A stretch of DNA of 46,655 bases, from NCBI GenBank assembly GCA_050178385.1, contig JBFXGD010000008.1:1-46655 (forward strand). The letters run 5' to 3'. The DNA comes from Calditrichaceae bacterium. GTDB taxonomy: Bacteria; Calditrichota; Calditrichia; Calditrichales; JBFXGD01. Numbering within the stretch: the first letter of the stretch is position 1; every line of letters begins with the position of its first letter. A program made the position numbers and the translations under genes. Of this stretch, positions 1 through 46,655 are shown one piece after another. A model generated the notes under the pieces. That model was given only the letters and a program-made list of their open reading frames with translations. It had not been told where the DNA came from and ran no database searches.

Positions 1-42
1 TTAAATGCAAAAATATTTTCAGCCTTTTATACAAAAAAAAAT

Positions 43-127
43 CTGGTGACGACTTACTCTCCCGTCCCAGCCATAGGAACAGTACCATCAGCGCTGGCGG
101 GCTTAACTACTCTGTTCGGAATGGGAA
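43..127 (-). rRNA. rrf: 5S rRNA, 3' ~85 nt only (truncated/pseudogene or assembly junction)
   Basis: Minus strand reads TTCCCATTCCGAACAGAGTAGTTAAGCCCGCCAGCGCTGATGGTACTG...GGGAGAGTAAGTCGTCACCAGA, containing the conserved 5S loop C (CCCATTCCGAAC), GATGGTAC and GGGAGAGTA motifs; clear similarity stops at ~127. Confidence 0.85.
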
Positions 128-355
128 TGATCTGAACAGCCGTTTGGCTGATTAATCTTTGGTATATCCTAACGCTATTTAGTCAATGACCGGGTAAATC
201 CTATTAAATCCAGTACCGGAACTTTGATGCATGAAGAGAGAATATCCGGGAATTCAGATTGATCATATTTATCCCATAGACCCATCGGAATTATCACCAA
301 TTTATTTCAACGTAAAATCGAAAAAATAGCCGGTATATCTAAATAATGATGATGA

Positions 356-1108
356 TTATCTGAAATACTCAACAAAATACAAGCGGATTTCCCTGCTGGA
401 ATAAGGACGGTAGTCCTGATTCTCCAATATGTTTTTCCAAAGAAAATCTATATAGAGCTTCTTCGCGAAAGACCATTTTACTCCGGCGTTTAAATATCCT
501 TTCCCTGATCCAATACTATTATCCTCGTTGTCATTTATTGCTAAATCATATTCACCGAAAATACTTAACTCATCATTGACACTTTTCTCAAATCCGAAAA
601 AGCCGTTTATATCCTTATCGCCGTCTTCATCCTCGAAACTGTAGTTTATTCCGCCGTGAAGAGCAAATACGCCAAGAAAACGATAACTTTTGCTGAATGT
701 AGCAAATATGCCTCTCGATTTTTCAGTATAGCGGCTCAGGGAATCTATGTAAGCCCCATTACCCTGATTGTCATACCCTATACTTACCGCAGGGAAATTT
801 AACTGTTCGTCAAACATCCTGTAACGAATATTTACTCCGACCTGCGGATTCCAGTCAATCTCCCCTGCTCCTATTATATTTTTTCCTCCGTATGATATTC
901 CCATCATCAGACGGTTCGTCAGCCCAACTTCTATATTCCCCAGTATTCCGCCTTCCGGATAAGCCCTAAGGCCGGCCATAAAACTTCCCCTGTCCAAAGT
1001 TGCTGAAGTCGGACAATCAATAATAAAAATTGATTGAGCAGGTATAATTTCCTGAGTTTCTGCCGATGATACTAATAGAATGAGAAACAATACAATAAAC
1101 TTTTTCAT
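356..1108 (-). CDS. YjbH-like outer-membrane beta-barrel protein with signal peptide
   Basis: ORF 356..1150; better start at 1108 (MKKFIVLFLILLVSSA signal peptide); 'IIDCPTSATL' N-terminal motif followed by amphipathic beta-strands. Confidence 0.6.
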   Translation of the reverse strand: MKKFIVLFLILLVSSAETQEIIPAQSIFIIDCPTSATLDRGSFMAGLRAYPEGGILGNIEVGLTNRLMMGISYGGKNIIGAGEIDWNPQVGVNIRYRMFDEQLNFPAVSIGYDNQGNGAYIDSLSRYTEKSRGIFATFSKSYRFLGVFALHGGINYSFEDEDGDKDINGFFGFEKSVNDELSIFGEYDLAINDNEDNSIGSGKGYLNAGVKWSFAKKLYIDFLWKNILENQDYRPYSSREIRLYFVEYFR

Positions 1109-1140
1109 AGTCGGTTTCCTGTCGGTAAGTGGAACAAAAT

Positions 1141-1170
1141 AAGATAACATTCATACAAGATTATTGTCAA
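1141..1170 (-). promoter_or_regulatory. sigma-70 promoter for the YjbH-like gene
   Basis: Minus strand TTGACA-18 nt-TATCTT with extended TGn; supports the 1108 start. Confidence 0.6.
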
Positions 1171-1239
1171 GGTAAATACAGAGGAAAAAGACTTTTTGCA
1201 GGTCATGTGGAATTAACCGCCACCGTCGATCGTTAGACC

Positions 1240-1268
1240 TTGACAGCTATTGGCGATTGTCCTATATT
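1240..1268 (+). promoter_or_regulatory. sigma-70 promoter for clpC
   Basis: TTGACA-17 nt-TATATT about 50 nt upstream of the ATG. Confidence 0.7.
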
Positions 1269-1317
1269 TTGATCTGATAGGAACTCAAAAACCTAAAATT
1301 GTAAGGAATTTTTAATA

Positions 1318-3783
1318 ATGGGAAATAATTTTACGAGCCGGGTGCAAAAAGTCATTCGATATTCAAAAGAAGAGGCGATGCGACTTGGACACGATTATAT
1401 AGGTACCGAACACCTAACCTTGGGAGTTATAAAGGAAGGTGAAGGAATCGCGATTAAAATATTGCAGAATCTTGGCTGTGATCTCAATAAACTGAAAAAG
1501 GCGATTGAAGACGCCACTGCTCCCTCCGGCGGGACAATGACCATCGGCAATCTCCCCTTGTCAAAAAGAGCGGAAAAAGCTCTTAAGATGACTTACATCG
1601 AGGCGAAAAATTTTAATAATGATGTAATAGGCACGGAACATTTACTGCTTTCCATCTTAAAAGAAAAAGACAGCCTGGCAGCACAGATTCTACTCACTTT
1701 TAATGTGGATTACGCGGCCTGTTACAATGAGCTGGAAAACATTTTATCAGGAAAGCCAACCATGCCGCAGCCAAAACAGGCACCAAAAAAGACCAAAACA
1801 CCGGCTCTTGATCATTTTGGCCGTGATCTGACACAACTGGCCATTGACGGAAAATTGGATCCCATCATCGGCAGACAGAACGAGATCCAGCGGGTTGCCC
1901 AAATTCTCAGCCGGCGCAAGAAAAACAATCCTGTCCTGATCGGGGAACCGGGAGTCGGGAAAACCGCCATTGCCGAGGGGCTCGCGCTCAGAATTATCCA
2001 GAAAAAAGTGTCAAGAGTATTGCATAACAAACGCGTTGTGGCTCTTGATATGGGATCTATTGTTGCCGGTACAAAGTATCGCGGTCAGTTTGAAGAACGT
2101 ATGAAAGCAATCATGACGGAGCTTGAAAAAGCAGAAGATGTCATCCTTTTTATAGATGAATTACACACCATTGTCGGCGCCGGCGGCGCATCAGGATCAC
2201 TGGACGCATCCAATATGTTTAAACCTGCGCTTGCCAGAGGTGAGTTACAATGTATCGGGGCTACCACTCTTGATGAATACCGCATGTATATTGAGAAGGA
2301 TGGCGCCCTTGAAAGACGCTTCCAAAAAGTGATGGTTGAACCCACAACGGCCGAGGAGACCCTTGACATATTACGTTCTGTAAAGGACCGTTACGAGAAA
2401 CATCATCATGTGGAGTACAACGATGATGCCATTGATTCAATCGTGCGATCTGCAGACCGCTATATTACGGACAAACACTTCCCGGATAAGGCGATCGATG
2501 TGCTGGATGAAGCTGGTTCAAGGGTTCACATCGCTAATATTGTGGTTCCGAAGGAGATTCTGGATCTTGAAAGCGATATTGAGCGGATTCGCGCCGAGAA
2601 GGAGTCCCTGGCAAAATTACAGGATTTCGAACGTGCCGCAAAACTTCGTGATAAAGAGAGAAATTTGACTGACAAACTTGATGAAGCGAGGCTGCGCTGG
2701 GAAGATGCTGAAGAGAGCAAAGTCGCCACTGTCACAGAAGAGGATGTCGCCGCCGTTGTGGCGATGATGACCGGAATCCCGACTCACAGAATCGCGATGA
2801 GCGAATCAAAAAAACTTCTTAACATGGGTGAAACCCTAAAGAAAAAAATCATTGGTCAGGATGATGCCATTGAAAATATCGCGAAAGCAATACGGAGAGC
2901 AAGAGCGGGATTAAAAGATCCATCCCGTCCCATCGGTTCTTTTATCTTTCTTGGACCAACGGGCGTCGGTAAAACCTATCTTGCAAAAATTCTTGCGGAA
3001 TATCTGTTCGAAAACGCCAACGCGCTGGTCAGGATAGACATGAGCGAGTATATGGAAAAATTCAATGTTTCCAGGCTTGTGGGTTCACCTCCCGGATATG
3101 TTGGTTATGAGGAGGGCGGTCTTCTAACCGAAAAAATCCGCCGGCATCCCTATTCAGTAATCCTGTTGGATGAAATTGAAAAAGCGCACCCCGACGTATT
3201 TAACATCCTGCTCCAGGTTATGGATGAAGGGCAGTTAACCGATTCTCTTGGCCATAAAGTGGATTTTAAAAATACTATCCTGATTATGACATCAAATATC
3301 GGGGTGAAACACCTTAATAAGGTTTCAAGTTATGGTTTTGCCAATACCGCAAATGAAAACAAATTTGAAATTATGAAAAACAAAATCTCCGATGAGATGA
3401 AAAAATCTTTTAATCCTGAATTTCTTAACCGAATAGATGATGTGGTGATATTCAGACAACTCGAAACAGCAGAGGCCGTTCAGATAGTCGAAATTACCTT
3501 AAATGAAGTGATGGCTAAATTAAAAGAACGCAATATAGAATTTCAACTGACGGACGGTGCAAAGAAATTTATCGCTGAGAAAGGCTTTGATCCTTTATAC
3601 GGAGCGCGGCCATTAAAACGCGCCATTCAGAAATTTGTGGAGAATCCTATCGCGGACGAAATACTTAAAGGTACTTTCACCGATGGCAGTGTTATTCAGA
3701 TCAAACTAAAGAATAAAAATGAATTGAGTTTTGCTGAGATTGATCGCAAAGAAGGACAAACAAAAGATATTGAAGTGGATTAA
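1318..3783 (+). CDS. clpC: ATP-dependent Clp protease ATP-binding subunit ClpC
   Basis: Two Clp-N repeats, Walker A motifs GEPGVGKT and [11 protein letters not shown]-type coiled coil ([11 protein letters not shown]), [13 protein letters not shown]. Confidence 0.96.
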
Positions 3784-3805
3784 CTTTCTGAAAATAGCCT
3801 TTAAT

Positions 3806-3840
3806 AGCCCTGGTGATTTTTCACTTGGGCTTTTTTGTTT
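3806..3840 (+). terminator. Rho-independent terminator after clpC
   Basis: AGCCC-TGGTGA...TCACTT-GGGCT hairpin followed by a T-run. Confidence 0.75.
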
Positions 3841-3946
3841 TTAGAGGTATATTCCCGTCGCAGTGGATCATGACCTTTATACATTCAACAGGTATTAAAT
3901 ACCTCTGCAAATATTAAGCTTATTTTGACCTTCTCAAGGAGCGTTT

Positions 3947-5326
3947 ATGGATTTAAAACTGGATTACTCAAATACTCTAGATGATAATATAATGGACAGA
4001 CACGGATTATCTATCGGCGAAATTGAATCGCTCACATCTTCCGGTAAGGATATATTGACCAGATTAAGAAAACAAGCCGCCGACTCCAGTCTTGGTTTTT
4101 TTAGACTTCACGAGCAAACTGATGTTCTAACCGAAATTGAAGCCTATGCTCATGTTGTACGAAGCCGGTTTAAAAATTATGTTCACATCGGAATCGGCGG
4201 TTCGGCTCTCGGTCCTATTGCCCTCCAGACATCATTACTTGATTCTTACTATAATTTAAACAGCGAGCCAAGAATGTTTTTCCCGGATAATGTGGATCCT
4301 GACTGGCTTGATGATCTGGCAAAGACAATTGATGTATCCAAAACCCTGTTTCATGTCGTTTCCAAATCAGGAGGTACCGCCGAAACAGCCGCCACATCTC
4401 TGTATTTTATGGAATTTTTAACAGAAAAGCTTGGTGATAACTTTTATAAAAATCTTTTATTTACAACAGATCCTGTAAAAGGCCTGCTAAACCAGATCGC
4501 GCGGGAATATCCGATCAAGTGCTTCCGAATTCCACCTGGTGTCGGCGGGAGATTTTCGGTACTCTCCCCTGTCGGTCTTATCTCTGCGGCAATCGCCGGA
4601 ATTGATATCAGGAAACTGGTAGCCGGCGCCGCGGAAATGGCTGTAAAATGCGATAATGATAATTTAATGGAAAATCCCGCCTATGTTTATGCTGCTATCC
4701 ATTATCTTTACATGAAAAGAGGAAAAAATATCAGCGTGATGATGCCTTACAGCAATAAATTAAGGGATCTCGCCGATTGGTACAGACAAATCTGGGCTGA
4801 AAGTCTCGGGAAACGTTATAATCTAGATGGCGATATTGTTGAAACCGGTCAGACACCCGTGAAAGCATTGGGTGCGACAGACCAACACTCACAGGTCCAA
4901 TTGTATGTGGAAGGCCCAAACGATAAGGTGTTTTCTTTTTTAGAAGTTGAAAATTTTAAGAATAACGAGAAGCTCCAAAATCATTTTACCTATATCAATG
5001 AGTTCGACTATTTCGAGGGAAAGACACTTGGTGAGCTGCTCAATTCAGAAAAAAGGGCTACTGAACTGGCACTCTCAAACAATGAACGACCGAATCTGAC
5101 TATAAAATTTTCAGAAGTCAATGAAGAGAACATCGGCGCGTTTCTGTTCTTACTGGAAGCCGCTACGGCTTTTGCGGGAGGCTTGTTAAATATCAACGCT
5201 TTCGATCAGCCGGGCGTGGAAGAAGGCAAGATAGCAACATACGCGTTGATGGGCCGCAAAGGGTATGAGCAGAAAAAGAAGGATATTGAAAGCCTGTTAG
5301 GAAAAAAGAAACTTTATCAAATCTGA
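3947..5326 (+). CDS. pgi: Glucose-6-phosphate isomerase
   Basis: GIGGSALG, SKSGGTAET, VGGRFSVLS, QIWAESLGK, DQHSQVQ, FDQPGVEEGK motifs. Confidence 0.95.
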   Translation: MDLKLDYSNTLDDNIMDRHGLSIGEIESLTSSGKDILTRLRKQAADSSLGFFRLHEQTDVLTEIEAYAHVVRSRFKNYVHIGIGGSALGPIALQTSLLDSYYNLNSEPRMFFPDNVDPDWLDDLAKTIDVSKTLFHVVSKSGGTAETAATSLYFMEFLTEKLGDNFYKNLLFTTDPVKGLLNQIAREYPIKCFRIPPGVGGRFSVLSPVGLISAAIAGIDIRKLVAGAAEMAVKCDNDNLMENPAYVYAAIHYLYMKRGKNISVMMPYSNKLRDLADWYRQIWAESLGKRYNLDGDIVETGQTPVKALGATDQHSQVQLYVEGPNDKVFSFLEVENFKNNEKLQNHFTYINEFDYFEGKTLGELLNSEKRATELALSNNERPNLTIKFSEVNEENIGAFLFLLEAATAFAGGLLNINAFDQPGVEEGKIATYALMGRKGYEQKKKDIESLLGKKKLYQI

Positions 5327-5335
5327 AGCAATCTT

Positions 5336-5369
5336 AAGGGTTTAGCGGACTGTTCCGCTAAACCCCTTT
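5336..5369 (+). terminator. Rho-independent terminator after pgi
   Basis: 12-bp stem GGGTTTAGCGGA-CTGT-TCCGCTAAACCC. Confidence 0.75.
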
Positions 5370-5603
5370 AAATTGATAGGGCTATTCTGGTTATAGTGGA
5401 ATGTTTATTGTTATTCCCGAATCCAATCTAAAATAGAAATTATAATATCACACAATCTGTCTTTTTTGTTTTATTGCTTTTCATTTAGTATTTGCAATTG
5501 AATTGCTTCGGGTACGGAATTATTTGATTCTCTCTCATGTTTTACCGATATTTCGCAGTCAATAATTACAATTATGATCGAATAACAAATAAAGGAGTTC
5601 ATT

Positions 5604-6443
5604 ATGGCCCATATTGTACCGGATAAAAAAAAGGACTATGCGATCATTTTGGGCGCTTCCAGCGGATTTGGTGAAGCGGTTTCTCTTGAACTTGCCGGTA
5701 ATGGATTCAATATAATCGGAATTCATATGGATCGCGGCAGCGGCCTGAAAAAAGTTGAACAAATCAAACGGCAGATAACAGATTTCGGAGTTGAAGCTTT
5801 ATTTTTTAACATAAATGCCGCATCGGAAAAAAACCGTGAAGAAGTTCTCCAATCCATTCAGTCACATTTTTCGGAAACCGGTTCGGATAAAAAAATAAAG
5901 GTTCTGCTGCACTCTCTCGCCTTCGGATCCTTGGCGCCGTTCATTCATAACAATCCAAAAGACCGACTTACCCAAAAACAGATGGAAATGACATTAAACG
6001 TGATGGCTAATAGCCTTGTTTACTGGACACAGGATTTATTTCACGGTGATCTTCTTGCAAAAGGCACAAAAATTTTTGCCATGACAAGTTCCGGATCCAG
6101 CAGAGTGATTCCATTCTACGGCGCAGTGTCCGCCGCAAAAGCCGCTCTCGAGTCCCATATTCGTCAGCTGGCACTCGAACTCGCGCCATTTGGGATGACA
6201 GCGAATGCCATCCGCGCCGGTGTCACTTATACTCCAGCCTTAAGAAAGATTCCAGGACATGAAACGATGATTGATCTGGCTCTCAGTCAAATTCCGTTTA
6301 AAAGGCTGACCCAGCCGGTGGATGTCGCAAAATTCATTTCATCATTGGTGACATCCGATGAATTATGGGCAACCGGCAACATTTTCAACGTGGACGGCGG
6401 AGAAATGATTTCTGCTTACCATTCAACTTTCACACAAAAATAA
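5604..6443 (+). CDS. SDR oxidoreductase, FabL/FabI-like enoyl-ACP reductase
   Basis: GASSGFG Rossmann motif; YGAVSAAK (YX6K) catalytic motif; TPALRKIPG. Confidence 0.8.
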   Translation: MAHIVPDKKKDYAIILGASSGFGEAVSLELAGNGFNIIGIHMDRGSGLKKVEQIKRQITDFGVEALFFNINAASEKNREEVLQSIQSHFSETGSDKKIKVLLHSLAFGSLAPFIHNNPKDRLTQKQMEMTLNVMANSLVYWTQDLFHGDLLAKGTKIFAMTSSGSSRVIPFYGAVSAAKAALESHIRQLALELAPFGMTANAIRAGVTYTPALRKIPGHETMIDLALSQIPFKRLTQPVDVAKFISSLVTSDELWATGNIFNVDGGEMISAYHSTFTQK

Positions 6444-6459
6444 ATGCATAAAATGTTTT

Positions 6460-6498
6460 AAAAAAAGCCCGGATCAGTTGTGAGACCGGGCTTTTTTT
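6460..6498 (+). terminator. Rho-independent terminator (A-run/T-run flanked, potentially bidirectional)
   Basis: AAAAAAAGCCCGG...CCGGGCTTTTTTT. Confidence 0.8.
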
Positions 6499-6599
6499 AT
6501 TTCCAATAAATTATGAAGTTGTAAAATAAATCCAATTTCTTTAAATTATTTTACACATAATATTCAATTTCCTTAATCCGTATCAAAATAAGGATTGTT

Positions 6600-7490
6600 A
6601 TGAGTTATCATTCCATTGTATTAGTCAAGCAGGTACCAGATACAGCTAATATTTCCGGGCAGGTTATGAAGCCTGACGGGACTGTTAATCGAGCCAAACT
6701 GCCCGCTATCTTCAACCCCGAAGACAAGGTCGCTTTGGAATTAGCCCTTCAATTGCGTGATAGATTCGGCGGCAAAGTAACAGCGATTTCAATGGGTCCG
6801 CCAAAAGCCTCAGAACTTCTGCGCGAATGTCTTTATATGGGCGCCGATGAGGTGTATTTGATCAGCGATCGAAAATTCGCCGGAGCGGATACACTGGCAA
6901 CATCCTATGTTCTGAGTGAAGCCGTGAAAAAAATCGGGAATTATGATTTTATTTTCGCGGGAAGGCAGGCGATCGACGGGGATACCGCGCAGGTAGGGCC
7001 GCAGACAGCGGAGAAACTGGGAATACCGCAGATTACCTATGCTGAGGAAATTATTGATCTTATGAAAAACAAGATTACTGTAAAGAGAAAAATTGATGGG
7101 GGCTATGAAATACTTGAAAGCAAAACCCCGGTTCTGATTACTGTAATTAAAGATGCCGCTCAGCCCCGTCCTTTTAAAGCCAGACGAGTGATGGCTTTTA
7201 AAAACGCCCGTTCGCTTATGGAGTTGGAGAAAATGACTGAGTCCAACTCCCTGCTTTATATTGATGGCCTTAAAGAAGAATATATTAACGAAAAATTATA
7301 CATTCCGACTCTGACAATTGATGACCTTGATGTGGAACCTGATCGTTGCGGATTAAACGGTTCACCAACAAAAGTGCATAAGGTGGAATCGGTTGTTCTC
7401 GGAGGAGGAACACATGAAAAGATTGATCCGACTAAAGACGGCATGAACCTCCTGGTTGACAAATTAATGGAAGATCATATTTTGGGATAA
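6600..7490 (+). CDS. etfB: Electron transfer flavoprotein beta subunit (FixA family)
   Basis: VKQVPDT, FAGADTLATS, GRQAIDGDTAQVGP motifs. Confidence 0.93.
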   Translation: MSYHSIVLVKQVPDTANISGQVMKPDGTVNRAKLPAIFNPEDKVALELALQLRDRFGGKVTAISMGPPKASELLRECLYMGADEVYLISDRKFAGADTLATSYVLSEAVKKIGNYDFIFAGRQAIDGDTAQVGPQTAEKLGIPQITYAEEIIDLMKNKITVKRKIDGGYEILESKTPVLITVIKDAAQPRPFKARRVMAFKNARSLMELEKMTESNSLLYIDGLKEEYINEKLYIPTLTIDDLDVEPDRCGLNGSPTKVHKVESVVLGGGTHEKIDPTKDGMNLLVDKLMEDHILG

Positions 7491-7501
7491 AGGTTTGACT
7501 T

Positions 7502-8518
7502 ATGAACAAATCAAACGAAGTCTGGGTATTTGTAGAGCAGCGTTCGGGTAAGCCGGCTGATGTAAGCTTTGAACTGCTGTCCAAAGGCAGAAAACTCGCG
7601 GACCGGTTAAAAGGGACCCTGAAATCTGTAGTCATCGGCGAAAAAATGGAAAATGTCGCCAAAGAATGTTTTAAGTACGGCGCGAAAGAAGTCCTTCTTG
7701 TTGATCATCCCGGTCTACGGGATTACAAAACTATGCCATACAGCAGAATCATGAGCGGACTTATTGATGAACATAAGCCAAGGATCGTGTTGTTTGGAGC
7801 GACATTTATAGGAAGGGACCTTGCCCCGCGCGTCGCATCATTCACCAAAAGCGGTCTGACCGCTGATTGTACCGACCTTCAAATATCAGATGTCACGTAT
7901 CTCAGAAATGAGTTTAAGGACCTGCTGCTTCAGATTCGTCCCGCTTTTGGCGGAAATATTATCGCGACCATCATAACTCCCGACACAGAAGTTCAGATGG
8001 CCACCGTCCGCGAAGGTGTGATGGAGATGTCTCCGCTGGATAAAGCGGTTAATGGCCGTATTGTAAATATTGAATACAGACCCTCAGATATCGATGAAAT
8101 GATCAGCATTATTGAAAGACATCATGAAGAAAACAAAATTAATCTGAAAGCGGCTCCGATTATAGTTGCGGGCGGATACGGGATTGGTTCCAAAGATCAA
8201 TTTAAACTGATACACGATCTGGCCAATGTTCTCGGAGGCGAAGTCGCGGGCAGCCGGGCTGCTGTGGATGCCGGTTTCATTCATCCTGAAAGACAGGTCG
8301 GACAGACCGGTGTCACCGTAAGACCAAAACTGTACATCGCATGCGGCATATCAGGCGCTATTCAACACCGGGCCGGTATGCAGGAATCCAATAAAATAAT
8401 CGCGATTAACACAGATCCTGAAGCGCCGATATTTGACATCTGTCATTACGGTATTGTCGGAGATGCCGCCCAGGTTATTCCAATGTTTATCGATGCTTAT
8501 AAGCATAAATTAAAATAG
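7502..8518 (+). CDS. etfA: Electron transfer flavoprotein alpha subunit (FixB family)
   Basis: GLTADCT, RPAFGGN, QVGQTG, GISGAIQH, AINTD motifs. Confidence 0.93.
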   Translation: MNKSNEVWVFVEQRSGKPADVSFELLSKGRKLADRLKGTLKSVVIGEKMENVAKECFKYGAKEVLLVDHPGLRDYKTMPYSRIMSGLIDEHKPRIVLFGATFIGRDLAPRVASFTKSGLTADCTDLQISDVTYLRNEFKDLLLQIRPAFGGNIIATIITPDTEVQMATVREGVMEMSPLDKAVNGRIVNIEYRPSDIDEMISIIERHHEENKINLKAAPIIVAGGYGIGSKDQFKLIHDLANVLGGEVAGSRAAVDAGFIHPERQVGQTGVTVRPKLYIACGISGAIQHRAGMQESNKIIAINTDPEAPIFDICHYGIVGDAAQVIPMFIDAYKHKLK

Positions 8519-8526
8519 AGGATATC

Positions 8527-10248
8527 ATGCCTAATTTTTTTTCCGAAAACACTGATTTGCTCTTTCAATTTGACAATTTAGATATCGAAGAAATTGTCGC
8601 GATCACCGAAAACAATTTTGAACAGGCAAAAGAATATAATTATGCGCCGAAAGACTATCAGGACGCGATAGATAATTATAAAAAAATATTGGAAATCGTC
8701 GGTGATATCGCCGGTAATTTCGTCGCTCCGCGCGCCGCGGAAGTTGACATCGATGAAGCGCAGATAGTTGACGGGCGGGTGTTTTATGCAAAGGGGACAC
8801 AGGAAGCGCTTGATCAACTTTCGAAAGCCGAACTGATGGGTGTCACACTGCCGCGTGAGTATGGCGGCTTGAATTTTCCTACTATCATTTATATCATGGC
8901 TATTGAGATGATTTCCCGGGCGGATGCTTCATTAATGAATTTGTTTGGACTTCAGGATATATCCGAGACTATCAACAAATTTGGCGATGACGATCAAAAA
9001 AAGGAATTTCTTCCGCAATTCTCCAGCGGCAAGAGCACGGGAGCCATGGTGCTGACTGAGCCTGATGCGGGATCTGATCTGCAGGCGGTAAAACTGCAGG
9101 CATATCAGGATGAAAATGGAAACTGGTTTCTGAGGGGAGTAAAACGATTCATCACGAACGGCGGTGGCGACATCCTTCTTGTCCTGGCCCGTTCAGAACC
9201 CGCCACCAAAGACGGACGCGGATTAAGTCTTTTTGTTTGTTACGGCGGTAAAAACGTTAAAGTCAGGCGCATTGAGCATAAACTGGGCATCCATGGTTCT
9301 CCCACATGTGAGCTGCAGTTTAATGACACACCCGCGCAATTAATAGGTAAAAGAAAATTTGGTTTGATTAAATATGTGATGGATCTGATGAACGGCGCGC
9401 GGCTTGGAGTCGCCGCGCAGGCATTGGGGATTTCGCAGGCTGCCTATGAAGAGGCTTTGAAATATGCCCGCGCCCGGGAGCAATTTGGTCAGGCCATTTA
9501 TAATATTCCGGTCGTGACAAATATGCTGATTGATATGCGTGTTTCGCTTGAAACGAACCGCTCCCTGCTTTACGCGACATCCAAATGGGTCGATCTGCGG
9601 AATAAACTCGAGGAGCATATCGAACATCTAAAAACGGAGGGAAAACCTTTTGCTGAGGAATCCACCCGTTTTAAAGATGCCTCCAAAATTGCGGCCCTGC
9701 TCACGCCGATTACAAAATATGTCCTTTCGGAAGCAGCGAATAAGATTGCTTATGATTCACTTCAAATTCACGGCGGCGCCGGTTATATGAGGGAATTTAG
9801 CGTTGAAAGACTTGTACGTGACGCCAGGATTACCAATATCTATGAGGGTACATCCCAGCTGCAGATCGTCGCGGCTACGGGCGGCGTCATCAATGATATA
9901 CTAGTCGATTATTTCTCCGCTAAGGAACAAAAATCTTTTAAGGGAAATTTAACCCGACTTGCCGATTATTTGAAACAGATACGTGAAATCTTCCTGGAAA
10001 GCCTTAAATATGTAACCGATAAAAATGATAAATATTATCAGGATGTCGCCGCTAAGGAGCTGGTTGAATTGTACAGTTACACTTTTATAGGATATCTGGT
10101 TCTCGATGAAGCTGAAATTGATCCCAAAAAAGTTTTTATCGCAAACCGCTACATCGTGAGCGCCCTTGCCAATGCCAGAAAAAACGCGGACTCGATAAAA
10201 AATGAACAATTTTCTGATTTACTCCACGCGGATGAAATTTTATCCTGA
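8527..10248 (+). CDS. Acyl-CoA dehydrogenase with C-terminal extension (ETF partner)
   Basis: LTEPDAGSDL, GVKRFIT, KLGIHGSPT, QIHGGAGY, NIYEGTSQLQ; in an operon with etfBA. Confidence 0.92.
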   Translation: MPNFFSENTDLLFQFDNLDIEEIVAITENNFEQAKEYNYAPKDYQDAIDNYKKILEIVGDIAGNFVAPRAAEVDIDEAQIVDGRVFYAKGTQEALDQLSKAELMGVTLPREYGGLNFPTIIYIMAIEMISRADASLMNLFGLQDISETINKFGDDDQKKEFLPQFSSGKSTGAMVLTEPDAGSDLQAVKLQAYQDENGNWFLRGVKRFITNGGGDILLVLARSEPATKDGRGLSLFVCYGGKNVKVRRIEHKLGIHGSPTCELQFNDTPAQLIGKRKFGLIKYVMDLMNGARLGVAAQALGISQAAYEEALKYARAREQFGQAIYNIPVVTNMLIDMRVSLETNRSLLYATSKWVDLRNKLEEHIEHLKTEGKPFAEESTRFKDASKIAALLTPITKYVLSEAANKIAYDSLQIHGGAGYMREFSVERLVRDARITNIYEGTSQLQIVAATGGVINDILVDYFSAKEQKSFKGNLTRLADYLKQIREIFLESLKYVTDKNDKYYQDVAAKELVELYSYTFIGYLVLDEAEIDPKKVFIANRYIVSALANARKNADSIKNEQFSDLLHADEILS

Positions 10249-10265
10249 TTGGCGCGGACTGTAAA

Positions 10266-10940
10266 ATGTGGGAAACCATAAAAATTAAAATAGACGAGCA
10301 GCGGTCTACCACCGGATTATTCACACCGGGATCGGAACATAAACCGGGAATTATTTTGGCGCATGGCGCCGGTGGTGATATGCGCGGTGAATTGCTTTCC
10401 GCGATTCATGAATATTTTGCCGGAAAGGGATATTCATTTCTTCGTTTTAATTTCCTGTATAAAGATCTGGGCAGGAAAGCGCCGGACCGGCAACCGGTTC
10501 TTATGGATACCTACCAAAAAGCGATTTCTTTTTTTATGGAATCGTCTCGCACCAATGGTAAATTAATCATTGGTGGAAAATCTATGGGGGGACGCATTGC
10601 ATCATATCTGAGTCCATCCATGAATATTTCGGGATTGCTTTTTTTAGGATATCCTCTTCATCCGGCCGGACATCCTGAAAAACTCAGGGATGAACACCTC
10701 TATGACCAAAATTTACCCATGCTGTTTATCCAGGGTACGAAAGACGCTCTCTGTAATTATGATCTTATGACCAATGTTTCGAAACGCATCGGACCGTCAG
10801 CCAAGTTGATTCCTGTTAAAGAAGGGAATCATTCCTTTTCCGTCCCTAAAAGAACAGGTCGTTCACAAGATGAAATTTTCAATTCGATCGTCGATAATGC
10901 GGATAGATGGATTCAGTCCAATTTTTATCAGACAATATAA
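10266..10940 (+). CDS. Alpha/beta hydrolase (KANL3/Tex30-like)
   Basis: LAHGAG, GGKSMGGR nucleophile elbow, GYPLHP, QGTKD, GNHSF. Confidence 0.85.
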   Translation: MWETIKIKIDEQRSTTGLFTPGSEHKPGIILAHGAGGDMRGELLSAIHEYFAGKGYSFLRFNFLYKDLGRKAPDRQPVLMDTYQKAISFFMESSRTNGKLIIGGKSMGGRIASYLSPSMNISGLLFLGYPLHPAGHPEKLRDEHLYDQNLPMLFIQGTKDALCNYDLMTNVSKRIGPSAKLIPVKEGNHSFSVPKRTGRSQDEIFNSIVDNADRWIQSNFYQTI

Positions 10941-11088
10941 TGTATGATTTGCGGTATATAAAAGACCGTCTTCAATAATTACTGCGTGATTCGTAACTCA
11001 AAATTTGGAAACATCATAGTTATTTTATAATTTTAGCGATTAATTGTGCAACAAAATTAATTATTAATAATAATATCAAGAAATATAT

Positions 11089-13053
11089 ATGTTACAGATT
11101 CAGAATCTGAGTTATTCAATCGGTGAACGGGACTTGCTTAAAGAGATATCCTGGATTATAAATCCCGGTTTACGCGTGGCCCTGATCGGACCAAACGGCG
11201 CGGGCAAAACGACACTTCTGCGAATTTTAAATGGTGAACTTGAGACATCGCGCGGAAACATTATTAAACCGAGAACCTATAAAATCGGCTATCTGCCTCA
11301 GGAGGAGATCTCTGTTGATACCGGTTCCATTCTAAGTCTGGTCCTCGAAGGCCATCAGGAAATCATCGACATCGAAGATGAAATGAACTCGATCCATTCA
11401 CGGCTTGAATTCGGCGGTGAAGATCAGACATCCATACTCGAAAGACTCGGAGATCTGGAATCCAGTTATTCAGTCCTGGGTGGGTATGAACTTGAATCTC
11501 TTGCAAAAAAAATATTAGTCGGTCTGGGATTTAAGCAGACCGATTTTCACCGGCCTGTTTCCGACTTCAGCGGCGGCTGGCGAATGCGTGGCTATCTCGC
11601 CCGTATCCTTATCCAGCAGCCTGATCTTTTACTTCTTGATGAGCCTACAAATCACCTTGATCTGGAATCGCTCGAGTGGCTTGAAATTTATCTAAGGAGC
11701 TTTCCCGGAAGCATGATTATTGTCTCGCACGACCGGTTTTTTCTTGACCGCCTGGCTCAGGAAATCGCTGAAGTGGAACGCGGAATACTGACGCATTATG
11801 CGGGTAATTACCGTTTCTATGAAAAAAAGAAGGCCTTAATTCATGAGCAGCTTCTGAAGAAATGGGAAGAGCAGAAAGATGAACGGGAACGGCTGCAAAA
11901 ATTCATAGACCGGTTCCGCTATAAAGCTACCAAGGCCGCTCAGGTCCAAAGCCGCGTAAAGAGGCTGGAAAAATTAGAAGAAATCGAAATTCCAAAAGAA
12001 ACCAAATCCATCCATTTTAAAATCAAAGCGGATGTGGTGAGTTACCGGGAAGTCCTGCAAATAAGTGATCTGGATTTCCGGTATGATACGGAATGGGTAC
12101 TTCGCAATCTGAATCTTAATATCATTCGAGGTGAAAAAGTAGCCCTTGTCGGTGTTAACGGCGCCGGTAAAACCACCTTGACCCGGCTGATCACCGAACA
12201 ATTAAAACCGATTTCCGGAACGCTCAATCTTGGTGAGCGCGTTCAGACCGGATATTATGCGCAGCACCAGGTGGATACTTTAAATCTGGATAACACTATT
12301 TACGATGAAGTGGCATCCGCTGCCGCGCGTTCGTTCCAGCCAAAATTAAGGGATATTTTGGGAGTATTTCAGTTCAGTGGCGGCGATATTGAAAAAAAGA
12401 TCGGTGTACTTTCCGGTGGTGAAAAAGCCAGAGTCTCCCTGGCCAAAATTTTACTGTCACCCAGTAATTTCCTGATCATGGATGAACCCACAAACCATCT
12501 CGATTTGAAATCAAAGGAAGCCCTTGAAGTAGCATTAACAGATTACGACGGAACATTGTTACTGATATCCCATGACCGTTATTTCCTGGACAAGCTTGTG
12601 AACCGCGTGATCGAACTTAGGGATGGTAAACTCACGGAATATTTAGGTAATTATTCTGAATATCTCTCTAGAAGAGAAGAAATATCTTACAATGCACCTG
12701 CGTCGGAAACAGTGAGGCCGGATGATTCCGGGAAACCTGCTGCAAAGAAATCAAAAGAACAGAAACGGATTGAAGCTGAAGCCAGACAGAATGTGAGTAA
12801 GGAACGAAACAGACTCAAGAAGGAAATATCCCGACTGGAAGAAAAGATAGACATATTAACAAAACGACAATCAGAACTTGAAATTCAGCTTGCTGACCCG
12901 TCTACCTATCAGAATGCCGATCTGGCCGCAACTCTTCAGGTTGAATATAACCGGATTTCGGATGAAATGCCCGGTTTGGAAATTAAATGGGAACAGGCTC
13001 AACTGGAATACGAGACACTCCTGACTTCGATGGAACAACTATTAAACCAATGA
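11089..13053 (+). CDS. ABC-F family ATPase (YheS/Uup-like) with C-terminal coiled coil
   Basis: Two NBDs (GPNGAGKT, GVNGAGKT; FSGGW, LSGGE; DEPTNHLD twice), no transmembrane segments. Confidence 0.92.
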   Translation: MLQIQNLSYSIGERDLLKEISWIINPGLRVALIGPNGAGKTTLLRILNGELETSRGNIIKPRTYKIGYLPQEEISVDTGSILSLVLEGHQEIIDIEDEMNSIHSRLEFGGEDQTSILERLGDLESSYSVLGGYELESLAKKILVGLGFKQTDFHRPVSDFSGGWRMRGYLARILIQQPDLLLLDEPTNHLDLESLEWLEIYLRSFPGSMIIVSHDRFFLDRLAQEIAEVERGILTHYAGNYRFYEKKKALIHEQLLKKWEEQKDERERLQKFIDRFRYKATKAAQVQSRVKRLEKLEEIEIPKETKSIHFKIKADVVSYREVLQISDLDFRYDTEWVLRNLNLNIIRGEKVALVGVNGAGKTTLTRLITEQLKPISGTLNLGERVQTGYYAQHQVDTLNLDNTIYDEVASAAARSFQPKLRDILGVFQFSGGDIEKKIGVLSGGEKARVSLAKILLSPSNFLIMDEPTNHLDLKSKEALEVALTDYDGTLLLISHDRYFLDKLVNRVIELRDGKLTEYLGNYSEYLSRREEISYNAPASETVRPDDSGKPAAKKSKEQKRIEAEARQNVSKERNRLKKEISRLEEKIDILTKRQSELEIQLADPSTYQNADLAATLQVEYNRISDEMPGLEIKWEQAQLEYETLLTSMEQLLNQ

Positions 13054-13173
13054 CATTAATAATTATCAGCCAATTAAATTCAATTTTGATATTCTGTAAC
13101 CCTGATATTATCCCAACCTTTTTTCATCAACTTTTCTGACTGTCATAATCACAGGTTTTCGCCGGTTTCTGTG

Positions 13174-16100
13174 CTAATGTGATTCGTATCCTTTTAATCC
13201 ACCCTTTGGAACAATTAGCTTAAAAACTTCACGGCAAATTTCAATCATTTCACCATCCACATTGATAAATTCCGAACCATTTTTTTTGAACAGCGCTATA
13301 TTTGATAGCTCGAAAACTCCTCTGATTTTCTCAAGATAGTATTTCCATTCAACGTCAGTAAACTCTTTGACCTTTCCATGCGTGTACTGAGCTTCCATTA
13401 ACCTGTTTTTGGGATCAAAAAAGACAAAATTCCCCCGGGAAGCGCCACCAAGCATTTTTGTCCCGAGATATGGTCTCTCATTCAGACACAATTGCCCCCT
13501 GCTGTTAAAGTGCATACCTCCAAAGAAAAAGTTGCCCCCCATTAGTGATTCACCGGCATATTTTGTGGCTGAACCCAGGATCAATACTTCAAGATCCTGA
13601 CACCGCGTATCGTTTACAGAATTTGTCCAGCAGCGATCAACCACATTCCCCATGATGAATACCTTTCCCCCTTTGGAAGCGTATCCGCATACCTTGCCTG
13701 CATTTCCATATACATATAGATTCCCGTGATGCATACCCATTGCGCAGAAGTTTTGAGCATTCCCATGAAGCCGGATCGTTCCGCCCTGCATAAATGCTCC
13801 GAAATACTCACCCGCGGATCCGTACACATCCATGATGACATCATCCGTGTCACCACTGCCCATTACAGCCGTCGAAATCAGTCTTTGCCCGGTTGCCCGG
13901 TGTATAAGATATTTCCTCCAGCCCATATCATAAGCTCTGTTCAAAAACGCCGCGAGTGAGAGCACCGGATCCGAGCCCTCGGGTAAGAAACGACCGGCGT
14001 CTATAACCATGACGTGGTTCTCACCGGGTGTGATATTGAACGATCCGGCCTCCTCACGGCTGACATGAACAAAATTTGTAAATTGCGGTTCATTAGACCG
14101 GTCAAGAAGCTGATCAATAAAATATTGTACCGTATCAATCAATGAACTTTGAGCCTTCTCACCCGGATTTAGTGTTCTGGTTGCATCCCGCAGCCAGGTC
14201 AGAATTTCAAGTTTTTTAAAAAATGATGAATTATCTTCTGTTTCGGCAACTAATTTATTCAGCAGCCAGCCCAGATCATTGAACGTGATTAACGATAGAT
14301 TTTTTCTAAAAAACGCCCTGAAATCATTTTCCCAACCTTCAAAGGTGGCGACATCAGGCGGTTCAACCAGTTTCGCGCGCCTGATGCTGTAATGTTTTCC
14401 GGTGGATTCGATGATGATTTCCTTGCCGTATCTGTCAAAAAATTCGAATCCTGTAATCTTGTTTTTATCATCAAAATGGTAGCGGCTGATCATGCCTGAA
14501 CTTACCAGTACTTTATCAGGCATAGCCCCGTCGATTAATCCATCTTTATCCAGTAATTCCATCATTTTCTTTAGCGCCTGCTCTTCAGATGCAATCATGC
14601 TAAAAACACGGTCTCCCTCTTTCCAGAACGCGCTGACATTGGGGCGAAGATCGGCAGGATCTTTTAAGTCGACCCGTTCCGTTACTTTATTTTGCGGATC
14701 ATGACGAAGACAAAGATACTGATAGGGCCCGTCCGGTGAACTGGCGAACTCCACCCGCTGAATCTGTTCCAGCTTTGGTTTCAAAGCAGGATCGATCAAT
14801 TTTAAGTCATCCCCTGTTGTTGGTGAAAAGCTTTCGAACATTGCCCAGTCAGGGTAAGCCCATTCATCACCGATCAGATGAAATTTCAGCGCGGCAACGT
14901 CCGTATCGGTCGAGGCGAGTGGCGACAGACCAAATTGTTCCACACGCTGCCGGAGCGCTTCATAATTTGTCGTTTCACCGTTATGGGTCAATGCGGTATG
15001 CAGTTTTGTAAAAGGATGAGCATTCATCTGCTCAACCACAGATCCGGTTGCAAGCCTCACATGTATGATATTATTGGGCGCGTCAGGAGTCTCCCACGGG
15101 ATCACCCGTCCCGCCGTTTTCCAGGTTGCAAAATTTTTCCCGCAGGACATGACCGCCGCGATTTTAAATTCCCTTGCCTGATACATATGCTTATTGCGTT
15201 CAAAAGAATATTCCGAGATAAAATCTCTGAGTAACGTCAGAAGATCAATACTCAATTTTTCGTACTCCGACTGATTTATATTTTTTATATCTAACGCCAT
15301 CTTGCGTGTTCCTGCAAACTCGATCAATTTGTCCGCGTCGACAATCGAAGTGTAAAGAATGCGTGACAAATTTATAGAATGATCAAACACGTACAGATCT
15401 TCAGCCTTTTGAAGAAAATCGGGCTGATCTTTGTAATTATCTCTTGTCACATTGGGAAACTGATGTATCAGGAAATGAGACCAGTCATATTTGAGCAGCG
15501 TATCTTCCACATATTTGTAAATAACATCCTTCTTTACCCGCGCGAAATATCTGAATATATCACCCGGATCGGTATTTTCATTACCAAACTCCCTGTAGTC
15601 AATCTCATCACCTTTTTCGTCCTGTTTATACCGGTCCCGCGTTTTTTGCACATTAGTTTCTCCAAAAAACTCAAAGTAAGGATCCAGAAAAACAGTTTTA
15701 ATTTTGTGCATTAATTCTTCCCTGAGATAAAGGGTAAGACTGCGCGCTTCTTTCCTAAGAAAAATTTCATCAAAAGAACGTCCTTCAGCCTTCCACTGAA
15801 GAGCTAAATTTGATTCAATTTCTTTTTGTAATACTCCTTTTACCATTATACTATAGCCGTATTCATTCTGATGCTCCGGGAAACACAGCGACTTTGCCAC
15901 TCCGACTCCGTCCATCCCGCGGTTGCGCATGGCGTTCAACGCGCTGTCAAGAATGTATCCCGGGACAGGCAATGATCCGTTGATCGCCGCGACACCGCAA
16001 TTGCTTTGTCCCGCGGCATGTTCTGTCTGCTCAACAAACAGCTTTTGATCCAATTCGATTTCATTTTGAATTTCTTTGTTAATCCGAAAGCGATGATCCA

Positions 16101-19100
16101 CCCGTTCCTTGAGTCCGATCCAGTGCAATTTATCAAACCGGCCCCGCAATTCACGGATATCTTTGAATCCAAGAGCGGCGATTCCCCTGATAACGTGCAT
16201 TTGCATCATAGTAAAAGCATTGATCATCTGGATGGTGTTTTTTTCTACATCCCGGAGTTTCTGCATGGTCAGGTTACTTGTGGCAATACCTCTTGAACAA
16301 CCGTCATGACAATTCCTGTTTCTGTCACAGCCGATTGCAACAAGCGGGGCCGTACCCCAAATAATACCATCCGCTCCCAGGGCAACTGACTTTATTACGT
16401 CTTCATAAGTACGGATACCGCCGGACACCATAAATTTTACATGGTTTCTCAATCCATCCTTGACAAGCCTGGAGTGAATAAGGGGTATCGCGTATTCAAT
16501 ATGCATTCCCATCTGTCCCTTGATGATATTCGGAGAGGCGCCCGTCCCCCCTCTAGGCCCGTCAAGCCATATTTCAATTTTCATCCCGAATTTACTGGCA
16601 TATTGTTTCATCTCATCTGTGTAGTCTTCGGGATTAATTTCACCAAACCTGGTTTTTATGATCTCATCCGTATTGTCTTTGGCGATCCTTCCCAGACCTG
16701 TCGCGATGAATTCAATGTCGATCGACGGTGAAACTTTCACCGAAATAACCGCCTCCGGGTTTATCATATGTACCACATCAACAAATGCTTTTACATCTTC
16801 TATCGAATAACAGTTGTGAAACGGGAAGGGTGATATGATACTTGAGTAGGAATAATTTATTACCGATTCACAAAGTCCGATAAGATTTTCAAAATCTATA
16901 TCATCCAATACCTTTTCTTTATGCAAACGGTACACCGCTTCCTGAATCTCAAAAAGTAATTCTTTCAAATTTTCGGTAACCGTCTTCAGTTCCTGTGCTT
17001 CATCGAGAATTTTCAATCCGGATTGGGCGATATTCCGGAGCGGGTGATTTTCCTTCTTAATTATCTTATTCAACTGCCCGAAAAGTCCTTCAATCTTTTC
17101 CACGTTGATTTTCTCAACGCCTTCAATCCCGCGCAGATAGGAAACAAGCTTGTTTACCTTCTTAGCCAAAATATGTCCGCCGATACCCATTTTTGCTCCC
17201 TGGCTGTAAGCGATGACCACTCTTCGGGCTTTCCGGATCGTTTCTTTAGTGACACCAAATAATCCTGTTTTCATCTCTGTCGAAACAAATGGCTCGTCAT
17301 CCTTATCAACAACAACCATAAAATGAAACGGCTTTAATGAAGGATAGTGTTTGATCTGTTCAAAGACAGTCGGACTGGAGTCTTCTGTTATACCTTTTGA
17401 GTGCAGGATTGATCTGATCTCATCAACCGTATATTGCTCTCCGCTCACAAACAGCGGGCGGATAAGCTGGATGACATTTTCTGAAAAGAAAATCGGCTCA
17501 CCCTTCGAATTAAGGAAGAAGCTTGTAGGATACCCCCCTTCACCGGTATCATACTGAATTCCAAGTTCCCGAGCAGCCGTGACATGGGCTCTCCATGTAT
17601 CAAGCCCGATCGAACCGACGGATTTTCCTCCAAACATCCAGGGAGCTTCCAATACAAGATCCTTATCCAAAGTCAAAGCCGTTCTGACTCCATCCAGCGC
17701 TGAATCCGGGATATCCATCGGATCTTTGTTATAGAGGATTTTCATGACATCAAAACCGTCACCCAACAAACCGGTCGGTTTAATATTCGTGAAATCCAGC
17801 ATAGAAAGATCACCCGCAGCCATTTTCCCCAGCGATTCTATAAGAGATCCGGGCCACACATAATCCCTTTTGTAAAGAGTTTGATTTGTATCTCCCAACC
17901 GGTAAAAATTGTGCGGTGAGCTAAGGGGTTTGATTTTCTGTTTCAGATCCATATATGTTCTGACGTATTTATTGTCAATGAATTCACCTGCTATAATATC
18001 CCCGTTTAATTTCTCATATACCGCAATCAGTGAATCATTCTCAAAAACATCTCGTTGAAGCCGGTTTTCGAGCTGATGGAAATCAATCAACCGTCCTTCT
18101 TCACCAACCGTTTTCTTGATATCTTTAAAACCGGATGCCCCTAATACTTCAAGGATCTGTACTTTTCTTGACTCAGCCTGATTATTCAATCTTTTAACCG
18201 CCTCATCAATATCAAGACTGAGCAGCTTTTCAGTGGTGGTCTTTTCTTCAACTATGGCTTTATAAGAAGTCGGATCAAGCGCGAGCAAAGCGGCGAAATC
18301 TATCATCGTACCTTCAGCTCCGCGCTGAATTGTTTTTTGAGAGTCAGATGCGAGACGAATCCCACCGGATGCGATGATACTTAATTCATGTCTGCGGCCG
18401 ATCCGCATCAGATAATGATGAAGCGCCCTTACGGCACCGGACGTAACAAAATATTCATCCTTATTCCGCATTCCGTGAATATGCAGAATATCAATTCCCT
18501 GATCCAGCAGATGGTTCACCTTCTCTTTGACTTTTCCCACCGGGCTCAGCGATCCTATCAGGTCATACTCGGAAATCTCAACATACCCGCTTATCAACGG
18601 CGCTTGTTTATTACCCGCTTTAACCGATTCCCGTATATAACTGAGCGTCCTTTCAATATTTGGATGATATTCGACTTCGAAAACAGGCATCTGCCATAAA
18701 TCCGTCAAAAACTCCCGGTTTGTACGAGGATTGACAATCAGCCGATGGATTAGTTCATGATCGACCCGCGGCATAATAACCTGCGGCAGATGTTCATATT
18801 CTCCCTCTTTGATGATAAAATTATAATTTTCCAGAAGTCTTTCGAGTTCGATCGCCACCAGTGTTTTCTGCTTTTCCGAAACTTTGATCAGAGCCAGTTC
18901 GACCCGGCCGTTACTTTCCAGACTGACCGTGTTATACAGAATAGGACTCATGAGTTTAATCGTTGGATAAGGTTCATTAAGCAGGTTACCCTGTTCGTCA
19001 AATCTGCAGTAACTGTCTCTCTTTCCCAGAATTATCGAAAGCTCCTCATCCGGATCCCCCTCATGCAATCTGTTTTGCGCGGGGCCTACGATATGAAAAT

Positions 19101-21801
19101 GCGCGAATCGCTCAGCATCAAATCCGATGCCCATATGCCTGTCTCCCTGTCCCATCCCGGATACAGGAATTTGCCCGTTAGATGCTTCTTTATCAATTTC
19201 CATGATAATATCTTCGGTGACATAACGATCCGCCATTTCAGTCAACTGATTTGAGCGGTGGACCTTTGTAGTGTCATGGATCCTGTTTTGCTCCTTCACC
19301 CAGTATTTTTTTTCTTCAAGATCGGGCGCGTTAAATATCAGCCTGTCCATATATTGCCGTTCTTCCTGAGCGACTTTGTTTTGTGGACAATAATTGACAC
19401 ACGCGTTGCACAAAGCGCAGTTCAGGTCTAACAATTCCGGTATCTGGCGCGGTTTACCCTCACGGGCTCCATACATGCAGGCATTTTCATCGCTACACAT
19501 ACCGCAATGGATACATGTTGTCGAATCAATAAATAATTTTCCGTATTCAAATCCCCGTGGATAAAGAATTTTTAATCCGTGAGACAGATGAGATTTTTCA
19601 TCTTTTTGCTCAGCTAAAGTATGCTCGGTATAAAGAGGGCTTTCTTTCATTACCTGCCAAAAGCGATCAATAAATTCTTTTTTCTCCTGATGACTCAACG
19701 CAAGGGCTTCGATAAACCTGTTATCTTCTTCCACTAAATCAAACAATTTTGTCAGCGGTATATCCGTTGGACAGACATGAGTACAATTATCACATCGTGT
19801 GCAAATTAAAAAACCGGCCGCTTCTTCCTTTGTGATGGCTTCACCTTCAACAAGTCTTAAAGCCGTTTTTCGCCTTGTGATCGGGGTAGCCGGTCCATAT
19901 AGGCCAAAAACGTCTGAAGTTGGGCAAACGCGCTCACAACTGTCACATTCGGCACATGGAGCGATTAATTCAGCCAGCGGTTTTTTATGAGCTTTTAGTC
20001 CGGGCGGTACCATTTTGGGAAAAACCGAGCTGCTGATATTCCATACTAATCTTTCAAACGGGTATGACAAAACATATTTTTTACCCTGCTGTCTTTTATA
20101 GGATGTGTTTACAATCCAGTGATTAAAAATGGGCGTCAGTCTCGAAAATACGCGGAAAGCTAATTTTTGGTTTTTTGTATTGATAAATTTTCCGCGGTTA
20201 ATCAGTCCATGTCTGTCAGATTCTGACTTTAGTTTGCTCAGGGAATGAAATTTCTCTCCGGCGATCTGTTTCCACTTCTTGAAAAAAGGAAAATTCCAGA
20301 TTCCAATTCCATAGGGCCGGGCGCCAAAATAAACCGCGACTTCCGTCATCAAGGGGACCAGCGCGAAATAAAGTTTATGTCTCAGTGTCCTTGTATCGGC
20401 CAGGATTAATGATTGCAGAAGCAGCTCACCGCTTGATAACAAATGAGCTTCGGTTTTTAAATCAATATTTAAAAGTTTTTGCAGAATTTGCATGATCATT
20501 TTTTGGTAGGACAGAAATGCGTCCAGTGGAATAATTGTTTCACTCACCAGCATGGAAGGCCCTTTTTGCTTCATCTGGACAGGAAGGAAGCGGTGATTCC
20601 ATAATTTATGAGCAAGAACGGTAGATACCTGTAAATAGGTGAGCTGATGAAATCTGATTTTTTGTCCGGAGGCGGCAAAAAGTCTTGTTTTTAACGCCTT
20701 CTGATAATCTTCTTTATCATCAAACTGCATTACGACGATATGATCAAAGTTAGCCATCTCCTGCAAATACTCATAATCTTCCCTGGCTTCGGCAAGCCTG
20801 ATCTGATCATTACGACGCAATGCTTCGGATGATCTCTTCTCCGAATGTTCTTTCTCTATGCGGAAGGTTTCTTCAATATATGATTTGTCAAAATATATGA
20901 CAGATGTGGGTTTGATTTCTTTTTCCTTTAATACTCGCATAAATTGGCCGGCATCTTCCGGCTCTTTAAAGGAAAAAGCAAAAGGTTTGGAAAGATAACT
21001 CTCTTTTCTTACCCTGAGTATTGCTCCGATAATGATCCCAACTTGCCCTTCACTCCCAAAATAATGGTCAAAATCATCCTGATTAGAATCGACAACCCTG
21101 AGTTCTCCCTGTGGTGTTATAACAAGAATGGAAAATATTGACTGGCTTATGTGCCCGTATTTATAGCTTCCGAGACCTAATCCCCCGGTTGCAATCCAAC
21201 CCGTTATCGTGCCGCTGTTCTTGTTTGTTATCTCCTGGCGCAGCGCGAATCCGTTCTCTTTCAGGTAATTCCGCGCATCAGGAAATATGACACCCGCGCT
21301 AAATCCGAAAACCGCGTTTTCCCTGTCAAGGTATTTGAAATCGAGATATGACAAATCCAAAATGATGTCTTCATTGATCGGCACCGCTCCGCCAAAGGGC
21401 CATGTTCCCGCTCCGCGGATTGTATAGTGGATATTGTTATTATGAGCCCATTCAACAAATATTCGTGTATCTTCAATGGTCCCGGGGCGAATGATAAACG
21501 AACATTTCACATTCAGCAGCCATTTCTTAAAAAGCCTGGGGACCATATGCGTACCTGTATCGGCCGAATAGATTTCCCGCTGTACGGCTCCCGGGATAAA
21601 AACTTCAGTCGCCGGACTGAGTAATTGCCCGAGTGCGTCTATTTGCTCCTGATATTTTTTGGAAATCGGTAGATTTTCCCTGAATCCATCCAGAATCAAT
21701 CGCCGTGATTTTTGCTGTTCTCTTACTTTGTCCTGGCAAGACTGATTAAGCAGAAAGGAATATATTTTGTCCCGATCGCCCACCGGAAGTGCATTCATCA
21801 T
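13174..21801 (-). CDS. Giant fusion: FAD-binding oxidoreductase + 4x[4Fe-4S] + two glutamate-synthase barrels + class II glutamine amidotransferase + GXGXG domain
   Basis: Uninterrupted ORF 13174..21864; likely start 21801 (GGGAG RBS). Motifs: IRGAGTWPFGGAVP; four CxxCxxC ferredoxin motifs; DTGEGG, SQGAKMGIGGH, DGPRGGTGA, SGGIRT, CDRNRNCHDGC; NCGVAAI, RNRGMDGVG, HVRLATG, NAHPF, HNGET; GSAGEYFGAFMQGG-type repeats. Confidence 0.85.
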   Translation of the reverse strand: MMNALPVGDRDKIYSFLLNQSCQDKVREQQKSRRLILDGFRENLPISKKYQEQIDALGQLLSPATEVFIPGAVQREIYSADTGTHMVPRLFKKWLLNVKCSFIIRPGTIEDTRIFVEWAHNNNIHYTIRGAGTWPFGGAVPINEDIILDLSYLDFKYLDRENAVFGFSAGVIFPDARNYLKENGFALRQEITNKNSGTITGWIATGGLGLGSYKYGHISQSIFSILVITPQGELRVVDSNQDDFDHYFGSEGQVGIIIGAILRVRKESYLSKPFAFSFKEPEDAGQFMRVLKEKEIKPTSVIYFDKSYIEETFRIEKEHSEKRSSEALRRNDQIRLAEAREDYEYLQEMANFDHIVVMQFDDKEDYQKALKTRLFAASGQKIRFHQLTYLQVSTVLAHKLWNHRFLPVQMKQKGPSMLVSETIIPLDAFLSYQKMIMQILQKLLNIDLKTEAHLLSSGELLLQSLILADTRTLRHKLYFALVPLMTEVAVYFGARPYGIGIWNFPFFKKWKQIAGEKFHSLSKLKSESDRHGLINRGKFINTKNQKLAFRVFSRLTPIFNHWIVNTSYKRQQGKKYVLSYPFERLVWNISSSVFPKMVPPGLKAHKKPLAELIAPCAECDSCERVCPTSDVFGLYGPATPITRRKTALRLVEGEAITKEEAAGFLICTRCDNCTHVCPTDIPLTKLFDLVEEDNRFIEALALSHQEKKEFIDRFWQVMKESPLYTEHTLAEQKDEKSHLSHGLKILYPRGFEYGKLFIDSTTCIHCGMCSDENACMYGAREGKPRQIPELLDLNCALCNACVNYCPQNKVAQEERQYMDRLIFNAPDLEEKKYWVKEQNRIHDTTKVHRSNQLTEMADRYVTEDIIMEIDKEASNGQIPVSGMGQGDRHMGIGFDAERFAHFHIVGPAQNRLHEGDPDEELSIILGKRDSYCRFDEQGNLLNEPYPTIKLMSPILYNTVSLESNGRVELALIKVSEKQKTLVAIELERLLENYNFIIKEGEYEHLPQVIMPRVDHELIHRLIVNPRTNREFLTDLWQMPVFEVEYHPNIERTLSYIRESVKAGNKQAPLISGYVEISEYDLIGSLSPVGKVKEKVNHLLDQGIDILHIHGMRNKDEYFVTSGAVRALHHYLMRIGRRHELSIIASGGIRLASDSQKTIQRGAEGTMIDFAALLALDPTSYKAIVEEKTTTEKLLSLDIDEAVKRLNNQAESRKVQILEVLGASGFKDIKKTVGEEGRLIDFHQLENRLQRDVFENDSLIAVYEKLNGDIIAGEFIDNKYVRTYMDLKQKIKPLSSPHNFYRLGDTNQTLYKRDYVWPGSLIESLGKMAAGDLSMLDFTNIKPTGLLGDGFDVMKILYNKDPMDIPDSALDGVRTALTLDKDLVLEAPWMFGGKSVGSIGLDTWRAHVTAARELGIQYDTGEGGYPTSFFLNSKGEPIFFSENVIQLIRPLFVSGEQYTVDEIRSILHSKGITEDSSPTVFEQIKHYPSLKPFHFMVVVDKDDEPFVSTEMKTGLFGVTKETIRKARRVVIAYSQGAKMGIGGHILAKKVNKLVSYLRGIEGVEKINVEKIEGLFGQLNKIIKKENHPLRNIAQSGLKILDEAQELKTVTENLKELLFEIQEAVYRLHKEKVLDDIDFENLIGLCESVINYSYSSIISPFPFHNCYSIEDVKAFVDVVHMINPEAVISVKVSPSIDIEFIATGLGRIAKDNTDEIIKTRFGEINPEDYTDEMKQYASKFGMKIEIWLDGPRGGTGASPNIIKGQMGMHIEYAIPLIHSRLVKDGLRNHVKFMVSGGIRTYEDVIKSVALGADGIIWGTAPLVAIGCDRNRNCHDGCSRGIATSNLTMQKLRDVEKNTIQMINAFTMMQMHVIRGIAALGFKDIRELRGRFDKLHWIGLKERVDHRFRINKEIQNEIELDQKLFVEQTEHAAGQSNCGVAAINGSLPVPGYILDSALNAMRNRGMDGVGVAKSLCFPEHQNEYGYSIMVKGVLQKEIESNLALQWKAEGRSFDEIFLRKEARSLTLYLREELMHKIKTVFLDPYFEFFGETNVQKTRDRYKQDEKGDEIDYREFGNENTDPGDIFRYFARVKKDVIYKYVEDTLLKYDWSHFLIHQFPNVTRDNYKDQPDFLQKAEDLYVFDHSINLSRILYTSIVDADKLIEFAGTRKMALDIKNINQSEYEKLSIDLLTLLRDFISEYSFERNKHMYQAREFKIAAVMSCGKNFATWKTAGRVIPWETPDAPNNIIHVRLATGSVVEQMNAHPFTKLHTALTHNGETTNYEALRQRVEQFGLSPLASTDTDVAALKFHLIGDEWAYPDWAMFESFSPTTGDDLKLIDPALKPKLEQIQRVEFASSPDGPYQYLCLRHDPQNKVTERVDLKDPADLRPNVSAFWKEGDRVFSMIASEEQALKKMMELLDKDGLIDGAMPDKVLVSSGMISRYHFDDKNKITGFEFFDRYGKEIIIESTGKHYSIRRAKLVEPPDVATFEGWENDFRAFFRKNLSLITFNDLGWLLNKLVAETEDNSSFFKKLEILTWLRDATRTLNPGEKAQSSLIDTVQYFIDQLLDRSNEPQFTNFVHVSREEAGSFNITPGENHVMVIDAGRFLPEGSDPVLSLAAFLNRAYDMGWRKYLIHRATGQRLISTAVMGSGDTDDVIMDVYGSAGEYFGAFMQGGTIRLHGNAQNFCAMGMHHGNLYVYGNAGKVCGYASKGGKVFIMGNVVDRCWTNSVNDTRCQDLEVLILGSATKYAGESLMGGNFFFGGMHFNSRGQLCLNERPYLGTKMLGGASRGNFVFFDPKNRLMEAQYTHGKVKEFTDVEWKYYLEKIRGVFELSNIALFKKNGSEFINVDGEMIEICREVFKLIVPKGGLKGYESH

Positions 21802-22071
21802 AAAAATTCTCCCATGCTTGGAAGTTTGAGCTGCTTTAGATGTACCGCGTGATTGATTAAACATCTTTCTCTGTCAGCAAACAGTAAAGATTGAAACTTA
21901 TCCATTAAACAGAAGGGGAATTATGATTGAAATCAACAATTACTCTGATTAAAAAAATTTACATCCTCAAATTTTATGATCCTGCTTATTTAGGTTCGGT
22001 TGACGCGGCGGTCGATAAAACATCAAGAAGGAGATCTTAAGAGGTTCAGTATTCGGGTTCATTAGAAAAAT

Positions 22072-22100
22072 AAAAAAAAGCGGCAATTTTAGTTGCCGCC
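22072..22100 (-). terminator. Rho-independent terminator after metK
   Basis: GCGGCAA/TTGCCGC stem with an A-run on the plus strand (U-run on the minus strand). Confidence 0.75.
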
Positions 22101-22107
22101 TTCATAA

Positions 22108-23247
22108 TCATTTCGCGTTTTGCAGATCTTTTACACGATCCGTTTTTTCCCAGGTAAATTCTTTCAACTCTCTCCCGAAGTGTCCGTATGCTGCAGTTTT
22201 TCTATAGATTGGTCGTCTCAGTTGGAGAGTCTCAATAATACCGGCTGGAGTAAAATCAAAAAGTTCGCTTACAATTTTTTCGATTTTCTCTTCATCAATT
22301 ACACCTGTACCGAATGTTTCGACCATCAAAGAAACCGGCTTTGAAACACCAATGGCGTATGCAACCTGAATTCCGCAACGTTCGGCAAGACCAGCAGCTA
22401 CGATATTTTTCGCAACATATCTTGCAAAATATGATGCGGACCGGTCCACTTTCGTAGGATCCTTTCCGCTAAAAGCTCCACCACCATGGCTGTACATCCC
22501 GCCATATGTATCAACAATAATTTTTCTTCCTGTTAGACCAGTATCTCCCTGCGGTCCTCCGGTCACAAACCGGCCTGTTGGATTAATAAAATATTCGATA
22601 TCAGCAGTTTTTTGCATTTCCGCCGGAATTACCTTTTTGATCACTTCTTCGATGACAGCCTCTCTTAGTATTGCGGCTGAAACATCAGGATCATGCTGAG
22701 TGGACACGACAACCTTCTCAACACCGACGGGTATTCCATCCTGATACCGAACAGATACCTGTGATTTACCATCCGGTCTCAAAAATGGGAGGATACCTGA
22801 CTTGCGGACTTCCGCAAGCTTAGCCGTAATTTTATGCGCCAAAGAAATCGGCATCGGCATATATTCAGGGGTCTCTTTGCAGGCATATCCGAACATCATT
22901 CCCTGATCACCCGCACCCGCTTTGTCAACACCCATGGCAATATCATTGGATTGCTGATCGATTGATGTCATAACCGCGCAGGTTTCGTAATCAAAACCAT
23001 AACTCGCGTTTGTATATCCTATATCTCTTATAACTTCCCGCGCCAGCGTCGGAATATCAACATAACAATCTGTGGTAATTTCACCGCCGATTAGTGTTAA
23101 TCCTGTTGTAACAAACGTTTCACAAGCGACTCTTCCGAACGGATCCTGAGCCAATACCGCATCTAACACTGCATCCGATATCTGATCAGCTATCTTATCC
23201 GGATGGCCTTCGGTCACGGATTCGGATGAAAATAAATATTTCCCCAT
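22108..23247 (-). CDS. metK: S-adenosylmethionine synthetase
   Basis: [33 protein letters not shown]. Confidence 0.97.
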
Positions 23248-23336
23248 TAATCACTCCTTCGACTACAATATGAATTAAGTTTAGCTGTTAAATATAGCTA
23301 ATTTTTGATAATAATTCCAGCCAACCTTTTCCGAAA

Positions 23337-24380
23337 TTAATTCCCAAATTTTGCCAGTTGGCTCTTCAGGTAGTCAATGTTTTTGATATCATCCGGTGAT
23401 TTTTTGTAAGCCAAAGCAAGATAATAACTTACCCAGTCACCCAGAATGATGAGGGAAAACACTTTTTCGAGGGTCGTTTCACCGTCGGAATATATATCTA
23501 CAACCTCAACCCCGCGATCTTTGATAATTTTTTTGGATAGTTCAATTCTTTGTTTGATGCGCGGCAAAGGATTTTCATTTTCTACAAATATCACGATAAA
23601 ATCTTTGACACAAGGCTGTTCAAGCTCCCATCCAACTATTTCATTGTGATTAAACTCCGGGAGGACGTTTGAGAATGCCAATGATTTGCCATTTTCCTGC
23701 ATCTGATTTTGCCAGCGTCTTGAAATTGCGCTTAAGTATGGTGCCGTGGAATAAATGATCGGAATCTTTCTGTGAATGGTCTGAGCCAGCTCCCTGGAAA
23801 GAATATGACTATCCGTTGTTGCATAATCATTTCTTCTTGATGTGTCTTTTGCAAATTTCACCAGCTGACTTAAATCCGGATCGTAACTATCTAAAAATCC
23901 TTCTTTACCTAACATATGATAGAGAGGAAAGAAGATATAACCAAGAGCCTGACGGGGAGGATACCCTTGTGGTATCTCAATTAAACCCCAGTTCTGTTCA
24001 TTTGCTTTTTCTTTTAATTTTCCACCGGATGTAATAACGACGAACTGTGCTCCGGAATCCGCAATACTATCTATTGCCATGAGAGTTTCCTCGGTATTCC
24101 CTGAGTAACTAGCAGCTATGACCAGCGTATTCGAATCGCAAAATTTCGGAGCGTAGTACCCCCTTGTTACACGAAGAGGAATATTTAAACTATCAAAAAG
24201 AACATCATTCAAAATATCGCCGGCAATGGCTGACCCACCCATTCCAAGATATAATATATTCTGAATTTTCTCCGGTTTGAGTGAAACATTCGCTTTTAGA
24301 TATAAATCTCCGCTTTCCTGAATCTGCTTGTAGAAGTTGTTCAAATAATTTTTGAATCCGGATTTGTCGATTGAGTACAT
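23337..24380 (-). CDS. Bifunctional phosphoglucose/phosphomannose isomerase
   Basis: GMGGSAIAG, SYSGNTEET, QENGK, PEFNHNE; two SIS domains. Confidence 0.9.
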   Translation of the reverse strand: MYSIDKSGFKNYLNNFYKQIQESGDLYLKANVSLKPEKIQNILYLGMGGSAIAGDILNDVLFDSLNIPLRVTRGYYAPKFCDSNTLVIAASYSGNTEETLMAIDSIADSGAQFVVITSGGKLKEKANEQNWGLIEIPQGYPPRQALGYIFFPLYHMLGKEGFLDSYDPDLSQLVKFAKDTSRRNDYATTDSHILSRELAQTIHRKIPIIYSTAPYLSAISRRWQNQMQENGKSLAFSNVLPEFNHNEIVGWELEQPCVKDFIVIFVENENPLPRIKQRIELSKKIIKDRGVEVVDIYSDGETTLEKVFSLIILGDWVSYYLALAYKKSPDDIKNIDYLKSQLAKFGN

Positions 24381-24393
24381 TGTTTGACTTCTC

Positions 24394-26178
24394 CTATTTT
24401 ATAAATTTTAGATCCGGCACATTGGCTTCAAGAAAAGCCTGACATTTCGCTTCGATCTGTCTTGCCGTATGTAATTTTTTTATAGCCCTGTATAAAGTAT
24501 TGCACTTTCCCGTATCCAGCGAACGCACAATTTTCTTAACTTCGGGAAGCATATGGGGATTCACACTGATACTTCTTAATCCTAAACCCAATAAAAGCGG
24601 AATAGCCTGTGGAACAGATCCAAGTTCTCCGCATAAACTAACATCAATATGGTGTTTATTCGCGGCCTTCACGGTTTTTGCGATCAGTTCTACAACCGCA
24701 GGATTAAACGCGCTGCAGGAACGGGCAACTTTATCGTTTGTCCGGTCTATCGCCAATACATACTGTGTCAGATCATTTGTACCGATACTAAAGAAATCAA
24801 CATATTCTGCGAGTATGTTGGCTGTTATGGCGGCAGACGGGGTTTCGATCATAATGCCTATTTGCACATCCCTGTTAAATGTTTTCCCTTTTTGACTCAA
24901 CTCCTGCTGAACTTCACTAATTAATTCTTTTGTTAACAGGATTTCATCAACGCAAGATACCATAGGCAGCAGAATTTTTAAATTCCCATAAGCGCTTGCT
25001 CTTAACAAGGCTCTTAGCTGGGTTTTAAATACATCCGGCATGTCGAGGCAAAATCTGATCGCTCTCCATCCGAGGAAAGGATTAAGTTCATTTTCGTGTC
25101 CGTATCCGGGTTTAATCTTATCTCCGCCAAGATCGATCGTTCGTATTATTACTGGCAGAGGAGAAAGATGTTCCACCAATTTTTTGTACATGTTATATTG
25201 AATCTTTTCCGACGGATTATTCTGATTTTCAAGATACATTCCTTCTGTCCTGAAGAGACCCACTCCATCGGCTCTGTTCCGTTTCACATCAGCCATTTCA
25301 TGATCGAATTCAATATTGGCCAGTAGATTAATTTTTTCATTGTCTAAAGTTATTGAAGGTTCTTTTACCTGTTTAAACAAATCATCTTCAAATAGTTTAT
25401 GCTCTTTTTGCATCTGCTTGTAATGTTTTATTGTCTTCTCTTCGGGATTCAGAACAATTTTTCCTTCAAAACCGTCAATAATGACATAATCATCATTTAA
25501 TAAAATTTTTGAAAGATTCGTCCTGTTCACAACAGCGGGTATTTTTAAGCTGCGCGCCAGAATTGCCGCATGCGATGTCTTACCACCCTGATCCGTAAGA
25601 AATCCAAGTAAAAAATTTCTGTTAAAATTAATCGTGTCTGAAGGCGAAAGTGATTCTGCAATTACAATTGACGGAGATGAAAGAAGATACTCGGTATGAA
25701 TCCCTAAAATCGTATGAAGAAGTTTTTGTTTTAAATCGATTATATCAAACGCGCGTTCACGAAAATAGATATTTTCCAGATTAATAAAATATTCACTTTT
25801 CTGTGAAAGAATTTTGGAGATTACGTTGACGGATGTCTGGCTGGTTTTTCGAATTTCATCCTCGATTTCGTTAATCAGGATGGGATCATCGAGAAACGCT
25901 TTCTGGCTATCAAAAATATCCGAAAATTGTTTTCCATAATGATTTTCGCTGTTGATCCGGGCCGATTCAAGCTGCTCCTTCACATTTTGCCTGGCTTCAG
26001 AGAACAAATCGATTTCTCTTTTGATATCATCAGATCGGATATCGAGACCAGCAAAATCGATCGACGGCTGACGGAAAACATATACATACCCAAGTGCGAT
26101 TCCGGGTGAAATTGCATATCCGTCCAGCACGACTTCTGTCCGGGGGTTTTTTAACGATTTTTTCCCATTATTCTTCAT
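24394..26178 (-). CDS. ptsI: PTS enzyme I (PEP-protein phosphotransferase)
   Basis: GGKTSHAAILARS (phospho-His), GLFRTE, ELNPFLGWRAIR, SIGTNDLTQY, CGE. Confidence 0.95.
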   Translation of the reverse strand: MKNNGKKSLKNPRTEVVLDGYAISPGIALGYVYVFRQPSIDFAGLDIRSDDIKREIDLFSEARQNVKEQLESARINSENHYGKQFSDIFDSQKAFLDDPILINEIEDEIRKTSQTSVNVISKILSQKSEYFINLENIYFRERAFDIIDLKQKLLHTILGIHTEYLLSSPSIVIAESLSPSDTINFNRNFLLGFLTDQGGKTSHAAILARSLKIPAVVNRTNLSKILLNDDYVIIDGFEGKIVLNPEEKTIKHYKQMQKEHKLFEDDLFKQVKEPSITLDNEKINLLANIEFDHEMADVKRNRADGVGLFRTEGMYLENQNNPSEKIQYNMYKKLVEHLSPLPVIIRTIDLGGDKIKPGYGHENELNPFLGWRAIRFCLDMPDVFKTQLRALLRASAYGNLKILLPMVSCVDEILLTKELISEVQQELSQKGKTFNRDVQIGIMIETPSAAITANILAEYVDFFSIGTNDLTQYVLAIDRTNDKVARSCSAFNPAVVELIAKTVKAANKHHIDVSLCGELGSVPQAIPLLLGLGLRSISVNPHMLPEVKKIVRSLDTGKCNTLYRAIKKLHTARQIEAKCQAFLEANVPDLKFIK

Positions 26179-26434
26179 AAAAATTTTTATCGATTAATTC
26201 TTTGATTGCTTTCATGGCTTCCAACTCATCATTTCCATCAATCTGCAGAACTAATTCACTGCCTGTCTCCGCGGCAAGCATCATGACTCCCATGATGCTT
26301 TTACCATTCACTTCCAGGCCGTCTTTTAAAATTTTAATTTCAGATATAAACTTTCCGGCGACCTTGACAAGATGTGCTGCGGGCCGCGCGTGTAATCCAT
26401 TTTTGTTTTTTATCCTTAATATTTCTTCTATCAT
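26168..26434 (-). CDS. ptsH: Phosphocarrier protein HPr
   Basis: GLHARPA (His15) and GKSIMGVMML (Ser46). Confidence 0.95.
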   Translation of the reverse strand: MIEEILRIKNKNGLHARPAAHLVKVAGKFISEIKILKDGLEVNGKSIMGVMMLAAETGSELVLQIDGNDELEAMKAIKELIDKNFYEE

Positions 26435-27204
26435 ACAATAACCGCCATAATCCCTATCATTAATGCTAAAACTAAAGGTAGTAAAATCGGACTGTAAACC
26501 GCCAGTTTTTTATTCCTCAGATAAACTGCAAGTCCGATGCTTGAAGCAAACACCAACAAACCGGTAAGATCTGAATGTAGATTTTTTATAGAAATGAATC
26601 CTATAAAAGCTCCTATTGCAGTGGTACCAAGAATGAGAAAAAAATTCTTTAACAATGCGTATCGTTCAATTTTTATCTGCTTATAGGACTGATATCCTTG
26701 TTGATACCCTTTTATAATTCCAAAAAATCTTACATATATATGCGGAACATTAAAAAGAATAAGTAAAAGTACAAGAAAAAGCAATTGAACCTTCAAATTT
26801 CGTATCATTATTATTCCGGCCGCCCCAAGGACAAGAGAAGTCGGCTTTATTATTCCCCAGAACAACTGATCTCCCACCGCACCCAGCGGACCGATTAATG
26901 CGTTTTTAAATTTTTCAATCGGCTCCATTTTTATTGAGGGGTCATTGGCAGAATCTTCTTCAAGACGCGCGATCGCGCCGAGCGCGAAAGATGCAAAATA
27001 AGGATGTGAATTAAAAAATCCCAGATGCCTCTTTAAAAACGCGGAATGTTCTTCTTTGGTCGTATATAGACGTTTGGCGACCGGAATCATTGCATAACTG
27101 AAACCGATGGAAACCAGACTTTTAAAATTCCAGGCCGTCTGAAAAAAGAAGGAACGGAAAAACATTGACACAAAATCGCTATATTTTAGTTTTTTCTCAT
27201 GCAT
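26431..27204 (-). CDS. PTS mannose/fructose/sorbose family IID component
   Basis: RSFFFQTAWNF, RHLGFFNSHPY, GPLGAVGDQLFW. Confidence 0.9.
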   Translation of the reverse strand: MHEKKLKYSDFVSMFFRSFFFQTAWNFKSLVSIGFSYAMIPVAKRLYTTKEEHSAFLKRHLGFFNSHPYFASFALGAIARLEEDSANDPSIKMEPIEKFKNALIGPLGAVGDQLFWGIIKPTSLVLGAAGIIMIRNLKVQLLFLVLLLILFNVPHIYVRFFGIIKGYQQGYQSYKQIKIERYALLKNFFLILGTTAIGAFIGFISIKNLHSDLTGLLVFASSIGLAVYLRNKKLAVYSPILLPLVLALMIGIMAVIV

Positions 27205-27214
27205 TCTAAACTTC

Positions 27215-27901
27215 TTAAGTTAGATAAAAAATGATCATGCCTATTATCCCGCCGATTAATAGAACAAGCTGACTGTTCTTGCTTTTGTAAAGCGGCAGTA
27301 CAAGCCCTGCACCGGCCCCCAGCACAGCCCATTCAGTATATTTTGCATATTCATTAAAGATTACCGGGACCGAACTGACAAATTTACCTGATAAATTATA
27401 ACCTATATATAGTGTTATAAATATAAAGACGAAAAAAATTGCTACATTACTGATCAAGGACAATAAGTTCAATCGCCACAATATTCCCAACTGACCTTCT
27501 TCTGCTTTGCGGAAAGCATAATTTAAAAGAGTTACATTCCAGTTTCTTATGAGGGTTACCATCTCGGAGCCGAGATAACTTAGTCCAACCCCGTAAAGAA
27601 CTGAAAGCAGGATGATCAAATTTGAATACCCGGGAAATTTTTCATCAAGCAGGATCGCCATAGCCACCGCTACAATCGAGCCAATATTTCCCGCGGGTAC
27701 GGATGCCGCTCCAACCGGCAAATTTCCTACCCACAAAAGCTGAAGCAAAAAACCAATGTGCAGCCCGAGTTCGATATTTCCTGAAAACCATCCGATGATC
27801 GTTCCGGCTATAATTGGTTGTGAAACCAGCATCTGAAATGCGATTGTGGTATCTAAATATAGGAACGCACCCAGCAAACTGACTGAAATAAGTTCTGCCA
27901 T
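27215..27901 (-). CDS. PTS mannose/fructose/sorbose family IIC component
   Basis: SQPIIAGTIIG, LQLLWVGNLPVGAASVP; multiple transmembrane segments; adjacent to IID. Confidence 0.85.
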   Translation of the reverse strand: MAELISVSLLGAFLYLDTTIAFQMLVSQPIIAGTIIGWFSGNIELGLHIGFLLQLLWVGNLPVGAASVPAGNIGSIVAVAMAILLDEKFPGYSNLIILLSVLYGVGLSYLGSEMVTLIRNWNVTLLNYAFRKAEEGQLGILWRLNLLSLISNVAIFFVFIFITLYIGYNLSGKFVSSVPVIFNEYAKYTEWAVLGAGAGLVLPLYKSKNSQLVLLIGGIIGMIIFYLT

Positions 27902-28030
27902 CAGAAAAAATCCCCGGCCCGGTATGAATTTGAAAATATCTGTCTAATGATTAAAATTACCTGATCCTTCGATTTCTCTAAATTGTTTTACAGTAATAGT
28001 TGATCAGGGAACTATCAATGTTCACATTGA

Positions 28031-30892
28031 TTAATTAATCCCGGTGTATAGTTTTACCGGAATTACATCCCTGTATTGCTTTTTCCCATAACTGTCAATC
28101 CAGATTTCACCAAACAAGTAGAATCCGTCCGGCGCGACGGGAATCGTCCCCTTTATAGAAAAATTAACGCTTTTTTTGTGCAAAGGGTAAAAATCATACT
28201 GGTCGCCGGATAGCTTGATTTTAGTTAAAAAATAATAGGATTCTTTCAACTCAATATTCCAGTTTTTAGAATTTTTATCTGCAAAAGCCGGAATAAGTTC
28301 GAGCGTATAGCTGCCAGAGACCGGCGGATCAAATTTAATTGTATTTTTTCTATAACTAAGACCATCCTGAACCAGCGCTTTTCCGGAATTGTCTTTTATA
28401 TTTATGGCAAAATCCGTGAACATATTAAATACTTCGGGTTCCATTGCCAATTCAAAAACAACTTTTTCATAATCGTCGTTCACATTGAAAGTATATATGT
28501 AATTATCTGATTCTCTTTCGATATATTGAACATTCTGATACCCGCTTAGGTTTCCGCTTATCCGCGCTTCCGCCTTTTGATTATAGTGATTAAGAATTTC
28601 AAATTCTCCGGTTGGATCGGTTCCATTCCTGATACTGACAGATGAGATTGTTTCGGGGAAAGATTCCAGTCCTGAAAAAGCAATGTCCAGCCTTACAGAA
28701 GAACTTTTTTCATTACTAAACGGGGCATATAAATCTAGTTCCCAAATACCGGGTTCCAACGAACTGCCCGAAAGCCGAAGTGTTTGTTCGTCTCTTATTC
28801 TGGAATCAATACGCAGGTGTTCGCTCTGTTCCCGGCCTTCGGGATCAAACAAATATCCGATAATATTTGCATATTTTGAATTGATATTCTCCAAATTTAT
28901 CGTCGCCGAGGAAGCCATAAGCGGTATTTTGATAAAGAACCTTTCAACATTCCCGGATTCAATATTAATTTCCGGAGAAGTCCAGCTATGATTATTATCC
29001 TCATCAAAAGTTAATGGAACCACAATGGAGCAGTATAAATCGAATTCTTTGTTAACGGGATTATTTCCACTAAATGCCCCTCCCTTACGGTAAGCATTAA
29101 TCCTGCCGCTATACAATCCCGGTTTTTGTAAGTGACTTTTGTCAAAATACACATCTACTGTCGCTGCCTGAGATCCTTTAATGTATATACTTTTTTGATT
29201 CACTTTAATCCATGGCTGATCGGGTACCAGATTGAATGCCCTGTAAAAATCGTTTTGTTCATCCGCTGTCATGGGTTCCGGAAAAACGGGATTTATATAA
29301 AACTTTTGTTTATCCGTATCCGTCGGGATGTATGTTCCTGTCCTCCAGTAAGCTGCCGGCCCTGATTCTCCTTCAATTGACGGGCATACAGTACTGATTT
29401 CGTACCCATCAATCTGTGAATCTGCCTGGTTTTCCATGTATCGTTTATAATAATCGAATGCTTTTGGTATATTAATTACTCCACTGCCCTGATCAAGTGG
29501 TGTATAATTGGAAAGAAAATCAGCAGAATTTTTAAGGGCTTTTTTGATGGCCGCTCCGTTTATCGCCATGGAAGGATTTTGCTGATATGCGGCTGACATG
29601 ATAAGTGCCACCGCGCCTGCGGCCTGAGGAGATGCCATGCTTGTTCCCCATTTATTTTCAGATGTCGAATATGGCGGGACTGTGGCCGACGCGGCTCCGG
29701 GGGCAATGAGGTCAGGCTTATTTAATTCTCCTCCACGTGAGCTGAATATGAATATCTTGTCATCTTTCAAATCTGATCTGTACACATCCCGCGCGCTCTC
29801 TTTTGTGTTCAGCGCTCCGACCGTCAAAACCCTTTCTGCAGCCGCGGGGAGTCCTATAGTGGATATTCCCGGTCCCTCGTTTCCCGCGCTCAGGCAAAAC
29901 AGAAGTTTTTCATTCTCCCTGAGAAGGTCATTTAGGATATATTCCATATCGGCATGCCCTTCTATCTCAGATCCTATACCGAAGCTCATATTAAACACTA
30001 CCGGTCCATCATAGTGTTTGGCAAATTCCACACCGTACTCATAGGCTTTAATCATGCTTCCTGTGCGAGTGGATCCGCCGGCAAGTGTCCCATCACCAAG
30101 TTTCAGACTTATTATTTTTGCACCGGGCGCGACACCGTTTAATCCTTCCTGGCCGTTAATTTTATAACCCGTGGCAATCCCGGCCACATGTGTTCCATGA
30201 CTGGAGCCGTCGTAATGAAAATTTACCCGCAGCTCATCCGGAAAAATATTAAGCGCGAATGTTGCAAGGTTTTTCCATTTTTCAGAATCCCGCCCTTTAA
30301 ACTGAAATGACTGATAACTTTCCTTATAATTCCTTATGGGAAACTCATCATCAATATTTCCGTCTGCATCGAGATCAATATATGCCTGCCATCCGTTTGA
30401 TCCGTTAATAACAAGAACTCCAAATTGCTGATCAGTCTCACCATTATTATTAATATCAGGTAAGACAGTATTTTTGAATCGCTCTTCATCAAGCACACCA
30501 ACATAATAAACGGAATCTACCGGTTGATCCTCTAATTTTTCAAAACCGTATAATCTGTGTCCATCCGGATGTATTAAATAACTTTCATTATCCTGAATAC
30601 CCTTATCAGCCTGTTCCAGAAAAACATCGCCTTCACCGGTAAAATCCTGCGCGTCGATAACTTTAACATTCCCATCAGGTGTTTCTTTCAGACCTGCAAC
30701 TCCCATATCCACACCTGTATCTAAGATGATAACTACTACATTCTTTCCATTATATTCGGGATGCATTTTAATAAACTCAGATGCTCCGGTTCGTGTTACA
30801 TTGAGAAAACTCCAGTCTTCTCCCTGAACAAGAGATATGAATATTAAGATAAGGAATATACTTACCCAATTTATAAAACGAGATGTAAACAT
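28031..30892 (-). CDS. Secreted S8 subtilase, tripeptidyl-peptidase II-like
   Basis: Signal peptide; triad ILDTGVD / SHGTHVAGI / GTSMASP; TPP-II-like N-terminus (GASEFIKMHPEYNGKNV...KVIDAQDFTGEGDV) and long insert between the Asp and His motifs. Confidence 0.85.
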   Translation of the reverse strand: MFTSRFINWVSIFLILIFISLVQGEDWSFLNVTRTGASEFIKMHPEYNGKNVVVIILDTGVDMGVAGLKETPDGNVKVIDAQDFTGEGDVFLEQADKGIQDNESYLIHPDGHRLYGFEKLEDQPVDSVYYVGVLDEERFKNTVLPDINNNGETDQQFGVLVINGSNGWQAYIDLDADGNIDDEFPIRNYKESYQSFQFKGRDSEKWKNLATFALNIFPDELRVNFHYDGSSHGTHVAGIATGYKINGQEGLNGVAPGAKIISLKLGDGTLAGGSTRTGSMIKAYEYGVEFAKHYDGPVVFNMSFGIGSEIEGHADMEYILNDLLRENEKLLFCLSAGNEGPGISTIGLPAAAERVLTVGALNTKESARDVYRSDLKDDKIFIFSSRGGELNKPDLIAPGAASATVPPYSTSENKWGTSMASPQAAGAVALIMSAAYQQNPSMAINGAAIKKALKNSADFLSNYTPLDQGSGVINIPKAFDYYKRYMENQADSQIDGYEISTVCPSIEGESGPAAYWRTGTYIPTDTDKQKFYINPVFPEPMTADEQNDFYRAFNLVPDQPWIKVNQKSIYIKGSQAATVDVYFDKSHLQKPGLYSGRINAYRKGGAFSGNNPVNKEFDLYCSIVVPLTFDEDNNHSWTSPEINIESGNVERFFIKIPLMASSATINLENINSKYANIIGYLFDPEGREQSEHLRIDSRIRDEQTLRLSGSSLEPGIWELDLYAPFSNEKSSSVRLDIAFSGLESFPETISSVSIRNGTDPTGEFEILNHYNQKAEARISGNLSGYQNVQYIERESDNYIYTFNVNDDYEKVVFELAMEPEVFNMFTDFAINIKDNSGKALVQDGLSYRKNTIKFDPPVSGSYTLELIPAFADKNSKNWNIELKESYYFLTKIKLSGDQYDFYPLHKKSVNFSIKGTIPVAPDGFYLFGEIWIDSYGKKQYRDVIPVKLYTGIN

Positions 30893-31074
30893 AGGGGATT
30901 CCCGTAATTATTTGACCATTTTAAATTAAAATAACATTGTGGGGGAACGATCGGAAGAGGGTTGTTTAATGGCATTCGAAATCCATTTCCAATATCAAAT
31001 TTTTGATTTGATTATGAAGATTCATCACAATATACAATACGGAAAAATGTAATTCAACCGGGAAGTCAGCATTG

Positions 31075-31983
31075 TTATTTGTTCTGCTTGCCTGCATGCG
31101 CTAGTTCTTTGCTCAGGAAGGAGCTATCCATATCCATTACACAACGGAATCCGAGAAAATCAAATTGGCAGCTAGGATCAAACCAGGTCCGGTATGTCAC
31201 TCTTAAATAATCACCGCTGCGATTCCATGATGATCCGCGGATAACTTTATATCTTCCCTGATCGGCGCCATTTGGGTTCTGTTGATTAGATGTCTGAAAA
31301 TATTTTTCATCGTACCAATCAGCGCACCATTCGGTTACATTACCAATCATATCATATATTCCGAATCCATTCGGTACAAATGAACCGACCGGCGCTGAAT
31401 TTATATATCCGTCATAATATCCTTCAACGACAGGATAAAAAAATTTGACTTTTTTCATCGTTTCATCAGCAACATTGCCAAAATTACGACGATATTGGCT
31501 TGTTTTATCAGAATTATCTTCCCGAATATTTCCCGCTGCCCGGGCGGCAAACTCCCACTCCGCTTCTGTAGGCAGTCTTTTACCCGCCCATTTGGCATAA
31601 TTATTCGCTTGTCCCCAGGTTACATTCACTACCGGGTGATTCTCCTTATTCCATTCCGGCTGAACGGGCATTTTGCTTCCTGTGGCAATACAATATTCTC
31701 TGAATTGCGAGACAGTGACTTCATGGATGTCCATATAAAAAGGATTAAGATATACAGAATGCACGGGAGATTCATTACTTTTTTCCGTGCTTCCCATATC
31801 AAACCACCCTCCGCGAATATAGGACATTCCTTCAACAGCCTGGTATTCGCCGCCACCTTCAGAACCAATTGTTTTATCCGGGTTATGTTCATTCATCCTG
31901 AAAATCTCAAGGCTGACTGAGCATGAAACCAGCATCAGAAATGGCAAAAACAGAACTAAAACAAGAAAACGTTTCATATGCAA
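31075..31983 (-). CDS. FGE-sulfatase (SUMF1-like) domain lipoprotein
   Basis: Lipobox LVSC; HPVVNVTW, RLPTEAEWEFAAR, GIYDMIGNVTEW, RGSSW, LGFRC; lacks the catalytic Cys pair of true FGE. Confidence 0.85.
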   Translation of the reverse strand: MHMKRFLVLVLFLPFLMLVSCSVSLEIFRMNEHNPDKTIGSEGGGEYQAVEGMSYIRGGWFDMGSTEKSNESPVHSVYLNPFYMDIHEVTVSQFREYCIATGSKMPVQPEWNKENHPVVNVTWGQANNYAKWAGKRLPTEAEWEFAARAAGNIREDNSDKTSQYRRNFGNVADETMKKVKFFYPVVEGYYDGYINSAPVGSFVPNGFGIYDMIGNVTEWCADWYDEKYFQTSNQQNPNGADQGRYKVIRGSSWNRSGDYLRVTYRTWFDPSCQFDFLGFRCVMDMDSSFLSKELAHAGKQNK

Positions 31984-32263
31984 ATAAATTCAGTTAATAG
32001 TGATTTTATTGACGAGCAAACATTTTTTAAGTATCGTCAGAAATATATGCCATCTTTATTAATTTCACAAAAAAATCATCATAATCAAGAATATTTTATT
32101 TTTAGATACGCGCAAAGAGAATATAATGAGGTGTGGAATTAAAGTTCATTTTTCAGGTAAAATGATACAATCAGCAGCAAAAGGGGAAAATTTCTCAACA
32201 TGCGCTGACAATATTCTGAAAAAGAACAGAGTGCAATTATATCCATTCGAAAATTTAATCATT

Positions 32264-32306
32264 AAAAAAGGGGATTTGTTATCCGGCGGGTGGACAACAA
32301 ATCCCC
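32264..32306 (-). terminator. Rho-independent terminator after cas6
   Basis: GGGGATTTGTT...AACAAATCCCC stem followed by U6 on the minus strand. Confidence 0.8.
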
Positions 32307-32337
32307 AAAAGAAGGAATTAAGAACTAGCACACCTTA

Positions 32338-33186
32338 TCAATTATTTATGGTAGCATTAATTGGGGCCATTGTTCTGTTTTTTCGGCCTCTGGAAGGATG
32401 GACGGTTTCCAGCATACCGAAACCTAGATCGTTCAGCTGTCCAAGACCAAGATCATATATAAGTTGCAAAACTTCAGGGTCGGCTTTAATATGAATTGGT
32501 GCCAGTATCCCCCGAATCTGCTCAGGCGCATCTTTTGAATTTTCGAGAGTAATGACTTTGGTGATTCTATTATTCTTTCTTCGAATATATTCTCTGTCAA
32601 ACTCAAGATTTAACCTGATATTGCTCTTCTTCTGTTTATTAATCAGGTTATATTTATATATGAGATCTTTTTCAATGTAATCAAGGTACTCTTCTTCTCC
32701 CGGCAGTAAATATCCGCCGTTGAATTGATACATAGCCCTGTGTCTGTTGTTAAATCTCTGACGATATACCGCCACCGGTGACAGACAAGTAAATTGCGCT
32801 TCCGCTTCTTTAAATTCGGGTGACGGAATGAATTCAATCCCCCCCACATCAAACCAGGCATTTTTTATTTTAATTTTCCCCCTGTCCCGTAGTTCTTTGG
32901 CAATGAGTCCGAGAAATTGATAATAGGGAGAAGAAATATACCAGTAAAATTCACCCGACAAGATACCAATCTGAAAATCCTTAATCTCGCGTTCCGGTAT
33001 GATTAACTGTGAGAAAGTATACATATCGAACTTTGGGCGCTCTCCATCGATTCCCGGGAGCAATGAGTTAAGATACCGGCGATACTCAAATGTGAGCTGA
33101 TTTATCAGTTTTACAAGATAATAGTTTGTGTTGATAGGCAAAAAGGTCCGGGACCGTTTATTCTTGAATGTGATCTTAATTCGCAT
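32338..33186 (-). CDS. cas6: Stand-alone Cas6-family RAMP protein, probably catalytically degenerate
   Basis: MRIKITF, LPIN, YTFSQL, YISSP, CLSPV, LIYDLGLGQLNDLGFGM (G-rich loop); likely start 33186 (GAGAG 6 nt upstream); ORF track start 33204. Confidence 0.85.
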   Translation of the reverse strand: MRIKITFKNKRSRTFLPINTNYYLVKLINQLTFEYRRYLNSLLPGIDGERPKFDMYTFSQLIIPEREIKDFQIGILSGEFYWYISSPYYQFLGLIAKELRDRGKIKIKNAWFDVGGIEFIPSPEFKEAEAQFTCLSPVAVYRQRFNNRHRAMYQFNGGYLLPGEEEYLDYIEKDLIYKYNLINKQKKSNIRLNLEFDREYIRRKNNRITKVITLENSKDAPEQIRGILAPIHIKADPEVLQLIYDLGLGQLNDLGFGMLETVHPSRGRKNRTMAPINATINN

Positions 33187-33235
33187 AAGCATCTCTCGTT
33201 TCACTGAAGATTAAATTAATTTTATGATGTTAATA

Positions 33236-33253
33236 TTGCAATGAATGTGCCAA
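33236..33253 (-). promoter_or_regulatory. sigma-54 (-24/-12) promoter of cas6
   Basis: Minus strand TTGGCACATTCATTGCAA matches TGGCAC-N5-TTGC exactly, 50 nt upstream of the start. Confidence 0.85.
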
Positions 33254-33280
33254 GTTTTCCAATTCGCACAAAAACCAGTC

Positions 33281-33293
33281 CAATATATTGATT
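33281..33293 (-). promoter_or_regulatory. IHF-binding site between enhancer and sigma-54 promoter
   Basis: Minus strand AATCAATATATTG matches WATCAANNNNTTR. Confidence 0.6.
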
Positions 33294-33340
33294 TTTAAAG
33301 AATTACGCCAGAGATAAGTGAAGTATGAAGAAATATAAAA

Positions 33341-33388
33341 GTGGGGATATTCTCCCCACCACGAAAATTCACAAGGGAATATTTCCCT
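33341..33388. promoter_or_regulatory. Tandem palindromes: putative enhancer (UAS) sites; the first may double as the mrp terminator
   Basis: GTGGGGATATTCTCCCCAC (33341-33359) and AGGGAATATTTCCCT (33374-33388); shared core GGGA-N5-TCCC; centres 31 bp apart. Confidence 0.55.
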
Positions 33389-33389
33389 G

Positions 33390-34433
33390 TTATTTGTTTA
33401 ATAGCTGATCTTTTACATTCCTGGCAATATCTATAAACGCCTTTGTCTGAGGGCTTTCGCTATCACCTGCGACGATCGGTACACCCTCATCGCCACCGGC
33501 GCGGATAGCCGCGTCTATTGGTATTTCACCCAATAACGGGGTACCGAGTTTTTCACATTCTTTTTTAACGCCACCATAAGAAAAGATTTCAGTCCTTTCC
33601 CCGCAATTGGAACACACAAAATAACTCATATTTTCGATGATCCCGAGTATCGGCACATTCACTTTCCTGAACATTTGCACGCCTTTAACAGCATCGAGCA
33701 GCGCCACATCCTGAGGTGTCGATACAATGACTGCTCCATCAAGCGCGACGGACTGAGAAAGGGTCAACTGGGCATCTCCCGTTCCGGGAGGCATATCGAA
33801 TAGCATGACATCGAGTTCCGGCCAGGCCACATCATTCATTAACTGCTGTAACGCTCTGTGAACAAGCGCGCCACGCCAGATAACTGCATCATTATTATCT
33901 ACGAGAAAACCAAGCGACATCAGCTGTACACCGAATTTCTCGATCGGATAAATCTTCGTCCCGTCGTAATAAGGCTGTTCTTCCACCCCGAACATAAGCG
34001 GGATGCTAGGACCGTAAATGTCCGCATCAAGTAAACCGACAGACAGTCCTTCCTTCGCAAGAGCAACAGCCAGGTTAACCGCCACCGTAGATTTCCCGAC
34101 CCCGCCTTTACCGCTGGCAACCGCAACCTTATACTTCACGGATGGCAGGAAGGTCGTTTTTTGCTGAGCAGAAGTATGGAATTGAGGTGGTTCCTGGTTT
34201 TCCTGTAGGACAGTTACTGTATAGTCTTTGTATTTTTCGGAAAAAACCTTTTTAATCTCAGATTCGATATCCTTCCCTACGGATGTATCCTTAGATTTTA
34301 TGAGTAATTTTACTGTAATCAGATTGTCTTTAATTTCAATCGCATTAATAATACCAAAAGACACAATATCCCTGCTGAATCCCGGATATTTTATCTCTTT
34401 AAGTGTTTCAACAACCATATCTTTATTTACCAT
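33390..34433 (-). CDS. apbC: Mrp/NBP35 (ApbC) Fe-S cluster carrier ATPase
   Basis: N-terminal DUF59-like domain, SGKGGVGKST, DADIYGPS, DMPPGTGD, ENMSYFVCSNC. Confidence 0.93.
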   Translation of the reverse strand: MVNKDMVVETLKEIKYPGFSRDIVSFGIINAIEIKDNLITVKLLIKSKDTSVGKDIESEIKKVFSEKYKDYTVTVLQENQEPPQFHTSAQQKTTFLPSVKYKVAVASGKGGVGKSTVAVNLAVALAKEGLSVGLLDADIYGPSIPLMFGVEEQPYYDGTKIYPIEKFGVQLMSLGFLVDNNDAVIWRGALVHRALQQLMNDVAWPELDVMLFDMPPGTGDAQLTLSQSVALDGAVIVSTPQDVALLDAVKGVQMFRKVNVPILGIIENMSYFVCSNCGERTEIFSYGGVKKECEKLGTPLLGEIPIDAAIRAGGDEGVPIVAGDSESPQTKAFIDIARNVKDQLLNK

Positions 34434-34651
34434 TTGCTTCTCCTTACGGTCCTAAATTTAAAACTTAAAATATAATGTAAGCACACCTGTCATTTTTTGA
34501 TGCAATTATTGACAGAATGTAACAAAAATAATTTAATTTCCAGTTAATACACTGGCATCCCACTATACTTCCGGGATAGATTGGCAGTGATAATTGAGGC
34601 GGATAGTAAAAACTTTATCATGTTCGATTAACAATGTTGACTGATTTTATG

Positions 34652-35314
34652 TTATATAACCACTTCCAGGTCTAAAACCGAATCGGTTTCAAGGTCCAGT
34701 GAAACCACCTTGACCTTGTCTAATTCTATATCGTTGATTAATGTCAGTTCAACTTTGAAGTTTTTATGCTCAACATCCTTGGATATTAATTTACCCATGC
34801 CATTAATAACACCGGACTTTTCTCTATCGTAATAACTTATTAAAATGGATTCATTCAAATCCAGCGCATCAAGAATTTGCAATAATTCATCAACGTTTTT
34901 CTTCTCATCGATGATGAGTTCGTCGAGATCTTCCTCGATACTCATAATATCGCCGTCTTTATATTTGAAATCAATTGTGCCGCCTCCACCCTTCAGGTAA
35001 ATCAGCCGATTATCCATGTCCTGCTTGATGCTTCGCTCGACATTGACTACCCTACCGGTAAAGTACTCATTCCGAATGTCCAGAATCTGGACTGTAATCG
35101 GAGACTCTTCAGGAGTTCCATCGTATTCAACTCTTCTGATGTTAACCTTTTTGTTACTGCCAATCTTCTCTACAAGTTTTCTGACTTCATCCGGAGGAAG
35201 AGCGCCGGGACGGTGTTTAAGATGTTTTTTTGATTTAAATATTTTGATAAAGAAACGTGCATTACGGTCACTGTCAAAAAACCAGTTTCTTTCATCTGAT
35301 TTATATGTATTCAT
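34652..35314 (-). CDS. Hypothetical protein with two tandem beta-rich (SH3/YolD/WYL-like?) modules
   Basis: 220-aa ORF with strong RBS (AAGGAGGG); fold assignment is by eye only. Confidence 0.6.
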   Translation of the reverse strand: MNTYKSDERNWFFDSDRNARFFIKIFKSKKHLKHRPGALPPDEVRKLVEKIGSNKKVNIRRVEYDGTPEESPITVQILDIRNEYFTGRVVNVERSIKQDMDNRLIYLKGGGGTIDFKYKDGDIMSIEEDLDELIIDEKKNVDELLQILDALDLNESILISYYDREKSGVINGMGKLISKDVEHKNFKVELTLINDIELDKVKVVSLDLETDSVLDLEVVI

Positions 35315-35432
35315 GCACCCTCCTTAAAAATAGCTTTTTTTTGCAACTATAATAGAAATTAAAGCCCAAACCTCATAAAATCAAGATTTTAAACTTATTC
35401 CTCCTGAATATTGAATAAAATTCTACTTTGTC

Positions 35433-37151
35433 TTATTTATAATTTCTTGCCTCATGGATCAAATGTCGCGCGTTTTCGAGCGCGTGACTGGATATGATTT
35501 CCCCGCCAAGCAGATTCGCGATCTCCTTTTCCCGGTTGTCTTCACTCAACAAACTTATACCGACAAATGTCCTGTTGTCCTCAACTGATTTTGCCACCTT
35601 ATAATGCGAATCCGCAAACGCCGCAATTTGAGGAAGATGGGTTACGCACAAAATTTGATGGTATTTTGCCAGTTCGGACATTTTTTTCCCTACGATCTGA
35701 GCAATTTTCCCGGATATACCGTTATCAATTTCATCAAAAATTAAAATCGGAAGCTGATCCATTTCCGCGAGTATCGTTTTAAGAGCGAGCATGATTCTTG
35801 AGATTTCGCCACCGGAGGCGATTTTGTGAAGAGGCTTAAAATCTTCCCCCGCGTTTGAGGCAATCTCAAACAAAACCTGATCAAATCCGCGGGAATTTAG
35901 AACAACCCGCTTACCTTCAACTATAAACTGTCCTTCAAGATGTTCATGAAAAACCTGATGAACACGAAAACGCGCCTGCGGCATACCGATTTCTGTTAAT
36001 ATACCTGTAATCTGATTTTCCAGGTTTGCGGATTTTAATTTTCTGGCATTACTGATGCCGAGCCCTTTCTCGATCAATACTTCCTTCAATTTTAGAATTT
36101 TTCGCTCACATTCCGCCAGTTCTTCATCAAAGTGATCCATATTATTTAGAAGCTTTGCGATTTCTTCACGATGTTCAAGTAAGTCCTGAACATTAATTTT
36201 CCCGTATTTTTTCAGTAAAAATTCCAGCTGGGCTATTCTCTGCCGTATGAATTCAGCACGATCCGGATCGAATTCCAGACCGGCGATATACTGCGCGCTA
36301 AAACTACCGATATCTTCGATCGCTATCCTTGCATTGGTCAATGATTCAAGGATATTTTCGAATTGAGGATCCAGCTTTGCGATTTTTTTAAGATTCTCCT
36401 CAGCCTGAACGATCAAATGACCGGCATTTCTGTCGCCATCATAAAGCGTTTCAGTCACAACACTCCCGTACTGATGCAGATCTTCCACATGACTCAGAAT
36501 TTTTAATTCAGTACGAAGATTCTCAATTTCATCGCCGTCGAGTTCTGCTTTTCTTAATTCATCAAGCTGATACCTGTACATATCCTGAATTTGAACGGAG
36601 CTGGCTTTTTTTGCGGTCAAATCATCACGTTCCGTAACCGCCTTTTTATATTCATGCAAATAATCCTGAAACGTTCTGAGCATGGGCTCCAGCCCGCCAA
36701 AATCATCAAGATATACAATGTGATTCTCCGGGTGCAGCAGCCGCTGATGTTGATGCTGTCCGTGAAGATCAATAAGGCGGGAACTTAACTCGTTCAGCTT
36801 GTTCAGGGTGATCGGAGTGTCGTTCAGGAAGATACGCGCGCTCCCGTTTGCATTAATCTCTTTTCTCAAAATAATAGTCGATCTGTGATTGTTATCCGGA
36901 TCAAAATCACCGGTCAAATCCAAAAAATTGGCAGCCGAACCGATATCTATTTCTGCTTCTATAATAGCCTTTTTTTCACCCGAGCGAATCAGGTCGGAAC
37001 TGCTTCGGTCGCCGCATAACTGACCCAGGGCATTGACCAAAATTGACTTCCCAGCCCCTGTCTCACCGGTGATGATGTTAAGCCCCGGTTTAAATGTGAC
37101 TTCAGTTTCATCAACCAGGGCAAAATTTTTAATATAAAGATTTTTAACCAT
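35433..37151 (-). CDS. recN: DNA repair protein RecN
   Basis: ITGETGAGKSIL, DLHGQHQHQ, ASGGEISRIMLAL, FDEID, VTHLPQIAA. Confidence 0.95.
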   Translation of the reverse strand: MVKNLYIKNFALVDETEVTFKPGLNIITGETGAGKSILVNALGQLCGDRSSSDLIRSGEKKAIIEAEIDIGSAANFLDLTGDFDPDNNHRSTIILRKEINANGSARIFLNDTPITLNKLNELSSRLIDLHGQHQHQRLLHPENHIVYLDDFGGLEPMLRTFQDYLHEYKKAVTERDDLTAKKASSVQIQDMYRYQLDELRKAELDGDEIENLRTELKILSHVEDLHQYGSVVTETLYDGDRNAGHLIVQAEENLKKIAKLDPQFENILESLTNARIAIEDIGSFSAQYIAGLEFDPDRAEFIRQRIAQLEFLLKKYGKINVQDLLEHREEIAKLLNNMDHFDEELAECERKILKLKEVLIEKGLGISNARKLKSANLENQITGILTEIGMPQARFRVHQVFHEHLEGQFIVEGKRVVLNSRGFDQVLFEIASNAGEDFKPLHKIASGGEISRIMLALKTILAEMDQLPILIFDEIDNGISGKIAQIVGKKMSELAKYHQILCVTHLPQIAAFADSHYKVAKSVEDNRTFVGISLLSEDNREKEIANLLGGEIISSHALENARHLIHEARNYK

Positions 37152-37154
37152 AGT

Positions 37155-39494
37155 TTATTTTCTTATAACAGCTATCTTTCCTGATGCTGATGTTCCGTCT
37201 TCATGGTAAGCTAAATAGAAATATATACCCGATGCAACAGGATCTCCATTTTCATCCCGCCCGTCCCAGGATGCTCTGCTGCCAAAAACCTGATTATTCT
37301 GACTTGTCAGCTCACGGACCAGCACGCCATTCAAATTGTATATATTCACCGTGCTGCTATACTTCAATTCCGTTATTACAAAATTCCGGTTACTGCCGTC
37401 AATCACAAAAGGATTTGGCCCGGCATTCATTTGGCTATAGCTATTCTGAATTTCAGCAAAACTGCCCCTGAATACCGACAAACCGTGTTCTGTCGCAATT
37501 ATCGTCCGGGAATCGACGGGGTCAACATAGACCCCATGAACGTCATTGTTGACTAATCCACTGTTCAAAGTTGTATAGCCGACCCAGGCCATTGAATCCC
37601 ATGCGCTTCGGCCGTCTTTCAAAATGCTCAAACCACCCTGTGTCGCGAACCATTTATTATTGTACGTGTCTACAAATATATAATTTATTCTATTTTCAAG
37701 CGGTCCGCTCAAACCTTCCAGGTCGCCTACATGCTTGTAAACGTTGACTCCGTCAAACGAATTGAGGCCGGCGGTGGTTCCGATCCATACAATCCCGTCT
37801 TTATCAGCCGCGACAGACAATACAGAATTACTGTATAAATTATCATCAATATTTAGTTTATACAACCGATCATCATTCTTATTTCTCAAAGTATTATTGT
37901 AATCCAGTATATAAACGCCATTATTCAAAGTTCCAAACCAAACTCTGCCGAAATCATCAAACTCAATACAGGAAATGCCCTGCTCATCGGCAATAATTCC
38001 ATCATCTGCTCCAAAATACGTCCAGTTCTCTTTGTTAAGATCGACAAATCCATCTGCGCTGTACGGCGCCACCGCCAGAATATTTCCATTGGAAGCATAA
38101 TAATTGCCGAACCACAGATTCCCGGACAGATCTTCTTTTATGGCTGTAATCACCTGATAATTGGGTGCGCTTACCTGCGCCGGACTAAAAAAACCGCGAT
38201 ATTCAGCAGGAATGGGCTGAATACTCATCTCATAAGTGCTGTCACCAGCATTGATTTTGACAAAGCCATCCGTATAATAATCATTAAAAAACAGTAATTC
38301 TTCATTCCTCATTACAACAACTCCGCCACCCCATGTGCCAGTCCAGATGTTGCCGTTCTGATCTTCATATATAACATCAGTGTTCCCCAGTCTCGCCAGC
38401 TCTGAACCGGTAAAATCCACGCTTGTCCAGCTGTTGCCGTTGTAAAAAGAGAACCCCTCACCGCTGTACAACTTGAACTTACCTGTACTGACCCAGATAT
38501 TACCCCGGCTGTCGGTGATTACATAACGAAGCGTGTTGCTCACCGGACCATCCAGTAAAAGAGGTTTATCCCAACCGGTACTAAACAAACCACCGAATCG
38601 AAGGCCGATCCGGATTATACCGGATGAATCCATTTGCATTGCTGAAATAATATTCTGGAAACTGCCTATTAATTGTCTGCCGTTCCCCGCGGAATACGAA
38701 TAATAACTGCCAAAATATGAGGCGTAGATGTTTTGATCAGACTTAGCCAGAGTATGGACGGCATTCTCGCCCCAAGCGGTTTCTTCATGGAGCTGCATGG
38801 AACTATCCAGCGAAACAAGCCCGGCGTTTGTACCAACCCATATCTTATCATCATAGACTATCATGTCGTGAATGTAATCTGATTTCAAACCGTTTGATGT
38901 ATTAAATACTTTCCACAATGCCGGGTCATTTATGGTATTTTTTGAGAAATCTGAAGGAGCTGTCAGCAGACCGCTTTCCGTGCCAAGCCAGACACGGCCT
39001 GAAAAAATTTGCAGAGATGTCGTTTTGCCGGGGAGAATGGGAAAATTGACAAAGGAATCTTTATATTTGTAAATGCTACCATTCCACAAAAAAACCGAGA
39101 CGCTTTTTCCGGCGGCAACCCAAAGAGTATCCTCCTTGCTTAGAATATCAGAAATTTCATTTCCGCTAATCTGGAAAAGCTGGGACCATTGATCAGATGA
39201 TTGATTATAAATCTGAATTACTCCGTCCTCACCTCCGGTGATTGCATTTCCATAATTATCCAGTGTAATCGCCCGCATGTCAATAGAGTACATTCCATCA
39301 ACATTAGTGAACCGCCTGATCTGATTATCCGTTTTGCCGTAAGAATAAACACCTCCGGTCGTGGCCGCCCAAACTATTTCCTGATCAATGGCAAGATCAC
39401 GCACATCATTCATATTCGTGATCGTTTCCCAGTCACGCAAATCATCTGCCCAAGCCACTGTTATGAGTAGAAAAAACAGGCTTAAATACTTCAT
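37155..39494 (-). CDS. PorZ-like double beta-propeller protein with T9SS/FlgD-Ig-type C-terminal domain
   Basis: Start likely 39494 (MKYLSLFF signal peptide); repeated 'DxxGNIWxGT' blades; C-terminal GPNPF...IYNLNGVLVREL...WDGRDENGDPVASGIY...KIAVIR. Confidence 0.75.
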   Translation of the reverse strand: MKYLSLFFLLITVAWADDLRDWETITNMNDVRDLAIDQEIVWAATTGGVYSYGKTDNQIRRFTNVDGMYSIDMRAITLDNYGNAITGGEDGVIQIYNQSSDQWSQLFQISGNEISDILSKEDTLWVAAGKSVSVFLWNGSIYKYKDSFVNFPILPGKTTSLQIFSGRVWLGTESGLLTAPSDFSKNTINDPALWKVFNTSNGLKSDYIHDMIVYDDKIWVGTNAGLVSLDSSMQLHEETAWGENAVHTLAKSDQNIYASYFGSYYSYSAGNGRQLIGSFQNIISAMQMDSSGIIRIGLRFGGLFSTGWDKPLLLDGPVSNTLRYVITDSRGNIWVSTGKFKLYSGEGFSFYNGNSWTSVDFTGSELARLGNTDVIYEDQNGNIWTGTWGGGVVVMRNEELLFFNDYYTDGFVKINAGDSTYEMSIQPIPAEYRGFFSPAQVSAPNYQVITAIKEDLSGNLWFGNYYASNGNILAVAPYSADGFVDLNKENWTYFGADDGIIADEQGISCIEFDDFGRVWFGTLNNGVYILDYNNTLRNKNDDRLYKLNIDDNLYSNSVLSVAADKDGIVWIGTTAGLNSFDGVNVYKHVGDLEGLSGPLENRINYIFVDTYNNKWFATQGGLSILKDGRSAWDSMAWVGYTTLNSGLVNNDVHGVYVDPVDSRTIIATEHGLSVFRGSFAEIQNSYSQMNAGPNPFVIDGSNRNFVITELKYSSTVNIYNLNGVLVRELTSQNNQVFGSRASWDGRDENGDPVASGIYFYLAYHEDGTSASGKIAVIRK

Positions 39495-39513
39495 CCACCT
39501 TCTCCGGAAACGA

Positions 39514-39978
39514 TTATAATTTTCCCATAAGGTCAACCATTTCAATTGCCGTCATCGCGGCATCCCAACCCTTATTACCAGCCTTTGTGCCCGCTCTTTC
39601 AATAGCCTGTTCGATTGAATCCGACGTAATAATTCCAAAAATAACCGGTTTTCCGGTCTCAAGTGAAACGCTCGCGATTCCCTTGGATACTTCAGCTGAA
39701 ATATAATCAAAATGAGGTGTCGCGCCGCGAATAACCGCGCCAAGACAAATAACACCGTCATACTTATCGGATTCAGCTAATCGTTTGGCAATAACCGGTA
39801 TTTCAAAAGATCCGGGTACCCAGACAACAGTGAGATCATTATCCAGCCCTCCATGACGAATCAGGCAATCCGTCGCTCCGGAGAGTAATTTGTTTGAAAT
39901 AAATTCATTGAACCGGCCTACCACTAACGCAAACTTTTTCCCCTTAGCCGAAAGATGGCCTTCTATTAGTTTGGCCAT
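39514..39978 (-). CDS. ribH: 6,7-dimethyl-8-ribityllumazine synthase
   Basis: [43 protein letters not shown] before 39978. Confidence 0.96.
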
Positions 39979-40017
39979 TACACCTCCCACATCTCTTCAA
40001 TTTGAATTTCTCAAGGG

Positions 40018-41256
40018 TCATTCTTTTGATAAGAACAGATGCCCCATTTTATCTCTTTTTGTCTTTAAATACCGTTCATTGACTTCATTCGGGCAAATTT
40101 CTATCGGCACACGTTCCACAATTTCCAGATCATATCCTTTAAGCCCGACAATCTTTTTCGGATTGTTCGTCATCAGCCGAATTTTTGACAATCCTAAATC
40201 CTTTAATATTTGAGCGCCGATTCCGTAATCTCTTAAATCCGCTTTAAATCCAAGCATTTCATTGGCCTCTACGGTATCTTTGCCTTCCTCCTGGAGCGCG
40301 TACGCCAGTAGTTTATTTACCAGCCCGATCCCGCGTCCTTCCTGACGCATATACAGAACAACCCCTCTGTTTTCCTTCTCAACCATCTTCAAAGCAGTGG
40401 AGAGCTGATCACCGCAGTCGCATCTTTTTGAACCGAAAACATCACCGGTAAGACATTCTGAATGCACACGTACAAGTACAGGATCTCCGTTGGACACATC
40501 ACCTTTGACAAGAGCGACATGGTGCTCGCTTAGATCAAGAATATTTTCAAAAAGGTATAATTTAAACTTTCCGTAACGGGTCGGCATATCCACAACAACC
40601 CGGCGCTGGACAAGTTTTTCTCTCTGTCCCCTGTATTCGATCAGATCCGCGATTGTTATCATTTTTAATTTATGTTTTTTGATGAATTTTTTTAGCTGAG
40701 TCACGCGAGCCATACTGCCGTCTTCATCCATTATCTCACAAAGGACTCCCGATGGTTTCAGACCGGCCATTCTGGCAAGATCAACCGCCGCTTCTGTATG
40801 TCCAGCTCTTCTGAGCACACCCCCCTGCTTCGCGATTAACGGAAAAATGTGTCCCGGACGAGCCAGGTCTTCAGGTTTTGTTGCCGGATCAATGGTCGCC
40901 CGGATGGTACTGGAGCGGTCAAAGGCAGAGATACCGGTTGTTGTCCCGTGCCTGTAATCGATGGTCACCGCGAACGGCGTTTCATGCAGCGCGGTATTCT
41001 CCTCAACCATATAATCCAACCGTAAATCACGCGCCCGCTGATCGGTAATCGCGACGCAAAGCATCCCGCGCGCTTCACGGGTGATAAAATTAACATCCTC
41101 GGGACGGATTAATTCTGACGCCATAATGAGATCGCCTTCATTTTCACGATCCGCATCATCAACGACAACAACCATTTTTCCATTTCTAATATCTTCAAGG
41201 GCTTCATCAATCGAACTAAAGGCATCGCCCTTTTCATTTATCTTCTTATCTGACAT
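40018..41256 (-). CDS. ribBA: Bifunctional DHBP synthase / GTP cyclohydrolase II
   Basis: [38 protein letters not shown]...[13 protein letters not shown]; likely start 41256. Confidence 0.96.
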
Positions 41257-41258
41257 TG

Positions 41259-41906
41259 CTAATATCCTAACTTTTTGAACCATTCATCCGAAAAAATTGT
41301 ATCTCCGGATTGTGTTTTTTTTGAATTCATTAAATTTTCAACATATTTCGCGATGACATCCGTTTCAATGTTTACATGATCACCGATCTTTCTAAGCTTC
41401 AAATGAGTATTAGACCAGGTGTGAGGTATGACTGAGACGCCGACTTTTGAATCATTTAATCTGGCAATTGTAAGGCTGATGCCGTCAATGGCGATCGATC
41501 CTTCCGAAATCAGATATTTTGTCAACCCCTTCGGAATATCAACTTCCAGAAAATAATTTTCTCCCAATTTGTTAATTTGGGTTATCGTTCCCACACCGTT
41601 CACATGCCCCTGAACCAGATGTCCTCCAAGCCTGTCCATCAGCCGTACAGCGCGTTCAAGATTCACTTCGGCGCCTTCCCGTAATTGAGAGAAAGTGGTC
41701 TTTTTCAATGTATCGCCAACCGCGTCAACACGGAAGTTTTCCGCGTCACATGTGATAACGGTGAGACAAACGCCGTTCACTGCGACAGAATCGTCAATTT
41801 TTATATCGTTCATAATTGACTTCGCTGAGATTTTAATACGCTTACCACCGGCAATCGACTCAATTCCGGTAATTTTTCCGATTTCTTCTATTAATCCTGT
41901 AAACAT
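41259..41906 (-). CDS. ribE: Riboflavin synthase
   Basis: [34 protein letters not shown]. Confidence 0.96.
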
Positions 41907-41952
41907 GGCTATAATTTATAAATTTATGACTGTCAATTCACTTAAAAAAATG

Positions 41953-43044
41953 TCAATCTGACTTCTTTTTTAATTCTATCTTAATGTCATTACCTAATTT
42001 TTCAATCGAACGCAGTTCAAATTCCGTCTTTTTATCAATATCAAAGGCTGATAATCCGCGTCCAAGTATAACCGGCGCCTGCAATATGATTAATTCATCC
42101 AGATGATTATTACTTATGAATGAACTGAATAATTCCTGCCCGCCTTCAACCATTACCGAAATAATTTTTTCTTTGCCGAGGATTTTGAGAATCTCTTGAA
42201 GATCCAGACGGTATTTTCGGTCCGCCGGCATCCTGAAAATCCGAATCCCTCTATTTTCAAGAATTCTGACTTTTTGAGTGTCACACTCTTCCGCCGTAAA
42301 AATCCAAGTGCGATTTTTATCTTCATCATTAAATATTTTTGAATCAGTCGGGCTGCTGAGATGACCATCGATGACAATTCTGTACGGATTACGCCCCTGA
42401 ACTTTTCTGACCGTCAACTGCGGATCGTCAGAACTTACTGTACCCGCGCCGATCATCACCGCGTCATAACCGGCCCGCTGTCTGTGAACGTATTCAACGG
42501 CTTCATTACCTGTAAGCCATGTCATTGTTCCTCTTCGCGCGGAGATTTTTCCGTCCATCGATTGAGCAATCTTCATTGTAACATACGGCAATCCGGTTTG
42601 AATATATTTTAAGAAAAAACGGTTAAGATATTCGCCCTGCTTTCGGAGTACGCCGGTTGTCACTTCAATCCCTTCATCAGATAACTGCTTTATTCCTTGT
42701 CCGGAGACCATGGGATTTGGATCGAAATTGCTTATCACAACCCGCTTCAACTTGTTCCTGATAATTAGAGGGGTACAGGGCGGTGTCTGTTTTTCTGTAT
42801 GGCAGCAAGGCTCAAGGTTGCAATAGAGCGTTGCCCCTTCTACGGATTCAATCGCGTTCCTGATCGCGTTCAGTTCCGCGTGCGCGCTCCCGTACCGCTC
42901 ATGCCATCCTTCCGCGATGATTTTTCCATTTTTAACGATAATGGCGCCGACCAACGGATTTGGACTTACTTCGCCCTTACCACGGCAAGCCAATTCAAGG
43001 CAGCGCCGCATATAAACATGATCATCAGCCAAACCAGCATTCAT
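41953..43044 (-). CDS. ribD: Bifunctional pyrimidine deaminase/reductase
   Basis: SPNPLVGA, HAE, LEPCCH...TPPC, DDPQLTVR, VEGG. Confidence 0.95.
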   Translation of the reverse strand: MNAGLADDHVYMRRCLELACRGKGEVSPNPLVGAIIVKNGKIIAEGWHERYGSAHAELNAIRNAIESVEGATLYCNLEPCCHTEKQTPPCTPLIIRNKLKRVVISNFDPNPMVSGQGIKQLSDEGIEVTTGVLRKQGEYLNRFFLKYIQTGLPYVTMKIAQSMDGKISARRGTMTWLTGNEAVEYVHRQRAGYDAVMIGAGTVSSDDPQLTVRKVQGRNPYRIVIDGHLSSPTDSKIFNDEDKNRTWIFTAEECDTQKVRILENRGIRIFRMPADRKYRLDLQEILKILGKEKIISVMVEGGQELFSSFISNNHLDELIILQAPVILGRGLSAFDIDKKTEFELRSIEKLGNDIKIELKKKSD

Positions 43045-43239
43045 GGTGACCTTCTTTTATGATGATTTATCCGGGATTTGTTCATCATTCAGCAAATTCG
43101 CCGAAAAAATAATGAGTATCCGGGAGAAGAAAGGTAATGATCTTTGCTCATTGGTTCAACCCATTTACATGGAACTTCAATCATTCAACAACTTTTTAAG
43201 GCTATCACGCACGGTATTGCGGAGACGATTGAAGGATTT

Positions 43240-43923
43240 TTACTTACCGCCTGACGGTAGGTCTAATATGGGCGCGCCAAAGTGATTCCGCTGAAAGCCG
43301 AATGCAATTGAGAGAAAGTTGCTTAGTAAAAATCCCGTTACACCCCAGATGACGTCATTTCCGGCATGATAGTAATGTAAATGCCACGTATATCCGCTCT
43401 TTTTATAGTCTTTTACTTCAAAAATATCATCCCGTACCAGATAGCTTAAGGGGACATGAATCAGCCGGTCAATTTCTGCTTTATTGACGGTAAATGAATA
43501 TGGATAATCAAATATACCGACATATGGGGTTACCAAAAAGTGTGTATTTGTGAGAAAAATATCTGTTTGCCCGAGAACGGATATGTCATCTTTCCGGATA
43601 CCTAACTCCTCATCCGTTTCTCTTAACGCGGTTTCGAGAAGATCCTTATCCGTATCATCTTTCCGGCCGCCCGGAAAAGAAATTTGACCCTTGTGATGTT
43701 CCAGGTTTTCCGTTCGTTTTGTAAACAGAAGATGAGCCTCGCCATCCTTAAAATAAACAGGAATTAATACAGCCGCATCTACTGATTCGGTATCTTTATA
43801 AATATACTCTTTTGTTTCATGACGTTCCAGCCGCGTCACTAAGTGTGAAACGAGTTTTTCCCTGGAAAAGAAAAGTTCCTGTAAATAATTCAAATCTATT
43901 GACGGACTAACTGAATTCTTCAT
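43240..43923 (-). CDS. Nudix hydrolase, CoA pyrophosphatase (NudL/PCD1-like)
   Basis: AAVLIP, LLFTKR...HKGQISFPGG, ALRETDEELG, IWGVTG. Confidence 0.88.
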   Translation of the reverse strand: MKNSVSPSIDLNYLQELFFSREKLVSHLVTRLERHETKEYIYKDTESVDAAVLIPVYFKDGEAHLLFTKRTENLEHHKGQISFPGGRKDDTDKDLLETALRETDEELGIRKDDISVLGQTDIFLTNTHFLVTPYVGIFDYPYSFTVNKAEIDRLIHVPLSYLVRDDIFEVKDYKKSGYTWHLHYYHAGNDVIWGVTGFLLSNFLSIAFGFQRNHFGAPILDLPSGGK

Positions 43924-45271
43924 CTTTGATGCTATAGTCTTCCAATTTGTTGTATAATGATCGCCGGCTGATGCCCAGCATTTCAGCCGCTTTTAATTTA
44001 TTTCCTTTGGACATTTTAAGTGTTTTGATAATGGATGCGCGCTCAATTTCAGGAAGCGGAGTACCGGCCGGGAATCTGATTTCATGCCCGGGCGCCAGAC
44101 CTTTGATGATCATCGCCGGCAGATCTTTTTTCTTTATTCTATCCTTCGCGGATATCATCGCCCTGAGAATGATGTTTCTTAGTTCACGGATATTACCGGG
44201 CCAGGTGTAGGCTGAAAGCAATTCCGACGCGTCTTTATCAATTCCCTCAATATTTTTATCATATTCACTATTAAAACGCTGAATATAATAATTCGCAATG
44301 AGCAGAATATCATCCTTCCGTTCTCTTAGCGGAGGCAGTTCAATACCGTAAACATTCAAACGATAGTAAAGATCATCACGCAGCCTGCCATCATCAATCA
44401 GATCTATGGGATTTTCATTTGTCGCGGCAACGATTCTCACATCCACCGGTATTTCCCGGTTTCCACCCACCCGGTCAATTTTTTTGCTTTCCAATACCCG
44501 GAGCAGAGAGATCTGCACCTGTTCACTCATGGAACTGATCTCATCCAGAAAAAGAGTACCGTTGCTTGCTTCTTCAAACTTTCCCTTTTTCGATTCAATC
44601 GCGCCCGTAAAAGCGCCTTTTTCATGGCCGAACAATTCCGAGCTGATAAGGTCTTTTGGAATGGCGCCTGTATTCACCGCAATGAAAGAATTGGTTTTTC
44701 TTTTTGACGCGTTATGAATAGCTCTCGCCACAAGTTCCTTACCTGTCCCGCTCTCACCGATGATTAAAACCGGGACATCAATATCGGCTATTTCGTTAAT
44801 TTTTTTTACGACATTTTTTATCCCGCGGGATTTTCCGATAATTTCACCAAAATGAATGTATCTGTCCGGAATAACACCGCCGCTCTCTTTAGCAACGTCA
44901 ATGCCCGGAACGCGGAGAGCGCGATGAACGACTTCTTTTAGCTTTACCGGATCTACAGGCTTTGGAATGTAATCCAGCGCTCCGAGATGAATGGCTTCGA
45001 CGGCATGTTCGATCGAACTGTAACCTGTAACCATGATCACCCGTAAAAGCGGATCAAAATCGTTAATCATTTTGAGCAGTTCAAGTCCGTCGATTTCCTG
45101 CATCTTGTAATCAGTAACAATCAGATCATAATTGTATTTTCTGATTAGATTCATCGCGGCCATAGCGCCATCCGCCTGATCGACACGGTAGTCCTGATCT
45201 TCAAGCAGGATAACCATACCTTCGCGGTGAGACTGATCATCATCAATTACTAGTAAATGTGGCTTTATCAT
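43907..45271 (-). CDS. NtrC-family sigma-54-dependent response regulator (REC-AAA+-HTH)
   Basis: VIDDD / VTDYKM receiver, GESGTGKE, ELFGHEKGAFTGA, WPGNIREL, Fis-type HTH; likely start 45271 (ORF track 45325). Confidence 0.93.
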   Translation of the reverse strand: MIKPHLLVIDDDQSHREGMVILLEDQDYRVDQADGAMAAMNLIRKYNYDLIVTDYKMQEIDGLELLKMINDFDPLLRVIMVTGYSSIEHAVEAIHLGALDYIPKPVDPVKLKEVVHRALRVPGIDVAKESGGVIPDRYIHFGEIIGKSRGIKNVVKKINEIADIDVPVLIIGESGTGKELVARAIHNASKRKTNSFIAVNTGAIPKDLISSELFGHEKGAFTGAIESKKGKFEEASNGTLFLDEISSMSEQVQISLLRVLESKKIDRVGGNREIPVDVRIVAATNENPIDLIDDGRLRDDLYYRLNVYGIELPPLRERKDDILLIANYYIQRFNSEYDKNIEGIDKDASELLSAYTWPGNIRELRNIILRAMISAKDRIKKKDLPAMIIKGLAPGHEIRFPAGTPLPEIERASIIKTLKMSKGNKLKAAEMLGISRRSLYNKLEDYSIKDEEFS

Positions 45272-45377
45272 CCTGTCTTCTTTATGCAATTTTATTTTCA
45301 ACCTTCCGTAAAATAAGGAGTTCACTGCCGATTTGCAATGGATTTACTTCATCTGAATTTCCCGGTCATTCGGCTTT

Positions 45378-46655
45378 CTATAACTTTATTCTCTTCAGCC
45401 GGAGACTGTTGGTTACAACCGAAACCGAACTGAACGCCATGGCGAGGGCTGCAAAGACAGGATTAAACATTATTCCCCACAGCGGATAAAGAGCGCCCGC
45501 GGCCACAGGTATCATGATAACATTATAGGCGAACGCCCAGAACAGATTTTCTTTTATAACGCGGACTGTTTTTGCAGAAAGCCGAAAGGCTGTAAAGAGA
45601 GCCCTCAGATCACCCTTAATCAGGATAATATCAGCTGATTCAATCGCCACGTCAGTACCTGTGCCAATAGCGATTCCCACATCCGCCCTGGTAAGCGCGA
45701 CCGCATCATTGATTCCGTCACCGACCATCGCCACCTTGCGCCCGTTTTCCTGTAACGATTTGATAATTTCTTCTTTTCTTTCAGGTGTCCGCTCGGCATA
45801 AACACTATCGATTCCCGCTTCATCGGCCACCGCCTGAGCGGTTCTCTCATTATCCCCGGTTACCATACTGACCTGGATATTTCTTGATTTAAAATATTTG
45901 ATGATCTCAGGCGCTTCATCTTTAACCTGATCAGCCACTGCGAGCAATCCCGCTACTTTATCATCGACGGCCACAAATACCGGCGTCCACATTTTTTTTG
46001 ATATGTGATTCAACTGCTCCAGAATGTTTTCTTCTATCGCGATTTTTTTTCTCCGGATAAAGGTCGCGTTTCCGATGTAAATATGCTTGCCATCCACTTC
46101 ACCTTCCATTCCAAAACCCGGTTTAGTCTTAACATTCAGAGCTTCCTTAAATTCCAGACCACGGTTGATCAATTCTTCCAATATCGCTTTTGCAATCGGA
46201 TGATTGGATTGACTTTCCACTGAGGCGGCGTATATCAGCACTTTGTTTTCATCATAAAAAACGGATATGGTTTGAGCAATTTTCATTTTGCCCGATGTGA
46301 TTGTTCCCGTTTTATCCAGCAATATATCATCCACTTTATGGAAGATCTCCTGACTCCTGGCATTTTTTATCAGAACGCCTTCACGGGCGCCACGTCCGGA
46401 TGCCACCATGATTGCCGTTGGAGTGGCAAGGCCTAACGCGCAGGGGCAGGCAACCACAACAACGGCAATAAAATTGACCATTGATACTGAGAAGGTATGA
46501 CCGGTAAGATACCATACCATGAAAGTAAGTGCCGCTAAAATCAAAACAACCGGTACAAAGATTGAAGCGATTCTGTCAGCCAGTTTTTGAATGGGCGGTT
46601 TACTTCCCTGCGCTTCCCTTACGAGCTTGATAATTTGTCCGAGCGCGGTGTCCAT
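45378..46655 (-). CDS. copA: Copper-translocating P1B-type ATPase, C-terminal part (5' end outside window)
   Basis: ACPCALGLATP, DKTGT, SNHP, GDGIND, WAFAYN, MAFSS. Confidence 0.9.
   Translation of the reverse strand: MDTALGQIIKLVREAQGSKPPIQKLADRIASIFVPVVLILAALTFMVWYLTGHTFSVSMVNFIAVVVVACPCALGLATPTAIMVASGRGAREGVLIKNARSQEIFHKVDDILLDKTGTITSGKMKIAQTISVFYDENKVLIYAASVESQSNHPIAKAILEELINRGLEFKEALNVKTKPGFGMEGEVDGKHIYIGNATFIRRKKIAIEENILEQLNHISKKMWTPVFVAVDDKVAGLLAVADQVKDEAPEIIKYFKSRNIQVSMVTGDNERTAQAVADEAGIDSVYAERTPERKEEIIKSLQENGRKVAMVGDGINDAVALTRADVGIAIGTGTDVAIESADIILIKGDLRALFTAFRLSAKTVRVIKENLFWAFAYNVIMIPVAAGALYPLWGIMFNPVFAALAMAFSSVSVVTNSLRLKRIKL

Follow-up and report, generated by a model that had tools for sequence, protein, structure and literature searches.

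The window analyzed here is a whole 46,655-nt stretch of contig JBFXGD010000008.1 from the metagenome-assembled genome (MAG) of a Calditrichaceae bacterium (GCA_050178385.1), whose completeness is 94%. The source MAG is fragmented into 320 contigs. On the minus strand of the window lies a very long open frame, and the first-pass annotation, which had read it as a single gene of about 2,875 aa, was borne out: the frame is open throughout and contains an in-frame ATG at 21801. A homologue that is 91% identical (P0002) is also 2,875 aa long, which fits this start, and in relatives the tblastn matches start between residues 21 and 36 of the query. Residue numbers, for example Cys1956, refer to the translated 2,896-codon frame. 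The features of the locus, all on the minus strand, are as follows:

22076..22103 (-): terminator-like hairpin and T-run after metK
21799..21813 (-): probable start, ATG at 21801-21799 with a Shine-Dalgarno-like GGGAGA (21813-21808) 6 nt upstream
13174..21864 (-): longest open frame, 2,896 codons plus stop, no internal stops
13174..21801 (-): probable giant gene, 2,875 aa
20182..21657 (-): FAD module, aa 70-561, VAO/PCMH FAD-binding domain and cap domain (Pfam; model pLDDT 86.4)
19759..19959 (-): first dicluster domain, aa 636-702, helical Fer4_8/GlcF type with two CxxCxxCxxxCP motifs (Pfam)
19381..19533 (-): second dicluster domain, aa 778-828, bacterial-ferredoxin type (Pfam)
17995..19236 (-): barrel 1, aa 877-1290, counterpart of the central domain of glutamate synthase (GltS)
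16105..17994 (-): barrel 2, aa 1291-1920, GltS FMN/synthase domain with TGEGG, QGAKxGxGGH, K1558 and R1578
16297..16329 (-): Cys triad C1846-x5-C1852-x3-C1856 at the position of the GltS [3Fe-4S] ligands, invariant in 24/24 homologues
16000..16104 (-): linker, aa 1921-1955, ending in an invariant (S/T)-N before Cys1956
14365..15999 (-): class-II (Ntn) glutamine amidotransferase domain, aa 1956 to about 2500, with Cys1956, R2270, N2295-G2296 and D2320
13177..14067 (-): C-terminal GXGXG beta-helix region, aa about 2600-2896 (Pfam)

The terminator-like hairpin after metK suggests that the giant gene probably has its own promoter. A sigma-70 scan of the upstream region performed no better than on shuffled sequences and identified no promoter, and no sigma-54 consensus was found upstream of the gene.

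A Pfam profile search gave the order FAD, Fe-S, Fe-S, central, FMN, amidotransferase and GXGXG, with matches to FAD_binding_4 (PF01565; aa 123-257, 1.4e-22), Fer4_8, Fer4_21, Glu_synthase in three stretches (6.8e-61), GATase_6 (aa 2265-2332) and GXGXG (PF01493; aa 2672-2779, 3.4e-11, 43.5 bits against a cut-off of 32.5). Every domain named earlier from the sequence was thus present and in the same succession. The earlier description of this order as permuted was partly right: relative to GltB, which runs amidotransferase, central, FMN and GXGXG, the amidotransferase is displaced to a position after the FMN barrel, with its Cys internal, but it alone is displaced and the central-FMN order is kept. 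Among NCBIfam models, none reached its cut-off for the giant or for three proteins of the split operons described below.

To characterize the N-terminal region, we compared AlphaFold models of parts of the protein, made without cofactors and with pLDDT below 50 in the most conserved loops, with FAD-dependent D-2-hydroxyacid dehydrogenases: mLDHD (8jde), LctD of Ldh-EtfAB (7qh2), D-2-hydroxyglutarate dehydrogenase (6lpn) and GlcD. The FAD-module model aligned with mLDHD at VIA Z 32.4 and an rmsd of 2.9 over 429 residues, and also with LctD (Z 31.2) and D-2-hydroxyglutarate dehydrogenase (Z 30.5), so that the modelled fold is common to the group (Z 30-32, rmsd about 3 Å, about 430 residues). As modelled, the module is of the D-lactate-dehydrogenase fold in both subdomains. 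Among the profile matches of the FAD domain the best was LctD (3.7e-28), MurB was among the sequence matches to the FAD-binding subdomain, and FAD-oxidase_C (PF02913) was above its cut-off in a short-class homologue, P0091 (3.4e-9).

The active site of this fold is altered in the giant. Where the D-lactate-dehydrogenase family has GEHGIG, the FAD module has KPYGIG; when P0091 was aligned to LctD and mLDHD and the states were transferred to the giant by alignment, the first His was kept (H474), the second His was absent and E-H was replaced by P517-Y518. We take these aligned His and Glu positions to be the His-His-Glu metal site and the catalytic His (HxGDGNxH ... GEHGxG). Unlike the dehydrogenases, therefore, the giant lacks the second His, the Glu and the catalytic His, has an invariant Tyr518 instead, and joins the module to Fe-S domains and the core of GltS. 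Two features of the dehydrogenases are retained, the WxxR arginine and the DPxGxxNxGK tail at the C-terminus, and the cap-domain polar residues W422, R425, K432, E442, H474, Y518 and N524 are invariant in 65/65 sequences. The first-pass annotation had proposed that an organic donor is oxidized at the FAD; the fold is dehydrogenase-like, but with the metal site and catalytic His lost, the usual donors of the fold are not implied.

Downstream of the FAD module, the four CxxCxxCxxxC motifs recognized earlier as [4Fe-4S] sites are strictly conserved, with 16/16 Cys invariant in 24/24 aligned homologues (C637/640/643/647 and C688/691/694/698 in the first dicluster domain; C784/787/790/796 and C816/819/822/826 in the second). 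Escherichia coli YdiJ, a fusion of the GlcD-GlcF type, combines FAD_binding_4, Fer4_8 and CCG domains. The giant resembles it in placing a helical dicluster domain, of the kind that takes electrons off the flavin, after an FAD dehydrogenase, and its NCBIfam match to YdiJ is weak and far under the cut-off (3.2e-8). Unlike YdiJ, the giant has no CCG domain, and its clusters lead to a ferredoxin domain and a glutamate-synthase core rather than to a quinone or disulfide site.

We then compared this core with GltB of Azospirillum brasilense (1ea0/2vdc/6s6s), GltA of Bacillus subtilis (7mfm) and the ferredoxin-GltS of Synechocystis (1ofd/1llw). The giant shares with GltB and ferredoxin-GltS the central and FMN arrangement, the QGAK/K/R motifs, the Ntn amidotransferase and GXGXG, and it has three Cys at the place of their [3Fe-4S] ligands. 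The model of residues 877-1919 aligned with residues 448-1182 of 1ea0, which span the central and FMN domains, at Z 28.4 and an rmsd of 4.7 over 608 residues. Barrel 1 had previously been described as a degenerate GltB-type barrel; a barrel is indeed present, and the structural alignment identifies it as the counterpart of the GltB central domain. Its Glu_synthase match fell below threshold (18.9 bits against 20.4), the central-domain profile PF04898 was over cut-off in a homologue (P0062, 2e-5) and reached E 0.27 in the giant, and an ESM Atlas search with barrel 1 returned Glu_synthase/central clusters exclusively. Barrel 1 is an old duplicate of the FMN barrel, to which it matches by BLASTP (1e-9), and it keeps a phosphate-binding-like SGGIR motif; this lasting resemblance sets it apart from the central domain of GltS. 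An invariant His-rich loop in barrel 1 (aa 899-935) was considered as a family-wide catalytic site and ruled out, since it occurs in the fused proteins only and is missing in the split relatives.

The FMN barrel had been called intact, and its 2-oxoglutarate-binding and FMN-barrel motifs are kept. It is collinear with A. brasilense GltS residues 854-1172, and K1558 and R1578 align to the loop Lys and Arg that are presumably the 2-oxoglutarate ligands in GltS; Q1555, K1558 and R1578 are invariant in 24/24 homologues. It differs from GltS in having two large family-specific insertions of about 70 and 90 aa, in the spacing of the Cys triad (C-x5-C-x3-C against C-x5-C-x4-C), and in GGH where bacterial GltS has GGQ.

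The amidotransferase begins where it had been placed before, at 15999, the Cys1956 codon being 15999-15997. Cys1956-GVAA, R2270, N2295-G2296 and D2320 are invariant in 24/24 homologues, and the latter residues align to GlmS R73, N98-G99 and D123, to which we assign glutamine-binding and glutaminase roles. The linker before Cys1956 corresponds to the propeptide found on the amidotransferase subunit of the split operons: 25/26 such subunits have 15-50 residues ending in GG before CGV, whereas the residue preceding the nucleophile is Asn in 42/42 long fused proteins and Asp in 22/22 short ones. In self-processing Ntn hydrolases and in the removal of the GltB and PurF propeptides, the nucleophilic Cys is made N-terminal and a conserved residue stands before it; by this analogy, the "propeptide" of the giant would be a catalytic chain of 1,934 residues. 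Because an Ntn nucleophile requires a free alpha-amino group and Cys1956 is internal, cleavage at N1955/C1956 is probable. Judged from the sequence, the precursor is probably cut there into two chains, about 1,934 and 941 residues long, which would stay together. The earlier view of a single-chain enzyme is consequently doubtful, two chains after cutting being most likely. The accessible text of a preprint reports that a C1A mutant of GltA is inactive (bioRxiv 10.1101/2021.04.12.439528).

To assess the distribution of this architecture, we examined related genomes. The giant occurs in 35 of 86 genomes of the phylum, and its whole frame is open in 18 of these 35, some of them single-contig chromosomes. 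Among species-representative genomes 195 relatives were found, and related proteins of 2,500-3,000 aa also occur in MAGs labelled with several other phyla (labels of carriers: Calditrichota, KSB1, Zhuqueibacterota, Vulcanimicrobiota, Gemmatimonadota, Krumholzibacteria, Brocadiia and Syntrophaceae). Communities that hold the giant come from landfill or sediment. Hundreds of alignment columns are invariant among the giants. With respect to the integrity of the frame, on which the earlier claim depended, contig pieces from four public runs (four studies), short and none spanning the gene, contained no indel within the ORF, and 34 of the 40 listed strain differences fall at third codon positions. 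In three genomes (G033, G036 and G072) the gene is split over 2-3 adjacent frames. Apparent stand-alone N-terminal ORFs in G069, G071 and G072 proved to be truncations at contig ends.

The giant corresponds to a conserved operon of three genes fused into one, and the operon has the same order: a FAD/Fe-S flavoprotein, a ferredoxin-central-FMN synthase, and an amidotransferase-GXGXG protein. These split three- or four-gene operons (metagenome loci L094-L172) carry the same modules at 23-42% identity to the giant, and stand-alone relatives of the FAD module have the same PYGIGIWN motif and sit in operons of this order. Unlike the giant, they have separate genes whose stops and starts overlap, a further dicluster ferredoxin placed between the two barrels, and Gly-Gly before the Cys. 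Gene 2 follows gene 1 at 41 of 46 loci with room for it, and genes 2 and 3 both follow at 22 of 24. In most loci examined, the FAD/Fe-S module is thus fused or operon-linked to the synthase parts, which supports an electron-input role. In a quickly computed tree of hand-chosen rows (15 long, 9 short, 28 split and 1 canonical), with no established root, a very long canonical outgroup branch and regions that include part of barrel 1, the long and short fused classes formed one group with SH-aLRT 99 and were separated from the split forms (93). Across the 86 genomes of the phylum, 29 had only the giant, 23 only canonical GltB, 6 both and 28 neither, a pattern that is only weakly complementary; genomes that are related do not count as independent cases.

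None of the 28 other ORFs of the window encodes a GltD-like product, as had been noted. At 55 related loci, no GltD-like gene or other redox partner was conserved beside the giants, and no transporter or redox partner was conserved beside either giants or split operons. The enzyme had also been called self-sufficient, which is less certain, as the genome has four GltD-like (Fer4_20) ORFs elsewhere, the best of which adjoins an NfnA-like gene. The genome further encodes two glutamine synthetases, no GATase_2 and no GXGXG domain other than that of the giant, together with several glutamate dehydrogenases as alternative routes.

The architecture had not been recognized as a characterized one, and we likewise found no paper describing it in a full-text literature search with subscription journals outside its coverage, nor any curated family among those searched. 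In its accessible part, the Vanoni 2021 review gives NAD(P)H, ferredoxin and eukaryotic fused enzymes as the only forms of glutamate synthase (PMC8097209). A Geobacter RpoN paper was considered as a description of this type and set aside, its accessible text concerning a GltD-type operon (PMC2725144).

Taken together, these observations tilt, on balance, toward the giant being a fused three-component glutamate synthase that works independently of GltD and has its own flavin/Fe-S module for electron input, in which an N-terminal 860-residue module with FAD and four putative [4Fe-4S] clusters replaces the GltD partner or free ferredoxin of GltB. The first component would be a D-lactate-dehydrogenase-like FAD flavoprotein with two [4Fe-4S] clusters; the second, a ferredoxin domain carrying a further two clusters and, after it, the two barrels, central and FMN; and the third, an Ntn glutamine amidotransferase with the GXGXG beta-helix behind it. 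Glutamine would be hydrolyzed at Cys1956 and the ammonia delivered to the FMN barrel, where it would form an imine with 2-oxoglutarate held by K1558 and R1578. FMN would then reduce the imine, using electrons that may pass from the N-terminal FAD through the four [4Fe-4S] clusters and the [3Fe-4S]-like site.

The electron input could be arranged otherwise. With the same synthase chemistry, the FAD module may be a docking or entry flavin for a reduced carrier instead of a small-molecule dehydrogenase, which we regard as unlikely but worth serious attention. Candidate carriers are ETF, on the model of LctD-EtfAB; ferredoxin or flavodoxin, which would reach the clusters; and NAD(P)H, on the model of MurB, a protein with the same FAD-binding fold. 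The lost metal site would be explained, LctD, whose partner is ETF, ranks among the nearest structures and tops the profile matches, MurB is among the subdomain matches, and ETF genes lie about 5 kb away in the window. However, those genes belong to an acyl-CoA dehydrogenase operon on the opposite strand and are not conserved beside giants, Pfam found no NAD(P)-binding domain in the giant, and the invariant cap residues look like a real substrate pocket. A very improbable reading makes the whole cycle redox-neutral: a 2-hydroxy acid (e.g., 2-hydroxyglutarate) would be oxidized at the metal-free FAD site to a 2-oxo acid, which would be aminated at the FMN with glutamine nitrogen while the same two electrons return via the Fe-S wire. 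In this hydrogen-borrowing scheme the protein would cleave itself into two chains at N1955-C1956 through the fixed Asn/Asp, and barrel 1 might hold a second flavin.

Rather more doubtful than a carrier-fed synthase is an enzyme that is not a glutamate synthase, and that aminates another 2-oxo acid, carries out a non-reductive exchange as N-methylglutamate synthase does, or works mainly oxidatively with electrons leaving via the FAD. The two FMN-barrel insertions and the GGH for GGQ would suit such a change of reaction, and the six genomes with both the giant and canonical GltB hint at non-redundant roles. GltS-like three-part enzymes with other reactions do exist: N-methylglutamate synthase (MgsABC) has three GltB-domain-like subunits and no net redox input. 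Against this, the Lys and Arg presumed to hold 2-oxoglutarate are invariant, as are the glutamine-binding residues of the glutaminase, and the genome has glutamine synthetases and no other GltB-type amidotransferase or GXGXG; the FAD/Fe-S input module itself argues for a redox reaction, unlike that of MgsABC. It is improbable that the polypeptide stays uncut, with the amidotransferase as a silent scaffold and free ammonia as the substrate. That domain is internal in every fused member, but all glutaminase residues including the Cys are invariant over about 40-90% identity, which is unexpected for a silent domain, the Asn/Asp before the Cys is fixed in fused forms only, and split forms too have a propeptide before it. 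We give almost no credence to an assembly chimera or decaying pseudogene: the fragmentation of the source MAG and the adjacent frames in three genomes would fit one, but in 18 genomes, some of them single-contig chromosomes, the frame runs uninterrupted over its whole length, and the invariant columns, the third-position differences and the indel-free contig pieces speak for a maintained gene.

Nitrogen enters biomass through glutamate synthase, whose known electron sources are NAD(P)H via GltD and ferredoxin, with F420 predicted. As a GltD-independent glutamate synthase, the giant family would bring the kinds of input to four, the new one being a D-lactate-dehydrogenase-like flavin/Fe-S module built into the enzyme, in uncultured bacteria. 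Our results suggest that some uncultured bacteria power nitrogen assimilation through this module, and no canonical GltB was found in 29 of the 35 giant-carrying genomes of the phylum. This raises the question of which donor feeds electrons into nitrogen assimilation in the carriers, and of whether self-cleavage frees an Ntn amidotransferase buried 1,955 residues deep. It also raises the question of whether the GltB central domain is a decayed copy of the FMN barrel, for which the giant looks like an intermediate. A donor-coupled glutamate synthase encoded by a single gene would, if confirmed, be of interest to biocatalysis.

Finally, few genes recurred in the neighborhoods. Beside giants they were limited to a HAMP histidine kinase, at 9 of 55 loci, and a sigma-54 response regulator, at 4 of 55, and split operons were accompanied by a methyltransferase at 16 of 76 loci and by an AsnC/Lrp regulator at 9 of 76.

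The gene of the 2,875-aa fused glutamate-synthase-like flavoenzyme (hereafter the giant) lies in a single uninterrupted frame of 2,896 codons, 13174..21864 (-), in our ORF analysis of the window. The in-frame ATG at 21801, with GGGAGA 6 nt 5' of it, gives 2,875 residues, the length of homologue P0002 (91% identity), and the matches of relatives start at query residues 21-36. A hairpin with a T-run (22103-22076), following metK, sets the gene apart from its upstream neighbor. Pfam assigned the following domains.

Pfam domains of the giant (encoded on the minus strand)
aa 123-257: FAD_binding_4
aa 636-702: first dicluster domain
aa 778-828: second dicluster domain
three stretches: Glu_synthase (6.8e-61)
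aa 2265-2332: GATase_6
aa 2672-2779: GXGXG

The remaining 28 ORFs of the window are housekeeping genes unrelated to the giant, and none is GltD-like, in agreement with the first-pass annotation, which had seen no gltD. Because the frame, the Pfam domains and this ORF survey concur, its domain description, positions included, was correct. The four [4Fe-4S] motifs it had read also hold: all 16 Cys of the four CxxCxxCxxxC motifs are invariant in a 24-homologue alignment.

A word-indexed search returned 214 relatives. Among the 120 listed, full-length relatives (long class) measure 2,786-2,992 aa and are 53-91% identical to the giant, and a short class measures 2,512-2,565 aa; as 24 aligned members of the 120 show, short-class proteins share the long-class architecture but lack nine loops. 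Source annotations go no further than "glutamate synthase-related protein" or "FAD-binding protein". Within the phylum, 35 of 86 genomes gave a match, and the whole frame is free of stops in 18 of these 35, single-contig chromosomes included. Contig pieces from four public runs, belonging to four studies, carry the ORF without indels, and 34 of the 40 listed differences fall at third codon positions. Of the frameshifts for which the first-pass annotation had left room, these pieces show none within the ORF; that the giant is an artefact is barely conceivable. The sole indel seen over 13000-22000 is in the untranslated region 5' of the gene, where a contig from run X2 (depth 2.4) lacks one base at 21951. 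In three further MAGs from the phylum (G033:C169, G036:C204 and G072:C131) the gene is spread over two or three adjacent frames, reflecting either assembly frameshifts or real disruptions. A scan of species-representative genomes yielded 195 relatives; the best 55 loci were without exception from MAGs, labeled Calditrichota, KSB1, Zhuqueibacterota, Vulcanimicrobiota, Gemmatimonadetes, Brocadiia and others.

Proteins of ~700-740 aa share the giant's unusual PYGIGIWN flavoprotein variant and its first dicluster domain. A metagenome scan with an alignment of these proteins gave 79 loci, with the following three-gene layout.

Genes of the split operons
gene 1 (about 740 aa): giant residues 70-735, FAD module and first dicluster domain
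gene 2 (about 960-1,000 aa): giant residues 778-1915, ferredoxin, central barrel and FMN barrel
gene 3 (about 860-900 aa): giant residues 1953-2885, amidotransferase and GXGXG

Where the locus had room, gene 1 was followed by gene 2 at 41 of 46 loci and by genes 2 and 3 at 22 of 24, usually with stop/start overlap; some loci have four genes or are partly fused. Because the module order is identical, the giant is the conserved system in completely fused form, and operon and fusion together tie the FAD/Fe-S module to the synthase functionally far more firmly than a single fusion could. Split gene 2 carries an additional two-cluster ferredoxin between the central-like and FMN barrels (e.g. locus L130:10100-12988 (+)) that the giants lack, so split enzymes would hold six [4Fe-4S] sites versus four. 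A quick tree joins both fused classes and places the split forms elsewhere; since it is unrooted and unfinished, we claim no order of events. No conserved partner gene was found beside giants (55 loci) or split operons (76 loci).

Barrels 1 (aa 877-1290) and 2 together superpose on GltS of A. brasilense, matching its central and FMN domains (1ea0 residues 448-1182; Z 28.4, rmsd 4.7, 608 aligned), and homologue P0062 passes the Glu_syn_central cut-off. The "degenerate GltB-type barrel" of the first-pass annotation is thus present, its identity being the counterpart of the GltS central domain. It resembles barrel 2 (BLASTP 1e-9 over 125 residues) and retains SGGIR, a phosphate-binding-like motif, without the Fe-S loop. 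Its most conserved loop, the His-rich aa 899-935 (pLDDT <50), is found in fused proteins only. Barrel 2, described earlier as intact, is collinear with GltS residues 854-1172 and keeps the synthase motifs TGEGG, QGAKxGxGGH and the K1558/R1578 pair, but has two inserts, one of about 70 aa and the other of about 90 aa; its Cys triad, C1846-x5-C1852-x3-C1856, stands where GltS has C-x5-C-x4-C. Barrel 1 alone, compared with 1.84 billion representatives, yielded 186 matches at E<=1e-3, of which 9 reach E<=1e-30; the family is small in sequence space. Distant barrel 1 relatives occur in P0164 (3,016 aa), P0186 (3,444 aa), P0246 (3,152 aa), P0173 (2,508 aa) and P0179 (1,494 aa), at differing positions (e.g. 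aa 2692-2848 of the 3,444-aa protein), so further fusion architectures probably exist.

The class II amidotransferase assignment stands: C1956, R2270, N2295-G2296 and D2320, all invariant, line up with the glutaminase residues of GlmS. In class-II amidotransferases the N-terminal Cys supplies a free alpha-amino group. A preprint describes a C1A mutant of GltA as inactive (bioRxiv 10.1101/2021.04.12.439528). Of 26 gene 3 products from split operons, 25 carry 15-50 residues ending in Gly-Gly ahead of the CGV motif; judging from these leaders, a propeptide must be removed even in the split forms. Among 64 of the 120 listed homologues, residue -1 is Asn in 42/42 long-class and Asp in 22/22 short-class proteins. 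From this pattern, the giant's precursor would be split at the N1955-C1956 bond to give chains of ~1,934 and 941 residues, and the conserved Asn/Asp may participate.

A model of the FAD module (aa 22-880; pLDDT 86.4, pTM 0.88) matched mitochondrial D-lactate dehydrogenase (Z 32.4, rmsd 2.9, 429 aligned), LctD (Z 31.2), D-2-hydroxyglutarate dehydrogenase (Z 30.5) and alkyl-DHAP synthase (Z about 27). However, the hallmark residues of D-2-hydroxyacid dehydrogenases, which form their metal site, are lost: only the first His (H474) of HxGDGNxH is left and KPYGIG, its Y518 invariant, stands in place of GEHGIG, whereas the WxxR arginine is retained as R425. Because of this loss, the electron donor cannot be read from the fold.

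We lean, by a modest margin of belief, toward a GltD-independent glutamate synthase. Electrons would enter at the N-terminal FAD and reach FMN by way of the four [4Fe-4S] clusters and a cluster at the Cys triad, and cleavage before Cys1956 would activate the glutaminase; the cofactors, the direction in which electrons flow, the cleavage and the reaction itself are predictions. Given the altered hallmark residues on a dehydrogenase-like fold, the FAD module could instead be a dock for a reduced carrier rather than a small-molecule oxidase, which we consider unlikely. That the enzyme performs another kind of amination or a reaction without reduction, set against the intact synthase motifs, is less likely still, and an uncleaved polypeptide with a silent amidotransferase, set against the invariant glutaminase residues, is slightly less likely again.

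The giant's genome (94% complete) encodes two glutamine synthetases and several glutamate dehydrogenases. It contains no GATase_2 and no second GXGXG, so the beta-helix recognized earlier is its only one. It has four Fer4_20 ORFs, the most GltD-like adjoining an NfnA-like gene. Across the 86 phylum genomes, 29 have only the giant, 23 only canonical GltB, 6 both and 28 neither, a pattern that is only weakly complementary, related genomes being non-independent. Elsewhere in the giant's genome is a separate 544-aa protein (locus L001, G000:C131, 1405-3039 (-)), unrelated to the giant, in which a Rieske [2Fe-2S] domain at the N-terminus is followed by a complete Glu_synthase FMN barrel (8.4e-89); ~220 bp from it, the other strand carries a nitronate-monooxygenase-like gene (149-1183 (+)).

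No curated NCBIfam model reached its cut-off for the giant or the three split-operon proteins, and no description of the architecture was found in full-text literature outside subscription journals, consistent with the earlier impression that it was uncharacterized. Glutamate-synthase chemistry is already known; the new features are the electron-input module, the order of the domains and the fusion state. Further additions of this analysis are the relation to a three-gene operon, the pattern of propeptides and -1 residues, the dehydrogenase metal-site loss and the assignment of barrel 1 to the central domain.

Elsewhere in the window, in which Tandem Repeats Finder detected no tandem arrays, an operon-like row (5604-10940 (+)) encodes an enoyl-reductase-like SDR, ETF beta, ETF alpha, an acyl-CoA dehydrogenase (573 aa, with a C-terminal extension) and an alpha/beta hydrolase. 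The row and the giant gene are on opposite strands, a few kb apart, a linkage that was met again only in the same-genus genome. A sequence that matches the sigma-54 -24/-12 consensus perfectly, TGGCACATTCATTGCA at 33237-33252 (-), stands ~33 nt 5' of an ORF (32338-33204 (-)) whose 288-aa product matches a Cas6 C-terminal domain.
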